In this document: one piece after another, positions 1 through 64,000 of the stretch
Position numbering within the stretch: the stretch's first letter is position 1
Layout: each line of letters starts with the position of its first letter
Assembly: GCA_963782615.1 (NCBI GenBank)
Contig: CAWAKM010000007.1
Coordinates: 1,432-65,431 of the forward strand
Origin: an uncultured Thermoleophilia bacterium
Lineage (GTDB): Bacteria; Actinomycetota; Thermoleophilia; Gaiellales; Gaiellaceae
Direction of reading: 5' to 3'
DNA length: 64,000 nucleotides
The notes under the pieces: model-generated
The model's input: the letters and a program-made list of their open reading frames with translations, nothing else
What the model was told of the DNA's origin: nothing
Database searches by the model: none
Translations under genes and position numbers: made by a program

Positions 1-2
1 TC

Positions 3-182
3 TGCGCCGGGCTGTCTAATCGTGAGATCGCTAGCAAACTCTTTATAAGTGAGGCGACCGTCAAGGTTCACGTTCATCACATGTTTGACAAGGTTGGCAT
101 CCGGTCCCGAACAGCACTAGCCATGAACGCTGTCCATGAACGGATCCGTCAAGCCACATCGACCATGGACGGAGAGGAGTGA
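3..182 (+). CDS. LuxR/NarL-family regulator, C-terminal HTH (5'-partial, runs off the window start)
   Basis: Manual translation from nt 3: CAGLSNREIASKLFISEATVKVHVHHMFDKVGIRSRTALAM...EE*, a canonical LuxR HTH; not in the ORF track. Confidence 0.85.
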   Translation, partial: CAGLSNREIASKLFISEATVKVHVHHMFDKVGIRSRTALAMNAVHERIRQATSTMDGEE

Positions 183-1579
183 GCAAGTGCCCTGAGTTCA
201 GCCACGCTAATCGGGTGGAAGTCTTCTCTCTTCGCAGTCCTGTACTCCTCCGCCGCACCGGCAAGCAGAGCTTCGAACGCCGCAACAACCGAGGTGTCGA
301 ACTGGCTCTCGACCGCCTGGGCCAATCGGAGACGGGCGACCCGGCTCGGCATGGCATCGCGGTAAGGTCTATCTGAAGTCATCGCGTTGTAGGCGTCTGC
401 CACCGCGATTATCTTTGAGAGTGGAGGGATCAACTCCCCCGGAATGCGATCAGGATACCCTTCGCCGTCGATACGTTCGTGGTGGTGTCGGACGATGAGG
501 GCCACGTCCGCGTATGTCTCGACTCGTTCCAAGATGCTCTCGCCGATCTCGGAGTGGCGTTGCATTTCCCTGCGCTCCTCGAGAGTCAAAGGGCCGTTCT
601 TCAGCAGAAGGCTCGCGGGAAGACCCACCTTTCCGATGTCGTGTACCAAGCCGCAAAGATAGGCGCGTTCCTGCGTCTCAAGAGGCAAGCCCATCCGCTC
701 GCTGATGTCTCGAGAGTAGATTGCAACAGCTTTCGAGTGGCCGGCTGTGTAGAGGTCACTTTGCTCCAAGGTTGCCACCAGGGCCTCTGCAAATTCAAGA
801 TTTGATCGGTTCAAACGCTCGTTGGCGCCCTTTAGATCGAAGGCGAGGGTTCGCTGCTGCAGGTACATCGCAAACAGTCGTTGCGCCGCAAGAGCGGGCG
901 CGATGAAGAGGGGCGCGGTCCACGGCGAGACCTCCGTGTATGCGAGCGTCAGCAGAGCAACAACTGGCGCGTAGACGCACACGGCAGTTGCCAAGAGAGG
1001 CGCGAGAGTACGAGCCGAGAACGACCTTTTGTTCCCGCGTAGCCGCGAGGTGACCATCGCGAAGACAAGTTCAAGTGACTCTCCAGCGATCGAGCCGACG
1101 AGGGTCGCCAGAATCACGCCCCCCGTCCCGTCCGGCCCCCTCGAAAGCATCGCCATGGCAACACCGCCGGTCACGGCGCCCACGAGGAATCGACTGCTCG
1201 TGTAGGTCAGCCACTTCAATCGTGGCGACCTACCGGACGAACCTCGGTCAAGTAGCTCGCTATCGCCGAGCTCTGACGCAGCACCGACGATCCCGCCGGC
1301 CAGAGGCCCGAACAAGACGGCCGCGAAGAGCATCAAGACGGGTGAGATCGAGAGTTCCGTCGTGTCTGTAAATCGGACGCTGCCGCGCTCAGCGATCGCG
1401 GCGGCGAGCGCAAGGATCAAAACGATCCAAATGTTCCCTATTGGTTGACCTACTAGCACCAAGACTCCGGCAGTTCCCAACGCGATCGCCGTCAACACGG
1501 CGACGTAGAGATGAAGTGGGCCGAACCGATCTCCGAGTACGGCCCTTGCGTTATCCCTCGAATGGGGTATACGATTCAT
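149..1579 (-). CDS. Membrane-anchored HD-GYP phosphodiesterase (multi-TM N-terminus)
   Basis: TAGHS, HDIGK, HHERIDGEGYP, VADAYNAMTSDRPYR motifs; hydrophobic N-terminal ~240 aa; exact start uncertain. Confidence 0.9.
   Translation of the reverse strand: MNRIPHSRDNARAVLGDRFGPLHLYVAVLTAIALGTAGVLVLVGQPIGNIWIVLILALAAAIAERGSVRFTDTTELSISPVLMLFAAVLFGPLAGGIVGAASELGDSELLDRGSSGRSPRLKWLTYTSSRFLVGAVTGGVAMAMLSRGPDGTGGVILATLVGSIAGESLELVFAMVTSRLRGNKRSFSARTLAPLLATAVCVYAPVVALLTLAYTEVSPWTAPLFIAPALAAQRLFAMYLQQRTLAFDLKGANERLNRSNLEFAEALVATLEQSDLYTAGHSKAVAIYSRDISERMGLPLETQERAYLCGLVHDIGKVGLPASLLLKNGPLTLEERREMQRHSEIGESILERVETYADVALIVRHHHERIDGEGYPDRIPGELIPPLSKIIAVADAYNAMTSDRPYRDAMPSRVARLRLAQAVESQFDTSVVAAFEALLAGAAEEYRTAKREDFHPISVAELRALAHSSPSMVDVA
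1546..1575 (+). promoter_or_regulatory. Putative sigma-70 promoter for the small peptide gene
   Basis: TTGCGT (1546-1551) N18 TACGAT (1570-1575). Confidence 0.45.
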
Positions 1580-1613
1580 TTGCCGTTAGTCCTCAAATAC
1601 AAGGAGTAGGTCG

Positions 1614-1676
1614 ATGCGGAAAGCATTTCGTGTCGTCCTTTTCGCCGCCATGTCTGCGGGCGTCAAGGACTGGTAG
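1614..1676 (+). CDS. Small 20-aa peptide MRKAFRVVLFAAMSAGVKDW
   Basis: AAGGAG RBS at 1601-1606, 7 nt before ATG; basic-hydrophobic-GxxW layout; below the ORF-track cutoff. Confidence 0.65.
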   Translation: MRKAFRVVLFAAMSAGVKDW

Positions 1677-1760
1677 CCGTCAGATCCTGAGTTCAACGCC
1701 CCTGGTGGGCATCCCTCTATAGGGGGATCCTCCAGATGCTGCGAGGTCAGGATCCGACGG
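1677..1760. terminator. Long stem-loop between the peptide gene and the convergent LuxR gene
   Basis: CCGTCAGATCCTGA (1677-1690) / TCAGGATCCGACGG (1747-1760), 13/14 complementary; starts right after the TAG. Confidence 0.45.
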
Positions 1761-1782
1761 TCTACCCCAACAGAACCAAGCG

Positions 1783-2118
1783 TCAAGCAATGAGCCCACG
1801 CCGATAGCCCACAGCTACGGCGTGGGCTCTACTGCGTGCTTGAAGCTTCGCGAGTAGATGCCGCACATGAGACTTCACCGTCTCCTCCGAGAGGAACAGG
1901 CGCTGGCCGATCTCGCGGTTCACGAGGCCGTCTGCGACAAGCTGCAGTACCTCGATTTCTCGTGCCGTCGGCTCCTGCGCGAGCTCGCGCAAGGCCGGTG
2001 GGTTGAATGCGATCACGGCGCCCGAACGGCTCGTGCTACGCCGGGCCGCAGCTGCCTCGAACCGGCGACTGTGGTCGCGGTACCGGCTCAGAATCTCCTT
2101 GCGCTCTGCGGCATCCAT
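1783..2118 (-). CDS. LuxR-family HTH regulator with short N-terminus, no receiver domain
   Basis: PTAREIEVLQLVADGLVNREIGQRLFLSEETVKSHVRHLLAKL; start placed at the MDAAERK ATG (2118). Confidence 0.85.
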   Translation of the reverse strand: MDAAERKEILSRYRDHSRRFEAAAARRSTSRSGAVIAFNPPALRELAQEPTAREIEVLQLVADGLVNREIGQRLFLSEETVKSHVRHLLAKLQARSRAHAVAVGYRRGLIA

Positions 2119-2277
2119 ATGGCCGTTTGTATCGGCGCACCACAGCGCGGCTTTAGCCTGAAACAGCGAAATTGAGCGACAATCACCCACCGCGGGGGAG
2201 TCGCGCCTCGCAGGCCGCGCCACGCGCGGAGCCGCCTGGACGGGCATGACCCACCCAGGCGGTATTGCTGCGTGTTC

Positions 2278-3378
2278 CTAGGCCGCGAGCGAGGCGAGTT
2301 CGCGGAGGGCTGCCAGCCGTGAAAGCGCCTGGCCCTCGAGCTGTCGGACCCGCTCGCGGGTCAGATCCAGTTCGTGGCCGATCGCCTCGAGCGTCCACGG
2401 CTCGCCCTCGAATCCGAACCGCAGCTCGAGAATCCGGCGTTCCCGCTCGGGCAGCGCATCGAGTGCCCGCCTGACGCCCTGGCGTCGCAAGGACTCCTCG
2501 GCCTCCTCGAACGGATCGGCTGCCTCACGATCGGCGAACAGATCGCCCAGTTCACCTTCGTCGTCCGCGCCGACGGTCTGGTTCAACGAAACGGACGCGT
2601 GCGCGGCGCCGAGCGCTTCGTCGACATGCTGGATCGGAAGGCCTGTTGCGTCGGCGAGCTCCTGCTTGGTTGCCTCGCGCCCGAGTTCGACCTCGAGCCG
2701 TCTGGCCGCGCGCGACAACTTCTGCTGTCGCTCCACGACATGAACCGGCACCCGGATCGTGCGGGCATGGTTTGCGACGGCACGCTGGACCGACTGCCGG
2801 ATCCACCAGGTCGCATACGTCGAGAACTTGAATCCGCGGCGCCAGTCGAACTTCTCGACCGCACGGTTGAGGCCGAGCGTTCCCTCTTGGATCAGGTCGA
2901 GGAACGGCACTCCCAGCCCGCGGTAACCCTTCGCGATCGACACCACGAGGCGAAGGTTCGACTCGATCATTCGGCGCTTCGCGACTGGGTCACCTCGCTC
3001 TATGCGCTTCGCGAGGGTCACCTCGTCGGCGGCCGTCAACAGCTTGTGGCGACCGACGTCCGCCAGGAACAGCTGCAGCGAATCCGCAGCGCCCGAAAGT
3101 GACTCGGCCGCCCAGACGGCGGCTTCCGCCTCCTCCTTCTTGCGCTCCGCGTCCGCCAACTGCTTCTTCGCGTCCGCGTCCGCCTGCGGTTGCCCGACCT
3201 CGAGGCCGATGGTCTCGAGCTCGCGCGTGACCTGCTCCGCTTCCTCGTCGTTCAGCTCGTGCTCGAGAACGAACGCCTCGAGCTCGATCGGCTCCACCCA
3301 GCCGCGCTCCTCCGAGCGCTCGATCAGACCCTTGATCTGATCGGATTCGAACAGTTCTGTCAGCTGGTTCTGCGTCAA
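2278..3378 (-). CDS. Sigma-70 family factor, RpoD/SigA-like with region 1.1
   Basis: [51 protein letters not shown]; no adjacent dnaG, so possibly a paralog. Confidence 0.92.
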
Positions 3379-3605
3379 GAGGGTGTGTCAGTCCTTTCGC
3401 GTACCCCGGTGTGCACAATCTTCATTGACTCTATGCAGGTTTGCCCGGTTTTTCCAGGCTTGTAACCCCCACGCAGCTGTCACAAGCTCACAACGCGAGC
3501 GGTGCGAGCGTTATTCCATCGGCGCAGAGAGCGGATCACGATAGTCCGGCGGAGCGAAGAAACCGGCGCCGGACGTATGACCATAGAGCATCGGCCGGTC
3601 GCGTG

Positions 3606-6179
3606 TCAGCGCTTACCGGCGACGCGACGTGTCTTCTTCGGCGTGGGCCCCTTGGCCCGCCGCTCAGCCAACAGCTCGAGCGCCCGGTCCATCGTGAGGC
3701 CCTCGGCGTCGTCCCCGCGACGCAGACTGGCGTTCGTCTCACCATCCGTCACATACGGCCCGAATCGACCGTCCTTGACGACGATGGGTCTCCCCGACAT
3801 CGGGTCCGGGCCGAGGTCCTTCAACGGCGGCTTCGCCTGCCCCCTGCCCCGCCGCTCCTTCGGCTGTGCGAGCAACGCGACCGCTTCGTCGGCCGTGACG
3901 GTGAAGAGCTGCTCCTCGTCCGCGAGCGAGCGAGTCTCGGCGCCTTTCTTGATATACGGGCCATATCGTCCGTTTGCGACGTGGATCTCCTCGCCGTCCG
4001 GCGTGTTCAACGTCCGGGGCAGCGAGAGCAGCCGCAGGGCGTCCTCGAGCGTCACCGTCTCGAGCGACATCGTCTTGAAGAGCGAGCCCGTGCGGGGCTT
4101 TTCGTCCGAGCCCTCGTCCAGCACCTCGCTGACGTACGGGCCGTAGCGCCCCGCGCGCGCAACGACCTGACGGCCTGATACGGGATCGACCCCGAGGTCA
4201 CGGTCGCCCGACGGCGTGGCGAGCAACTCCTCCGCCTTCTCACGGGTCAGCTCATCCGGTGCCATGTCGTCGGGAACGCTCGCGCGTTCCTCGCCGCGCT
4301 GCAGGTACGGCCCATACCGACCGACCCGCAGCACGATCCCCTCCGCGCCTGGGATCTCGATCGAATTCACGTCACGCGCGTCGATCGCATCGAGATGGTC
4401 GGTGACGAGTGCATGCAGCCCTTCCTCGCCTTCCGTCCCCCGGTAGAAGCGGCTCAACCAGTCGACCCTGTTCTCGTCACCCTGCGCGATCCGATCGAGA
4501 TCGTCCTCCAACCGAGCGGTGAAGTCGTAGTCGACCAGGCGCTCGAAATGCTTCTCGAGCAGCTTCGTGACCGAGAACGCGAGGAATGTCGGCACCAGAG
4601 CGGTGCCCTTCTTGAAGACGTAGCCGCGCTCGAGGATCGTCCCCATGATCGACGCGTACGTCGACGGTCTCCCAATGCCCCGATCCTCGAGCGCCTTTAC
4701 GAGGGATGCCTCCGTGTAACGGGCGGGCGGGGAGGTGGAATGGCCGTCGGGCTCGAGCATCGAGGGCTCGACCTGTTCGCCGACCTGGAGCGGGGGTAGC
4801 CGGCGCTCGTCGTCGCCGTTGCGCGACTCGTCGTCCCGGCTCTCCTCGTACGCGGCGAGGAAGCCCCTGAACGTGATCACGGTGCCCGACGCGCCGAACT
4901 CGGCGTCGCGCCCGTCCGACGCAGCCGCACCGAGTCGTAGCGAGACGGTCTGCCCGCGTGCGTCCTCCATCTGTGAGGCGACCGTTCGTTTCCAGACGAG
5001 TTCGTACAGCGCATGCTCGTCGCGGGACAGCTCACGTTCCACCTCGGGCGGAGTGCGGAATGCGTCTCCGGCGGGACGAATCGCCTCGTGCGCCTCTTGG
5101 GCGTTCTTCACCTTGCGCTCGTAGTGGCGCGGTGCGGCAGGGACGAACTCCGCTCCGTACAACTGTGCCGCTTGCACACGCGCCGCCGTCAGCGCCGACT
5201 CCGAGAGCGTCGTCGAGTCGGTTCGCATATAGGTGATGTATCCGTTTTCGTACAGGCGTTGTGCTACCCGCATCGTCGTCTGTGACGAGAACCGCAGCTT
5301 CCGACTTGCTTCCTGTTGCAGTGTCGACGTCATGAACGGAGCCGCCGGGCGCCGAGTGTACGGCTTCTCCTCCACCGACCGCACCGCGAACGGCGCGCCG
5401 TCGAGCGCGGTTGCGAGCGTGCGCGCGGCGTCTTCGTCGAGTGCCAGGATGTCGGACTTGAGACGGCCGTCGTCGCCAAAGTCACGGCCTTGTGCGACGC
5501 GCCGATCGTCGACGGCGACGAGTCTCGCCTCGAACGCGCCCGGGTCGAACGTGCCAACAATGTCCCAGTAGGCGGCCGGCACGAACAGCATTCGCTCCCG
5601 TTCCCGCTCGACCACGAGCCGTGTCGCAACCGACTGGACGCGACCCGCTGAAAGCCCCTGCATCACCTTCTTCCACAGGACGGGCGACACCTCATATCCG
5701 TAGAGGCGGTCGAGGATCCTCCGGGTTTCCTGTGCGTCGACCAGGCGCTCGTCGATCTCGCGGGTCTCGCCAAGGGCGCGCTCGATCGCCTCACGCGTGA
5801 TCTCGTGGAACACCATGCGCCTGACAGGCACCTTCGGCTTCAGCACTTCGAGCAGATGCCAGGCGATGGCCTCCCCCTCGCGATCCTCGTCGGTCGCGAG
5901 CAGGAGCTCGGTCGCGCCCTTCAGCTCGCGCTTCAGCTGTTCGACCTTTTTCTTCTTGTCCGGATCGACCACATACAACGGTTGGAACTGGTCATCGACG
6001 TTGACGCCGAGCCGCGCCCACTGTTCCTTTTTCGCTGCAGCAGGAATATCGGCGGCGCGGTTCGGAAGATCGCGAATGTGGCCGATCGAGGACTCGACCA
6101 CGTAGCCGTCGCCGAGATACCCGGCAATGGTCTTTGCCTTGGCGGGAGACTCGACGATCACGAGACGACGTTCGGCCAC
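3606..6179 (-). CDS. topA: DNA topoisomerase I with actinobacterial C-terminal repeats
   Basis: LVIVESPAKAKTI, ATDEDREGEAIAWH, SAGRVQS, GYITYMRTDS, GRYGPY repeats; GTG start at 6179. Confidence 0.97.
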   Translation of the reverse strand: MAERRLVIVESPAKAKTIAGYLGDGYVVESSIGHIRDLPNRAADIPAAAKKEQWARLGVNVDDQFQPLYVVDPDKKKKVEQLKRELKGATELLLATDEDREGEAIAWHLLEVLKPKVPVRRMVFHEITREAIERALGETREIDERLVDAQETRRILDRLYGYEVSPVLWKKVMQGLSAGRVQSVATRLVVERERERMLFVPAAYWDIVGTFDPGAFEARLVAVDDRRVAQGRDFGDDGRLKSDILALDEDAARTLATALDGAPFAVRSVEEKPYTRRPAAPFMTSTLQQEASRKLRFSSQTTMRVAQRLYENGYITYMRTDSTTLSESALTAARVQAAQLYGAEFVPAAPRHYERKVKNAQEAHEAIRPAGDAFRTPPEVERELSRDEHALYELVWKRTVASQMEDARGQTVSLRLGAAASDGRDAEFGASGTVITFRGFLAAYEESRDDESRNGDDERRLPPLQVGEQVEPSMLEPDGHSTSPPARYTEASLVKALEDRGIGRPSTYASIMGTILERGYVFKKGTALVPTFLAFSVTKLLEKHFERLVDYDFTARLEDDLDRIAQGDENRVDWLSRFYRGTEGEEGLHALVTDHLDAIDARDVNSIEIPGAEGIVLRVGRYGPYLQRGEERASVPDDMAPDELTREKAEELLATPSGDRDLGVDPVSGRQVVARAGRYGPYVSEVLDEGSDEKPRTGSLFKTMSLETVTLEDALRLLSLPRTLNTPDGEEIHVANGRYGPYIKKGAETRSLADEEQLFTVTADEAVALLAQPKERRGRGQAKPPLKDLGPDPMSGRPIVVKDGRFGPYVTDGETNASLRRGDDAEGLTMDRALELLAERRAKGPTPKKTRRVAGKR

Positions 6180-6299
6180 GGGTGCCCTTTTCGGGTTGGG
6201 TGACGGGATCCTCCCCGGCCGACGGCCGGGTGCGCGGGTCACCATAGCGGTGGCGTGTCCCACCGCAAGTGTCCCGAACGGGCGATACTGGAACCGCCG

Positions 6300-6929
6300 A
6301 TGTCCGTGAATCCCCGTCCGAGCTGGCCGTATCTCGTCATTGGCGGGCTTAGCTACCCGGTGCTTCGCGTTCTCTATCGAGAGCGCTGGCAGGGGGTCGA
6401 ACGGCTACCTGCCACCGGGGGCTATGTCCTTGCCGCCAACCACTGGTCGAGCTTCGACCCCTGGCCGCTCGGGATGGCGCTGTTCCCTCGCCGGTACCTG
6501 CGTTTCATGGCCAAGTCAGAGCTGTTCTGGTTCCCGCTCGGGCCGTTCATCACCGCGTGCGGCGCATTTCGAGTCCGGCGAGGGCAGCGTGATCAGGATG
6601 CGGTCGACACCGCCGTGCGCCTCTGCCGCGAAGGCCACGTTGTGGTCATGTTCCCGGAGGGCACGAGACGGGAGAAGGGCTTGCGGAAGCGGCACGAGGC
6701 ACGCTGGCGCTCGGGCGCTGCCCGCATTGCGCTCGAGGCCGGCGTTCCCCTCGTGCCGGCTGGAATCTCCGGCACATCGGAGCTGACCCGTCTCGGCGCA
6801 ATCCGGGTGGCGTTCGGGGACCCGATCGCAGTCGGCGATCTTGCCGTCATGCCCGTCGAGGACGCAGCACGTGCTGCGACCGATCGGCTGAGGGCGACAA
6901 TTGCCGAGCTCGAGGCCTCGCTGCCTTGA
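6300..6929 (+). CDS. Lysophospholipid acyltransferase (PlsC family)
   Basis: NHWSSFD (NHxSxxD), FMAKSELF, FPEGTR motifs. Confidence 0.9.
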   Translation: MSVNPRPSWPYLVIGGLSYPVLRVLYRERWQGVERLPATGGYVLAANHWSSFDPWPLGMALFPRRYLRFMAKSELFWFPLGPFITACGAFRVRRGQRDQDAVDTAVRLCREGHVVVMFPEGTRREKGLRKRHEARWRSGAARIALEAGVPLVPAGISGTSELTRLGAIRVAFGDPIAVGDLAVMPVEDAARAATDRLRATIAELEASLP

Positions 6930-7750
6930 GGCCGCTGCTCGCAGTCGATGGCGACTCGTTCGCGCACCGCGCGTTCCACGCGCTGCCGCGGTCGTTCAGG
7001 CGGGACGACAACGGGCCGGCCAACACTCTGATCGGGTTCATGTCGATGCTGCTTCGCCTCTGGCAGGCGGAGCGCCCGCGGGCCGTCGTCGTCGGGTGGG
7101 ACACGCTCGGGGTGCCGACATACCGCAACGAATTGCTCGCTACGTACCAGTCGGGGCGGGAATTCGACCCGGAGATCGTCGATCAGCTCGCGCTCCTTCC
7201 GGCTCTCGTCTCCTCGACCGGGATCGTCTGCGGTAAGGAAGGAGGGTACGAAGCCGACGACTTTCTCGCGGCCGCAGTCGCCGCCGAGCGCGCGGTCGGC
7301 GGCACCACGCTCGTTGCGACTTCGGATCGAGACGCATTCCAACTCGCCGCAGCCGACGTCACGATCCTGCAACCCGTGCGTGGCGTCAGCGAGCTGCAGC
7401 GAATCGGCCCGGCAGAGGTGCGAGATCGCTACGGGGTCGAGCCGCGCCAGGTGTGCGATTTCATCGCGCTTCGTGGCGATCCGTCGGATCGGATCCCGGG
7501 AGCCCGCGGGGTCGGCGAGAAGACCGCCGCAGCCTTGCTTCAGACCTACCCCGACTTGGACGCAATGATCGCTGCAGGTCGATTCGAGACCGAAGCGGCG
7601 CAACTCCGGATCTTCCGACAGATCGCGACTCTCGACCCGAGCGCCCCGTTGCCCGACGTACCCGACCTCGAGCCGGATTGGGCGGCCGGAGCTCGAGCGG
7701 CCGAAGAGCTCGGGGTAGACCGCCTCGCCGCACGACTCCGTGAGGTCTGA
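6926..7750 (+). CDS. Stand-alone 5'-3' exonuclease / flap endonuclease
   Basis: [44 protein letters not shown]; no polymerase domain. Confidence 0.9.
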
Positions 7751-7776
7751 CCATCGAACCCGTCAGTCACCCGGCG

Positions 7777-8607
7777 ATGGCGCATCTGCATCCCACAGGC
7801 CATCATCATCACCCCGAGCGTGAAGAGCGCCTCCTCTGTCTCATCGAGGCACTCAGGCCCGAGCTCGAAGGCGGGCGGGCCAGCCCGGCCTCGATCGCGC
7901 GGGCCCACGACGCCGACTACATCGCGCGCATCGCCGCGCTGGCCACGGAATGTTGGCTCGACGGCGATACGATCGGCCAACCGACCACCTGGGAGGCTGC
8001 GCGCCTCGCGGCGGGATGTGCAATCCGAGCGGTCGAGGTGGGAGGCTTCGCGCTCGTGCGGCCGCCGGGTCACCACGCGCTTGCCGACCGGGCGATGGGT
8101 TTCTGTATCTTCGGCAATGCCGTCATCGCTGCCCGGCACGCGCAGGCCGAGCTCGGCATCGAGCGCGTCGCTATCGTCGACTGGGACGTGCACCACGGCA
8201 ACGGCACCGAGGCCATGGTTCGTGGTGACGACTCGATTCTCTTCGTTTCGCTTCACGAGTGGCCGTTCTACCCAGGGACCGGTGGTCCGGGCACAGGCGA
8301 TGCGACAATCGTGAACATCCCGCTTGCGGCCGGTTCCGGCGACAGGGAGTACGCCGAGGCGTTTCGCACGGCCGTCGAGCCCACGGTGAGGTCGTACGAC
8401 CCTGGGTTGCTGATCGTCTCGGCCGGGTTCGATGCTCATGTGGACGACCCGTTGGCCGGCATGTCCGTCACAGCAGATGGGTTCCGGGACCTGGCCGCTC
8501 GGTGTACCCAGCTCGCTCCGCGGGTTGCGGCAGTTCTCGAGGGCGGCTACAACCTCGAGACACTGCCCGGTCTCGTGGAAGCGGCACTCGACGGATTCTC
8601 GTCGTAG
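7777..8607 (+). CDS. Histone deacetylase-family hydrolase
   Basis: [36 protein letters not shown]. Confidence 0.93.
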
Positions 8608-8817
8608 GAGCCCGACTGCATCTCAGCAGTGCCACCAACGGCCCCGGGACGTTGAAACGGCCGGGGTGCGGCCCGGCCGTTCCATTGCGGTTCCACCCCG
8701 CGAGCTCCTGAAGGAACCTGCGTGGTGACAGTATCGGCGCCTGGACGCCACGTCGTAATCGCCCGGCTTTGACGAACGCCATCCCTTCTCGTGAGGGATC
8801 TTGCAGGGTGTGCCGCG

Positions 8818-9456
8818 TCAGCGGCGCGCCGTCGCGAGACGCTCGAGTGCGTCGCGGCGTGACGAGACTCCGAGCTTGCGCAGCAAGCTCTTGACGTGCG
8901 AGCGCACCGTGTGCTCGGAGATGTAGAGCCGCGTTGCGATCTCGTCGGTGCCGAGATGCTCGTCGAGCAGCAGCAGCACCTCGACCTCGCGGGCCGAAAG
9001 CTTTTTGGCGACCTCGTCCGGCACGCCTCCCATGCGGCCGCCTTCACGAACACGGTCGAGCAGGCGGCGGGCAATGGAGCCCGAGAGGGCTGCCTCACCG
9101 TGAGCGACGCCGCGGAGGAACAAAGCGATGCGCTCGGGAGGCTCGCTCTTCAAGAGGTAGCCGGCAGCGCCGGCTCGGATTGCTTCCAGAAGGTTCTCGT
9201 CTGTTCCGGATGCCGTGAGAACGACAACCTCGCTCTCGGGCGAGGCCTCGCGAATGTGCGGTAGGGCGGCCAAGCCGTCCATGCCAGGCATGGTCAGATC
9301 GAGAAGAACAAGCCTGGGGCGAAGCCTTCGGGCCTCGGCGATCGCTTCCTCGCCGTCGGATGCCTGCCCGACGACGTCGAAGCCGTGCTGCCCCAGAAGA
9401 GACGCAAGGGCCTCGCGCGTCAGCGGGTGATCGTCCGCGATCAGGATGCTCGCCAT
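8818..9456 (-). CDS. NarL/LuxR-family response regulator
   Basis: MASILIADDHPL, LLDLTMPGMDG, GYLLKS, C-terminal LuxR HTH. Confidence 0.93.
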   Translation of the reverse strand: MASILIADDHPLTREALASLLGQHGFDVVGQASDGEEAIAEARRLRPRLVLLDLTMPGMDGLAALPHIREASPESEVVVLTASGTDENLLEAIRAGAAGYLLKSEPPERIALFLRGVAHGEAALSGSIARRLLDRVREGGRMGGVPDEVAKKLSAREVEVLLLLDEHLGTDEIATRLYISEHTVRSHVKSLLRKLGVSSRRDALERLATARR

Positions 9457-9498
9457 ACAACCCTCATCGGCAACCGGCCCTCTGCCGATTAGAGGAAT

Positions 9499-10875
9499 GT
9501 GAAAGCTCGCCCGTCGGAGAGGTACCGCCCGTGGCTGATCGGCGAGCTGGTACTCGTCTGCTTGCTCGCCCTTGGCACAGTGCTGCTGGCAGTGACAGGT
9601 CGTCTCGACGGCTACGAGCTCCCCAACGCGCGTATCGCGCTCGACACCGCCGTTGCGGTCGTCGCTTCGATCGTTGCGATTCTCGCCGCGATCAGATTCC
9701 TCGTCGAGGGTCGGGGTATGGATCTTCTGCTTGCGGGAGGATTCCTGGCGATCGGTGTCGGGACATTCGCGTTCGCAGTCGTCTCCGTGCTGTCGGGCGG
9801 TGAGCTGGGACCCGTGGAAGGCTGGGCGGCGATCGGCGCCAGTCTCTTCGGGGCGATGCTGATCGCGATCGCGCCATTCGTCGGCCGACGGACAATCAGG
9901 CGCCGCCGAGCCCTTGTTGCAACCACTGTTCTCATCGCCGTCTGCCTCCTCGGGATCTGGTTCGACGCCCGTTACCTGCGACACGACCTCAGCACCGCCG
10001 GGCCCGACGGCACCCGCTCCCCGGCGGTGGTCGTCGCATATGGCCTCCTGACCATGCTCTCGCTCATCGCCGTCGTCGGCTTCGGCTTGCGCTACCGGCG
10101 CCACGGGCGCGACCTCGACAGCTGGCTGACGCTAGCCCTTACCCTCGTCGTGTTCGCCGACCTCCACTACGTGCTCGCTCCCGCCCGCTCGAGCGACTAT
10201 GTCCTCCAGAGTGACCTGCTCCGGATCCTTGCGTTCGCCGTGCTCCTCGTCGGCGTGTGGCGGGCGATCGGGCAGGCGGAATTCGGTCGGGCTGTTGCCG
10301 AGGAACGCGCTCGCGTCGCCCGTGACATCCACGATGGCCTGGCCCAGTACCTCTTCGCGCTCTCGGCGCAGGTCAGCATGCTCGAGTCCGGGGCGGAGCT
10401 CGCCCAAATCCTGCCGCGTCTCAAGCTCGCCACCACGGCCGCCCAGCAAGAGGCCCAGTTCGCGGTGCTCGCGCTCTCGTCGGCGGCAGGCTCAGCGCCG
10501 TTCGACGCCGCCTTGAGGCGCTACGTCGAATTCCTCGTCGCCGACGGTGCGCTCGACGTGGAGGTGGAGATCGACCCGGACGTGACGCTCGCGCCGGACG
10601 AGGAGATCGAGGTGTTCCGGATCGTCCAGGAGGGCCTCGCCAACGCGAGGAAGCACGCGGGGGCGCGCAATGCCGAGGTCTCCATCAACCAGCGGGGTGG
10701 GCGTCGCATCGTGCGGATCTCGGACGACGGCTCGGGGATCGAGACCGGCGATCCGGGTGCCGGACAGGGGATGAAGAACATGCGTTCGCGCGCCGCTTCG
10801 ATCCAGGGTGTCTTCTCCCTGAGATCTTCCCCCGGGAGAGGGACGTCGATCGAGGTCGTGTTGCGGCCCGTGTAG
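9499..10875 (+). CDS. Membrane sensor histidine kinase (HisKA_3), divergent from the response regulator
   Basis: About 7 TM segments, ERARVARDIHDG, FRIVQEGLANARKHA, DDGSG, GQGMKNM. Confidence 0.9.
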   Translation: MKARPSERYRPWLIGELVLVCLLALGTVLLAVTGRLDGYELPNARIALDTAVAVVASIVAILAAIRFLVEGRGMDLLLAGGFLAIGVGTFAFAVVSVLSGGELGPVEGWAAIGASLFGAMLIAIAPFVGRRTIRRRRALVATTVLIAVCLLGIWFDARYLRHDLSTAGPDGTRSPAVVVAYGLLTMLSLIAVVGFGLRYRRHGRDLDSWLTLALTLVVFADLHYVLAPARSSDYVLQSDLLRILAFAVLLVGVWRAIGQAEFGRAVAEERARVARDIHDGLAQYLFALSAQVSMLESGAELAQILPRLKLATTAAQQEAQFAVLALSSAAGSAPFDAALRRYVEFLVADGALDVEVEIDPDVTLAPDEEIEVFRIVQEGLANARKHAGARNAEVSINQRGGRRIVRISDDGSGIETGDPGAGQGMKNMRSRAASIQGVFSLRSSPGRGTSIEVVLRPV

Positions 10876-10987
10876 GAGTCGCTCCCGGAATCCCGCGGCG
10901 CCGGCTGCAGCCGCCCGTAGGCGATGATCGCGACTCGTCGTCACAACCTTCCTCAATGGAAAAAGCCCTGTTACCAGGGCTTTTCCC

Positions 10988-11339
10988 GTAGCAGGCCTGT
11001 AAGCCGGATCCTGTCGTGGATGACCATCTCTCTGGGCCGTCGGTTACCCGACGGCTCGAGCGGCGTACCCGGTTCCTCGGCGGGCCGCGTCAACGGAACC
11101 TGCTTCGCCTTGCACCGGACGGGGTTTGGCGAGCCGCCGTGTCACCACGGCGCTGGTGGGCTCTTACCCCACCTTTTCACCCTTACCGGAGCGTGAGCTC
11201 CGGCGGTCTCCTTTCTGTGCCACTGTCCATCGGCTTTCGCCGTCTGGGGTTTCCCCAGCGTCCTGCCCTGTGGTGTCCGGACTTTCCTCGAGCGTGGCTG
11301 CCGAAGCAAGCACGCCCGCGGTCACCCGGCCTGCACCAC
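10988..11339 (-). ncRNA. rnpB: RNase P RNA (type A)
   Basis: Reverse strand has GAGGAAAGTCCGGAC, GGTAAGGGTGAAAAGGTGGGGTAAGAGCCCACC, CAAACCCCGTCCGGTGCAAGG, ACAGGATCCGGCTTAC. Confidence 0.95.
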
Positions 11340-11473
11340 CGAGGGTAGCGGGCTGCCTCTGTGCGCCGCCAACGCTCGCCCGTGTGCCAACCCGGATGGA
11401 TCGATCGGACGACGCTTCGCGGTGCAAGCCGACGCTTCGCGCTGTCCGTACGGGCCTGTCGCGAACCAAGGTT

Positions 11474-11686
11474 TCAGGCCGTGTGTGCCACGGACGGCAA
11501 CGCGAGCTCCGGTACCTCGTGGCCCTCGGCCAAGATCGATCGGCACTCGGGACACGCGATTGCGAGACCGTGCGCGCCCCGGACATGCAGCACGAACTCG
11601 CTGCACACCGGGCAGGCGAGGCTTGCACCGCGAGCGAGTGCGACGAGCTCCTGGTCGAGCGTCCGGGCGAGGGCGGTCACGGTCAT
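11474..11686 (-). CDS. Small Zn-ribbon-like protein (CPVC...CPEC), coupled to lexA
   Basis: Two CxxC motifs; its start overlaps the lexA stop (ATGA). Confidence 0.6.
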   Translation of the reverse strand: MTVTALARTLDQELVALARGASLACPVCSEFVLHVRGAHGLAIACPECRSILAEGHEVPELALPSVAHTA

Positions 11687-12315
11687 CGCAGGCTCCGAAA
11701 CACCCCCACGACCTTGCCCATGACCTGCACGTGATCGGCATAGATCGGTTGGAGAGCGCTGTTCTCCGGCTGCAACCGGACCCGGCCGGTCTCGCGGTAG
11801 AAGGTCTTGACCGTGGCCTCGTTCGCGCCCTCATCGTCGCCGATGAGCGCCACGACGACATCGCCGTTCGATGCATCCTCCTGCTTGCGGACGACGAGTG
11901 TGTCGCCGTCGAGGATGCCTGCCTCGATCATCGAGTCGCCGCGTACGGTGAGGAGGAAGTCGGCGCTACGACCGAGCGGCTCCGGCACGGCGATCCGGTC
12001 TTCGATGTTCTCCTCGGCGAGCAACGGCGAGCCGGCGGCGATCTGGCCGAGCAGCGGAAGGCGCGGCATCTCCTCGACCTGTTGCGGGGTCGGCACGGTA
12101 ACGGTGCGATGGCCGATCAGGTCGAGTGCCCGCGGCTTCGTGGGATCGCGCTTGAGGAGGCCTGCGCGTTCGAGGTTGGCGAGATGAGCGTGCACGGTCG
12201 ACGGAGAGGCGAGCCCGACCGCCTCGCCGACCTCGCGGACGGTCGGCGGGTAGCCGTGGCCGTCCGTGTACTCGACGAGAAACTGCCAGATCTCTTGTTG
12301 CCGTGCCGTCAGCAT
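11683..12315 (-). CDS. lexA: SOS repressor LexA
   Basis: GYPPTVREVG HTH, AAGSP cleavage site, GDSM catalytic Ser, ATVKT catalytic Lys. Confidence 0.97.
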   Translation of the reverse strand: MLTARQQEIWQFLVEYTDGHGYPPTVREVGEAVGLASPSTVHAHLANLERAGLLKRDPTKPRALDLIGHRTVTVPTPQQVEEMPRLPLLGQIAAGSPLLAEENIEDRIAVPEPLGRSADFLLTVRGDSMIEAGILDGDTLVVRKQEDASNGDVVVALIGDDEGANEATVKTFYRETGRVRLQPENSALQPIYADHVQVMGKVVGVFRSLR

Positions 12316-12337
12316 GATGCCTCCGAGGTGGGATGTC

Positions 12338-12351
12338 CGAACATGTGTTCG
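12338..12351. promoter_or_regulatory. LexA box (Gram-positive GAAC-N4-GTTC)
   Basis: CGAACATGTGTTCG, 23 nt upstream of the lexA start. Confidence 0.85.
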
Positions 12352-12497
12352 TCATGAAGAGTACGGATCCTTCCGGATGGCGTCAAACGAGATCGAGGAT
12401 CTATCGGTGACGGCTGGGCCCGGGCCGGCGTCGCCACATCGGGCGGATGGTCGCTGGCTGGGCGAGGCGCCTCGTCCTACCGGATCCCATGTGTGAC

Positions 12498-12525
12498 GAG
12501 GGGGCCCGACACGTCGGGCCCCCTC
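12498..12525 (-). terminator. Hairpin downstream of tRNA-Leu
   Basis: GAGGGGGCCCGA / TCGGGCCCCCTC, 12-bp stem with 4-nt loop. Confidence 0.65.
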
Positions 12526-12535
12526 ATCACACGCA

Positions 12536-12619
<84 letters not shown>

Positions 12620-12651
12620 GCGGCGCGATTGTACCCGTACCCTGCCTCTCG

Positions 12652-12873
12652 CTAGGCGAGCAACCGGTAGAGGATCACGGTGTTGACGAAGAAGAGCACC
12701 GCCACGATCGCCGTCAACCTCGTGAGGTTGCGCTCGACGATGTGGGTGCCCCCCTGCGACTGCGGGGTGAATCCCATGCCACCGAAACCGGCCTCGCGGC
12801 CGGAATGCATCAGCACGAGCGTCACGAGCGCTGCAGAGATCAGGACCTGGAGGACTGCAAAGAACGGGACCAT
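12652..12873 (-). CDS. secG: Preprotein translocase subunit SecG
   Basis: Two TMs, VLMHSGREAGFGG, VERNLTRLT; next to tRNA-Leu. Confidence 0.9.
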   Translation of the reverse strand: MVPFFAVLQVLISAALVTLVLMHSGREAGFGGMGFTPQSQGGTHIVERNLTRLTAIVAVLFFVNTVILYRLLA

Positions 12874-12908
12874 CGCCGCCGGATCGTACCAGCGCTACCC
12901 TGCGGCTC

Positions 12909-13142
12909 ATGGCGACGCCAGACGATCCCCGCGCCACGATCCAACGGCTCCTCGTGACCGGCGACAATCGGCTCAAGCAGGGAGTGGCGATCGAGAAGGT
13001 GCGTGAGAGCTACCTGGCGGCACTCGATGCCGCTCGGGTCGCCGGGCTCGAGGATACCGTCCGCCCTCTCGTCGAGCTCAGGCTCGCCGATCTGAAGAGG
13101 CTTGCAGCAGAAGCGCCTCCACCCGTTCCGCCTGCCGCCTGA
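12909..13142 (+). CDS. Hypothetical helical protein (77 aa)
   Basis: Codon usage and composition fit a real gene; no motif recognised. Confidence 0.5.
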   Translation: MATPDDPRATIQRLLVTGDNRLKQGVAIEKVRESYLAALDAARVAGLEDTVRPLVELRLADLKRLAAEAPPPVPPAA

Positions 13143-14097
13143 CGTCGTGCGCCTCCGCTGCGCGCCGGGCGGCAAGGTTGGGCCGCGCGAAGAGGGCAGC
13201 CGCTCCGAGCGCGGCGGCGATCGCGTCGTCGTCGAGGGGATCGACGAGGATGCCGGCGTCCGGTGGCACGAACTCCGGCGGCCCGCCGACGCGCGTTGCG
13301 ACGACCGACCGACCGGCAGCGAGACCCTCGAGCGTCGCGAGCCCGAACGGCTCGGTGATGCTCGGCTGGCAGACGACGTCGGCAGCGCTGATCCACGTAG
13401 CGACGCGATCGTGATCGACAGGGCCCTCGAGATGGATTCCGGCCCGCCCCTCCAGCGCAGGTCGCAGCGGCCCGTCACCGACGAACGCGAGCGCACCCTC
13501 TCCCCGGCGTTCGAACGCGCGCGCCAAGCGAAGCACGTTCTTGCGCTCGCTGAGCGAACCGACACAGAGAAAGCCCGTCCCCCCGGGCGCCCAGCCGACC
13601 TCCGCCCGGGCTGCCTCGACGTCCTGCGGTGAGAACCGGTCGAGATCGACCCCGCAGTCGATCACGGTGCTCTTCGGTAGCACCTCCGGCACGACTTCGA
13701 CAAGACGGTCGAGGAGCCATGCCGACACCGCGACGACCGCAGCCGCGCGCCGGACCGTGAGGGCGGTCGCCGCGCGGACGACTCGATTTTGGCGGGCGTT
13801 CTCGACGTCCTGGCCGTGTGCCGTGACGACGAGCGGAGCGCGGCCGCCGAGCGCGGCGAGGAGCCCTGCCGGAACGAGGAAATGCGCGTAGACGACATCT
13901 GGACGGAATTGCCTTGCCCTCTGAAGCACGTCGAACGCAAGCCTGGCGTGCCGTCCGCGCCCGCCGTTCCGGTCGACGACGGCCCGCGCGACATCGTGGC
14001 CGCGCTCGTTCAGCTCGTGTTCGAGCGTAGCCACGAACGAGCCCAGCGACCGGGCCTTGGGGCCTGGGTACATCTGCGAGACGAGCAGAATGCGCAC
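13078..14097 (-). CDS. GT4-family glycosyltransferase
   Basis: MRILLVSQMYP, VVTAHGQD, VGSLSERKN, EPFGLATLEGLA. Confidence 0.9.
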   Translation of the reverse strand: MRILLVSQMYPGPKARSLGSFVATLEHELNERGHDVARAVVDRNGGRGRHARLAFDVLQRARQFRPDVVYAHFLVPAGLLAALGGRAPLVVTAHGQDVENARQNRVVRAATALTVRRAAAVVAVSAWLLDRLVEVVPEVLPKSTVIDCGVDLDRFSPQDVEAARAEVGWAPGGTGFLCVGSLSERKNVLRLARAFERRGEGALAFVGDGPLRPALEGRAGIHLEGPVDHDRVATWISAADVVCQPSITEPFGLATLEGLAAGRSVVATRVGGPPEFVPPDAGILVDPLDDDAIAAALGAAALFARPNLAARRAAEAHDVRRQAERVEALLLQASSDRRA

Positions 14098-14134
14098 ACG
14101 CTGAGCCTACTGCGGCCGGACCCGTCCCATGTTC

Positions 14135-15709
14135 TCAGCGCCTGTCGTACGTGCCCCAGAGCTCGCGCAGCCCGCCGCAGATCTCGCCGACGGTGCAGCG
14201 TGAGCGGAGGGCTTCTCGGATGGGCGGCAAGAGGTTGCCGGTGCCTTCGGCGGTGTCGCACACGAGTTGGAGGGCACTCGCGGCCGCTTCGGGGTTGCGT
14301 TCGGCGCGGATGCGGACGGTGCGGTCACATTGACGTTGCTCGGCGGCAGGGTCGAGGTGGTGGAGCTCGATCCTGCAGTCTGCTTCCTGGCTGAACCTGT
14401 TGACGCCGACGATGACCTTCTTGCCGCTCTCGACAGCGGCCTGGAACCGGTAGGCGGATTCCTCGATCTCGCTCTGCACGAAGCCGGCCTCGATCGCAGC
14501 GACTGCGCCGCCGAGCTCGTCGACGCGGTCGATCAGCTCATGGGCCTGGTGCTCGAGCTCGTGGGTGAGAGCCTCGAGGTAGTAGGAGCCGCCGAGCGGG
14601 TCGGCCGTGTCGGTGGTGCCCGCTTCGTGCATCAGGATCTGCTGGGTGCGGAGAGCGATCGTGGCGGCGTGCTCGCTCGGGAGCGCCAGTGCTTCGTCGA
14701 AGCTGTTCGTGTGAAGCGACTGGGCGCCGCCGCAGGCGGCCGAGAGCGCCTGGATCGCGACCCGCACGATGTTGTTCTCGGGTTGCTGCGCGGTCAGGGT
14801 GGAGCCGCCGGTCTGGGCGTGGAAGCGGAGGGCCTGGGCCTCGGCTGTCCTGGCCCCGAAGCGGTCGCGCATGATCTGCGCCCACAGGCTACGGGCCGCC
14901 CGGAACTTCGCGACCTCCTGGAAGAAGTCGTTGTGCGCGTTGAAGAAGAACGACAGCCGGGCGCCGAACGTGTCAGGCGAGAGGCCGGCGGCGACGGCTG
15001 CATCGCAGTATGCGATCCCGTTCGCGAGCGTGAAAGCGAGCTCCTGGGCCGCGGTCGAGCCGGCCTCGCGAATGTGGTAGCCGGAGACCGAGATCGTGTT
15101 CCAGCGGGGGATCCGCTCCTCGCAGTAGGCGAACAGGTCGGTCGTCAGGCGCATCGACGGCCTCGGCGGGAAGATGTAGTTCCCGCGGGCCACGTACTCC
15201 TTGAGGATGTCGTTCTGCACCGTGCCACGGAGCGCCGTGCCGGGCACGCCCTGACCCTCGGCCACCAGTTCGTACAGCAGGAGCAACAGCGCCGCCGGGG
15301 CGTTGATCGTCATCGACGTCGATACCTCGTCCAACGGGATCCCATCGAGCAGCAGCTCCATATCCGCGATCGAGTCGACCGCGACCCCCGTCCGACCGAC
15401 CTCGCCCACGGCAACCGGATCGTCCGAGTCGTAGCCGAGTTGGGTCGGCAGGTCGAACGCGATCGACAGGCCCGTCTGGCCGCTCGCGAGCAGGTAGCGG
15501 TAGCGCTCGTTCGACTCCTCCGCCGAAGCAAACCCCGCGTACTGGCGGATCGTCCACGGCCGACCGCGATACATGTCCGGATACGGCCCGCGCGTGAACG
15601 GGAACACACCCGGAGGCTCCGGCTCGGGGGGCGGCGCGTCGGCGGCCCGATACAGCGGCTTCACCTCGATGCCGGAGTCGAGCAACCGCCTGTCGGGGGT
15701 GCTGGCCAT
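14135..15709 (-). CDS. Methylmalonyl-CoA-mutase-family large subunit (substrate-binding barrel, no B12-binding domain)
   Basis: [52 protein letters not shown]. Confidence 0.92.
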
Positions 15710-15776
15710 CGTTCGATCCTACGTCGACTACGTCGGGGCGGTGGCGCATCCATGGTGGGTCGATCCGGGGCTCGGG

Positions 15777-16433
15777 TCAGACCACCCCGCCCGCCCTGGC
15801 GATCGCGTCGAGCGCGATCCGCTTTCCCGACTCGATGTGGGTGCGAATTGCCTGCTGGGCCGCCGGCAGATCGACGGCCTCGAAGGCCTCGACGATCGCC
15901 CGGTGCTCACGTGCCAGATACTCGCCGACTTCGAGCCTGCCGCCGCGGATCACTTGCATCATCAGGTTCACCGAGAGTCCGCGGTAGGTGCGGGACAGCA
16001 TCTCGTTGCCCGCCAGGTCGATCTGAAACTCGTGGAACGCGGCGTTTGCGGCGTCCCATTCCTCCTGTGAGATTGCCACCTCCGACTCCTCCATCAGCAC
16101 CCGAAACCGGACCAGTGGCGTGGGATCGACGACACCAACGGTGCGCTCGGCCGCATGTAGCTCGAGCGCCAGCCGAACGTCGTATCCGTCGCCCACTGTC
16201 GAGGGTGTCACGGGAGTCACGTAGTACCCGCGTCGCGCTTTGACCGAGAGGAGCCCTTCAGAGACGAGCCGGGTCAGAGCATGGTGCACAGGGCTCCGGG
16301 AAACGCCGAGCTCGGTCGCGAGCTCGTGGAGGCTCAGCTTCGCCCCGGGCCCGGGATGGCGCCGCAGCACTCGCTGCCGAATCGTCTCGTATACCTGCTC
16401 GTTGAGGTTCGTCCGGGGAAGCGTCGTCGCCAT
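15777..16433 (-). CDS. GntR-family (FCD) transcriptional regulator
   Basis: LATELGVSRSPVHHALTRLVSEGL, AAFHE, EHRAIVEA. Confidence 0.9.
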   Translation of the reverse strand: MATTLPRTNLNEQVYETIRQRVLRRHPGPGAKLSLHELATELGVSRSPVHHALTRLVSEGLLSVKARRGYYVTPVTPSTVGDGYDVRLALELHAAERTVGVVDPTPLVRFRVLMEESEVAISQEEWDAANAAFHEFQIDLAGNEMLSRTYRGLSVNLMMQVIRGGRLEVGEYLAREHRAIVEAFEAVDLPAAQQAIRTHIESGKRIALDAIARAGGVV

Positions 16434-16491
16434 GGGACAGATGTAACATGACAGCGCCCGCAGTCTGCAACCCCCGGCTACGCTGCGGCCG

Positions 16492-17130
16492 ATGAGGGTC
16501 TCCGTCCGTCTGTTTGCCGGCCTGCGTGAGCTCGCAGGTACCCGCGCCACTGAGATCGAGCTGCCGACGGGCTCGACGGCCGACGCCGTCTGGCCCGCGC
16601 TCGACCTCGGTGCGGAGCCACCAGGACTCCTGCTTGCGGTCAACAGGAGCTATGCCGCGCGCGACACCATGCTTGTCGACGGCGACGAGGTTGCGCTGAT
16701 TCCGCCGGTGTCCGGGGGAGCGTTCCGGCTCTCGGAGCACGCGCTGTCGCTGGACGATGCCGTCCGTGAGGTCGCGTCGGACGACGGGGGTGCGATCGCC
16801 ACGTTCACGGGCACAACGCGCGCTCACTCCCGCGGCCGCGAGGTCGTGCGGCTCGAGTACGAGGCCTACGAGGGGATGGCCGAGGCGGAGATGGAGCGAA
16901 TCGCTTCGGAGCTGCAGGAGCGGCACTCGTTGATCGCGGTCGCGATCCACCATCGGGTCGGGATCGTCGAGATCGGCGAGGCCAGCGTCGTGATCGCGGT
17001 GTCCGCGGCTCATAGAGGCGACGCCCTCGCGGCCTGCGCCGAGGCGATCGACACGCTCAAGGGTACGGTGCCGCTGTGGAAGAAGGAGATCTACGTCGGC
17101 GGCGAGGAATGGATCGGGCAGGGGTCGTGA
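16492..17130 (+). CDS. MoaD-MoaE fusion (molybdopterin synthase)
   Basis: VRLFAGLRE...LIPPVSGG (MoaD) continuing into LEYEAYEGMA, HRGDAL, PLWKKE (MoaE). Confidence 0.92.
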   Translation: MRVSVRLFAGLRELAGTRATEIELPTGSTADAVWPALDLGAEPPGLLLAVNRSYAARDTMLVDGDEVALIPPVSGGAFRLSEHALSLDDAVREVASDDGGAIATFTGTTRAHSRGREVVRLEYEAYEGMAEAEMERIASELQERHSLIAVAIHHRVGIVEIGEASVVIAVSAAHRGDALAACAEAIDTLKGTVPLWKKEIYVGGEEWIGQGS

Positions 17131-17792
17131 GCGGCAGGTTCCCGGAGAGTCACTCGGAGGAGCCGCCACCGCAGCCCCCGCGTTCGGGGTGGGGGCGCCT
17201 GATTGCGCCGATTGTGGTCGCCGGGGTGGTGCTGCTGAAGATCGCCGGGTCGTTGAAGTTTCTCGGGATCTTCGTCTCGGTCGGCGGCTACGCCCTCATC
17301 TGGGGCTGGCGCTTCGCCGTCGGCTTCGTCCTCCTCATCCTCGTGCACGAGCTCGGGCACTACGTCGAGGCGCGCCGGCAGGGACTGAGTCCCCAGTTGC
17401 CCGTCTTCATCCCGTTCCTCGGCGCCTACGTCGCGCTCCGCGGCCAGCCGTTCGACCCTTGGCGGAACGCGCTCGTCTCGGTTGCGGGACCGGTCGCAGG
17501 CGGGATCGGTGCGCTGGCCTGTCTCGTCTACGGCAACGCCGTGGGCTCAGACCTGCTGCTGGCCCTCGCCTACGCCGGCTTCTTCCTGAATCTCGTCAAT
17601 CTCATCCCGATCGGGATCCTGGACGGCGGTCAAATCCTCCGGTCGTGGCGGGTTCTCCGGGCCGGCGGCGGGCGACCGAGCTCGGCCGAGGCGCGCCGGC
17701 TTGGCGGCATCGTCGGCGCTTACTCCGTGGCACTTGCGGCGGGACTGGCGCTCGGCATGGTGGTAGCGCACATTCCGCAGAACCGCCTGTGA
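17127..17792 (+). CDS. Site-2 (M50) membrane metalloprotease
   Basis: HELGH, AGP, NLIPIGILDGG; GTG start overlaps the moaE stop. Confidence 0.88.
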   Translation: MSGRFPESHSEEPPPQPPRSGWGRLIAPIVVAGVVLLKIAGSLKFLGIFVSVGGYALIWGWRFAVGFVLLILVHELGHYVEARRQGLSPQLPVFIPFLGAYVALRGQPFDPWRNALVSVAGPVAGGIGALACLVYGNAVGSDLLLALAYAGFFLNLVNLIPIGILDGGQILRSWRVLRAGGGRPSSAEARRLGGIVGAYSVALAAGLALGMVVAHIPQNRL

Positions 17793-18475
17793 ACGGCCGC
17801 GAGCTGGATCGGAGGCTGCTGCGGCGCCGCGACGCAACGCTCGCGAGCGACGTCGCGTTGATCGCCTCGGAGTTCCTCGCGGGCTTCCAGAAGGTGCAGG
17901 AGATCGATCGGCCGGCCGTCTCGATCTTCGGCTCGGCGCGGGTGGACGATCAGGCGTCGTCCTACCACCGTGCTCGTGAGACCGCGGGCCTCTTCGCACA
18001 GGCCGGGTTTGCCGTCGTCACGGGTGGAGGACCCGGGGTGATGGAGGCGGCAAATCTTGGCTGCCAGGAGGCCGGCGGGCTCTCGGTCGGGTTCAACATC
18101 GACCTTCCGCACGAGCAGGGTCTCAATCCGTACTGCGATCTCTCGTTGACCTTCAAGCATTTCTACGCTCGCAAGACGATGTTCGTGAAGGCGGCCGAGG
18201 GCTTCGTCATCTTCCCGGGCGGCTTCGGCACGCTGGACGAGCTGTTCGAGTCGTTGACGTTGATCCAGACGGGCAAGATCGGCAGTTTCCCGGTGGTGCT
18301 CTGCGACACCGCGTACTGGGCCCCCATGCTCGACTGGATCCGCGTGCGCATGCTCGAAGACGGTCTCGTCTCGGTGTCCGATCTCGACCTCGTGCAGGTC
18401 ACCGACGTGCCGGCCGAAGCCGTCGAGTGCGTGATCTCCCGATATGACGCGCGGCTCGCCGAAGGGTCGGCGTGA
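17789..18475 (+). CDS. LOG-family Rossmann-fold protein (TIGR00730-like)
   Basis: SIFGSAR, TGGGPGVMEAAN, FPGGFGTLDELFE; GTGA overlap with the upstream gene. Confidence 0.9.
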   Translation: MNGRELDRRLLRRRDATLASDVALIASEFLAGFQKVQEIDRPAVSIFGSARVDDQASSYHRARETAGLFAQAGFAVVTGGGPGVMEAANLGCQEAGGLSVGFNIDLPHEQGLNPYCDLSLTFKHFYARKTMFVKAAEGFVIFPGGFGTLDELFESLTLIQTGKIGSFPVVLCDTAYWAPMLDWIRVRMLEDGLVSVSDLDLVQVTDVPAEAVECVISRYDARLAEGSA

Positions 18476-19275
18476 TCGACGACGCGGTCACCGCGATCCG
18501 GGAGCGGTCGTCCCTCGTCCCCAAGGCCACCGTCGTGCTGGGGTCTGGCCTCGGGGGGTTCGCAGACAGGGTCGAGGCCGACGTCGAGATCCCATACGGA
18601 GAGATCCCCGGCTGGCCCGTTTCGACGGCGCTCGGGCACGCCGGCACCCTGCTGCTCGGAACGGTCGCAGGGGTGCCGCTCGCCGTCATGAAGGGGCGCG
18701 CCCACCTCTACGAGGGTCATCCTGCGGACAGGGTCGTTTTCGGAGTGCGCGTGCTCGGGCGGCTCGGGGCGGGTGCGCTCGTCGTCACAAACGCTTGTGG
18801 AGGTGTCCGCGAGGACCTCGCGCCCGGAGACCTCGTGCTCGTTTCGGATCATCTCAATCTCCAGGGAGCCTCGCCGCTCGTGGGGCCGAACGACGACACA
18901 TTGGGGCCGCGCTTCCCGGACATGAGCTCTGCGTACGATCCGGCGCTCCGGACGATCGCCCACGAGGCCGCCGCCCGCCTCGGCCAATCCCTCGCCGAGG
19001 GCGTCTACGCGGCCTGGCTCGGCCCGGCGTTCGAGACGCCTGCGGAGATCCGGATGATCCGCGCCCTCGGCGGCGACCTCGTCGGAATGTCGACGGTGCC
19101 CGAGGTGCTGGCCGCACGCCACATGGGCATCCGGTGCCTCGCCATCTCGTGTGTGACCAATATGGCGGCGGGAATCCTTCCCGAGCCGATCGATGCCGAG
19201 CACGTGCTCGTCGTCGGTGCTCAGGCCCAGGATCGGCTAACGGCGCTGCTCGCCGAGATCCTGCCCGCGCTGTAG
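18472..19275 (+). CDS. Purine nucleoside phosphorylase (trimeric type)
   Basis: VLGSGLG, GHAG, GRAHLYEG, GPAFETPAE, GMSTVPE, VTNMAAG. Confidence 0.93.
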   Translation: MIDDAVTAIRERSSLVPKATVVLGSGLGGFADRVEADVEIPYGEIPGWPVSTALGHAGTLLLGTVAGVPLAVMKGRAHLYEGHPADRVVFGVRVLGRLGAGALVVTNACGGVREDLAPGDLVLVSDHLNLQGASPLVGPNDDTLGPRFPDMSSAYDPALRTIAHEAAARLGQSLAEGVYAAWLGPAFETPAEIRMIRALGGDLVGMSTVPEVLAARHMGIRCLAISCVTNMAAGILPEPIDAEHVLVVGAQAQDRLTALLAEILPAL

Positions 19276-19304
19276 TCCCGCCCTCCTCTGCCTACACTTC
19301 GGGC

Positions 19305-20618
19305 GTGACGCCATCGCTTCGGACCCTTCCGTCCGTTGACCGGGTGCTTGCGGATCCGCGGCTTGCCGGCGCGTCGCGGGCGCTCGCGCTCCCGGCGGCG
19401 CGGACTGTGCTCGACCGTGCCCGTGACGAGATCCGGGCGGGCCGGGATCCGGGCGACGTCGTCGAGGCGACGCTTGCGGAGGTCGCGGCGGCGGGCAGGC
19501 CGTCGTTGCGGCGCGTGCTCAACGCAACCGGTGTGCTGATTCACACCAACCTCGGACGGGCTCCACTCGCGCAGTCGGCGCTCGACCGAGTCGTCGAGGT
19601 GGGCGGCGGCTACTCGAACCTCGAGTACGACCTCGACTCGGGCGTCCGGGGCTCGCGCCAGGATCATCTCGCCGGTCTGCTTTGCCGGATCACGGGCGCC
19701 GAGGCATCGCTCGTCGTCAACAACAACGCTGCGGCGGTGATGCTCGCCCTAGCCGCTCTCGCCGAAGGCCGTGAGGTGCTCGTCTCGCGTGGCGAGCTGA
19801 TCGAGATCGGTGACGGCTTCAGGATCCCGGACGTGCTCGCCCGCTCGGGAGCGCGACTGGTCGAGGTCGGCACGACCAACCGCACCCGGATCGCCGACTA
19901 CGAGCGCGCGATCGGGCCGGAGACCGCGGTCGTCCTGCGGGTTCACCAATCCAACTTCCGCGTCGTCGGCTTCACGGAGCAACCCGAGCTCTCCGAGCTC
20001 GCTCGGATGGCGAGACGAGCCGGGCTTCCTCTCGTCGACGATCTCGGCTCGGGCGCTCTCTCGGTGATCGGAGACGAGTCGACGGCCGCAGCGAGTCTCA
20101 CCGCGGGATCCGATCTCGCGTGCTTCTCGGGTGACAAGCTGCTGGGCGGCCCGCAGGCGGGGATCCTCGTCGGTCGTGCCGACTTGATCGACCGTCTGCG
20201 CCGGCACCCACTCCAACGCGCGCTGCGTGCGGACAAGCTGACGCTTGCGGCTCTCGAAGGCACACTCACTCTCGCCCTCGACCCCGAGCGCGCCCGCAGG
20301 GAGATCCCGGTGTTGCGGATGTTCGCCGAGTCGATCGCCGCCGTGAGGGAACGGGCCGAGCGCCTGGCGAGGCTGGTCGGCGGCGAGGTCGAGGAGACGG
20401 TCGCCCGTGTCGGCGGCGGAGCGCTTCCGCTGGCGGAGCTGCCGAGCTTTGCATGTGCCCTCGACGCGGTGTTGTTCGATTCTCTGCGAGCCGGCGATCC
20501 ACCCGTCGTCGGGATCGTTCGTGACGGCCTGCTGCTACTGGACGTTCGAGCTCTGGCAGACGGCGAGATCGACGAGGTGGCGCGCGCCGTCGCGAAGGCG
20601 CGCTCGCGAACGGGCTGA
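19305..20618 (+). CDS. selA: L-seryl-tRNA(Sec) selenium transferase
   Basis: VLNATGVLIHTNLGRA, VVNNNAAAV, VEVGTTNRT, FSGDKLLGGPQAG (PLP Lys); GTG start at 19305. Confidence 0.96.
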   Translation: MTPSLRTLPSVDRVLADPRLAGASRALALPAARTVLDRARDEIRAGRDPGDVVEATLAEVAAAGRPSLRRVLNATGVLIHTNLGRAPLAQSALDRVVEVGGGYSNLEYDLDSGVRGSRQDHLAGLLCRITGAEASLVVNNNAAAVMLALAALAEGREVLVSRGELIEIGDGFRIPDVLARSGARLVEVGTTNRTRIADYERAIGPETAVVLRVHQSNFRVVGFTEQPELSELARMARRAGLPLVDDLGSGALSVIGDESTAAASLTAGSDLACFSGDKLLGGPQAGILVGRADLIDRLRRHPLQRALRADKLTLAALEGTLTLALDPERARREIPVLRMFAESIAAVRERAERLARLVGGEVEETVARVGGGALPLAELPSFACALDAVLFDSLRAGDPPVVGIVRDGLLLLDVRALADGEIDEVARAVAKARSRTG

Positions 20619-20771
20619 GCACCCTCTTGTGTTGAATCGACACAAAGCCGGTGGATCTCGCGACCGTTCTCGGCGGAGGGCGACTTCTCGACTGGATCAG
20701 CGCCGGCGCTCGGCCAGTGTGCGTCAATCGGAGGCAGACGTTGCGACAGGAGCTCGTCTCGAATCAACACG

Positions 20772-22533
20772 ATGCCGGCGGGCCGCGGCGTGGCGCTGAC
20801 GGTCGGCACTGCCGGGCACATCGATCACGGCAAGACGGCCCTCGTGCGTGCGTTGACGGGCAGGGACACCGACCGACTGCCCGAGGAGCAGCGGCGCGGA
20901 ATCTCGATCGACCTCGGCTACGCCCCGCTCGAGCTGCCCGACGGGAGAAGCCTCTCGCTCATCGACGTCCCGGGCCACGAGCGATTCGTGCGCGCGATGG
21001 TGGCCGGCGCCACGGGAATCGACCTGTTCCTGCTCGTGATCGATGCATCCGAAGGCTCCCGTCCCCAGACGCACGAGCACCTAGCGATCCTGGGTCTCCT
21101 CGGTGTCGAGGCGGGAGTCGTTGCGGTGACGAAGTCCGACCTTGTCGACGAGGAGACGCTCGAGATCGCGCTCGAGGAGGGGCGCGAGCTCGTCCCAGGA
21201 GCCGAGGCAGTGGCCGTCAGCGCGAGGACAGGAGCGGGCCTCGACGCGCTGCGGGCGGCTCTCGCCCGGGTTGCCGACAGGGTGCCGGTGCGTGACGCGA
21301 ATGGGCCGGCGCGTCTCTACATCGATCGCGTGTTCACGCTCCGCGGCATCGGCACGGTCGTCACCGGAACGCTCTGGGCGGGGACGATCGCCGAGGGCGA
21401 CACGCTGAGTGTGGCGCCACGCGGCGGGGAGGTTCGCGTGCGCTCGGTGCAGGTGCACGACCAGGGGGTGCCACATGCAATCGCCGGCGAACGGGTCGCG
21501 CTCGGTCTGCCGGGCATCGACCGTCGCGAGCTGCACCGGGGAGACGCACTCGTGACCCCCGGCGCGTTTCCTGTTTCCTACCGACTCGACGTCGAGCTCG
21601 AGGAGCTCGTCCCGATCGAACAGCGACGGCGCGTGTCCGTGCATCACGGCACCGCGCGAATCCCGGGCGTGGTCGCCCGCGTCGGTGAGCGCACCGCACA
21701 ACTTCGGCTGTCGATGCCCGTCGTTGCGGCGCGTGGGGATCGCGTCGTCTTGCGGGGGGAGACCACCCTCGGCGGCGCTACCGTCCTCGATCCTGCTCCG
21801 CCGCGACGGCTCGAGCCGAAGCGGCTCGCACTCCTCGAAACCGGCGACCCTGCCTCGATCATCACGGCGACCGTGACGGCCCCCGTCACCGTCGAGGCCC
21901 TGGCCGCCCGAGCGCTGCTCACTCCAGCCGAGCTCGAGGAGGGGCTGCGCATCGTGCCTCGGGCCGGCAGCTGGATCTTCTCGCAGGAGTGGCTCGACGA
22001 GACGGCGAGCGTCGCGGTCGAGCGGCTCCGGGTCAGAGGTGAGGAGTCTCCGCTCGATCCCGGTCTCCCGCTTGGGGCGCTCCTCCCGGCTGAGCCGTGG
22101 GCGCACGCGATTCTGCCGCTGCTGCCGATCGAACGACGCGGAGGAATGGCATACCTTCCCGGCGTCGCCGCGTCGCTCGGTGCGCGGGCCGAGGCGGCAG
22201 ATGCGCTCTGTCAGCGAGCTCGAAGTAGCCGGGCTGGCGGCGGTGAAGGTGAGCGATGGTGAGCTCGGACGGTATCTGGAGACGGATGGCCGGCTCGTTC
22301 GGCTCGGGGATGGTTTCGTGGTTTCGGCCGATGCCTACCGGCGCGCGCGCGATCTCGTCGTGACCGAGTGCCGGGTGGCAGGCGAGATCGCCCTTGCCCG
22401 CTTTCGCGACCTCGCGGGCGTCGGTCGCCGCGATGCCCAGCTTCTGCTCGAGCGGCTCGACCAGGACGGCGTCACGCGCCGCCTCGGCGACCGGCGGGTC
22501 CTGCGTCGGGCCGGGCGCGACGAGCCGTCGTAG
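20772..22533 (+). CDS. selB: Sec-specific elongation factor SelB, with a +1 frameshift near 22209
   Basis: GTAGHIDHGKT, RGISID, DVPGHERF; the last winged-helix domains (RFRDLAGVGRRDAQLLLERLD) are in the +1 frame. Confidence 0.9.
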
Positions 22534-22569
22534 AGGCGAGACGGAGCGAGGCCTGCAGTCCTCTCAGCC

Positions 22570-23123
22570 TCACGGTCGCGGCCCCCACTCGGGCTCGTCG
22601 TCGATGCCCGACGGCCTCGGCGACGCGGTTGATGTAGTTGAAGTACGAGATCACCTGGATCGCATCATGGATCGCGGGATCGTCCCAGCCGTGTGCCCGG
22701 AGAACGCTTACATCCGCCGGTTCCGACGGTTGCCGGAGCCGCGGTCAGCTTGACGGCGAAGTCGCACAGAGCGCGCAGACGAGGCTCGAGATCTGCCTGC
22801 CGGTAGTCGTGTGCCGCGTGTTGCGCGAGCTCCTCGTCTGCGCCCTCTGCACGGAGGTCGTTTGCGTGCGAGATCGTTCAGTAGTAACAGTCGTTGTGCC
22901 GCGAGGTGACGGTGGCGAGCAATTCCCGCTCCGCACGGGTCAGTCCTGACGGCCCGAACATGATCGCCTTGTACATCTCCATCGACCGCTTCAGGACGCC
23001 CGGACGAAGGCTCATCGCCTTGACGATGTTGAAGACCTTGCCCGCACGCGCGATGGCGGCGTCGTACTCCTCTTTCAGCGGTCCCGAGGCGTCGTCCGGC
23101 TCGATCAAGCGGATGTGCGCCAT
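22570..23123 (-). CDS. AhpD/CMD-family peroxidase-like selenoprotein (CYYU), two apparent 1-nt insertions
   Basis: RELLATVTSRHNDCYY-TGA-TISHANDLR reads on in frame; C-terminal AIQVISYFNYINRVAEAVG recovered after removing extra bases at ~22721 and ~22608, giving 183 aa. Confidence 0.8.
22833..22872 (-). promoter_or_regulatory. Candidate bacterial SECIS hairpin
   Basis: CGACCUC-CGUGCA-GAGGGCG upper stem-loop, loop starts 25 nt after UGA with G in position 2; CUCG/CGAG lower stem. Confidence 0.55.
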
Positions 23124-23231
23124 CGCGCGATCCTAACCGGCCGTCGCGGATTCGAGGTCGTCGTCTGCGGGCCGTCGTCCGTCCTGGCCGTCATTGTGGC
23201 AGTACCTACGTCCCCTGCAGAGAGGCACGTC

Positions 23232-23579
23232 GTGAGCGGCATCGCTTGGCTTATCTATCTGGCGATCATCGTCGCCGTCATTGCCGCGTGGTGGATGGTC
23301 TTCACCAAGGCGGGCGAGGCGGGCTGGAAGTCGATCATCCCCATCTACAACCTCATCGTGCTGATGAAGATCGTCGGCCGTGAGTGGTGGTGGGTGATTC
23401 TCCTGATCATCCCGATCGTCGGCTTCATCGTCTGGATCATCGTGGCCCTGGACCTCGCCAAGAGCTTCGGTCGCGGCACGGGATTCGGCATCGGGCTTGC
23501 CTTCCTGACACCGATCTTCGGGCTCATCCTCGGGTTCGGCAGCGACACCTATAGAAAGGCTGCTGCGGCGCCCGCCTAG
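23232..23579 (+). CDS. DUF5684-like small membrane protein
   Basis: WMVFTKAGEAGWKSIIPIYN, LAKSFGRGTGFGIGL; GTG start after AGAGG. Confidence 0.8.
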   Translation: MSGIAWLIYLAIIVAVIAAWWMVFTKAGEAGWKSIIPIYNLIVLMKIVGREWWWVILLIIPIVGFIVWIIVALDLAKSFGRGTGFGIGLAFLTPIFGLILGFGSDTYRKAAAAPA

Positions 23580-23623
23580 GGCTGTGGTCGGGAGAGCCCC
23601 CGGAGGGCGCGACCGCGTGGGAG

Positions 23624-23663
23624 CAGGTCCGAGGACGGGCACGGGAGCGCGTCCTCGGACCTG
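23624..23663. terminator. 14-bp inverted repeat between convergent genes
   Basis: CAGGTCCGAGGACG / CGTCCTCGGACCTG. Confidence 0.5.
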
Positions 23664-23701
23664 GGCATTGGACCGACCTACGCGGTCGGAGCACTGGTGG
23701 T

Positions 23702-23974
23702 CTACTCGCCGCCCGAATCGGGATCCGGGTCGGGCAGAGGAGCAACAAAGAACGTTCCGCCTCGAAGTGCGAAGATGATGCAGCTGAGCCGGCCAGGGAA
23801 CGACTGCTGGCTGCTCGGCTTCAGGGTATGCCAACCCCGAAGGCACTTGGCAGCGTTTCTCAGGTTGTCGCCCGGTGCCGCTGTCGCGCTGTTCGCGCCG
23901 ACGAGGCCGACGACGAGAGTGAGGACGGTTACGAGACCGAGCTTGGCTCGACCTCGAGTGTGGTGCAACCGCAT
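23702..23974 (-). CDS. Small secreted two-Cys protein
   Basis: RBS GAAGGGGG, signal peptide ending ATA-A, AAKCLRGWHTL...FPGRLSCIIFALRGG. Confidence 0.65.
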   Translation of the reverse strand: MRLHHTRGRAKLGLVTVLTLVVGLVGANSATAAPGDNLRNAAKCLRGWHTLKPSSQQSFPGRLSCIIFALRGGTFFVAPLPDPDPDSGGE

Positions 23975-24111
23975 ATGGAGCCCCCTTCATAGCGTGGAAC
24001 CGACGACCTCCATATCGGCTCTCCGGGCTTCCTGGGCGATGACACGGTCGAGGGACGTGTGCGGAGGAGTTGCCCACACCTCGGACCCGGGAGAACGGTA
24101 GCCTCCTCCGC

Positions 24112-24204
24112 GGAGCGGCACGGGCCCGGTGGCCCAGCAGGTCTTCAAAACCTGTGCGGTGTGGTAACCCCACGCTCGGTCGGTTCGACTCCGGCGCCGC
24201 TCCG
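24112..24204 (+). tRNA. selC: tRNA-Sec(TCA)
   Basis: 8-bp acceptor GGAGCGGC/GCCGCTCC, GCAGGT-CTTCAAA-ACCTGT anticodon arm, long variable arm, GGTTCGACTCC, G discriminator. Confidence 0.95.
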
Positions 24205-24314
24205 TCAAGCCGTTTTTGGCCTGTTGAAGCCGTTTTTCGGCTACCAGATCGATGCTTAGCCTGCCTCCGGTTCGTCCGCTCAGATCCGCTGGAATCCGCT
24301 GGTTTCTGGCCCGC

Positions 24315-24338
24315 ACTGGACCGCAGACTGGACCGCAG
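24315..24338 (+). repeat. Tandem 12-mer ACTGGACCGCAG x2 (arm-type-site-like)
   Basis: Perfect tandem copies 24315-24326 and 24327-24338, with a degenerate CTGGCCCGC just before. Confidence 0.6.
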
Positions 24339-24491
24339 CGTAAAAAGACAGGAATCACTGCGGGCCGCTTGAGCAGTCCACCCCGAGGCCGCCGCGCCAG
24401 TGTCCGCGGAATGTCACCCGAGCGGACGCTCTGCCTAAAAGGCTTTCGAGTCGCTCGGCTAAACGAACCTGCCAGGCTGCGCATCTAAGTA

Positions 24492-24989
24492 GTGATGACG
24501 CCGCAGCACGAACTGGCTGAGACGGGCTCGATCGGCGACATCGAGACGATCTACCGCGAGCAATACTCGCGATACCTTCGCTTCGCCGTCGCCAACCTTG
24601 GCGACGTCGAGCGCGGCCGCGATGCAGTCCACGAAGCCTTCGTAAGCGCGATCAAGTCAGTCGGCGACTTTCGCGGCCAGGCACGCCTCGAATCGTGGCT
24701 GTGGCGGATTCTCTTGAACGTGTGCATTGCCGAGAAGAGACGTCGAGTCGTGCCGATCGAGGACGCGCGCCTTCAGGCCGACTTCGAAGACCCCGAATGG
24801 CCCGAGATCCGCGCCGCGATCGCCTCTCTTCCGGAGAGGCAGAGGACGGTTCTCTTTCTTCGTCACTACGCCGACCTCGACTACGAGCAGATCGGCGCCG
24901 TACTCGGCATCGCCCGGGGAACAGTGGCGGCAACCCTGAACACAGCCCACACAAGGCTACGGGCCGTACTTGGAGAGGTGAAGAGGTGA
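24492..24989 (+). CDS. ECF sigma factor
   Basis: DAVHEAF, WLWRILLN (region 2); LPERQRTVLFLRHYADLDYEQIGAVLGIARGTV (region 4). Confidence 0.9.
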   Translation: MMTPQHELAETGSIGDIETIYREQYSRYLRFAVANLGDVERGRDAVHEAFVSAIKSVGDFRGQARLESWLWRILLNVCIAEKRRRVVPIEDARLQADFEDPEWPEIRAAIASLPERQRTVLFLRHYADLDYEQIGAVLGIARGTVAATLNTAHTRLRAVLGEVKR

Positions 24990-26260
24990 GTGACTACCTG
25001 ACCTGCGTCCTAGACGAGCTCGTCCCGACCTTCGCCGACGAGGGTGGCGACTGGGAACGCGTCGTCTCCGACGCTGGTGCCGAGCCTCCGACGACGACCG
25101 CGCAGCGGTCGCGCGTCGACACGGCCGCATCATCCGTGGCGCCCCGTCGAAGACATGGCCGGTGGGCGACGCGGTGGCTCACCCGTCCTCGGCTCGTCGC
25201 CATCGCCGTCACCGCTCTGCTAGCCGTGCTCCTCGTCACACCGGCGCTCGGTCTCGGTGATCGCCTCCTGAGTCTGATCCGGAGCACGCCCACCCCGCTC
25301 GACGTGCAGACACCTGCGTGGTCGCCCGACGGACGGAAGCTCGCGTTCGTGAGCCGACGCGACGGCAACTCGGAGATCTACGTGATCAACACTGACGGCA
25401 GCGGGCAGGAGAACCTGACCCAGCACCCGGCGAGGGACAGCCATCCGAGCTGGTCGCGCGACGGACGGAAGCTCGCCTTCGTCAGCCGACGCGACGGCAA
25501 CTCCGAGATCTACGTGATGAACGCCGACGGGAGCGGGCTGCGCAACGTGACACGGGCTCCGTCGAACGATCTCCGTCCGGCCTGGTCGCCTGATGGGCGT
25601 GCGATTGCGTTTGTCAAGATGATCCTGAAGAAGTGCCCGCGCCCACGCGACAAGACTCCGTGCAACAACGACGTCTACGAGCCGAACCTCTATGTCGTGA
25701 ACGGCGACGGGAGCGGGCTGCGGCGACTGACAACACAGTGGGCGTCTCTGGTCAATCCAAGCTGGTCGGCGGACGGGAAGACGATCCGGTTCGGGCGTTA
25801 TCTCGTGCAGGCCGACGGCAGCGGGCAGACAGAGCTGCCTAGGAACGTCCCGTTCGCAGGAGCGTGGTCGCCCGACGGGCAGCGGATCGCCGTCGTGTCG
25901 TTCCCCCACAGCCCCCGGGACCCAACCGTCCCCGGACTTTGGGTCATGAACGCCGACGGAAGCAACCGTCGGCAGCTGACGCGCTACGCCGTCGGGACCG
26001 ATCCCGCGTGGTCCCCGGACGGTCGCCGGATCGCCTTCCGAAGGTTCGACCGCCGGACGTCGGCGGGGAACTCAGACCTCTTTGTCGTGAACGCCGACGG
26101 GAGCGGGCTGCGACGGCTGACACACCATACGGAGAACGTGCAGCGTTGGTTCGCGTGGTCACCCGACGGGCGCACGATCGCCTTCCTGCACAACCGGGAG
26201 GTGTACATCGTGAAAGCCGACGGAAGCGATGAACGGAGGCTCACGCAGCTCAACGACTAG
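24986..26260 (+). CDS. Membrane-anchored TolB-like (PD40 repeat) beta-propeller, probable ECF partner
   Basis: GTG overlaps the sigma stop; short cytoplasmic N-terminus, one TM, repeated PAWSPDGRKLAFVS..DGNSEIYV.N.DGS. Confidence 0.85.
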   Translation: MSDYLTCVLDELVPTFADEGGDWERVVSDAGAEPPTTTAQRSRVDTAASSVAPRRRHGRWATRWLTRPRLVAIAVTALLAVLLVTPALGLGDRLLSLIRSTPTPLDVQTPAWSPDGRKLAFVSRRDGNSEIYVINTDGSGQENLTQHPARDSHPSWSRDGRKLAFVSRRDGNSEIYVMNADGSGLRNVTRAPSNDLRPAWSPDGRAIAFVKMILKKCPRPRDKTPCNNDVYEPNLYVVNGDGSGLRRLTTQWASLVNPSWSADGKTIRFGRYLVQADGSGQTELPRNVPFAGAWSPDGQRIAVVSFPHSPRDPTVPGLWVMNADGSNRRQLTRYAVGTDPAWSPDGRRIAFRRFDRRTSAGNSDLFVVNADGSGLRRLTHHTENVQRWFAWSPDGRTIAFLHNREVYIVKADGSDERRLTQLND

Positions 26261-26483
26261 TTGAGGGCGAAGCAACCCAGCGGGGTGGGCCAGGCAACAG
26301 CCGTGAGGGCGGGAAACCTCCTGTTGCCACTTGCTACACGTAGTCAACCGGTGACATCGGGCGCGGGGCCCTGCTCGCCTGCGCCAGACCGTATGGAGTG
26401 CCCGGCGCCTCTCTCGTAAGTTGGCGCGGGTTGCCGTCGGGATGGGCCCGGCGGTAGAGCCGCAATTACGGGAGGCGCCGGTT

Positions 26484-27555
26484 ATGAGCGAAGGTAGCTG
26501 GGTCGGGCTTGATGTGCACGCGCGGTCGGTGGTGGCGGGCGTGATCGATGTGGGGAGTGGTGAGGTGCGGTCGCTGCGGGTGCCGGCCGGGTCTGACGCC
26601 ACGGTGGCGTGGTTGAAGACGCTGTCGGCGCCGGTTCGGGTCGTGTATGAGGCGGGGCCGACTGGGTACGGGCTTGCGCGTGCGTGTGCCCGGGCGGGGA
26701 TCAGCTGTGTTGTCGCGGCTCCGTCGCGGATCCGGCCGGCGGCCGATCGGGTCAAGACCGACCGGCGGGACGCTGAGCGGCTAGCGAGGCTGCTTCGGTT
26801 GGGTGAGGTCACTCCGGTGCGGGTGCCGGGGCCGGAGGAGGAGGCCGCGCGTGATCTGGTCAGGGCGCGGGAGGATGCCCGTGGCGATCTGATGCGGGCT
26901 CGGCACCGGCTCTCGAAGCTGCTGCTTCGTCATGGCGCGGTGTACGACGCGACCGCGTGGACGCGGGCGCACGACGCGTGGCTTCGCCAGCAGCGGTTCC
27001 AGAGCGGCCCGCTCGCGATCGTGTTCGACGAGTGCTACGGCCGCATGGTCGACGCGAAGGCCAGGAGGGACGCGCTCGACGTGGCGATCTCCGAGCTCGC
27101 CGCGAGTGAGCCGTACGTTGGTGTCGTCGAGCGGCTCGTCTGTCTCCGCGGTGTCTCCACGCTGACGGCGTTCGCGTTGACCGTTGAGCTCGGCGACTGG
27201 AACCGGTTTCGCCCCGAGTCGCTCGGCCCGTTCCTCGGCCTCACCCCGAGCGAGAACTCAAGCGGGGAGCGGCGCCGTCAAGGCGCGATCACCAAGACCG
27301 GCAACGCGACATGCACGTCGGCTCCTGGTCGAGGCCGCCTGGCACCACCGCCGCCCGTCGCGCTTGAGCGTCACGCTGGAACGCAGACGCACAGGCAAGT
27401 CCCTCGCCGTACGAGCCCAAGCGGACCGCAGCGCCCGCCGGCTCCACGGACGCTGGCACGCGCTCGAGGCCCGAGGCAAGCCCCGCTCGATCGTCGTGGT
27501 CGCGGTCGCCCGCGAGCTCGCCGGTCACTGCTGGGCGCTCGCGACGATGGAGTAG
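26484..27555 (+). CDS. IS110-family DEDD recombinase/transposase, +1 frameshift near 27310
   Basis: GLDVH, YEAGPTG, KTDRRDA, GLTPSENSSG...ITKTGN; HARRLLVEAAW and VAVARELAG are in the next frame. Confidence 0.88.
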
Positions 27556-27604
27556 GTCGCACCAGCAACGGCTCGGCGAGGAGAGCGCACCGGCGCAACG
27601 ACGC

Positions 27605-27730
27605 GAGGAGCGACCCGAGAGAACACTGGGAGCAGCCCCATCGGCGGCCACGCTCGACGCCAGAGATCGGCACCGCTCCTCATCTCGCATACCCGGTCAT
27701 GCGGCACCAACCCGCGCATATGAGTCGCGA
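27605..27730 (+). ncRNA. Candidate bridge/seek RNA of the IS (two internal guide loops)
   Basis: Stem GAGGAGCG/CGCTCCTC encloses the target-matching guides; a TCGC/GCGA stem encloses the donor-matching guides (see findings); true RNA ends unknown. Confidence 0.7.
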
Positions 27731-27977
27731 CACAGACGTCGACGACAGCCGGTGCGCACTCCCCGCCGAGACCCGAACCCCGCAAAACAGCGAGGTGAAC
27801 AACCCCTGCCCAGTTGACAGGCCGCACTCCATATGAGAGTTCGGGAATGTCACCCGAGCGCCAAGTGAGCCTCCTTGTAACAGACTGTTACAAGGACTCC
27901 CCTCGCCGCTGGCCGAGATCGGGAACGCTCGTCTGCCCGAGCGTGCGGGAATGCCCCTGCGCGACCGGCTGCCGCCG

Positions 27978-28265
27978 CTAGCGCGTCAGCGACCCGACGT
28001 CGTCGAGGTAGTCCATCGAAACGGACGCCAGGTCGACACCGTCACGCACCATCGCCTCTTCCATCGCCGGATTCGTGGCGTCCGCCTCCGCCACCTCGCG
28101 GGAGTCGTACGTCTCTGCGAGAACAACGACGTTCGGATCGTCCTGCCCGCGCCAGATGCGCGCGGAACGTACGTGACTTCCCAGCGGCGAGGCGAAGAAC
28201 TGCTCATAGCTTTGCCGCCACGACTCATAATCGGCTACCCGGCAGCGAACAAGAATGGTCGTCAT
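27978..28265 (-). CDS. Small dimeric alpha-beta-barrel (cyclase/ABM-like) protein
   Basis: MTTILVRCRVADYESWR, IWRGQDDPNVVVL, AMEEAM..GV pattern; RBS GAGGAGG. Confidence 0.7.
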   Translation of the reverse strand: MTTILVRCRVADYESWRQSYEQFFASPLGSHVRSARIWRGQDDPNVVVLAETYDSREVAEADATNPAMEEAMVRDGVDLASVSMDYLDDVGSLTR

Positions 28266-28763
28266 GTCGCCTCCTCGACTAGGTTCGCGACACCATACGA
28301 CGGAGCGAATGGCGACACAAGCGCCGCCTGCGCGAGCGTACTTACACCCGATCGGCGAGGTTCGGTGATTCCTGATCGAGGAAGCCCGTCAGACGGAGGA
28401 CACGACGGAGGATCGCCGTATCCTGGATCTTCGGCGGTAGGCGGCTCTCGATCGCCGTGCGTTCAGCCCACTCCCGTACCTGTTGGCGCAAGTTCTCGTC
28501 TACAGCCGTGTCTCTTATGTTGACCTAGAGTGGCTTGTGTTACGCCGCGTCGCGTTTCCGTTGCTCGCGGTAGCTCCTGATCAGCGCGAGTGATCTCGGG
28601 CCGTAGCGGTAGGTGATGGAGCCGCCTGCTCCTGGCTGGCGTTCGATTGCGATGAAGCCATTGCGTTGGAGATGGGCAAGGTCGGATTCGCGGAACATGA
28701 TGTCGGCGTCCTGAGCGGCGCGTTAGGGGGCGTGGGGGCGTCGAAGCTTGACAAGTCTGAGCA

Positions 28764-28797
28764 TATCGATTATCAATATCCGTATTGTTTATCGATA
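28764..28797. promoter_or_regulatory. Imperfect 15-4-15 inverted repeat (putative XRE operator), with TTGACA at 28748
   Basis: TATCGATTATCAATA / TATTGTTTATCGATA, 13/15 complementary, AT-rich. Confidence 0.55.
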
Positions 28798-28811
28798 CGT
28801 TAGGAGTAGCC

Positions 28812-29411
28812 GTGGAAAATGGATCGTTCGACAGGTGGTTGCAGCGGTTGCGAGTGACCGCGACGATCGTCTACATCGTCGCGCTCTGCCTCGCCGTCGC
28901 AGTGCTGGTCATCGCCGTCATCCCCCACTCGCCAGTCACCACCACGTTGCCCGCCAAGGACGTGGCCGGGCTCGACCAAGTCAGCGGCTTGGCCTCCGGG
29001 ATCACCGTCGACCCTGCGGGCACGATCGCCGTCGAGATCGCCGAGCCGTCGACCGCGCAGCGGTTGCTGTACCTCGTCGTCGTGCTGCCCGGACTTGCCC
29101 TCGTCGCACTGATCGCCCGGCGGATGGCCAAGCTGCTTGGTGACGCGCTCGCGAGCGACCCGTTCACCGTCCAGACCGTCCGAGCGCTCACTGCCCTGGC
29201 CAAGGTCACCGCGATCGGCGGAATCGGCGTGTGGGCGATGAGCTACCTGGCTACCTGGGTGCTCTCGGCAACCGTCCTCGACACGGCCGGCGTCACTCGG
29301 CCACACGAGGCCCCGCTCGGCTGGCTCGCCGTTGCGCTCATCCTCGCCGCGTTCGGCCAACTCCTCGCCCGCGGAGTCGCCATGAGAGCTGAACTCGACA
29401 CGGTCATCTAG
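28812..29411 (+). CDS. DUF2975-like membrane protein
   Basis: Four TMs, DPFTVQTVRALTALA, GVAMRAELDTVI; AGGAG RBS before GTG at 28812. Confidence 0.8.
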   Translation: MENGSFDRWLQRLRVTATIVYIVALCLAVAVLVIAVIPHSPVTTTLPAKDVAGLDQVSGLASGITVDPAGTIAVEIAEPSTAQRLLYLVVVLPGLALVALIARRMAKLLGDALASDPFTVQTVRALTALAKVTAIGGIGVWAMSYLATWVLSATVLDTAGVTRPHEAPLGWLAVALILAAFGQLLARGVAMRAELDTVI

Positions 29412-29674
29412 TGACCGAACCTGCCGACCACGGCATCGAAGTGCACCTCGACAAGCTCCTCGCAGAGCGAGGCATCACCCTGGTCGAGCTCTCCACCCAG
29501 GTCGGCGTCACCGTCGCCAACCTCTCAATCCTCAAGAACGGTCACGCCCGCGCCGTCCGCTTCAGCACCCTCACTGCCATATGTGACGCCCTCGACTGCA
29601 ACCCCGGACAACTCCTCAGCCGGGCACGTCCTCCAGACGTTGACGCTGCGTCCTCAAGCTCGCGCCCGGCTTAG
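29411..29674 (+). CDS. XRE/Cro-C1 regulator (YozG-like), usual DUF2975 partner
   Basis: HLDKLLAERGITLVELS..VGVTVANLSILKNGHARAVRFSTL..IC..LDCNPG. Confidence 0.9.
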   Translation: MTEPADHGIEVHLDKLLAERGITLVELSTQVGVTVANLSILKNGHARAVRFSTLTAICDALDCNPGQLLSRARPPDVDAASSSSRPA

Positions 29675-29926
29675 CCCGCAAATGCTCGCGCAACCAGCCG
29701 AAGGAACTCGGCTTCGCCAGCGCGCTCTCGCCTGACATCGCTCGGAGGGCCAGCCGCGCTGAGGAGCGTTTCGAGGGACACGCCGCCATCATCCTCCACG
29801 ATCCACCTCTCGGTTGGCGCAAGCATTCCGGCGGAGCGCCCATGACGGGCTTCAGCCGTAGACACAGGCCGGCAGTTAAGGGAGGATCGCCGCAATGACT
29901 ATGACCTCACCGCCGCGAGTTCTCTT

Positions 29927-30784
29927 GTGAGGTCGGCGCTTCGTGGTTTCGCACTCGTCGCGATCGCTGCGGCCATCGTGCTCACGGCCGCGGTGGCAGC
30001 CGCGTCCGGGCGAAGCGTGTCCCAGATGACGCTTTCGGTCAGCCCTGCCAAGCCTGCATTAAGCTCGATAGCGACGGTGACGATCCGAGGCATCGCCGAC
30101 GAGACGGCCATGCCGGCGGTCGTGGCCGTCTCGGGCTCCGTGTGTCCGGCTCGGGTCCCGTCGCTTTCTAATGCATTCTGGTCAGAAGATTCCAGCCTCA
30201 CGCTCGGTGCATTCACGCGCAAGGTCAGGGTGTTCATCCAAACGAAGACCATGCGGCGGTTCTGTGCGTACCTCCAGCCGGCGGTGCAGGGGGTGAACGA
30301 CGGTGACCCCCCGGAGATCTCGCCCGGCGCACCGCTCGTTCGAGCCGAGGTCGCGCTTCCTCAGGCTGCCGCTGGTCCGCTCCGCGGCGTTCCGGTGTCC
30401 GGGGTCAGCGGGGGGAACCGGGACGGCCCCGGCCCGACGCTCGTGTTAGACCGCACCGGCCGCCGGATCGTGATGGTGCGAACGACCTGCGGCGGCAGCG
30501 CCCTGCACCCTCCATCTCTCGGCAAGGAGTTCATCGGCAAGCGGTTCAGCGCGCGGGTTTCTCTGCCGCTGACGAGAACCATCCGCTGGAGCGGGTTCGT
30601 CACCCCGGACAACTCGCGCAACTACGACGCTCCGGTGCCCGTCGCGTGGACGAAGCCCACACGGTTCACGTTGAACGTGAAGGTGATCGTGAAGGATGGC
30701 CTGGCGAGGGCCCTCGTCGGCACGGGCGCACTCGCGAGCCCCGGTCTGCCGTGCCCGAAGGTTCAACGCTACGTCTTCCCCTGA
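29927..30784 (+). CDS. Hypothetical secreted protein
   Basis: Signal peptide (AAA-SG); beta-rich composition with several Cys. Confidence 0.6.
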   Translation: MRSALRGFALVAIAAAIVLTAAVAAASGRSVSQMTLSVSPAKPALSSIATVTIRGIADETAMPAVVAVSGSVCPARVPSLSNAFWSEDSSLTLGAFTRKVRVFIQTKTMRRFCAYLQPAVQGVNDGDPPEISPGAPLVRAEVALPQAAAGPLRGVPVSGVSGGNRDGPGPTLVLDRTGRRIVMVRTTCGGSALHPPSLGKEFIGKRFSARVSLPLTRTIRWSGFVTPDNSRNYDAPVPVAWTKPTRFTLNVKVIVKDGLARALVGTGALASPGLPCPKVQRYVFP

Positions 30785-30979
30785 ACCGCTACGTCGTCGG
30801 CTCTGGACTAGTTTGCGCTAACTAAGTAGTTGGTTCGGCCAGAACCAGCCGCCCCAGCATCCTCTCGCGTGACCGCTGTCGGGGTGAGAGCGATCCTCAG
30901 CGGACTATCGCAAACACTGCCGCACATCGGCTCGCCATTGGTCGGAATCGACCGTCTCAAGCCGTTCTCGGCGGAATCA

Positions 30980-31060
30980 CAGCAGGTCTTCTAAACCTGT
31001 GCGGTGTGGTAACCCCACGCTCGGTCGGTTCGACTCCGGCGCCGCTCCGTCAAGCCGTTT
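30980..31060 (+). repeat. attR-like 3' copy of selC (loop CTTCTAA instead of CTTCAAA)
   Basis: Matches 24135-24215 except one base; lacks the 5' acceptor strand and D-arm. Confidence 0.9.
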
Positions 31061-31256
31061 CGGCGTCCCGAAAGGGCTTGCGACGGTTGCGGCCGTCGCG
31101 TCGATACAAGCCCTATCGCCGCCTGAGGCCGCTCAAGACCGCCTGGGGCCCGCGTGGACTTGCGAGCTGCGTGATCGAAACCGTGTGACCCCGTGGCGCG
31201 GATGTTCGTCGCACTCGCCTTTCGCCCATGGCCACGTCACAATCCGTGCGAGCGGC

Positions 31257-34067
31257 ATGGTGGAGACAGTCATCGGGCGGGACATGGAGCTTAGCTCGAT
31301 CGAGGGTTTCCTCGATCGAATCCGGGGCGGCCCAAGCGCGCTCGTGCTCTCGGGCGAGCCGGGCATCGGGAAGACGGCATTGTGGGAGGTTGGCGTCGAG
31401 GCAGCCCGGGAGCGTCACGACCGAGTGCTGACGTGCCACGGCGTCGAGGCCGAGGCGTCACTCGCGTTCGCCGGGCTCTCGGAGCTGCTCGCCCGAGTGC
31501 TCGACGAGGCCACACCGTCGCTCGCGCCACCACGGCGGCGGGCCCTCGAGGTCGCGCTGCTCCTCGTCGAGCCGAGCGGGCGCCCTCCTGACCACCACGC
31601 CATCGGGCTGGCCGTGCTCGACGTCCTGCACGCGCTGGCCGAGCACGGGACGGTTCTCATTGCGCTCGACGATGTGCAGTGGCTGGACGCGGCCTCCGCT
31701 GGCGTGCTTCAGATCGCCTTCCGCCGGCTGCGCGAGGAGCCGGTCGGGCTCCTGGCGACGCTGCGCCAGGCACCGGAGGTCGACGATCCGTTCGACCTCG
31801 ACCGTTCGTTCCCCGAGGAGCATCTCGAGCGGCTCTCGATCGGCCCGCTCACGTCCGGGGCTCTCCACCGGCTGCTCGCGGAGCGCCTCGGGCTCGAGCT
31901 GACCCGGCCGGAGCTGGCGCGCGTGCAGGAAGCGACGGCGGGAAACCCATTCTTCGCGCTCGAGCTCGGCCGCGAGCTCGTCCGCACCGGGTCGCGGCCG
32001 ACACCGGGCCAGCCGTTGCGCGTTCCCGACAGCCTCCGGGAGCTGCTCGGTGGCCGCCTCGCACGCCTGCCCGGAGAGACACTCGATGTCCTGTTGCAGG
32101 TCGCCGCGCTCGCACGGCCGACGGTCGAGGTGGTCGCGGCCGCGCACGGCGAGCGGGACCCCGTCCTCCGCGGGCTCGAGGCGGCGGTCGACGAGGGGGT
32201 CGTCGAGCTCGACGACACACGCATCCGCTTCACGCACCCGCTGTTGGCGTCGATCTGCTACGAGAAGGCGCCGGTATGGAAGCGCCGCGCCGTGCACCGG
32301 GCGCTCGCCGGAGCGGTCTCCGACATCGAGGAGCGCGCCCGCCACCTCGCACTCGCCGCAGACGGACCTGACGCAGCGGTCGCAGCGGAGCTCGACGCTG
32401 CGGCAGGCCGGGCGGCGATTCGCGGCGCTACCGGTGTCGCAGCCGAGCTCTGCGAGCTCGCGGCCGAGCTGACCCCGAGCAATCCGCCCCGGCAACGAGA
32501 ACGGCTCCTCCAGGCTGCCGCCTTCCACCGTCTCGCCGGCAACACAGAGCAGGCGGCAGCACTCCTCGAGCAGCTCCTGACGGAGGTCCCATCCGGTGTC
32601 GAACGAGCCGACATCCTCCTCGCGCTCGGCTGGACGTTCCTCACCAGGCTTCCGACGATGAAGGAACATTTCGACGACGCACTCCTCAATGCGACCGGCG
32701 ACGACGCCCGCTTGGCACGGATTCTGTCGCTGCGAAGCATGTTCCACCTGATGTCGCTCGACGTGCCGGCGGCCCTCGCGGACGCCAGAGCAGCGCTGGA
32801 GCGGGCCGAGCGGGTGGGCGACCCGGTCCTGATTGCCACTGCGATCGCGCGGGTCGGGCACGTGGAGTCGTGGGGTGCCGAGATAACACCCGGCCTGCTC
32901 GAGCGTGGTGTGCAGATCGAGCAGCAACTCACTGTGGAGCTCGACTTCATCGAGAGCCCGAGCATCCACCTCGGCAGGCAGCTGATGCGCCGCGGCGAGA
33001 TCGACCGGCCCCGTACGATCTTCGTGGAGCTGGAGGCGAAGGCGGTGGCCCGCGGGGACGAGGTGACACGGACCCTGATGCTCTGGTACCTGTCGCTGGT
33101 GGAGTGGTGCGCCGGGCGCTGGCAGCGCGCCCTCGAGCTCGTCCAGACCGCGCACGAGCTCGGTGAGCAGACACAGCTCGCAGGCAGCTACGGCCATGAC
33201 GCTCGCTTCGGCGGGCTGATTCGCGCAGATCTCGGTCTCGTCGCGGAGGCGCGTGCCTCTGCTGAGCGCGCGGTCGAGCATGCGCGGCTGAACGGGGACG
33301 AGTACTTCGTGATCCCGTCCCTCGGCGTGCTTGGGCGGCTCGAGCTCGCACTTGGCAACCTCGAAGCGGCGGCCCGCCATCTGCGCGACCTGCCCGAGCG
33401 TCTGCTTGCAGGGGGCATCAACGACCCCGGGCAACCCCTCTGGGGAGACGCGATCGAGACGCTCATCGCCGTGGGCGAGCTCGACCGTGCTCGTACCTAC
33501 CTCGAGCAGTTCAGCGTGCACGCCAAGAACGTCGGAAATCTGTACGCCGTGGCGGGAGCCGCGCGCTGTCGCGGGCTACTCGCAGCCGCGGAGGGCGACC
33601 TGGCCGGAGCGATCGCAGAGCTCGAAGGGGCGGTCGACGTACTGGCCGACGGCGGCTTTCCGGTCGAGCGCGGCCGCGCGCTGCTCTGCCTCGGGATGGT
33701 GCGAAGGCAGGCACAGCAGAAGCGCGCCGCCCGCGAGGCGCTCGAGCAGGCGCTCGTGGTCTTCGACGAGCTCGGTGCCCGTCTGTGGGCCGATAAGGCC
33801 CGCGCGGAGCTCAAGCGGATCGGCGGGCGGCGGCCCGCCCCCGACGGGCTGACCGACACGGAGGAGCGCATCTCGAGGATGGCGGCCGACGGCAGTTCCA
33901 ACAAAGAGATCGCCTCGGCGCTCTTCATGAGCGTGCGCACCGTCGAGGCTCACCTTACGAGCGTCTACCGCAAGCTCGACATCCGCTCCCGCAGCGGGCT
34001 CGCCAACCGGCTTGAACCGGTTGCGGCTGAGGCCGGCAAACCTGCGGTCGACGCGGGCGAAACCTAG
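31257..34067 (+). CDS. Large AAA-ATPase / TPR / LuxR-HTH regulator (LAL/MalT-like)
   Basis: VIGRDMEL, GEPGIGKT, IALDDVQWLD, GNPFFALEL, C-terminal LTDTEERI...SNKEIA..LFMSVRTVEAHL. Confidence 0.92.
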   Translation: MVETVIGRDMELSSIEGFLDRIRGGPSALVLSGEPGIGKTALWEVGVEAARERHDRVLTCHGVEAEASLAFAGLSELLARVLDEATPSLAPPRRRALEVALLLVEPSGRPPDHHAIGLAVLDVLHALAEHGTVLIALDDVQWLDAASAGVLQIAFRRLREEPVGLLATLRQAPEVDDPFDLDRSFPEEHLERLSIGPLTSGALHRLLAERLGLELTRPELARVQEATAGNPFFALELGRELVRTGSRPTPGQPLRVPDSLRELLGGRLARLPGETLDVLLQVAALARPTVEVVAAAHGERDPVLRGLEAAVDEGVVELDDTRIRFTHPLLASICYEKAPVWKRRAVHRALAGAVSDIEERARHLALAADGPDAAVAAELDAAAGRAAIRGATGVAAELCELAAELTPSNPPRQRERLLQAAAFHRLAGNTEQAAALLEQLLTEVPSGVERADILLALGWTFLTRLPTMKEHFDDALLNATGDDARLARILSLRSMFHLMSLDVPAALADARAALERAERVGDPVLIATAIARVGHVESWGAEITPGLLERGVQIEQQLTVELDFIESPSIHLGRQLMRRGEIDRPRTIFVELEAKAVARGDEVTRTLMLWYLSLVEWCAGRWQRALELVQTAHELGEQTQLAGSYGHDARFGGLIRADLGLVAEARASAERAVEHARLNGDEYFVIPSLGVLGRLELALGNLEAAARHLRDLPERLLAGGINDPGQPLWGDAIETLIAVGELDRARTYLEQFSVHAKNVGNLYAVAGAARCRGLLAAAEGDLAGAIAELEGAVDVLADGGFPVERGRALLCLGMVRRQAQQKRAAREALEQALVVFDELGARLWADKARAELKRIGGRRPAPDGLTDTEERISRMAADGSSNKEIASALFMSVRTVEAHLTSVYRKLDIRSRSGLANRLEPVAAEAGKPAVDAGET

Positions 34068-34114
34068 AGCTTCCACGGTTACGCTCAGCGGCGTCCCGCC
34101 GTAGCCTCAGCTCC

Positions 34115-34336
34115 ATGGTCTTCGTCGTCGAGCGGTACCTCCCGGGAGCCTCCTACAGCGAGCTTCGTCGCTCCCTCGAGCGGCTGCGCCGACAAGGCGG
34201 ACTGCGGGTGCCCTACCTCGACTCGACCACGTCACTGGCGACGAGGCCTGCCACCGACGGCTCCAAGCGCCCGCCAAGACGGCTGTCGCCGAAGCGAAGG
34301 GCGGGCCTGCCGTTCAACTGGGTCGTTCCCGCGTGA
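34115..34336 (+). pseudogene. Degenerate DUF4242-like small protein
   Basis: FVVERYLPG start and RAGLPF..VVPA end; the central GDEAC motif is in another frame (two compensating shifts). Confidence 0.5.
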
Positions 34337-34361
34337 TTGTCACGCCGAAAGGAGAGGTTCC

Positions 34362-34796
34362 ATGAGCGCTTCCACTACTGCCCCCGCGACCATCCAACTC
34401 CGGCGAGGTCACCTGTTCGTGCTGATCGCCGCCGTTACCGCGCTGACGGCCGCCGCCACGCTGGCAGTGTCAACACTCGCCTTCGACTCGAACGCGATCC
34501 GAACGGGCGAGGCGGCGCAGGCACCCGTGCAGACCCTGTTGCTGCCGTCGAGCCGGTACCTCGCCCGCATCGTCGTCAGGCCGGCGGAGGCACCCGTGCA
34601 GACGCTGTTGCTGCCGTCGAGCCGGTACCTCGCCCGCATCGTCGTCAGGCCGGCGGAGGCACCCGTGCAGACGCTGTTGCTGCCGTCGAGCCGGTACCTC
34701 GCCCGCATCGTCGTCAGGCCGGCGGAGGCACCCGTGCAGACCCTGTTGCTGCCGTCGAGCCGGTACCTCGCCCGCATCGTCGTCAGGCCGGCGTGA
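34362..34796 (+). CDS. Signal/TM-leader protein with four tandem 23-aa repeats
   Basis: RBS GAAAGGAGAGG; hydrophobic N-terminus; (APVQTLLLPSSRYLARIVVRPAE)x4. Confidence 0.7.
   Translation: MSASTTAPATIQLRRGHLFVLIAAVTALTAAATLAVSTLAFDSNAIRTGEAAQAPVQTLLLPSSRYLARIVVRPAEAPVQTLLLPSSRYLARIVVRPAEAPVQTLLLPSSRYLARIVVRPAEAPVQTLLLPSSRYLARIVVRPA
34521..34792 (+). repeat. Tandem 69-bp repeat x4
   Basis: Units start at 34521, 34590, 34659, 34728 (last truncated by the stop); one synonymous C/G difference. Confidence 0.95.
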
Positions 34797-34811
34797 GAGC
34801 GGGTCGATCGG

Positions 34812-34847
34812 GCCTGGAGAGGGGAGCAGGCCCTCCCCTCTCCAGGC
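34812..34847 (+). terminator. 14-bp perfect hairpin after the repeat gene
   Basis: GCCTGGAGAGGGGA / TCCCCTCTCCAGGC; no U-tract. Confidence 0.6.
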
Positions 34848-34866
34848 GCCGGCGGCGAACAATGAG

Positions 34867-34895
34867 TTGACGCCGACCGTGCCAAATCTCACAAT
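34867..34895 (+). promoter_or_regulatory. Putative sigma-70 promoter for the PEP-enzyme pair
   Basis: TTGACG-N17-CACAAT, then AGGAGGAGG RBS before ATG 34918. Confidence 0.5.
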
Positions 34896-34917
34896 CACCC
34901 AGGAGGAGGCGAGAGCG

Positions 34918-36771
34918 ATGACAATCGCTGATGAGCAGGCCAGCGCGGCACGATCAGGCTTCCCGAGCCCGTTCGAGGTGCCAATCCCTCCGGAGTGCGA
35001 GGGGTGGGAGGAGCTGTACACCCCCTTTAGCGTGTTCAGCGAGGACCGTCGCGCGTTTGACGAGAGCCGGTGTTGGTTCCAGCTTTCCTCGCACTACGCG
35101 GAGCCTTTCTGTCCGTTCGACGCGATCTTCTTCGAGTACGCAACGGCCGCCCTGAGCCAGTCGAGCACTCGTATCTTCGTCGTGCCGCCGTCGCTCGGTT
35201 TCGAGCTGCGGGTCCTCAACGGGTTCGTCTATCTCAGCCCCAACTCGGTCACCGACGAATTGGCGCTTGCGCACCGCGCTGAGCTGTTCGCCGCCCGCGG
35301 CGGTTTCTACTACGAGCACTGGGAGGAGCTGCTGGTCGAGTGGCAGCGTCGGGTCTTGGAGGCGATCGAGGAGCTCGGGGCGCTCGAGGTGCCGGCGCTT
35401 CCCGACCTGGAGGACGAGGCGATGGTGACCGAGGGCAGGGGCCTCGGCTCGAGCCACGCCCTCCTCCATGCCTATGACCGTCTCCTCGAAGGGTTCGACC
35501 GCATCTGCCACTACCACATGCAGTTCCAGATCCTCGCCCATGGCGCCTACATGGTCTTCTACGGCTTCTGCTGGGAGGCTTTTCCCGGGATCTCCGATCA
35601 GGCCGTCGCGAAGATGGTCTCCGGGGTCGACACCGTGATCTTGCGCCCCGACGACGAGTTGCGCCGCCTCGCGCGCCGTGCTGTCGAGCTGAGGGTGGCC
35701 GAGCGCGTGATCGGCGTGGGTAACGAGGACGAGCTGCGCGCGGCCCTCGGGACGGATGCGGCGGGGAGGCTTTGGCTGGCCGACTTCGACGAGACGAAGG
35801 ACCCCTGGTTCCACTTCTCGTATGGGAACGGGTGCTACCACCATCACCGCTCCTGGAGCGACGACACGCGGTTCCCGATCACGACGATCGCCTCGTACGT
35901 CGGGCGGCTCGAAGCGGGCGAGGACATCGCGAGGCCACAGGCCGCGATCGCCGCCGAGCGCGAACGGATCACCGAGGAGTACCGGGCGCTGCTCCCGAGC
36001 GAGCTGCAGCAGGCCTTCGACGAGCACCTCACGCTCTGTCGTACGGTCTTCCCGCACGTCGAGAGCCACGGCTTCTACGTCGACCACTGGTATCACACGC
36101 TGTTCTGGAACAAGGTGCGCGAGTTCGGCACGCTGCTCGAGCGGCACGGGTTCCTGGCCGACGCGGAGGACGTCTTCTTCCTCCAGCACGGCGAGGTGCG
36201 GACGGCGCTCGAGGAGCTCCGGGTCAACTGGAGCAGCGGGGGAGCCGGGCAGCCGCGGGGCCCGCGCTATTGGCCGCGGATCGTGGAGCGGCGCACGGCG
36301 ATCTACGAGGCGATGCGCGAGTGGACACCCCCACCCGCCCTCGGCACGGTCCCGGAGGCGATCACTGATCCGGTCACGATCATGCTGTTCGGGATCTCGA
36401 CAGAGCACCTCCAGAAGTGGCTTGGCTCGGACGATGCGGACGAGCACGTGCTGTCCGGGTTCGCCGGCTCTCCCGGTGTGGCCGAGGGTACCGCGCGGGT
36501 CGTCCTCACCCCTGACCGGCTCGGGGAGCTCGAGAAGGGGGAGATCCTCGTCGCGCCGTTCACGACGCCGAGCTGGGCGCCGGTGTTCGGCACGATCGCC
36601 GGTGCGGTCCTCGACGCGGGCGGGATCATGTCGCACGCGGCGATCGTGGCGCGCGAGTATGGCCTACCGGCGGTGATCGGGACCGGATCCGCGACGAAAC
36701 GGATCACGACGGGCGACCGCGTCCGCGTCGACGGCGGCGTGGGCGTCGTCACCATCCTCGAGAACACGTGA
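34918..36771 (+). CDS. PEP-utilising enzyme: substrate-binding region plus phospho-His swivel domain
   Basis: GFAGSPGVAEG, GEILVAPFTTPSW, GGIMSHAAIVAREYGLPAVIG, VRVDG..G.V. Confidence 0.88.
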   Translation: MTIADEQASAARSGFPSPFEVPIPPECEGWEELYTPFSVFSEDRRAFDESRCWFQLSSHYAEPFCPFDAIFFEYATAALSQSSTRIFVVPPSLGFELRVLNGFVYLSPNSVTDELALAHRAELFAARGGFYYEHWEELLVEWQRRVLEAIEELGALEVPALPDLEDEAMVTEGRGLGSSHALLHAYDRLLEGFDRICHYHMQFQILAHGAYMVFYGFCWEAFPGISDQAVAKMVSGVDTVILRPDDELRRLARRAVELRVAERVIGVGNEDELRAALGTDAAGRLWLADFDETKDPWFHFSYGNGCYHHHRSWSDDTRFPITTIASYVGRLEAGEDIARPQAAIAAERERITEEYRALLPSELQQAFDEHLTLCRTVFPHVESHGFYVDHWYHTLFWNKVREFGTLLERHGFLADAEDVFFLQHGEVRTALEELRVNWSSGGAGQPRGPRYWPRIVERRTAIYEAMREWTPPPALGTVPEAITDPVTIMLFGISTEHLQKWLGSDDADEHVLSGFAGSPGVAEGTARVVLTPDRLGELEKGEILVAPFTTPSWAPVFGTIAGAVLDAGGIMSHAAIVAREYGLPAVIGTGSATKRITTGDRVRVDGGVGVVTILENT

Positions 36772-37808
36772 GCTACGTCTTCCCTCTCGATGGCCGCGAG
36801 CCGCACCTGGCGGAGATCGTCGGCGGCAAGGCGGTCGGTCTGGGCTCGCTCCTGCGCGAGGGGCTGAGGGTGCCACCGGGGTTCGCCCTCGGCACGCACG
36901 CTTACCGCGAGATCGTAGGCGCGACCGGCCTGGACGCGGAGATCAGAGCCTTGTTGCAGGAGGCAGAGTCGCTCGAGGCTCGGGCAGAAGCCTCGGCACG
37001 GATCGGCCGGCTGTTCGAGGAACGCGAGCTGGCAGGCGCGCTGCGAGACGAGCTGGGGAGCGCCTACTCCGGGCTTGGTGACGATCTCCCCGTCGCCGTG
37101 CGATCGAGCGGGATCTCCGAGGACGCGGCCGAGGCATCGTTCGCGGGCGAGCACGAGACGTTCCTCTGGGTGGTCGGTGCCGACGCGGTCGCGCGCGCAG
37201 TGCTGAGCTGCTGGGCCAGCCTGTTCACCCCGCAGGCGCTTGCCTACTTCGGCCGCGTCGGGCTGCGCGCAGACGAGACCGCGATGGGCGTTGTGGTGCA
37301 GGCGATGGTCGACGCTGAGGCGGCGGGCGTCATGATCACCATCGACCCGGTCACGGGCGACCGGTCGCAGATCGCGATCGAAGGGTCGTTCGGCCTGGGT
37401 CAGGCGGTCGTCGCCGGAGAGGTGACGCCTGACCGCTACTACGTCGACAAGGTGACGCTCGAGATCCGCTCGCGGGTGGTCTCGGCAAAGCACTTCGCGT
37501 ACCGGTTCGATCCCGACTCGGGCGGAGTGGCCGCGTTGGAGGTGCCGCCCGAAGAGCAGGAGCTGCCCTGCCTGTCGGACGACGAGGTCGTCGCTGTCGC
37601 CGCGCTCGGGAAGCGCGTGGAACGGGCACTCGGCGCCCCGCAAGACATCGAGTGGGCAATCGGGCCCGGCTGCTCGCAATCTCGGGAGCTGTTCCTTCTC
37701 CAGGCCCGGCCCGAGACCGTCTGGAGTCACAGGCCAAGGGCAGTGGCTGCCACGGGCGGATCCGCGACGCTAGGGCGGATCGAGCACGGGATGATGAGGC
37801 GGGCCTGA
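36768..37808 (+). CDS. PEP synthase/PPDK N-terminal ATP-grasp subunit
   Basis: VGGKAVGLG, VPPGF, VAVRSS..SED...SFAGEH, VVVQAMV, VVAGEVTPD, PQDIEWA; overlaps the upstream stop. Confidence 0.9.
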   Translation: MSYVFPLDGREPHLAEIVGGKAVGLGSLLREGLRVPPGFALGTHAYREIVGATGLDAEIRALLQEAESLEARAEASARIGRLFEERELAGALRDELGSAYSGLGDDLPVAVRSSGISEDAAEASFAGEHETFLWVVGADAVARAVLSCWASLFTPQALAYFGRVGLRADETAMGVVVQAMVDAEAAGVMITIDPVTGDRSQIAIEGSFGLGQAVVAGEVTPDRYYVDKVTLEIRSRVVSAKHFAYRFDPDSGGVAALEVPPEEQELPCLSDDEVVAVAALGKRVERALGAPQDIEWAIGPGCSQSRELFLLQARPETVWSHRPRAVAATGGSATLGRIEHGMMRRA

Positions 37809-37826
37809 CTGAGATCCACGGCCAGT

Positions 37827-38700
37827 GTGGGGTGTCACCGGGGTGTGCACCGCACGCGCAAACTAGGCGCTCGTGACATGCCTGACCCCAGGCAACATGC
37901 CGTGGAGGGCGTGCTCCTGGGATTCAGATGGGCGGTGACGGACTCACTGCTCGATCACATCGGCGTACGGGCGGCGCTCGATCCGCTCGCGCAGCCGGTA
38001 GGCGGCCGCCACCTCGAGCTCGAGCTCGAGCGTCACACCAAGATGCCCACCGACACCTGCGCCGCGCGCAGAACTTCCGGTCGATCCTCGCCGATCTCGA
38101 TCACATCGCCGGTGCCGGTCGCGATCCGCACGCCGCGGAGCGTCGCCGAGAAGCTCGGGAACGCGATGCCGTCGCAGAAGGTGACGATCCGTCGCTACTC
38201 GGCGTCATCATCAGCCACGGCCACCCCGATCACTACGGGCTTGTGGCGGCAAGCTCGCCCGTGGTTCCTCGCTACATCGGCGAGGCGGCACACCGGATTC
38301 TCGCCGCGGCCGCCTTCTTCACACCGACAGGCGTTGACCTGCGCCCGAACGGCTTCCTGCACGACCGACAGCCGTTCACGCTCGGGCCGTTCCAGGTCAC
38401 GCCGTACCTGTCGGATCACAGCGCCTTCGACGCCTACGGACTCCTTGCCGAGGCCGGCGATCGCAGCCTCTACTACTCCCCCGACCTGCGCGGCCACGGA
38501 CGAAAACGCAGCCTGTTCGAGCGTCTGCTGACCGAGCCGCCTAATGCGCATACGCTGCTCCTGGAAGGCACCCGCATCGCCGAACAGCCCGACGACACGC
38601 GCGGGCTGGCGAGCGAGACCGACGTCGAGAACGCGGCCGCAAGCTCTTTCGGGGCACAGACGGGATCGCTCTCGCTCTCTACTCGCCCCAGAACATCGAC
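37827..38700 (+). pseudogene. Broken MBL-fold (RNase J/beta-CASP-like) hydrolase
   Basis: GVIISHGHPDHYGL, DHSAFDAY, YSPDLRGHGRK, LLLEGTRI; N-terminus scrambled and C-terminus cut short before attR. Confidence 0.65.
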
Positions 38701-38809
38701 CGGCTCGTCTCCCGCAGGGAACTTGACTGTGGCGAGGAACGTGGCGGGAGGAGTCTCGGCGCCAGTCGAACCGCTTTCTCAAGCCGTTTGCGCCCTGGCC
38801 GCGGCGAGG

Positions 38810-38872
38810 CTTCAAAACCTGTGCGGTGTGGTAACCCCACGCTCGGTCGGTTCGACTCCGGCGCCGCTCCGT
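38810..38872 (+). repeat. Second attR-like 3' copy of selC
   Basis: 63 bp identical to 24143-24205, starting exactly at the anticodon loop. Confidence 0.9.
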
Positions 38873-39075
38873 GAAGAGGAGGTGAAGGTCGTCAGCTTGA
38901 CGAGCTTCCTGCCGCGCTCGACGGCAACCGCGGCGATGCCGGACTCAGGGGAGACGTAGAGACGCTTCATGCGGTGTCGAAGGCTAGGCGTCGGGGCTAG
39001 TCGCCCGACCTCGAAGTTGCTACTGAACTTCATCGTTTTCCCCCGGCGCGGGGCCTCACGGCTTAGTCTCAGAGC

Positions 39076-39987
39076 ATGCAGGCGAGCGACATGAGTGCCC
39101 TTCTGACCAAGGGTTTGTCGAAGCACTACGGCAACGTCGCGGCGCTCGACGAGCTCGATCTCAGGATCGAGCCGGGCGAGGTCTACGGCTACCTGGGGCC
39201 GAACGGCGCCGGCAAGACGACGACGATCCGCCTGCTGCTCGGACTGCATCGCCCGACGAGCGGTCGAGCAGAGCTGTTCGGCGTCGACGCCTGGGGCGAT
39301 CCGGTCGAGGCACACCGGCGCGTTGCCTATGTCGCCGGGGAGCCGTTTCTTTGGCCGCAGCTGACGAGCACCGAGACGTTTGCACTGCTTGCCCGGCTGC
39401 ATGGATCGACGGATAACGCTTACCGCGAGCTGCTTGTGGAGCGGTTCCAGCTGGACGTCGATCGCAAGATCCGCGCCCTCTCGAAGGGGAACCGCCAGAA
39501 GGTGCAGCTCGTCGCTGCGTTCGCGACGCGAGCCGACCTGTTGATCCTGGACGAGCCGACGAGCGGGCTCGACCCGTTGATGGAGATGGCTTTCCGCGAG
39601 ACCGTGCTCGAGGCGAAAGAGCGCGGGCAAACGGTCTTCCTCTCGTCGCACATCCTCAGCGAGGTCGAAGCGGTGTGCGATCGCGTCGGCATTCTCCGCA
39701 ACGGCCGTCTCGTCGACGAGGGGACTCTCGCCGAGCTCCGACACCTGAGCGCGCACACCGTAGACGTCACATTCTCTGGTGCCGTGCCTGCTCTCGGCCC
39801 GCTCGACGGTGTGCACGTGGTCGACACAGCAGGCAGCGTGCTGCGGCTGGAGGTCAGTGGCGCTATACAGCCGCTCCTCATGGAGCTCGCCGACCAGCAG
39901 GTGGTGTCTCTGACGAGTCACGAGCCGTCGCTCGAGGAGATCTTCCTTCACCACTACGAGGACCCGGGCGGTCGTGAAGGCAGCTAG
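39076..39987 (+). CDS. ABC-2 exporter ATP-binding subunit
   Basis: GPNGAGKT, LSKGNRQK, LILDEPTSGLD, SSHILSE; start could be 39091. Confidence 0.93.
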   Translation: MQASDMSALLTKGLSKHYGNVAALDELDLRIEPGEVYGYLGPNGAGKTTTIRLLLGLHRPTSGRAELFGVDAWGDPVEAHRRVAYVAGEPFLWPQLTSTETFALLARLHGSTDNAYRELLVERFQLDVDRKIRALSKGNRQKVQLVAAFATRADLLILDEPTSGLDPLMEMAFRETVLEAKERGQTVFLSSHILSEVEAVCDRVGILRNGRLVDEGTLAELRHLSAHTVDVTFSGAVPALGPLDGVHVVDTAGSVLRLEVSGAIQPLLMELADQQVVSLTSHEPSLEEIFLHHYEDPGGREGS

Positions 39988-41563
39988 CGCGCTCGCCCGG
40001 AGGACGCTGGCAAACGGACGGATCAACACCGGCTCGTTCGCCCTGCTCTTTCTCTTCATCGCCTTTGTCAACCCGGTCGGCTATCGGCGCGCCTACCCGA
40101 CGGCGGCCGACCGGCTGGCCTTCGCGCAGAGCTTCGGAACGAACAAGATCGTGCAGCTGTTCTATGGCATTCCGCACGACCTCCTAAGCGTTGGTGGGTA
40201 TACGGCCTGGCGCGTGGGCGGAACGGCCTCGATTTTCGCCGCTGCCTGGGGGCTGATGGCGGCTGTCCGCGCCCTACGCGCCGAGGAAGATGCCGGCCGC
40301 CAGGAGCTCGTGCTCGCAGGCGTGATCAGTCGCCGATACGCGTACCTGGCCGCACTTGGCGCGATCGCCGGTGGCGCGATCATCCTCTGGCTGGCTCTGC
40401 TGGTAGGCCTCGCTGCAGCCCGCCTGTCCGTAGCTGGCTCAGCCTTCCTGGCGCTCACCGTGATCTCGCCGATCCCGGTGTTCGCCGGTGTGGGCGCGCT
40501 CACGAGCCAGATCGCGTCGACGAAGCGCCTAGCCCTCGCGCTCGCCAGCGCGGCGCTCGGGCTTGCGTTCCTGCTTCGCGTGATCGCCGACACGTCGACG
40601 AGCTACGGCTGGATGCGCTGGGTCACGCCGCTCGGATGGGCCGAGGAGCTGCAGGCTTTCGATAACCCTCAACCGCTCGTTCTCGTCCTTCCTGTGCTCA
40701 CTGCCGTTGTGCTGCTCGTTACCGCGGGGTTGATCAACGCGGGGCGCGATGTCGGCCGCGGGCTCCTGGTGGGCGACGACACGCGCACGCCGCGCATGCG
40801 GCTCCTCTCCTCCCCCACCGCGTTTGCGTTCCGCAGCGAGCTCACGACGCTCGGGATCTGGATCGCGGGTACCGGTGTGTTCGCCGTCGTCGTCGGCGTC
40901 CTCTCGACGAGCTTCACGACCGAGAACCTCCCGGCCAATATCCGCGAGGAGCTGGAAAAGCTCGGTGGTGCATCGCTCGTCACCCCGGCCGGCGCGCTCG
41001 GCTTCTACTTCCTCCTGTTCGTGTTCGCGATCAGTCTCTTCGCGTGCTCGCAGATGGCTGCCGCGCGCCGGGAGGAGTCGGACCAGCAGCTCGAGACGCT
41101 GCTCGCGCTCTCGGTCGGGCGAACGCGCTGGCTCGGCGGGCGAATCGCTCTCGGTATCGCGGGCATCGGCGCCCTTGCTCTCGTGGCTGGCTTGCTGTCG
41201 TGGGCCGGGGCTGTCTCGCAGGGCGCCGATGTCTCGCTCGGGGAGATGCTCGAGGCCGGCCTTAACTGCCTGCCGACGTCGCTCCTCTTCCTCGCCCTCG
41301 CCTCGCTAGCATACGGGCTGATGCCGCGTGCGAGCACCGGGCTCGCGTACGGGCTCGTGAGCGTTGCGTTCGTCTGGCAGCTGTTCGGGTCACTGATCGG
41401 GGCGCCGCAGTGGATCGTCGACCTTAGCCCCTTCCAACACATCGGGCTCGTTCCGGCGCAGCCGTTCCACGTCACCGCGGCGATCGTGATGGTCGCGCTC
41501 GCCGCCGTTGGTGCGCTTGCGAGCCTGTGGGCCTTCAGGCGGCGCGACCTGACGCCCGCCTAA
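39974..41563 (+). CDS. ABC-2 exporter permease (duplicated-domain, antibiotic/peptide-exporter type)
   Basis: About 12 TMs, RAEEDAGRQELVLA, EESDQQLETLLA, WVTPLGW, LSPFQH, FRRRDL. Confidence 0.88.
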   Translation: MKAASALARRTLANGRINTGSFALLFLFIAFVNPVGYRRAYPTAADRLAFAQSFGTNKIVQLFYGIPHDLLSVGGYTAWRVGGTASIFAAAWGLMAAVRALRAEEDAGRQELVLAGVISRRYAYLAALGAIAGGAIILWLALLVGLAAARLSVAGSAFLALTVISPIPVFAGVGALTSQIASTKRLALALASAALGLAFLLRVIADTSTSYGWMRWVTPLGWAEELQAFDNPQPLVLVLPVLTAVVLLVTAGLINAGRDVGRGLLVGDDTRTPRMRLLSSPTAFAFRSELTTLGIWIAGTGVFAVVVGVLSTSFTTENLPANIREELEKLGGASLVTPAGALGFYFLLFVFAISLFACSQMAAARREESDQQLETLLALSVGRTRWLGGRIALGIAGIGALALVAGLLSWAGAVSQGADVSLGEMLEAGLNCLPTSLLFLALASLAYGLMPRASTGLAYGLVSVAFVWQLFGSLIGAPQWIVDLSPFQHIGLVPAQPFHVTAAIVMVALAAVGALASLWAFRRRDLTPA

Positions 41564-41876
41564 CTGCATACGTAGCAGTCGGCCGTGCCGCGGGCGAGGT
41601 GAAGCGCGTCGCGCGCGACCGCCGTGCCTATGTCCCGGTGGCGTCGGACTCAAGTCCACCCATCGACCCGTTCCGAACTGAAAGGATGACGGCGTGGGAG
41701 CGAGGTCCCCGAGGACGGCGATTGGCACTCGCTGGATGAGCTGAGCGAGGTGTGTCACTTCCCGGACCGGTGGATCGAGGAGTTTCGTCGGGACGGGCTC
41801 GAGGTTGTCGAGGACGTGGCCGAGGGCAAGATCGCACTCGTCTCGGCCTAGACGGTTCATGCGCGTAGTTGGAAGG

Positions 41877-42611
41877 CTAGGCGGCCAGTAGGGGTTGTAG
41901 GACGCCGATCCGAGTGAGGTAGGCGGGGCGGGGTGAGCGGAGGTAGGCGACGACTGCGTCCGCGTCTTTCTCGCACGGCAGCAGTGTTTTCCAGCCTGCG
42001 AGGTGCTCGAGTCGGTGGAAGTCGCCGCAGGCGACAGCGGAGAGCCCCTGTTGCGCTACCCAGCCAAACAGCGTGGCGCGGTTGAAGAGTTCGAAGCGGT
42101 CGACGATCTCCCGGAGCGCTGGGTCGGCAGCGAAGCCGCGGGTGAGACGGTGTGGGTTGTCGGAGACTTCGTCGTCGAACGGGTGCGCCGCGATGATCGC
42201 GGCGCCGGCCTCCCGGGCCGTCTCGATCGCCTCGCCGATCCCGCGATCGACGGAGACGAAATGTTCGAGCCCGACGGCGACCGCGTGGGCGGCCCGGTCA
42301 GGCTGTACGTCGTTGTAGGTCAACTCGAGACCGGGCAGGACAAGGAGGTCGTACTGGCTCCGCGCCCGGGCCGCCTCGCGATCGATCTCGGCCAGATACC
42401 CCGCGTACAGCTCCGGCCGCACCCCGGTGCCGGTCCATTCGGCCGGGTCGAGCCAGGGATCATCGGAGCGGACGACGTGGTCAGTAATGCAGAGCACGTC
42501 GAATCCCCGTGCCCCGTAGATGTCAACGACCGCGGCGACCGAGAACAGGCCGTCACTCCACGTCGTATGCGCGTACAGCTCAGCAAGCAAAGGACCCGTG
42601 CGAGTTCTCAT
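41877..42611 (-). CDS. PHP-domain metallohydrolase-like protein
   Basis: ELYAHTTWSDG, CITDHV, PGLELT, AAHPF, CGDFH; the first metal His appears as Tyr. Confidence 0.75.
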   Translation of the reverse strand: MRTRTGPLLAELYAHTTWSDGLFSVAAVVDIYGARGFDVLCITDHVVRSDDPWLDPAEWTGTGVRPELYAGYLAEIDREAARARSQYDLLVLPGLELTYNDVQPDRAAHAVAVGLEHFVSVDRGIGEAIETAREAGAAIIAAHPFDDEVSDNPHRLTRGFAADPALREIVDRFELFNRATLFGWVAQQGLSAVACGDFHRLEHLAGWKTLLPCEKDADAVVAYLRSPRPAYLTRIGVLQPLLAA

Positions 42612-43071
42612 GCCACGAGCATGCGCACTCCCGACCCCAATATGGGCAAGAAAGTGGCTTCTGAGCAGGGAAAACATGGATAACAGCGGTCAACCGCAAC
42701 GCACGTGCGACAGCAAAGAGTGCCCACTCGCCGAGGTCATGCCCCCTGAAGCTCGACGATATGGACACTCTTTGTGCCACCCAGCGGGAATCGGAAACCG
42801 ACGGATGGAGGAGGGCAGATCCAGAGCACTATCCAGAAGACACGTGAACCGCTCCGGGTTTCATGCAGGCCTGCAACTTTCCCGGAGCGGTTCACACAGT
42901 CACCCGAGGAGGCTCGGTCCCCGAGAGCGCCTGGGTGCGGTTCACCGCACCCGCAGACACCTGCGCACCGTCTTCGCCAGGCACCGAGGCGAAGGCACGC
43001 TGTCCATTAGGCCGTGACACAAACGATCGGAGCACCCCAGATCGTCGCCCGACTCGCACCGGAGCTGATTC

Positions 43072-43566
43072 ATGCACACTCGAGTTCTCAAACCCAAACA
43101 CGGGCCGACCCTCTTCGTGAGGCCCCTGCGCCACGGCGACGTCGGCACGGTGATGGCGGTCTTCGCACGTCTCGGCGATCGGTCGCGCCGCGCGCGCTTC
43201 AACGGCCCCAAACCGCGTCTCACCACAGCCGACCTCGAGCAACTCGCCTCGGCCGACTCGACCCGCCACGTGCTCGTCGCGTACGTCGAGGGCGACCAGC
43301 AACCGGTCGCCATTGCGCGTCTCGTCCGCGACGGGCACAGCGCCGAGATCGCCTTCGAAGTAGCCGATGAGTACCAGCAGCTCGGCATCGGGTCGACCCT
43401 CACCGCGGAGCTCCTCGCAGACGCGCGAGCCGCCGGGATCACCGAGATCACCGCTCTCGTGGCGAGCGACAATCCCGCCGCAGTCGCGCTGCTGCGCCGG
43501 ATCCTGACCGTGCTCGACATCCGCTTCGATGGCCCTGAGCTCTCGATCCGCGCGGTGCTTCTGTAA
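43072..43566 (+). CDS. GNAT-family acetyltransferase
   Basis: FVRPLRHGD, SRRARF, AEIAFEVADEYQQLGIGS, SDNPAAVALL. Confidence 0.85.
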   Translation: MHTRVLKPKHGPTLFVRPLRHGDVGTVMAVFARLGDRSRRARFNGPKPRLTTADLEQLASADSTRHVLVAYVEGDQQPVAIARLVRDGHSAEIAFEVADEYQQLGIGSTLTAELLADARAAGITEITALVASDNPAAVALLRRILTVLDIRFDGPELSIRAVLL

Positions 43567-43651
43567 CCCAGCATTCCGCGTGGCCGTGTTCGGGAACGTT
43601 CCCTGGTACTCGTCGGCACCTTGGACACCGGCGGTCGCTGTGCGTGCTCAC

Positions 43652-43756
43652 TACGAGCTCGCGCGCCTTCTTCAGCCGCCAGGCCGTGTCGGGCACCGCG
43701 ATCCCGTCGACGGAGGCCGCAAAGCCGCCGAGGAGCGTCAGCCGAACGTCGCTCAT
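43652..43756 (-). pseudogene. 5' stub of a BTAD/SARP-type regulator
   Basis: MSDVRLTLLGGFAASVDG...WRLKKARELV, after which similarity ends abruptly. Confidence 0.6.
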
Positions 43757-43832
43757 CGTGCGACCAATGTAACCCCATGGGCATGAATCGCCGCCGAAAT
43801 CCCATCACGAGTCACGGAGCCGCCTAAGAACA

Positions 43833-43853
43833 CGCAAAGAGGGCGCAAAGAGG
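43833..43853 (+). promoter_or_regulatory. Direct repeat CGCAAAGAGG x2 with 11-bp period
   Basis: 43833-43842 and 43844-43853, between the BTAD stub and the cNMP gene. Confidence 0.5.
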
Positions 43854-43917
43854 CATCCGTAGCGTGGGTTGCGTCAACCCAGATCACACCCCTCCCACGA
43901 CCTCGAAGGAGACACCC

Positions 43918-44346
43918 ATGAGCATCGACGAGATCAGAGCAATTCCCCTCTTCCGCGACTCCCCGCGCTCGCGCTGGGCCGAGCTGGCGAGGCTCGCCGA
44001 CCGCATCACGCTGCCGGCGGGCAAAGTGCTGGCACGGCAGGGATCGCTCGCCCACGAGTTCTTCGTCATCAACGACGGAATCGTCGACGTGATTCGGGAC
44101 GGGAACTTCGTGGCCCTGCTCGGCCCTGGCGACTTCTTCGGCGAGATCGCGCTTGCCGGCGACCCTCGCCGCACAGCCACGGTCGTCGCCGCCTCCGACG
44201 TCGACCTCACGGTCATCGCCCGGCGCGAGTTCCACACCATGCTGTCGCGGTTTCCCGGCATCGCATCGACCATCCTCTCGACGGCGTCGCGAAGGATGGT
44301 CTCCGACCTGAGGGCCGACTACCGAACTCCAACGGGCGCACTGTGA
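43918..44346 (+). CDS. Stand-alone cyclic-nucleotide-binding domain protein
   Basis: IPLFRD, LARQG, LGPGDFFGEIAL....RRTATVVA; RBS GAAGGAG. Confidence 0.88.
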   Translation: MSIDEIRAIPLFRDSPRSRWAELARLADRITLPAGKVLARQGSLAHEFFVINDGIVDVIRDGNFVALLGPGDFFGEIALAGDPRRTATVVAASDVDLTVIARREFHTMLSRFPGIASTILSTASRRMVSDLRADYRTPTGAL

Positions 44347-44539
44347 GCGTCGAAGGGCAAGGAAGCTGTGGTCGATGCCTTCGTCTTGCTGGTCAACAAC
44401 GACACCGGCCGGACCTCACAACGTTGCGCACCGTGGCAACGGCGCCGTGCCTTGTCGAGACGTTCGCATCACGCTCCGGTCGCTCTGGCGCCGGTGTACC
44501 GTCTGCACGGTTGAAGACGGACAACGACGGAGGGCTTGC

Positions 44540-45394
44540 GTGATCGTGATCACCGGTGCTGGAGGGCATGTCGGCGGCCTGATCGCCGATCGACTCAGCG
44601 AGCGCGGCCTGTCGTCGCGACTCCTCACGCGCGACCCGTCGCGGCTGCCGGAGCGCGCCGGTGTGGAGATCGTCGGGATCGACGGTTTCGAGGACACCGT
44701 TGCCGTCGCTTCCGCGCTCGGTGAGGACGATCGAGTCTTCATGGTCGCCATGCACTCGTCCGTCGAGGACCGCACGCGCCAGCATCGGGCCTTCGTCGAC
44801 ATGGCCGTCACCGCGGGGGTCGGTCAGCTCGTATATCTCTCATGCCTGGGTGCCGGACCCGAAGCGGTGTTTCTGCACGGGCGCTCGCACGGCGCGACCG
44901 AGGCCATGGTCAGGGAATCCGGCCTCCCGTTCACGTTCGTGCGCATGAGCATGTGGACGGACGACATCCCGAACTGGTTCGACCCCGACGGAGTGATCCG
45001 CGCGCCGGCCGGCGACGGTCGCATCAGCTTCACGTATCGACCCGAGATCGCAAGCGTGATCGCTGCGGCGTTGACCGAGGCGGGCCACGTCGGCAAGGTC
45101 TACGACGTCACCGGGCCGGAGTCGGTCAGCATGCCGGAGCTCGCCGCCCTCGCGGCCGAGATCAGCGGCGACGACTATCGCTGCGAGCCGCTCGAGCGCG
45201 ACGCGTGGACGGCCAGGCGGCTCGCGATGGGCCGACCCGCCTGGTCGGTCGAGGCGGGGCTTTCCTCCTGGGATGCTCTCCACGCCGGCGAGTTCGACGT
45301 TGTCTCGGACACCGTGCGCGACCTCACCGGGGGCGAGCCGATCACGGTGGCCGACTGGATCACCGGTCACGCCGGCGAGATGCCGCTGGCGTAG
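44540..45394 (+). CDS. NmrA/atypical SDR NAD(P)-binding protein
   Basis: VITGAGGHVG, YLSCLG, GDGRISFTYRPEIA, YDVTGPES. Confidence 0.85.
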   Translation: MIVITGAGGHVGGLIADRLSERGLSSRLLTRDPSRLPERAGVEIVGIDGFEDTVAVASALGEDDRVFMVAMHSSVEDRTRQHRAFVDMAVTAGVGQLVYLSCLGAGPEAVFLHGRSHGATEAMVRESGLPFTFVRMSMWTDDIPNWFDPDGVIRAPAGDGRISFTYRPEIASVIAAALTEAGHVGKVYDVTGPESVSMPELAALAAEISGDDYRCEPLERDAWTARRLAMGRPAWSVEAGLSSWDALHAGEFDVVSDTVRDLTGGEPITVADWITGHAGEMPLA

Positions 45395-46498
45395 TTTCGT
45401 CCCGCGACGCGGATGAACCCAACCGCGACCGCCCCGTTCCCCTCCAGGTTCGCCCGCACGCGCCCGCCGGCGCTGCCACACACAACCGTAGCGACCGGCG
45501 GTCCGCCAACACTCTCGGCCCCCTGCGGCGGGCGAACGTCGGCCTCACAGATCATCGTCGCGCGTGGCAACGCCCACGGCAACACTGCTCAGGTCAACTC
45601 GACCACATCCGGATCGAGCACCCGGACCGCCGTCATCCTCTGAGCGCCTCGGTTGCGTTCGCTCTCAGCCTGCCACTGCTCCTGCTGATTGGGGTTCGAG
45701 ACTGCAGAGCGCCATAGACGACGTCCGGCCCGCTCCGGACGGAACGTGCGCATTGGCTGAGCGCGTAGGCAGATCAGCCGGACGGTCCGCTGTCGGTTCG
45801 CGATGGGCAGCCGGCCGGCCGATCTGCGCGTGCCCCCAGAGTCGAGATTGGACGCACACTCCGTAGATGCGCGCGGCAAGGAAAACTTGCGCTGCGGTGC
45901 TGTCGGACCGACCGGGAGCGCCGCCGCCGCCAGCCGTAGGTCGGCGCCGCACCGGTCATCCCACTCCTCCGCGGGCGGAGAGTCCCTCCCAGGAATCCGT
46001 CCGCACCTAGTAGATGCGAGAGGAGGCGAAAACTTGCGGAGCGGCTCGCACGAGTCCTACGCTGGAGCGCCATTCGTATTCCTTCACGAGCGTGGCGCGG
46101 AGCTCGACGTGGTCGGCAGACCCGTCCTCGAACGCGCGAAGGATGCTTTCCCGGTCGGCAATCGACAGGCGGTCACGGTGGTATCGCGGTCGTGTGTCCG
46201 TTCTCGAGTTTCTCAGCGGTGTCCCGAGCTGCGCCCAGAGCATGCCGCGAGGTTCAGGACGAGGGGTTATCGATTTGGATTTCTGCAAGGAACATCCTTC
46301 CCGTTCGAGTCGCCTGCGCTCCTGCGCCCGCCCGGGGCTGGAAGACGAACCGGCCGACAGATGCGGAGAAGTGAGGTCCCCGTACTCCCTCGCTCTTTGC
46401 CACTGCAGAACTGCGGCATCGAGGACCGCTGGTCGTCATCTGTAAAAACCTCGTAAAGGGGGGTGCCGCGGCGGGCACTTTGCGCACGGTTCGTGTTG

Positions 46499-48310
46499 AT
46501 GTCCACCGCAGAATCCACGGTCGCTGCCTCTCGCGCCCTCGATGACCTGTATCGGAGCCATGCCGGCGAGGTGTACCGCTATGCATACGCCGTCCTCGGC
46601 AACCATGCCGATGCCGAGGACGTCATGCAGACGACGTTCGTCAACGCCCTCAGTGCCCTCGAACGGGGGGAAAGGCCTCGGAAGCCGTCGAACTGGTTGA
46701 TCACGATCACCCACAACATCGTGCGCCAGCGCTTCCGGCAGCAGCAGGCCCGTCCTATCGAGGTGGAGCTCAACCGCGACGTCGTCGCCCAGGAGGCGGC
46801 GGACAACAGTGGCCCGTCGATCGAGGAGCTCGTCCGGGGGCTCCAGCGCCTTCCCCAGAGCCAACGCGAGGCGCTCGTCCTGCGCGAGCTGGAAGGTCGC
46901 TCGTACAACGAAATTTCGCAGATCCTGGATCTCTCCAAGAGCGCACTCGAGACACTCCTCTTCCGTGCCCGCCGCTCCCTCGCGGACGAGCTCGAGAATG
47001 CCGCCACGTGTGGGCAGGCCGAGCTCGACTTCTCCCGACAGCTCGACGGTCGCCTCTCCCGCAAGGAACGCAAGCGGCTCGACGACCACATCGCCGGATG
47101 CCCGTCCTGTAAGCGCCTGCAGGAGGCCCAGGGCAGGCGGCGGCGCGCCTTCAAGGGCCTCGCTCTGCTTCCTCTGCCTCTATCGTTGACGATGTTCAAG
47201 GGAGCCCCGACTGCCTCGGCCGCGACAGGGCAGCCGACGATCGGCGCCGCTGGCACCGCAGTGGTCGTGAGCGGCAGCCCCGCAACCGGCGCTGGTGGCG
47301 CCGCCGCGCTCAGCGGGCTCGCACTCGGAGGTGTCGCCCTCAAGGCGGTCGCTGTCGTCGCGGCCGTATCGGTCGCGAGTGGCGTCGGCTATGTCGGCAC
47401 GAAGGAAGTGCAAAGCTACTACGATCCGGCGAAGAAATCGCCCGTGACAGCAGGCACTCTGGCGCCGGCAAAGCCCCATCCGACAAATGCGGGCGGCACT
47501 CAGCCAAATGCGGGCGGCACTCAGCGGTCGGAGGCGACGACCACGAGGAGCAAGGCGAGTGCCGAGGGATCCTCGGGCGCAGCCTTCCCGACCGGATCGA
47601 GCCGCATCGCAACCGCATCCGGTCAGCCGGGCTCGGCTCCCGGTCGCGCGAAGCTTACGCAGACACGCGTGGCGAAGCGGACCTCCCACCCTGCACAGCC
47701 GGCGGGCATCAGGACGTCGAGCCCACGAGCGACGAAGGCAGTCGCGAAGCCGAAAACCTCAGATGTGAAGGCGGCAACGACCATGCCCCGGAAAGCGTCG
47801 CGCCCCACGGCGAGGCAAGAGAGCGGTCCGGCGACGAGAAGTGCGAAGACATCCGGCGTCTCAGACAACACGCGGTCGGCGCTGACACGTCCGGCGGGCC
47901 GCCGGACAGTAAGGCCAAGGCGCGGTCACCCTCCCTGCTCTCGCCCGCGAGTCCGCTTCGCTGACCACTGCGGTCCCAAGCAAGTGATCGCCCGAGCTTC
48001 GCGCAGGTCGCGCCCGCGACATCATGCCGAGGTAGCCGAAAATCGGCTGGTCGTACCTCGATCGAGGGGATCTCGAGGCGGAACGCGCAAGTTGCGCCCG
48101 ATTCCTGCGTCTTCTGGGATGAACCCCATGCAGGGAGACCACGATGCTGTTCAAGATGCTCGCCGTGACCGGCGCTATCGCGATGCTCGGTGTCTCCGCT
48201 GCGATGGCGGCTCCGCCCACCGGGAAGAGCACGGGCAAGCCCGCACCGACCGGAAGCGCCTGCAAACCGAGGGTTTCGGTCATCCTGACAGGCTCGATCA
48301 CAGCCCATAG
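46499..48310 (+). CDS. ECF sigma factor fused to a zf-HC2 anti-sigma domain, TM segment and low-complexity tail (3' end uncertain)
   Basis: DAEDVMQTTF, NWLITITHN, LPQSQREALVLRELEGRSYNEI, HIAGCPSC; the ORF tail overlaps the next gene, so the true end is probably ~47.9 kb. Confidence 0.8.
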   Translation: MSTAESTVAASRALDDLYRSHAGEVYRYAYAVLGNHADAEDVMQTTFVNALSALERGERPRKPSNWLITITHNIVRQRFRQQQARPIEVELNRDVVAQEAADNSGPSIEELVRGLQRLPQSQREALVLRELEGRSYNEISQILDLSKSALETLLFRARRSLADELENAATCGQAELDFSRQLDGRLSRKERKRLDDHIAGCPSCKRLQEAQGRRRRAFKGLALLPLPLSLTMFKGAPTASAATGQPTIGAAGTAVVVSGSPATGAGGAAALSGLALGGVALKAVAVVAAVSVASGVGYVGTKEVQSYYDPAKKSPVTAGTLAPAKPHPTNAGGTQPNAGGTQRSEATTTRSKASAEGSSGAAFPTGSSRIATASGQPGSAPGRAKLTQTRVAKRTSHPAQPAGIRTSSPRATKAVAKPKTSDVKAATTMPRKASRPTARQESGPATRSAKTSGVSDNTRSALTRPAGRRTVRPRRGHPPCSRPRVRFADHCGPKQVIARASRRSRPRHHAEVAENRLVVPRSRGSRGGTRKLRPIPASSGMNPMQGDHDAVQDARRDRRYRDARCLRCDGGSAHREEHGQARTDRKRLQTEGFGHPDRLDHSP

Positions 48311-48569
48311 CGCGCCTGCCTCAGTGGCCGTCGGACTGTCGGGCGGGAACAACCACGCGAAGGCCTACCGCACGGCGCACCGGCCAGTGACAATACTCCT
48401 CACGACTGCCACAAAGAGCATTCGCGGCAACTCACATGATGCTCTGAGCCTCGTAGCCGGCGATCGAGTGAACGTGCGTGCCGTCGTCTGCAAGGCGGAT
48501 CTCGCCAATGGCGCGACTCCTGCGCTCACCGCTCTACGGTTCGTCGCCCACCCCGCCAAGAGCAGCTAG
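48144..48569 (+). CDS. Hypothetical secreted protein
   Basis: RBS AGGGAG, signal peptide ending AMA-A, two Cys, OB-like alternating pattern. Confidence 0.7.
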   Translation: MLFKMLAVTGAIAMLGVSAAMAAPPTGKSTGKPAPTGSACKPRVSVILTGSITAHSAPASVAVGLSGGNNHAKAYRTAHRPVTILLTTATKSIRGNSHDALSLVAGDRVNVRAVVCKADLANGATPALTALRFVAHPAKSS

Positions 48570-48575
48570 ACGAAC

Positions 48576-48625
48576 GGGTAGGGGACGAAGCCGAGTATGG
48601 TCTTTCTCCGCTCCGTCCCCAACCC
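48576..48625 (+). terminator. Hairpin after the secreted-protein gene
   Basis: GGGTAGGGGACG / CGTCCCCAACCC with one mismatch. Confidence 0.4.
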
Positions 48626-48737
48626 ACCCGACGCTCATCGGCCCGGCGAACCTCCGACTCCCTCGGAATCCACGACCAAACCGCCCGACGGCCGCACATC
48701 GATGACTGGATGGCTGACACGCTCCCTGCGGCACGGT

Positions 48738-49030
48738 CTACACCGGCGCCTCGGCGGCAGCAAAGCAATCGGCCCACGCAAGCCGTGGTGAACCAACTGA
48801 CCGCTCCTGCGGACCTTGCTTCCGGCCCTCGCCGAAAGTGCGGACAGCCGAAGGTAGTGTGGTCACGAAGGCCTGTCCGCCGGGTGAGAGGGGTCTGCCC
48901 GCAAGTCGGGCGACAGAGAACTTTCTCCGCAGGGGTTGACGTCCTGCGAGGCGGAAGTGTTCCAGTTCGCCTCCCTCGATTTCTTCAGCGACTGCGTCGC
49001 GGAGAGGAAGGCGAATCCGAGCCCGCTCGA
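48738..49030 (-). pseudogene. Possible LysR-type substrate-binding C-terminal remnant
   Basis: LPLRDAVAEEIEGGELEHFRLAGRQPLRRKFSVARLAGRPLSPGGQAF. Confidence 0.4.
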
Positions 49031-49160
49031 TAGGCCCGCTTGACCGCCTTACTGGAGCCGAGCTCCCAGGCGACGCCCAGACCGCACCGATACCGTCCGA
49101 CTCCACTCGCCAGTCGTCATCGAGGTTCTCGCCGGGGCAAAGGAGGGCAAATGCTAGACC

Positions 49161-51146
49161 TTGCCTATCGAGTACGCCGCCTCGCGCCCGCTGGCCGCAC
49201 TTACGCTGCGATCCGACGCGGTCGGAACGGTGTTGCCGGGCGTTCTGCTGGTCGGGTGTGTCGCTTCGGCCGACGGCGGTTACTCGACGGAGAAGTGGGC
49301 ATGGCTTGCGGCTCTGACGTTCGTCCCGGCGGCGGTCGTCCTGGTCGAGCGAGGCGGTGCGTGGCTCGGCTGGCTCGCGTTCGCGGCTCCTGCTCGCGTT
49401 CGGCTGCTGGACGCTGCTGTGAGCGCGCGCGCGCGCCGCATCTTCGGCAGCGTCCTCGTCGGGGCGGCCCTCGCGGGCATCGGAGTGCTATGGGTCCTGG
49501 AGGGGTCTCCGGTCTCGCTCGCCCGGTCGGCCTGGACGCGGTTCCTCAGCTCGCCGGAGAAGCCTTCGAATTTCGCCACCGGGACCCAGAAGGTATCCAA
49601 ATTCGGCGTATACGAAGTAGTCCTAACTGGCGACGGCGGGGTCGGTAATCCCTACGACACGATAGCCTCGGTTACGTTCATTCCGCCCTCTGGCGCCGCG
49701 AATGCCGAGACGGTTGAAGCATTCTATGACGGCGGCAATACCTGGCGGGCACGCGCCTACGTCGGAGAGGCTGGATTGTGGCGTTGGACAACAACGTCTT
49801 CCGACCCAGGCCTGGATCACAAGAGCGGCTCATTCGCGTGTGTGGCTACCACGCCGAGGCTGCGTGGTCTGATCGAGAAGCACTCAACCAACTCGAAGTA
49901 CTGGGCGACGGACGATGGACAGACGTTCATCGGGATCGCGGATACTGCCTACAACCTCTTTGGCAGGACGTGGGATGACGGCACCACCCCGATCAGTGAA
50001 GCCACCTTTGAGCAATATGTCACCGAAGATGAGGCACGTAATGTCAATTTGATCTTCGCTGACATGAACGGTGGGGGTTACAGGGATCCCCACTGGACGA
50101 ACATCTTTTCAGACCCTGGTGTATACGACAAGCCGAATCTGGCGGCGTTTCAAGCGACAGATCGCAGGTTGACGTGGCTCCTGAACAACTACCCTGGGGT
50201 CTACATCAAACTTGATGTGTTACCAGAGAACAGCGAAGGCACCGCCAGTGATGCCCAACCTGACAATACTTTCTGGAATAGACTTACTCAAACCAAGAAA
50301 ACTCGACTAATGCGGACTATTCTCGGACGTTATGCGGCTTTCCCCGAGATCATTTGGATGTTCACCAACGATACGAAGTATGGTTCAGGTTATTCCAGGA
50401 ATACGGCAATGATCGATGAGGTCGGAACGTACTTCAAGGCCAACGACCCCTGGGATCACCTACGAGCCACGGGGCAGAATCGAGGTCAGGAGTACTATTT
50501 CCAGAACGCCCCCTGGAACACCTACGTCAGCCTCGAAACCGCGGCAGCCCTGGGGGCTGATCAAATAGCCACGTATTCCGCACTTCCTCAACATGTCTTC
50601 AACTCTGAAGATTGGTATGAGGGAGCCGGAATCACCAATCCGGCCTATTTCTTTCGCTGGCTGACCTGGTCGTGGATTCTCTCTGGCGGCACCGCAACAT
50701 ACGGTAATGCGAATTACGATTCGTTCGTTCCCTACACCACGGCGGAGTGGCATGGACTCGACTCGGTGCAGCATATCGGCCCGTATCTCACAGAGAAGGG
50801 CATCGATATTTCGCGCTTTACCGACGCCGATGACCTTGCCTTCGAAAGCGATGGCGCCACCGGAGATCGTCGTGTCCAGATGATGCGAAACGGGACTATT
50901 CAGTACGTCGCCTATCACCCGAACTCGGCTGAGGCAAGTGTCCGCGCGGGCTTGAAATCATCCGTCGCAAGGATGAGAATCGATCTTCGAGACGCGCCTG
51001 GAACATTCAAGATCGAATGGTTTCGAGCAAGCGATGGGATCACAATGAGCGGGGGCTCAGTAGCCGGGGGAGCCACCCGTGATTTTGTTGCCCCCTGGGT
51101 TGGCGCTGATGTCGTGTTGTACTTGAAGAGCGCAGCTCCGCCGTGA
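49161..51146 (+). CDS. Chimeric protein: membrane N-terminus fused to DUF5060 + DUF4038 (apiosidase-like GH) + collagen-binding-like domain
   Basis: GNPYD, AFYDGGNTWRAR, DGQTFIGIADTAY, WMFTND, NDPWDHLR, FKIEWFR..DG; start uncertain. Confidence 0.75.
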   Translation: MPIEYAASRPLAALTLRSDAVGTVLPGVLLVGCVASADGGYSTEKWAWLAALTFVPAAVVLVERGGAWLGWLAFAAPARVRLLDAAVSARARRIFGSVLVGAALAGIGVLWVLEGSPVSLARSAWTRFLSSPEKPSNFATGTQKVSKFGVYEVVLTGDGGVGNPYDTIASVTFIPPSGAANAETVEAFYDGGNTWRARAYVGEAGLWRWTTTSSDPGLDHKSGSFACVATTPRLRGLIEKHSTNSKYWATDDGQTFIGIADTAYNLFGRTWDDGTTPISEATFEQYVTEDEARNVNLIFADMNGGGYRDPHWTNIFSDPGVYDKPNLAAFQATDRRLTWLLNNYPGVYIKLDVLPENSEGTASDAQPDNTFWNRLTQTKKTRLMRTILGRYAAFPEIIWMFTNDTKYGSGYSRNTAMIDEVGTYFKANDPWDHLRATGQNRGQEYYFQNAPWNTYVSLETAAALGADQIATYSALPQHVFNSEDWYEGAGITNPAYFFRWLTWSWILSGGTATYGNANYDSFVPYTTAEWHGLDSVQHIGPYLTEKGIDISRFTDADDLAFESDGATGDRRVQMMRNGTIQYVAYHPNSAEASVRAGLKSSVARMRIDLRDAPGTFKIEWFRASDGITMSGGSVAGGATRDFVAPWVGADVVLYLKSAAPP

Positions 51147-51608
51147 GCGCCCGGTCAACACCGGGCACCCGACGGTCATCGAGACAGACCGCCTGCTGCA
51201 GCGATCGTTCTCCGCCCTCGCCCTGCGAATCCACGCGCCGGTCTTGTTGCTCGTGCGTGATGCGATGACCTGGCCGCCCGCTGATCCGCGCTACCGCTGA
51301 CTCCGTTACCCGGGACCACAGAGGCCTAGCAACGGTCAAGTGCCGCGCCGCAGCGTTCCACAGCGGCTGAAATCTTGTGGGCGAGGTTCGCGTCAGCTTA
51401 CTTCGTTTACTAATGGCATGCCGTTGCGGACGAGTCGCGCGACTGCTTTCGCGCACCAGCGTTTCTAGCGAGACTAGTTCTCGGCGACTCGCGCCGGGTT
51501 CTGGCTGCACCACGACTCGGTGTAGCCCTGGGCGAAATCACGCAGCCGATCTGTGGCGGGCGTCATCGGGCTTCCTCCCGTGGTTCGCAGGCGTCGACAT
51601 CTCCGGGC

Positions 51609-53159
51609 TTGCCGCGAGATCTTCTCGAAGACGCGCCGACGTGTCCGGCGTCGCCTGCGCCAGTTCGGGTTCTGTCACACGAGAGACCGCCATGCAGTGG
51701 CGTAAACTCGCGGCAGCACTTGGCTCGGGAGGGTCCCATTTCTGCCCACGGAGCGGTTGATCGACTCGTCGCCCAAGAAGCAACGCCGTTCTCGGATGTC
51801 TCAACGGACGGAGCCGGCCGAGTTGCGGTTAGCCCATGGCGCCGACCCAGACGCGAAGGGCTCCTCCTCGCTCTAGTGGCGGTCGCTGCGCTCTCACCGC
51901 TGTACATGCTCAACGCACAGGACGTGTCCCGTGTCTGTCTTGCCCGTGCGCTTGCGCATTTCGAGCTAGCGGCGGACGCGTGCCTCTCGGACGCTCTCGA
52001 CCGATCCAGCTACGGCGGTCACCTCTACTCGGACAAGGCCCCGGGAATGTCGGCACTCGAAGTTCCGGTTGTGGCAGCGCTACACATCCCAGTTGCCCGC
52101 GAATGGCCCTACCCGATCTATAGGAGTCTTTGGCCGACGCGTGTGTTGACTGCCGGCCTCGCCTTCCTCGGGTGCGCGTTTCTGGTGGGGCGGCTATCCG
52201 AGGGCATTGCCCCGGGGTTCGGCGGGTTGACGCTTGTCACGTTTGCGATTGGCACTCTCGTGGCGCCGCTCGCGGCCGCGAACTTCGATCACGTCCCAGC
52301 CGCGGCCCTCGGGTTTCTGGCTTTCACTCTCGCATGGAAGCGGCGACCTCACCTCGCGGGACTGGCGGCGGGCGCGGCCCTGTTCGTCGAGTACCAATCG
52401 ACTGTCCTCATCGTGATTGTCGGCATCTACGTCGCGCTGCAGGGCCGCTGGGCGGTTCTGAACTATGCTCGCGGCGTCCTGCCGGGAGCTGCGCTCTTGT
52501 GGACATACAACTGGATGGCGTTCGGGGCGCCGTGGCGGCCGTCCTACAAGTTCGTGGCGAACGAATACGCCGGCGACCAGTCCCACGGCGTGTTCGGCGT
52601 AAGCCTGCCACGCGCGCACTCGGTCTACGACGTGATGATCGGAAACAAAGGGATTCTCGTAGTCTCTCCCGTCACGCTGGCGGCGGCGGCGGGACTCGTA
52701 CTCCTAAGCCGACGGTACCGGGCCGAGGCGCTGACATGCGGGGCTGTGGTGGCCGCATACCTGGTGGTCAGCTGTGGGTACTTCCTACCTTACGGCGGAG
52801 TATCTCCGGGGCCGCGTTTCGTCGTCCCGGCGCTCCCCTTCCTTGCGCTCGGACTACCCCTCGCATTCGCTCGCCTCCCGCGAACGACAGCCCTGCTGGC
52901 GGCCGTGTCGGTTCTCGCGATGACGGCTGTCACCCTCACCTGGACGCAGGCCACGCTGTACCGGCATACCGTCTGGGGAGAGATCGCACGACTTGCGGTA
53001 GACGGTAGATCGTCACGACTTGTGCAAAGCCTGTCGTCGAACGCACTGGGATGGTTGGGCGCCGGACCGGACCTCTCCGCACTTGTGGTGACAGGCTGCG
53101 CCGCGGGCGCACTTGCGCTGGCACTGCGATCCACACCGCGCCGATCACTCAAAGAGTAA
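51609..53159 (+). CDS. Polytopic membrane protein, GT-C glycosyltransferase-like
   Basis: About 12 TMs, LYSDKAPGMS, ALFVEYQ, GPRFVVPALPFL; start uncertain. Confidence 0.65.
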   Translation: MPRDLLEDAPTCPASPAPVRVLSHERPPCSGVNSRQHLAREGPISAHGAVDRLVAQEATPFSDVSTDGAGRVAVSPWRRPRREGLLLALVAVAALSPLYMLNAQDVSRVCLARALAHFELAADACLSDALDRSSYGGHLYSDKAPGMSALEVPVVAALHIPVAREWPYPIYRSLWPTRVLTAGLAFLGCAFLVGRLSEGIAPGFGGLTLVTFAIGTLVAPLAAANFDHVPAAALGFLAFTLAWKRRPHLAGLAAGAALFVEYQSTVLIVIVGIYVALQGRWAVLNYARGVLPGAALLWTYNWMAFGAPWRPSYKFVANEYAGDQSHGVFGVSLPRAHSVYDVMIGNKGILVVSPVTLAAAAGLVLLSRRYRAEALTCGAVVAAYLVVSCGYFLPYGGVSPGPRFVVPALPFLALGLPLAFARLPRTTALLAAVSVLAMTAVTLTWTQATLYRHTVWGEIARLAVDGRSSRLVQSLSSNALGWLGAGPDLSALVVTGCAAGALALALRSTPRRSLKE

Positions 53160-53384
53160 GGAGAAACGGGCACACAGCTGCCGCGACGATCCAGCCGAGG
53201 CGAGAGGGTTTGCCGTGGAGACCGCCTGAGGCCTGAGAAGGTGGCGAACTGTAGCGAGATGAGCGGGCCGCCTGCGTCCCGCTGGCCGTTGCCGGCCAGG
53301 ACGCCACGATCTGCGCTGTCCGTTCATACTCGCAATGGCCGGTCGTCCGCGATCGGGGTCGGGAGTACAAGATTAGGGGTGTGC

Positions 53385-55070
53385 ATGGCTCAAAGATCGA
53401 CTCGTCGCTTGCCGCTCGTCGTTCTCGGGCTCGTCGTCGTGCTGCTCCACGCTGAGGTGGGCGCGTCAAGCCCGGGTGGCACCAGGGCCGATGCGAAAAT
53501 CCTCCGGATCGGGACGACGTTCTACGTCGACACACTGAACCCGTTGGTCGGGATCGAAACGAACGACACGACGGCCTACACGATGATCTTCCCGCAACTC
53601 GTCCAGTACGAGCCTGGCCCGAAGATCGCCGGCGACTGGGCATCGAGTTGGTCGCACAGCAAGGACGGGCTCACCTGGACGTTCCACCTGCGGAAGGGGA
53701 AGTGGTCGGACGGTGTTCCTCTCACCGCGCAGGACGCCGTGTGGACGATCCGCACGGTCATCAAGTACAAGTCAGGCCCCACCTCGTATGTGGCAAGCGC
53801 GGTCGAGGGGGTAAAGGGAGCGTCGGCGCCGAATCCGCAGACGCTGGTGATCACCTATGACCGACCCATCGCGCCTGCGCTGTCGAACCTGGCGCAGTTC
53901 TTCGTCCTGCCACAGCACGTCTGGTCGAAGAAGCTCGGCAAGAACGGGACGGGCCTGAAGGAGTTCAAGCCGCAGGAGGAGTTACCGGTGGTTGCCGGCG
54001 GCCCCTACACCGTCACGCAGTTCGAGCAAAAGGGCACGACGGCCTTCAAGCCCAACCCGTACTTCTACGGCCCCAGGTCGCAAGCCGCCGGCGTGGCGCT
54101 GACCTACTACACGAATGCGACTTCGATGGCGGTCGACATGGAACGCGGCAACCTCGAGTTCATCGACGCGCTGCCGTACGGCGCCGCCAACGCGGTGAAG
54201 GGAAAGCAGGGGATCACCGTGAACTTCGGGGCCGGCTCAGAGGTCACGAACCTCGGCTTCAACTCCAACCCGAAGAAGTCGAAGAACCGCGAGCTCTTGA
54301 GCCCCCGCCTGAAGGAGGCGTTCGAGTACGCGATTCCACGCCGGCAGATCATCGACGTCGTCTTCAGCGGCCACGCAGAGCCGTGGGCGAACATCTTGTC
54401 GCCCGCGTCGAAGGCCGAGGGTTGGCTCAACCCTGCCGTCAAGCCGCTTCCGTACAGCGCTGCCAAGGCAAACACGATCCTCGACTCGCTCGGCTACGAG
54501 CGCGGCGCGAACGGGCTCCGGGTCGTCCCGGCAACGAACGGGAGGTACGCGCAACCCGCGCATGCGATGAGCTACAGCGTCATAGTCCCGAAGGATCTCG
54601 ACTTCAACGGCGAGCGCCAGTTCGACATCCTCGCCACGGCCTTCAAGAAGGTCGGCGTAAAACTCACCCTGACGCCCGGTGGGGACGGCGCCACGGCCTA
54701 TGAACTCATCACGGCCCCGAACGGCAAGTACCTGAAGGCCGACATGTACACGTGGTACTGGCACCCCTACATCGACCCGTCCTTCAACCTCTCAGTCGTC
54801 ACGAAGGCAGAGTGGTACAACAACAGCGACACCGGTTTCGACGATCCGCTCTACGACAGGTGGTGGAAGACGCAGAGCTCGCTCGTCGACTTCAAGCGGC
54901 GGCAGGCGCTCGTGTGGAAAATGGAGGCGTATCTCGCACAGAAACGCCCCTACATCCAGCTCGTCGTCGCCGACGCGATCACCGCGCATGCGGCCAGTTG
55001 GACGGGGTTCGAGCCGAGCCTCGGGGGGTCCTGCAAGTGTTACTACACCTCTCCGCACCCGTTGTCCTGA
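53385..55070 (+). CDS. ABC transporter substrate-binding protein, family 5 (peptide/nickel)
   Basis: Signal peptide, LASSW-like DWASSW..SKDGLTWTFHLRKGKWSDGVPLTAQDA, GGPYTV, FKPNPYFYG. Confidence 0.9.
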   Translation: MAQRSTRRLPLVVLGLVVVLLHAEVGASSPGGTRADAKILRIGTTFYVDTLNPLVGIETNDTTAYTMIFPQLVQYEPGPKIAGDWASSWSHSKDGLTWTFHLRKGKWSDGVPLTAQDAVWTIRTVIKYKSGPTSYVASAVEGVKGASAPNPQTLVITYDRPIAPALSNLAQFFVLPQHVWSKKLGKNGTGLKEFKPQEELPVVAGGPYTVTQFEQKGTTAFKPNPYFYGPRSQAAGVALTYYTNATSMAVDMERGNLEFIDALPYGAANAVKGKQGITVNFGAGSEVTNLGFNSNPKKSKNRELLSPRLKEAFEYAIPRRQIIDVVFSGHAEPWANILSPASKAEGWLNPAVKPLPYSAAKANTILDSLGYERGANGLRVVPATNGRYAQPAHAMSYSVIVPKDLDFNGERQFDILATAFKKVGVKLTLTPGGDGATAYELITAPNGKYLKADMYTWYWHPYIDPSFNLSVVTKAEWYNNSDTGFDDPLYDRWWKTQSSLVDFKRRQALVWKMEAYLAQKRPYIQLVVADAITAHAASWTGFEPSLGGSCKCYYTSPHPLS

Positions 55071-55073
55071 CCC

Positions 55074-56012
55074 GTGCCGGGCTCGCTTTTCCGCGAGGAC
55101 GGCGTCTGGTTGCGCTGCCAGCTGCACGCACACACGACGAACTCCGACGGCGAGGCGTCACCGGCCGCTCTCTGTGACCACTACGCGGAGGCGGCCTTCG
55201 ACGTCCTCGCGATCACCGACCACTGGCACGTGACCGAGGTCGACCACGACCGGCTCGTCGTCCTCCCCTCCAGCGAGCTCACGGCCCATGCGCCGTCCTC
55301 CCACGGTGAGGCCGAGGCGCTCGCCCTCGGAGTTTCCGAGCTGCCCGAGGTGAGAGAGCCCTTTCCGGACATCGAGGCGTTGGCAGCGTGGATCGTCGGG
55401 CACGGTGGCGTCCCCTTTCTCTGTCATCCCTACTGGAGTGGACTGCGGGTGGAGGACGTTCTTGCGGCGTCGTCCCTCGTAGGTCTCGAGATCTGGAACG
55501 GCGGCTCGGAGGTGCTGCAGGGCAACGGCCTCTCGACCGTACACTGGGACGACGCGCTCCAGCAGGGCCGTCTGCTGACGGGAATCGCGACCGACGATTG
55601 CCACTCGCCTGGACAGGACAGCGGCTTCGGCTGGACCTGGGTGCTGGCCGAGGAGCGTTCTGCGTCGGCCGTCGTGGACGCGCTGCGTCGTGGCCGCGCC
55701 TACGGCTCTGCTGGACCGCTGCTGCTCGACGTGGCGATCACGGAGGAGTCTGTCGTCGTGCGCTGTTCGCCGGCGAGGTCCGTGCGCCTGCGCTCCGGGC
55801 CGTGGGACGGCTGCGGCGTCAACGCCGACGCAACGATGGGCAGCTGGCGCGGCGAGGCCCGCGAACGCGACGCCGCCGGACTCGTCACCGAGGCCCGCTT
55901 CGAGTACCCGGAGTTCTGGCGCTGGGCCCGGGTCGAGGTCGAGGACGAGCGCGGCCGCCGTGCATGGAGCAACCCATTCCTGCTGCCCGGGGAGGCGCAG
56001 ACCCCGGCCTGA
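55074..56012 (+). CDS. PHP-domain (CehA/McbA-like) metallohydrolase
   Basis: QLHAHTTNSDG, AITDHW, CHPYW, LEIWNG, ATDDCH, GRAYGSAGP, AWSNPF. Confidence 0.85.
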   Translation: MPGSLFREDGVWLRCQLHAHTTNSDGEASPAALCDHYAEAAFDVLAITDHWHVTEVDHDRLVVLPSSELTAHAPSSHGEAEALALGVSELPEVREPFPDIEALAAWIVGHGGVPFLCHPYWSGLRVEDVLAASSLVGLEIWNGGSEVLQGNGLSTVHWDDALQQGRLLTGIATDDCHSPGQDSGFGWTWVLAEERSASAVVDALRRGRAYGSAGPLLLDVAITEESVVVRCSPARSVRLRSGPWDGCGVNADATMGSWRGEARERDAAGLVTEARFEYPEFWRWARVEVEDERGRRAWSNPFLLPGEAQTPA

Positions 56013-56342
56013 GGCGAGTGCACGCTCCAACGTCGCCTTGAGGTATTCCAAGCGGGCCCTGCGTGGTTGTTGGCGCACTCTCTGGGGGGCGCCCGAGGAG
56101 ACCAGTCGAGGCTGCAACGCAGCTTCCCTTCACCGGTTGGGACAGCCGGGGCGCTGATCGGTCTGCGCCGACACAAACGCCACCTCGGCCGGGAATCTGC
56201 ACGTCCACCACACCGTCGCCGGCTCATCGGTCCTTCGTCACCGACTCGCACCTCACCGTCGACCGGTGCAGAAACCGGCTCCGCTCAACACCTCAGCGCA
56301 GGTCAGCAGCCCGCTCCCGTCACCGCTGTTGCCCCTCCGGAG

Positions 56343-57422
56343 CTACCGGAGTCGCCACCGCTTCCGGTGGCGGTTGTTGTCGATCGTGACGGTACCCGTC
56401 TGGTAGGGCTCCCAGACGACGCTGCCGTCGAGCAACGTGACGGTGAGCCCGAGCTGGTGGGCGCCGTTGCTGAGTTTCGTTGTGTCGAGCCGGTACTCGT
56501 ATGGGGCTGTCGTGTCAGTAGAGGTGATCTTGTTGCCGTCGAGCGCGAACACGACCTGCTGCACCGGCGCCGACGGCGTTGCCGTCCAGGCCACCGTCCC
56601 CTTCAGCGTCTGTCCCGCCGTGATGTTTTGCGCGACCCGCGGCAGGATCGGGTCCGTATACACCCAGGCGACGCTCGAGGACGTTCCGCCGGCGCCATCC
56701 GGGATCGACACCCCGAGACCGATGCCCAGCGATTGGCTCTTCAGATAGGTCTTGGAGGGGTCATACATCCCCTCACCGATCGTCCAGCGGTCGACCTCAG
56801 GGGGGACGTCAAGGGGATTGCAGTCGCTCGGCGGTTCGTCCGGTTCCGGCGAGGCGAGTTCCCAGCAGTTGTACCACTGGTAGGTGAACGTGATCGGCAG
56901 CCCGACCGCGGCGCCGACGAGAGCCCAGTCGCCGTGGTCTGCAACAACGGTGTTGCCAACGACCGGGTCGCCGACGATGCGCGGTTCACGCACAAGGAGC
57001 GGCGGACGGTAGATCACGGGCCCGACCGGCGACGAGTCCTGCGTGCTGTGCCCATTCGCATCCGTAGCCGTTACCCGCACCCATAGGGACGAACCGACGT
57101 GGGAGTCCGCGACCGCGTACGTCGAACCGACGCCGACGCTCGCGAGCGGGGTCGTGTCGCCGCGGAACCATTCGTAACTGAAGTCAATCGGCCCCGTTCC
57201 CGTCCATGCTCCAGGCAGAGCGGTGAGGGTGCTTCCCTCCCAGACCTTGCCGTCGCCGCCTGGCGAACCCGACAGTCCTGCCGGCGACTGCACCTCGATC
57301 CCGATTCCCGACCCATAGGCTGGGCCGGCCTGCGCGATATCTGCGGCATCCGCCGATCCAGGCAGGCCCGCGAGACAAGCCGCGGCCACCGCCACGAGCG
57401 CCCAGCCTCTCAAACGTCGCAT
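56343..57422 (-). CDS. Secreted protein with two Ig-like repeats and a C-terminal bacterial Ig domain
   Basis: Signal peptide; G..LTA.PG.W.G....FSYEW motifs; DTTAPYEYRLDTTKLSNGAHQL. Confidence 0.75.
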   Translation of the reverse strand: MRRLRGWALVAVAAACLAGLPGSADAADIAQAGPAYGSGIGIEVQSPAGLSGSPGGDGKVWEGSTLTALPGAWTGTGPIDFSYEWFRGDTTPLASVGVGSTYAVADSHVGSSLWVRVTATDANGHSTQDSSPVGPVIYRPPLLVREPRIVGDPVVGNTVVADHGDWALVGAAVGLPITFTYQWYNCWELASPEPDEPPSDCNPLDVPPEVDRWTIGEGMYDPSKTYLKSQSLGIGLGVSIPDGAGGTSSSVAWVYTDPILPRVAQNITAGQTLKGTVAWTATPSAPVQQVVFALDGNKITSTDTTAPYEYRLDTTKLSNGAHQLGLTVTLLDGSVVWEPYQTGTVTIDNNRHRKRWRLR

Positions 57423-57639
57423 CACAATGCCGCCTTTCGTCTCGATCGTACAACGTACGACGGCCTGCAGCTCATGTCCTTCATCTCATGGACGACCCCG
57501 GCGTGAGCCGTCAGGAACGATGATCGGACGCAAATCGTGCGGAGCTTGTGGTGATCCGTTCTCGGCCTGCCGACGCAGTCGGGTCCGAAGCAGCTTTTCG
57601 GCCCGCGGCGCGTCCGGCGGTGACGTTCGGGTCGTTGGC

Positions 57640-59268
57640 TTATGGCGTTTCGACGGGGACGTCTACGGCGATGGTCGTGCCGTGTCCTGGTTGGGAGTTG
57701 ATGTCGAACGTGCCGTTGATGAGCGTGATTCGTTCACGCATGCCAAGGAGTCCGGCACGGTCCGGCGCTACCTGTTCGGGGTTGAAGCCTTGCCCGTCGT
57801 CGGTGATGGTGAGCCTGATCGTGTTCGAGGAGCGTCCCAGCTTGACCTGGATCGCCCGTGCGTCTCCGTGTCTGATCGCGTTGGCCACTGCTTCCTGGGT
57901 GACGCGGTACAGCGCGGTTTCGACGGGTTCGGGCAGTCGAGTGTCCAGCCCGTGCGTTGTCAGAGTGATCGTCAGGTGGCTGCGCTCTTGCAGGTCGCTG
58001 CTGAATCGTTCGAGCGCCGCGACGAGCCCGAAGTCGTCCAGCACGGAGGGGCGAAGATCGATCGAGAGCTTGCGGACGCTCGCCAGTGCGTCTCTGACGA
58101 GTTCTCGCAACGCACTTGCAGCCTTCTCGTCGACCTCCTCCAACGGCCTGAGGCCGAGCAGGATCGCGGTCAGCGCCTGTCCGGTCTCGTCATGCAGTTC
58201 TCGAGCAATTCGTTTGCGTTCGAGCTCCTGGGCTCCCAGGATGCGGGACACGGTGTCGCGGTGGACACGTTGGGAAAGGTCGATCGCGATTGCGGCCCGA
58301 TCTGCGAACTCCTGCACGAGTCGGTAGTCGGTCTCGGAGAAGCGCGGATCGAGCCCCGCGTGGTCGTTGACTGCGATCGCTCCGATCGGCTCGCCACCCA
58401 CGAGTAGGGGCACGAAGATCGCCGCCCGGATGCCCCATTCGCGGGCGAGTGACCGGTCGGCCTCGAGGTCGTCGATCATGGAATCGACACGCTCGCCACG
58501 GCGGCGGTGCATCACTGCAGCGGTCTTGGAGCCGCTGGGTTCGAGACGACGGCCGACGGCATCGGTTGCACGCTCGCCCGCCGCGGCAGCGATCTCGAAC
58601 GATCCGTCCGGATGCTGCAGAGAGACATAGACGAAGCGGGCGTGGACGAGTTCCTGGATCCGCTCGCAGACCAGGTCCAGGACGACCTTGGGCTCGTACT
58701 CGTTCGCGAGAGCATTGCTCACCTCCGCGAGGGACTCGAGCTGGCGCGACCACCGGATCGACGACTCGTAGAGGCGGGCGTTCTCGATCGCGACGGCGGC
58801 CTGCGCGGCAAGCAGTTCGATCAGTTGTTCATCCTCTTCCGTGAAACCGGCGTCTCCTTCCTTCTCCGTCAAGTAGAGGTTTCCGTAGGCAACGCCACGC
58901 ATGAAGATCGGCACGCCCAGGAACGACATCATCGGCGGATGCCCGGGCGGGAAGCCGACCGAGCGCGGATCGGCGTGGAGGTCATCGAGCCGCAGGCGGC
59001 GCGCGTCTCGGATGAGCGCACCCAGGACACCGCGGCCACGCGGAAGCTCCCCGATCGTTCGCCGGGTCTCCTCATCGACGCCGTGAGTGATGAACCGCTC
59101 GAGGTCCGAGCCGCGGGCGTCGATCACGCCCAAGGCGGCATATCGTGCCTGCGTCAGATCGGCAGCACTCTCGACGATCCGCCGCAGCAGATCGTCCAGC
59201 GACAACTCGGCGTTCAGGGCCACGCCGGCGTCGATCACTCGATGCAGACGCTCCGCATACGAGCCCAC
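57640..59268 (-). CDS. GAF-GAF histidine kinase (DosS/DosT-like)
   Basis: ARYAALGVID, PRSVGFPPGHPPM.SFLGVPI, ERKRIARELHDETGQ, QEAVANAIRH, GLLGMRER; start uncertain (59268-59350). Confidence 0.9.
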   Translation of the reverse strand: MGSYAERLHRVIDAGVALNAELSLDDLLRRIVESAADLTQARYAALGVIDARGSDLERFITHGVDEETRRTIGELPRGRGVLGALIRDARRLRLDDLHADPRSVGFPPGHPPMMSFLGVPIFMRGVAYGNLYLTEKEGDAGFTEEDEQLIELLAAQAAVAIENARLYESSIRWSRQLESLAEVSNALANEYEPKVVLDLVCERIQELVHARFVYVSLQHPDGSFEIAAAAGERATDAVGRRLEPSGSKTAAVMHRRRGERVDSMIDDLEADRSLAREWGIRAAIFVPLLVGGEPIGAIAVNDHAGLDPRFSETDYRLVQEFADRAAIAIDLSQRVHRDTVSRILGAQELERKRIARELHDETGQALTAILLGLRPLEEVDEKAASALRELVRDALASVRKLSIDLRPSVLDDFGLVAALERFSSDLQERSHLTITLTTHGLDTRLPEPVETALYRVTQEAVANAIRHGDARAIQVKLGRSSNTIRLTITDDGQGFNPEQVAPDRAGLLGMRERITLINGTFDINSQPGHGTTIAVDVPVETP

Positions 59269-59385
59269 GGCCGTCTTCCGGGTTCGCCCCTCGGCCCCCG
59301 TCAACGCGCTCGTCCGTAGAAGACCACGTCCGCCGATCCGGCGGGACACCGATGCGGGGGCACCTCGCGCCCACGAGGCTGTTCG

Positions 59386-59838
59386 ATGAGAGACATGTTC
59401 CGAGTTCTGATTATTGACGACCACGCAGTCGTCCGCGATGTTCTTCGCGCCCAGCTCAGGCAGGCGGGGATCGACGTTGTCGGTGAGGCGGCCGATTTCG
59501 ACGACGGACTCTGCCAGGCACGGCGCCTGCGACCCGAGATCATCATCCTCGACGCCGTCATCCCACTCACAAACGGGCATGTGGCTCTCGCCGCTCTCGC
59601 CAACGCCCTCCCGGACACAAGGATCATCTACCTCGGCAGCGACGCCGACGCCCGATACGCCGACGCCGCGCTCCGCGCCGGGGCCGACGCCTACGTCTTC
59701 AAGGACGACGCCGACACGAGAACCGTGCCGACCGTGAAATTGCTCGCCGCGCCGCGACGAGCCCAGGGCCGCCGGGCGTCCGGTACGGCGAGGCGTCCAG
59801 ACCGGACGCGCGGGCAAGCGCGAGCTGTCGAGCAGTAG
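59386..59838 (+). CDS. Receiver-only NarL-type response regulator
   Basis: RVLIIDDHAVVR, IILDAVIP, GADAYVFKD; no HTH. Confidence 0.8.
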   Translation: MRDMFRVLIIDDHAVVRDVLRAQLRQAGIDVVGEAADFDDGLCQARRLRPEIIILDAVIPLTNGHVALAALANALPDTRIIYLGSDADARYADAALRAGADAYVFKDDADTRTVPTVKLLAAPRRAQGRRASGTARRPDRTRGQARAVEQ

Positions 59839-59928
59839 AGCCCGCCAGCACCGGTGGTCGGAGCACGGTCTCGATGAGTGGCTTCGCGGCGTGTCCCGGT
59901 GACGCCCTGACGGCGGCCTCGAGAAGCG

Positions 59929-61182
59929 ATGATGAGAACCGTGACCCGACTCGAGCATCTCGGCTCCGACGCGCTCCTCGCCCTTCTGGTCGGTCGGCGT
60001 TGGTTTGCGGCGTCCGGGCTCGAGCCCGAGTGTGCGCTCATCTCGTGCGTCGTTCACGCCGACGCCGATCTGGAGCTCGCGCTCGTCGAAGTGCGATTCG
60101 CCGGGGGCCTTCTCCACAGATACCTTCTTGCCGTCGGTCCGGACGGCCGGGATGCGTTCGGACATCTGCCCGCGTTGGGCCGCCTCGCGGCGCTTGCCAG
60201 AGTAACGACGCCCTGTGCATCGGCTCGTGTGATCGGGGTCGAGCAGTCGAACTCGTCGGTCGTGCTCGACGAGAGCGTCGTCATCAAACTCTACCGCCGC
60301 ATCGAGGCAGGCCCCAGTCCTGAGGTCGAGCTGCTGGTTGCACTCGAGGAAGCCGCATTCGCTTCGGCGCCGCGCCTGCGAGGCGTAATCCGGCACACGA
60401 GCACGTCCCTCGAGCTGACGCTCGCCGTCCTCACCGACTACGTCCCCTCGGCTGGAGGAGGTTGGGAACTGACCCTCGCCTCGCTCGCCGCCGGGAACGC
60501 GGGTTGGCTGCCGGAGCGGGCGCGGAGGCTGGGAGAGGTGACGGGATCGATGCACGCGGCATTGGCCTCGGCGTCCCAGTCGTCCATTGCGCCGGAACCG
60601 GCGAACGTGAAATCGGTCGGCCTGCTCGCCGCGGCGATCGACGAGGAAGTCGTTCGGCTCGTCGATACGCCGATCGAGGGCCGGATCCGGGAGCTGCGCG
60701 ACCTCGTGCAGCGTCTGGCCCGCGTCGGCGCACCCGGGCTCGTGCTCCGGGCTCACGGCGACTATCACCTCGGCCAGGTCCTGTGGGCCAATTCGGGCGA
60801 CTGGGTCGTAATCGATTTCGAGGGCGAGCCGGGCCGCTCGCTCGCCGACCGCCGCCGGCGGACATTCGCGCTCGGGGACGTCGCCGGCATGCTGCGCTCG
60901 TTCGCCTACGCCGAGGCTGCAGCGCGCCTGGTCAACGGCGTCTCCGCACCTCCAGGGTGGCAAGCCTCGTGCCGTGCCGCCTTCGTCGACGGCTGGCGGG
61001 CCACCGTCGACCCCCGGCTGTTGCCTTCGAGCCAGGTCGGCTTCGAGCGCCTGCTCGCTCTCCTCGAGCTGCAGAAGCTCGTCTACGAGCTTCGGTACGA
61101 GCTTGCCAACCGACCCGATTGGGTGGCCATCCCGGTCGCGGCGCTCGAACGGATGCTGGATGCCTCACGACCGGAGCCATAG
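59929..61182 (+). CDS. Maltokinase-like (Mak/Pep2) phosphotransferase
   Basis: [67 protein letters not shown]. Confidence 0.88.
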
Positions 61183-61249
61183 CCGCTGGTCTTACAGCTA
61201 CTCCTCCACTATTCTCGTCGCGGGTAGGTCGACGAGAGGGAGCGCCTTC

Positions 61250-62434
61250 GTGAGCAAGATCGTCCTCGAGAACGTGAGCAAGGTGTATCCGGGTGATGTG
61301 CATGCGGTCGACGACGTTTCGTTGACGATCGAGTCCGGAGAGTTCATGGTGCTCGTCGGCCCGTCGGGATGTGGTAAGTCGACGTTGCTCCGGATGATCG
61401 CGGGGCTCGAGGACATCACCGAGGGCGCCGTGTTCATCGGCGACCGGGACGTCACCCACCTGTCGCCGCGCAATCGCGACATCGCGATGGTGTTCCAGAA
61501 CTACGCGCTGTATCCCCACATGAGCGTGCGGAAAAATCTCGCGTACGGGCTCAAGGTCAGGAAGACGCCGAAAGAGGAGATCGACCGTCGCGTCGACGGA
61601 GTGGCGAAGATGCTCGGGCTCGAGCCGTACCTCGACCGTCGGCCTGCGAACCTGTCGGGCGGCCAGCGCCAGCGCGTCGCGATGGGGCGCGCGATCGTGC
61701 GCGAACCGGCCGCGTATCTGATGGACGAGCCGCTGTCGAATCTCGATGCGAAGCTGCGTGTGGGGATGCGTGCCGAGCTCTCGCGCCTTCACGAACGCCT
61801 CGGCACCACGACCGTCTACGTGACCCATGATCAGATCGAGGCCATGACCCTCGGACAACGCGTTACGGTGATGAAAGACGGCATCATCCAGCAGGTCGGC
61901 CAGCCGCAGGTTCTCTACCTCGACCCGGCGAATCTCTTCGTTGCAGCGTTCATGGGCTCACCGTCGATGAACCTGGTCGAGGCGACCGTCGCCGGCGACA
62001 GTATCGAGTTCGCGGGGTTCCGCCTGCCTCTGGCTCCCGAGCGGAGGCCGGCAAGGGACGGTCAGGTGATTCTCGGCATCCGGCCGGGCGACTTCGAGGA
62101 CGTTGCGTATGCCGACGCCGGTCTGCCCGAGATCGAGGTCGACGTCGCCGTGCTCGAGGAGCTCGGCGCCGAGTCGCACGTGATCTTCTGGGTGGATGCG
62201 GCTCCTGTGGCGACCGATGACACGAGGGCGGAAGACGACGAGGACGAGCGGGCACAACTTCTCGCCGACGACCAGCGATCGCTCTTCACGGCTTCGGTCG
62301 ACGCGCACACGCGAGCCAAGCCGGGCAGCAGCCTCAGGCTCGCGATCGACGCGCGCGCCTTCCACTTCTTCGACCCGCTCACCGGGCAGTCACTGCGCGC
62401 CCCCGACAAGGAGCTTGCTGGGGCATCCGTCTAG
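61250..62434 (+). CDS. Sugar ABC transporter ATP-binding subunit (MalK/MsiK/UgpC-like)
   Basis: [54 protein letters not shown]. Confidence 0.95.
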
Positions 62435-62895
62435 CTGAATCCCACTGCGTGGGCCCAGTAGTCCACGAGCCAGTGGCCGTTGCGCTTACGGAGAACGATC
62501 TCGAACGTGTGGGGCTTCTGATCGGGCGCGTCGAGCGTGATCCAGCTCCCGACCTCGGTGGAAAGCCGGACGCGAGGAGTCAGCTGGGCGGTGACCGCCT
62601 TGGGCTTTTCGGTCACGTAGGGCGCGAAGGCCCTGCCTGCCGCGAACGTCGCCCTCGTCCGGCTCTTCCGCAAGGCGGGTGTGACGAGGTCGTACGCGCA
62701 CCCCGGGTTCTGCCGCAGCACCCCGGAGGTGATGAAGAGGATCGCCACCTCCTCTGGCGTGGCCTTGCGCGCATCTGCGCGCACCTTCGCGCACGACGTC
62801 GCCGAGACGCCGCCCTCCGCCGGCCCTACGGTCAGGCCCATCGCCACTGCGAGCACGGAAACTGCGATGAGAGCGTGTACGAGGCGATAAGGCAC
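62431..62895 (-). CDS. Hypothetical secreted protein (NTF2-like layout)
   Basis: Signal peptide, [27 protein letters not shown]. Confidence 0.6.
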
Positions 62896-63104
62896 GACCG
62901 GTGAAGCGTAGCCACGCCGAGCGGGCCGCGATCGCGATCGCGGCCGGGTGACGGGGACCTAGCGTCGAACCAGACCCGGGCGTCGATACGGCCATCGTGC
63001 CGGACGAGCTGCGCGCGATCGCGACGAGCGAGTCTGTTTCGCTTGCTGAATAGGCACGGCGCCAGCACGGCGGTTCACGGTACGACGGTCGCCGCCGGAG
63101 TCGG

Positions 63105-64000
63105 TCACGGCCTCGGAGAAGCCGTCGTTCCGCCGTGGCGCAGCTGCGGGTGGAACACGTAGTTCGGTTGTGTCTGATCGGGCGACTCGATCAGCTTGCG
63201 CAGCGCGCTGATCGCCGTCACGGCGATCTCGTCGATCGGCTGCGCGACCGTGGTCAGCGACGGCTGGGTCCACGAGGCTGCCTCGATCCCGTCGAACCCG
63301 ACGATGGACAGGTCGTCGGGAACGCGCAGGCCGAGCGCTGTCGCCTCGAGCAGCGCCCCGATCGCCATCAGGTCGTTCGAGCAGATGACGCCCGTCGGAA
63401 GGTGCCCGATGCCCGCGTCCATCAGCAACCCCAGCGCCTGGCGACCGCCGTCGACCGTGAACCCGGCGTATGCGACGGAGCCGTTCGGCTCGATCCCGGC
63501 GGCGCGGAGCGCGTCGTCGCGGCCCATCAGCTTCTCCCGGGTCGCCTGCGCGAAGGACTCGCCGGCAACGAAGCCGATGTGCCGGTGGCCTAGCTCCAGG
63601 AGGTGCTCGGTTGCGAGACGACCGGCGGCGCGCTCGTCGACGCCGACGGTCGTCGACGCCGGTGACTCGAGGCCGCCGTTCACGAACACGAGCCGCGCCC
63701 CCTGCGCGAGCAGCTGCGAGTAGTGACCATGGTCGCCGCGCACGTCGGTGATCTCGGCGCAGATGAACACCATTCCCTCGACCCGGCGCTCGAGCAGCAT
63801 GTGCACGTAGCCGACCTCGCGCATGGCCGAGCCCCGGGTGTTGCAGAGGATAGCCGCGTAGCCGGCATTCGTCGCCTGCGTCTCCATCGCCTGCGCAAGG
63901 GCGGCGAAGACGGGGTTGGCGAACTCCGGTACGAGCAGGCCGATTGCGCCCGAGTCGGTACTGCGTCCGGGCGGCACATAGAGCAGCTCCTGCATCGCAC
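63105..64000 (-). CDS. LacI-family regulator (5'-partial; HTH lies beyond the window)
   Basis: IGLLVPEFANPVF, ATEHLLELGHRHIGF, PTGVICSNDLMAIG, VPDDLSIVGFDG, PSLTTVAQP. Confidence 0.93.
   Translation of the reverse strand, partial: AMQELLYVPPGRSTDSGAIGLLVPEFANPVFAALAQAMETQATNAGYAAILCNTRGSAMREVGYVHMLLERRVEGMVFICAEITDVRGDHGHYSQLLAQGARLVFVNGGLESPASTTVGVDERAAGRLATEHLLELGHRHIGFVAGESFAQATREKLMGRDDALRAAGIEPNGSVAYAGFTVDGGRQALGLLMDAGIGHLPTGVICSNDLMAIGALLEATALGLRVPDDLSIVGFDGIEAASWTQPSLTTVAQPIDEIAVTAISALRKLIESPDQTQPNYVFHPQLRHGGTTASPRP

Follow-up and report, generated by a model that had tools for sequence, protein, structure and literature searches.

Multicore RiPP precursors are known from the cyanobactin and microviridin/graspetide types, and systems of the Phr/RRNPP type consist of exported pro-peptides encoded beside TPR regulators. 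A search for multicore and signal-peptide precursors led mainly to papers on eukaryotic (fungal, plant and sponge) and graspetide RiPPs, with some reports on staphylococci and bacteriocins. Our searches found no literature joining PEP-utilizing enzymes with RiPP precursor peptides. The characterised members of the HpeHI/CreHI/PpsAB enzymes use small-molecule substrates, of which they phosphorylate a phenolic OH, and the structure 9GOJ is that of HpeI (both from the accessible part of PMC12167813).

The locus described here lies on the forward strand of a 64,000-nucleotide stretch of DNA, referred to below as the window. An earlier note had read its small gene as a RiPP-like multicore precursor or a recent repeat expansion. 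We consider it reasonably probable that the gene encodes a small single-pass membrane protein, a divergent member of a Gaiellales family with a repeat-expanded tail. The gene (34362..34796, + strand) is 144 codons long, and its product comprises a 53-residue N-terminal part and four 23-residue units. The very strong RBS reported earlier is confirmed: the Shine-Dalgarno sequence GAAAGGAGAGG (34347..34357, + strand) stands 4 nt ahead of the ATG at 34362, and GAAAGGAGA or GAAGGGAGA occupies the equivalent position in all ten family loci compared. The frame has a GC3 of 0.90 (neighbouring genes: 0.85–0.89); the two alternative frames have values of 0.67 and 0.56.

The small protein matches no family in Pfam or NCBIfam. 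A phmmer search against 1.84 billion representatives gave 18 matches, and 11 of the small proteins (among them P0001, P0002, P0006, P0007, P0010, P0011, P0013 and P0016–P0018) have the N-terminus in common and differ in their tails. The eukaryotic repeat proteins P0003–P0005, P0008, P0009, P0012 and P0014, as well as P0015, were taken as chance or compositional repeat matches, and the G007 matches (L002/L006) were set aside as an unrelated array of nine 69-bp repeats with stops in the matched frame. Family loci were retrieved with a narrow alignment (A2), as alignment A1 had no sufficiently conserved stretch. Of 401 Gaiellales genomes, the family profile has matches in 22, which represent 12 of 66 genera, and it matches the window locus with an E value of 3.6e-30. 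The family N-terminus reads M.VS..IPATVQIRRG, followed by a hydrophobic stretch (some 23 residues) and AFD(T/S)G. M1, P8, T10, R15, T33 and D42 are invariant in it (alignments A1 and A3); the window protein conforms to this pattern, and the layout of RBS, stop and hairpin is likewise that of the family. Judged by these sequence comparisons, the window protein is a divergent member of a previously undescribed, unnamed family of Gaiellales small proteins.

The family tails are variable and built of short repeat modules, and in every module inspected by eye an aromatic residue follows a basic one (RY, RRY, RQY, or G[FY]YLFG). When a typical member was modelled with AlphaFold2, residues 15–42 formed a helix, followed by a disordered linker and a small helical domain (pLDDT 72–84). 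An ESM Atlas search with the typical member L018 returned nothing usable (scores no higher than 0.81), and structural comparison of the modelled member with 48,161 chains (VIA-align wide) turned up nothing with Z ≥ 5, the best rows overlaying the long helix only. The typical C-terminal domain (...SLTPAQLAAG...SMSP.TRRYT...QLAAGAAG.P) is absent from the window protein, in that a tail-only HMM gives no match; the same HMM scores the tail of P0001 at an E value of 1.4.

Residues 18–36 of the small protein are strongly hydrophobic (mean Kyte-Doolittle hydropathy 2.4), and a transmembrane segment is predicted at approximately residues 18–40 (34413..34481, + strand) from hydropathy, the helix in the AlphaFold2 model of the typical member, and the family alignment. 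RR precedes the segment and D, from the family motif AFD, follows it. The N-terminus described earlier as a hydrophobic leader is thus indeed hydrophobic, but the segment is of the transmembrane type and the word leader does not fit. AlphaFold2 gave a poor model of the window protein itself (mean pLDDT 50.9), with no N-terminal helix and the repeats as short β strands, which was not used as evidence.

Upstream of the small gene is an LAL-type regulator (30999..34067, + strand) comprising an AAA_16 ATPase, TPR and LuxR/GerE HTH (Pfam AAA_16 1.3e-18, TPR_12 2.6e-11, GerE 5.5e-14), which bears out the AAA-LuxR regulator recognized earlier. Its ORF as listed shares roughly the first 60 nt with a tRNA-Sec fragment, and tblastn alignments of its homologs begin at query residue 87; the true start is therefore probably the ATG near 31257. 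Between this gene and the small gene is a SCO4226-like (PF14026) pseudogene (34115..34364, + strand; listed ORF 34115-34336), identified by three-frame translation and DNA alignment. It has several frame-breaking indels relative to intact homologs, and Pfam gives no PF14026 match for the window copy; short-read contigs match 34190-34378 exactly. Intact homologs match PF14026 (8.2e-11 for L003:1232-1504, and 2e-12) and are highly conserved, with 74% mean column identity and an invariant C-x-C. The old 3′ end of the pseudogene (..VTPKGEVP) carries the RBS of the small gene, and its TGA overlaps the small-gene ATG.

In eight loci (L014, L015, L018, L022, L024, L026, L027 and L034) and in the database protein P0013, the SCO4226-like ORF runs without a stop, and in frame, into the small ORF; in other family loci the two genes overlap by ATGA. 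Neither the LAL gene nor the SCO4226-like gene adjoins the small gene in 12 of the 36 family loci. Many relatives are metagenome-assembled genomes with evident frameshifts, so that single fusion or frameshift calls may be sequencing errors, although the fusion also occurs in L014 and L018 under other assembly names. The in-frame position of the hydrophobic stretch behind a SCO4226-like domain in eight loci makes the supposed leader resemble a membrane anchor, whose tail would be outside.

These observations bear on the possibility that the protein is an exported multi-copy pro-peptide, whose Sec export would be followed by cutting of the tail into four identical peptides of about 23 residues that act outside the cell, where they might be sensed, for example, by the TPR-containing LAL regulator. 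The N-terminus is signal-like and includes a conserved A-x-A-F-D stretch, the TPR-bearing regulator is directly upstream, the cassettes are identical, tails vary strongly among lineages, and a strong RBS with a 3′ hairpin would suit a highly expressed small product. However, while RR, the hydrophobic stretch and T-L-A|F-D are all conserved, the stretch, with some 23 residues, is long for a cleaved signal and by its length favours an anchor; in the eight fused loci it is internal, behind a cytosolic domain. Moreover, typical tails show conservation between genera and are modelled as a small helical fold, there is no processing motif between the units, and neither a protease nor a peptide importer was found among the island genes. 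We therefore regard an exported pro-peptide as very unlikely, and retain the small membrane protein as the preferred reading.

The tail consists of four 69-bp units (34521-34589, 34590-34658, 34659-34727 and 34728-34796, + strand) encoding APVQTLLLPSSRYLARIVVRPAE, identified by Tandem Repeats Finder and by unit comparison. Tandem Repeats Finder reports a period of 69, 4.1 copies, 98% match and a score of 541 over 34513-34793. The units vary only at unit base 15 (ACC/ACG/ACG/ACC, all Thr), which agrees with the C-G-G-C pattern at one synonymous base described previously; the ACG variant is confined to the two inner units. In unit 4 TGA stands in place of the last GAG, so that this unit is 22 residues plus the stop, and the stop does fall, as noted before, at the end of the last unit.

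The closest relative of the window protein is P0001, the product of locus L019, with 84% identity. It has two units, with 11 mismatches between them over 66 bases, and its unit 2 is the nearest (4 differences) to all four window units. Among 5.8 billion protein clusters, only the window's own protein and P0001 were found. Given two diverged units in this sole close relative and four near-identical ones in the window, the comparison supports a recent expansion of the window array from two diverged units, and the second of the two readings put forward earlier is upheld. When the P0001 tail alone was used as a phmmer query, it matched P0002 with 15.3 bits and P0016 with 11.2 bits, compared with 6.0 bits for the best of 320 shuffled tails; the three tails have the motif [IL]P.S[GR]YLD.[IV] in common. 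Derivation of the 23-residue unit from the typical C-terminal domain of the family (RRYT..VM) was considered and rejected, the tail HMM failing to detect the window tail.

The copy number of four depends on the assembly, and a real array with a wrong count has to be considered. Short-read contigs, from four runs of one study, match exactly the transition from the N-terminal part into unit 1 (34369-34565) and one unit-to-unit junction (34536-34634), but none spans the array and 34652-34792 are without cover; related metagenome-assembled genomes contain many indel errors, seen as fragmented tblastn matches. Against an artefact, the C-G-G-C order requires at least three to four units, and the contig at the unit-to-unit junction, which carries the G variant, has a depth of 6.3 as against 3–4 in the unique flanks, or about twofold, as two G junctions predict. 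The same 144-residue protein is recorded from two contigs, which are possibly not independent. With no short-read contig across the array, the four copies are consistent with the reads but lack independent confirmation; we nevertheless regard a miscounted array as highly improbable.

Downstream of the stop is a GC-rich hairpin (34812..34847, + strand) with a purine-rich 5′ arm, found by folding the DNA after the stop. Its stem (34813-34826 / 34833-34846) is the perfect 14 bp previously described, or 15 bp counting the flanking G-C, and encloses a 6-nt loop; the 70 nt 3′ of the small-gene stop have a folding energy of −46.3 kcal/mol. The hairpin is not followed by a T-run that would give a U tract, and an Rfam scan of 23500-39500 gave no match for it, detecting only tRNA-Sec and a fragment. 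A strong hairpin lies within about 25 nt of the stop in all 28 family loci folded, regardless of what follows downstream. The window hairpin most likely ends or stabilises the small-gene transcript. Beyond it is a promoter-like site, TTGACG-17-CACAAT (34867..34895, + strand), ahead of the next two genes. This agrees with the separate promoter-like signal that had been attributed to these enzymes; the window has one such site, whereas 50 shuffled sequences average 0.0. A hexamer of the TTGCA(C/A) type, judged by eye, is found downstream in 6 of 11 relatives (L011, L012, L013, L015, L018 and L003).

The two genes that follow are indeed a pair, as the earlier note had it, but they are not PEP-dependent protein kinases: matches in NCBIfam, Pfam and the PDB identify an ATP-dependent two-component dikinase. 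The first gene (34918..36771, + strand; the listed ORF starts at TTG 34867, but ATG 34918 is likelier) encodes an HpeH/CreH/PpsA-like component with a substrate-binding domain and a His swivel domain (GGIMSH). It matches NCBIfam PRK08296.1-5 (5.1e-223, 741.8 bits, cut-off 578) and Pfam PEP-utilizers, and its swivel domain matches rifampin phosphotransferase (RPH) 5FBS in the PDB (5.9e-24). The second (36768..37808, + strand) encodes an HpeI/CreI/PpsB-like ATP-grasp component (Pfam PPDK_N 1.3e-93), whose top PDB match is 9GOJ (E 3.4e-73, residues 17–334). On these matches the pair is a two-component, ATP-dependent small-molecule dikinase of the HpeHI/CreHI/PpsAB type, and by analogy with its relatives we propose that the substrate would be a small phenolic.

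This identification allows the RiPP-like reading to be weighed. In it, the repeats would be cores, or the Tyr of each unit would be modified by the adjacent dikinase, for example by O-phosphorylation, since Tyr, like the known substrates of these enzymes, presents a p-substituted phenol. Phenolic OH groups are what characterised relatives of the enzyme phosphorylate, every inspected tail module offers an aromatic residue after a basic one, and in 17 of the 36 family loci the next gene downstream is a homolog of the larger component. The linkage of homologs to PEP-utilising genes, the earlier note's own refuting check, gives a mixed picture, as each gene also occurs without the other: within the window's own genome, two of the three HpeH-like genes lack the small gene and two of the three small genes have no enzyme beside them. 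The ATP-grasp gene adjoins in the window and L019 only; it is not adjacent in most relatives, and L014 and L018 have a TPP enzyme in its place. Furthermore, the characterised enzymes act on small molecules (PMC12167813, in the part accessible to us), the tail is predicted to be outside the membrane and the dikinase components have no export signal, and the hairpin and a separate promoter-like site intervene. Pfam and NCBIfam scans covered selected candidate ORFs between 24695 and 45394, including all six island genes; only the LAL gene, the dikinase pair and an MBL-fold gene of the island were matched, and no RRE, YcaO, radical-SAM or Lan-type enzyme, protease or exporter was found in the island. 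The missing protease had been remarked on before, as had the position of the ABC exporter, a DrrA-type transporter that does lie outside the island. With an N-terminus predicted to be a membrane anchor, no maturation enzyme, protease or exporter, and a small-molecule dikinase behind a hairpin and promoter-like site, the multicore RiPP proposal is not sustained, and we consider it extremely improbable. Its failure spares a co-expression and mass spectrometry campaign on the wrong enzymes.

The island is bounded by three copies of a tRNA-Sec 3′ part (repeat family D3, Rfam): 24110-24209, within the intact tRNA-Sec gene, the middle copy at 30955..31054 (+ strand), and 38777-38876, with Rfam tRNA-Sec scores of 64.5 and 28.3 bits. 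The last island gene (37928..38959, + strand) is an MBL-fold hydrolase-like ORF (Pfam Lactamase_B_2 1.3e-07), whose 3′ end reaches into the repeat. This setting raises the possibility that the small gene is a decaying, nearly or wholly functionless relic of its family on a degenerate island, and its expansion neutral slippage under relaxed constraint. The bounding tRNA-Sec fragments are consistent with this, as are the pseudogene state of the SCO4226-like partner, the missing C-terminal domain, the presence of two typical paralogs (L044 and L047) elsewhere in the genome, and the finding of only two such proteins among the clusters searched. Comparison with L019 gives a dN/dS of about 0.5, from few sites (15 synonymous and 19 nonsynonymous changes); this value may be taken as relaxed, but being below 1 it also hints at some constraint. 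In addition, all 144 codons stand in one unbroken frame, every indel is a multiple of 69, the GC3 is that of real neighbouring genes, and RBS, start, stop position and hairpin are retained in both the window and L019. Loss of the partner, loss of the usual C-terminal domain and this dN/dS on few sites suggest that the window copy may be non-functional, but we judge a mere remnant to be unlikely.

Our preferred reading is therefore that of a membrane protein whose N-terminus would be inside and whose tail would be outside the membrane, possibly with release after signal cleavage. The gene normally stands behind an LAL (STAND-TPR-LuxR) regulator and a SCO4226-like gene, coupled to the latter by ATGA or fused in frame, and gene order and fusion suggest that the protein forms the membrane-tethered end of an LAL/SCO4226-like regulatory module. 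In the window lineage, the SCO4226-like partner has decayed, the usual helical C-terminal domain has been lost, and the membrane-proximal 23-residue module has been amplified from two diverged to four near-identical copies, by slippage or unequal recombination. The dikinase pair would be a separate, ATP-dependent unit with its own promoter, acting on a small phenolic substrate. A bolder reading, which we consider quite unlikely, is that the SCO4226-like domain, anchor and variable repeat tail constitute an undescribed transmembrane adaptor through which the cytosolic STAND/LAL-TPR regulators of Gaiellales would receive a signal from outside, and that the window-lineage tail could shed four identical 23-residue pheromone-like peptides. 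In a still bolder variant, the conserved Tyr of each module could be O-phosphorylated by the adjacent phenol-type dikinase.

The analysis points to small membrane proteins that form an unnamed family in uncultured soil Gaiellales. Their genes usually lie behind LAL regulators and are coupled to, or fused with, a SCO4226-like domain; for the SCO4226-like family, this genomic context would be a first hint of its role. The array appears to be a clean natural case of very recent in-frame tandem-repeat expansion. The analysis also suggests a correction to annotation, in that gene pairs labelled PEP-utilising on such islands would be HpeHI-type small-molecule dikinases.

Compared with known systems, the window gene resembles multicore RiPP precursors in its short ORF, where near-identical cassettes in tandem follow an N-terminal part, and in its strong RBS and the hairpin past the stop, but the likeness is superficial. 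The N-terminus is predicted to be a transmembrane anchor rather than a cytosolic leader, and in eight relatives it is fused to a cytosolic domain; the locus has no maturation enzyme family, protease or exporter; the neighbouring enzyme accompanies the small gene in only part of the family; and the tails of most family members are conserved and predicted to be folded, unlike cores. As in Phr/RRNPP systems, a small ORF lies just 3′ of a TPR-containing regulator, and its product has an N-terminus like a signal and a C-terminal part that varies among lineages, and the pro-peptide reading also recalls eukaryotic multi-copy hormone precursors. However, the window regulator is a STAND/LAL ATPase and not an RRNPP protein, the hydrophobic stretch of the family is of anchor length, and the tails are 60–150 residues long and partly folded.

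Homologs of the upstream gene belong to the SCO4226-like nickel-responsive family PF14026 (PMC4186839); in the present family this domain is joined, by coupling or fusion, to a membrane anchor and repeat tail, an architecture that the available part of that paper does not mention. Like HpeHI, CreHI and PpsAB, the dikinase has two components, of approximately 68 and 38 kDa. The larger ends in a C-terminal His swivel, GGIMSH, with Met at −2 and Ser at −1 as in CreH and PpsA, and has Leu where the T/SxxGGxxxH motif has Thr or Ser (both comparisons from the accessible part of PMC12167813). Unlike these relatives, the window pair is controlled by, or lies beside, an LAL and SCO4226-like module.

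The protein encoded by the small gene is best read as a derived and possibly decaying representative of an undescribed family of small proteins with a membrane anchor, and the family as belonging with a module formed by an LAL regulator and an SCO4226-like (PF14026) gene. The gene occupies 34362–34796 and its translation is 144 residues long; a Shine-Dalgarno-type site, GAAAGGAGAGG, is seen 4 nt upstream of the ATG at 34362. The first 53 residues form the N-terminal part of the ORF; four units follow, with starts at 34521, 34590, 34659 and 34728 (Tandem Repeats Finder: period 69 bp, 4.1 copies, 98% matches, score 541 at 34513–34793). The units differ at base 15 alone (ACC, ACG, ACG, ACC; all Thr), except that TGA replaces the last GAG. 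This is taken as the coding frame because its GC3 is 0.90, compared with 0.67 and 0.56 in the other two frames and 0.85–0.89 in the flanking genes. The hairpin 3′ of the stop (34812–34847) has a perfect 14-bp stem, or 15 bp with a flanking G-C pair, and a 6-nt loop; the 70 nt 3′ of the stop have a folding energy of −46.3 kcal/mol, and no T-run was found 3′ of the hairpin. The anatomy described in the earlier note (ribosome-binding site, four units, C-G-G-C site, stop at the end of the last unit, 14-bp hairpin) thus matches the sequence.

Short-read contigs from four runs of one study were aligned to the window, and were identical to it at 34190–34378, at 34369–34565 (leader into unit 1, ending 30 nt past the C site), at 34536–34634 (a unit-to-unit junction with the G variant) and at 34816–34966. 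The depth of the G-variant junction is 6.3, against 3–4 in the unique flanks, which fits two G-type junctions in the array. No contig from the four runs spans the whole array, and 34652–34792 is uncovered, so that the number of four units is consistent with these contigs but not independently proven by them. Two contigs on record encode the identical protein, and these are possibly not independent of each other. The feature itself is real.

A search of 1.84 billion representative proteins gave 18 matches, of which those to large eukaryotic repeat proteins were set aside because the similarity was confined to the repeat. The informative matches are small proteins with a common N-terminus, M.VS..IPATVQIRRG.L.GL, followed by a hydrophobic run and AFD(T/S)G; M1, P8, T10, R15, T33 and D42 are invariant. 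The relatives come from uncultured Gaiellaceae/Thermoleophilia MAGs, and of 401 genomes sampled from the order, 22 (12 of 66 genera) have matches to the family profile, among them two additional paralogs in the genome of the window. Neither Pfam nor NCBIfam has a model matching the window protein or the scanned family members, and in an ESM Atlas search with a typical member (L018) cluster scores did not exceed 0.81. Tails differ between lineages and are built of modules. Most carry a conserved C-terminal part of about 60 residues, ...SLTPAQLAAG..GY.LP...VLASMSP.TRRYT..M.LTF.QLAAGAAG.P, with 17 invariant columns among 20 sequences; some also contain ATFTMTRKQIEGLSTMA once or twice, in others there are 2–5 copies of LGLSP..R.YV.GI.SLTP.QQAAAFG, and further tails have SIG.YLFG / SLTPAQ.R..R.YWL modules.

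For residues 18–36 of the window protein the mean Kyte-Doolittle value is 2.4; RR precedes this stretch and D follows it. An AlphaFold2 model from a 20-sequence alignment of typical members has a helix at 15–42, a disordered linker at 43–70 and a small helical domain (pLDDT 72–84). In eight loci (L014, L015, L018, L022, L024, L026, L027 and L034) and in the database protein P0013, no stop separates the upstream SCO4226-like ORF from the small ORF, which continues it in frame, giving the order cytosolic domain, anchor, tail; other loci have an ATGA overlap between the two genes. Taken together, these features make it likely that the N-terminus lies inside and the tail outside, and they link the small protein with its SCO4226-like neighbour. 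The available part of the SCO4226 literature makes no mention of an architecture of ferredoxin-like cytosolic domain, anchor and repeat tail. In these cassettes the SCO4226-like protein has 74% mean column identity and an invariant C-x-C. The former arrangement in the window was also ATGA: a third frame, ...VIVTPKGEVP, ends on a TGA overlapping the small-gene ATG. Compared with L019, L003 and L014, the window's SCO4226-like gene (34115–34336) has its frame broken by several indels, and part of this region is backed by exact short-read contigs; in L019 the copy 5′ of the small gene is almost wholly deleted. Frameshifts within otherwise conserved genes are found in many related MAG loci (L003/L009 1501–2017, L011–L013, L016, L020), and in L003 the small gene lies partly in one frame and partly in another. 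Sequencing indels are the probable cause, so that fusion or pseudogene calls from a single locus there need care.

The only close relative of the window protein is P0001, encoded at L019 (84% identity; the LAL regulators are 93% identical). Its two units differ mutually at 11 of 66 bases, and the second is the nearest to all four window units, with 4 differences. The ACG variant is confined to the two inner window units, so at least two events built the array: units were first homogenised or duplicated, and a G unit was then duplicated. Four near-identical units against two diverged ones bear out the recent repeat expansion proposed earlier. Among 5.8 billion protein clusters, these two proteins are the only ones of their type. 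Both are without the family's usual C-terminal domain: a tail-only HMM found no match in the window tail, and E was 1.4 for the P0001 tail. The window unit resembles a membrane-proximal module, [IL]P.S[GR]YLD.[IV], of which the family proteins P0002 and P0016 have one or two copies. These two proteins scored 15.3 and 11.2 bits in tail-only phmmer with the P0001 tail, and none of 320 shuffled tails scored higher than 6.0 bits; the margin was thin (10.1 against 8.5) with the window tail as query. The dN/dS between the window gene and L019, approximately 0.5 from 15 synonymous and 19 nonsynonymous changes, means weak or relaxed constraint.

Two other repeats were noted. P0008 (305 aa), a eukaryote-like secreted precursor, has about 12 tandem LLPSKRYLD(R/P)IGS units resembling the window unit LLPSSRYLARIVV, which we take as coincidence. 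L002 has a 69-bp array at 1395–2020 (G007:C5; 9.1 copies, 94% match), flanked by a polysaccharide-deacetylase-like ORF on one side and a sigma/anti-sigma-like pair on the other; its units each have a small GC hairpin, and its frames are all open or stop-ridden. It was rejected as a relative, having the same period but no sequence likeness by eye.

A strong GC-rich hairpin lies within about 25 nt of the stop in 28 of 28 family loci folded, irrespective of the downstream gene; its 5′ arm is purine-rich, of GGGGAGAGG type, in most of them, and the outer pairs vary. Downstream in the window is a promoter-like TTGACG-17-CACAAT (34867–34895; one found, 0.0 expected), and a TTGCA(C/A)-type hexamer, read by eye, is found downstream in 6 of 11 relatives (L011, L012, L013, L015, L018, L003). 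The small-gene transcript is probably ended or stabilised by the hairpin, with a separate transcription start for the dikinase genes.

The 3′ ~65 nt of tRNA-Sec occurs three times as direct copies (within 24110–24209, 30955–31054 and 38777–38876), bounding two stacked islands. The second holds the regulator, the pseudogene, the small gene, the dikinase pair and an MBL-fold gene; a DrrA-type ABC ATPase (39076–39987) and a weak ABC-2-like permease (39974–41563) lie outside it. The first contains a PD40 beta-propeller protein, an IS110-family transposase (26421–27836) and a DUF2975 protein. The middle fragment is tRNA-Arg(tct) according to ARAGORN and a weak tRNA-Sec (28.3 bits) according to Rfam. 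The cassette may travel with tRNA-Sec-targeting islands. At L010, in another genome, a full tRNA-Sec gene (6739–6831, opposite strand) directly follows the HpeH-like gene of the cassette.

We counted 36 family loci, which are kin rather than independent samples, merging duplicates (L009 with L003, L021 with L020, L023 with L010, L025 with the window), counting both copies in L011 and leaving out L040–L042, which are weak matches to unrelated larger proteins. In 17 of these loci the next gene downstream is a homolog of the larger dikinase component; 24 have an LAL and/or SCO4226-like gene directly upstream, and 12 have neither an LAL nor an SCO4226-like gene there. Linkage to the supposedly PEP-utilising genes gives a mixed picture: each gene is also found without the other, even in the window's genome. 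There, two of three small genes (L044, L047) are without a dikinase, and of three HpeH-like genes one is in a bare dikinase pair (L048) and another follows LAL and SCO4226-like genes and precedes an HpeI-like gene without a small gene (L049). Of 12 loci with 6-kb flanks, the window and L019 alone have the ATP-grasp partner as a neighbour; in L019 a second LAL gene and an SCO4226-like gene separate the small gene from the dikinase. On these counts the LAL/SCO4226-like module is the common denominator, and small gene and dikinase are separable cargo. This module is tandemly duplicated in most relatives (L009–L016, L020), and in L011 the whole regulator/SCO4226-like/small/HpeH-like unit is present twice, one copy fragmented. 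The gene after the HpeH-like gene in typical cassettes encodes a TPP-dependent enzyme (TPP_enzyme N/M/C; L014 8341–9933, L018 2885–4474) and not the ATP-grasp partner.

The reading of the small gene as a RiPP-like multicore precursor fails on three defining features: Pfam and NCBIfam scans show no maturation machinery in the island, the N-terminal part is probably a membrane anchor and not a soluble leader, and the enzyme partner is not obligate. A pheromone-like role or Tyr phosphorylation of the repeat tail would be an unlikely alternative, for which no positive support was found.

The upstream gene is an LAL regulator (AAA_16, TPR_12, GerE). Downstream, a 634-aa ORF, whose likelier start at ATG 34918 would give 617 aa, matches NCBIfam PRK08296.1-5 (741.8 bits; cut-off 578), and its C-terminal swivel domain matches rifampin phosphotransferase structures (5FBS, 5.9e-24). 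The best solved relative of the 346-aa protein is 9GOJ (E 3.4e-73), which is HpeI (PMC12167813). According to that paper, HpeHI, CreHI and PpsAB are two-component ATP-dependent small-molecule dikinases with phenolic compounds as substrates, components of 71 and 41 kDa, and a Met two residues ahead of the catalytic His. These matches and the motif GGIMSH argue that the pair, called PEP-dependent in the earlier note, is probably not PEP-dependent but related to ATP-dependent dikinases whose characterised members use small molecules; with GGIMSH, the window's larger component resembles HpeHI, CreHI and PpsAB, as described there, in the position of the Met before the His.
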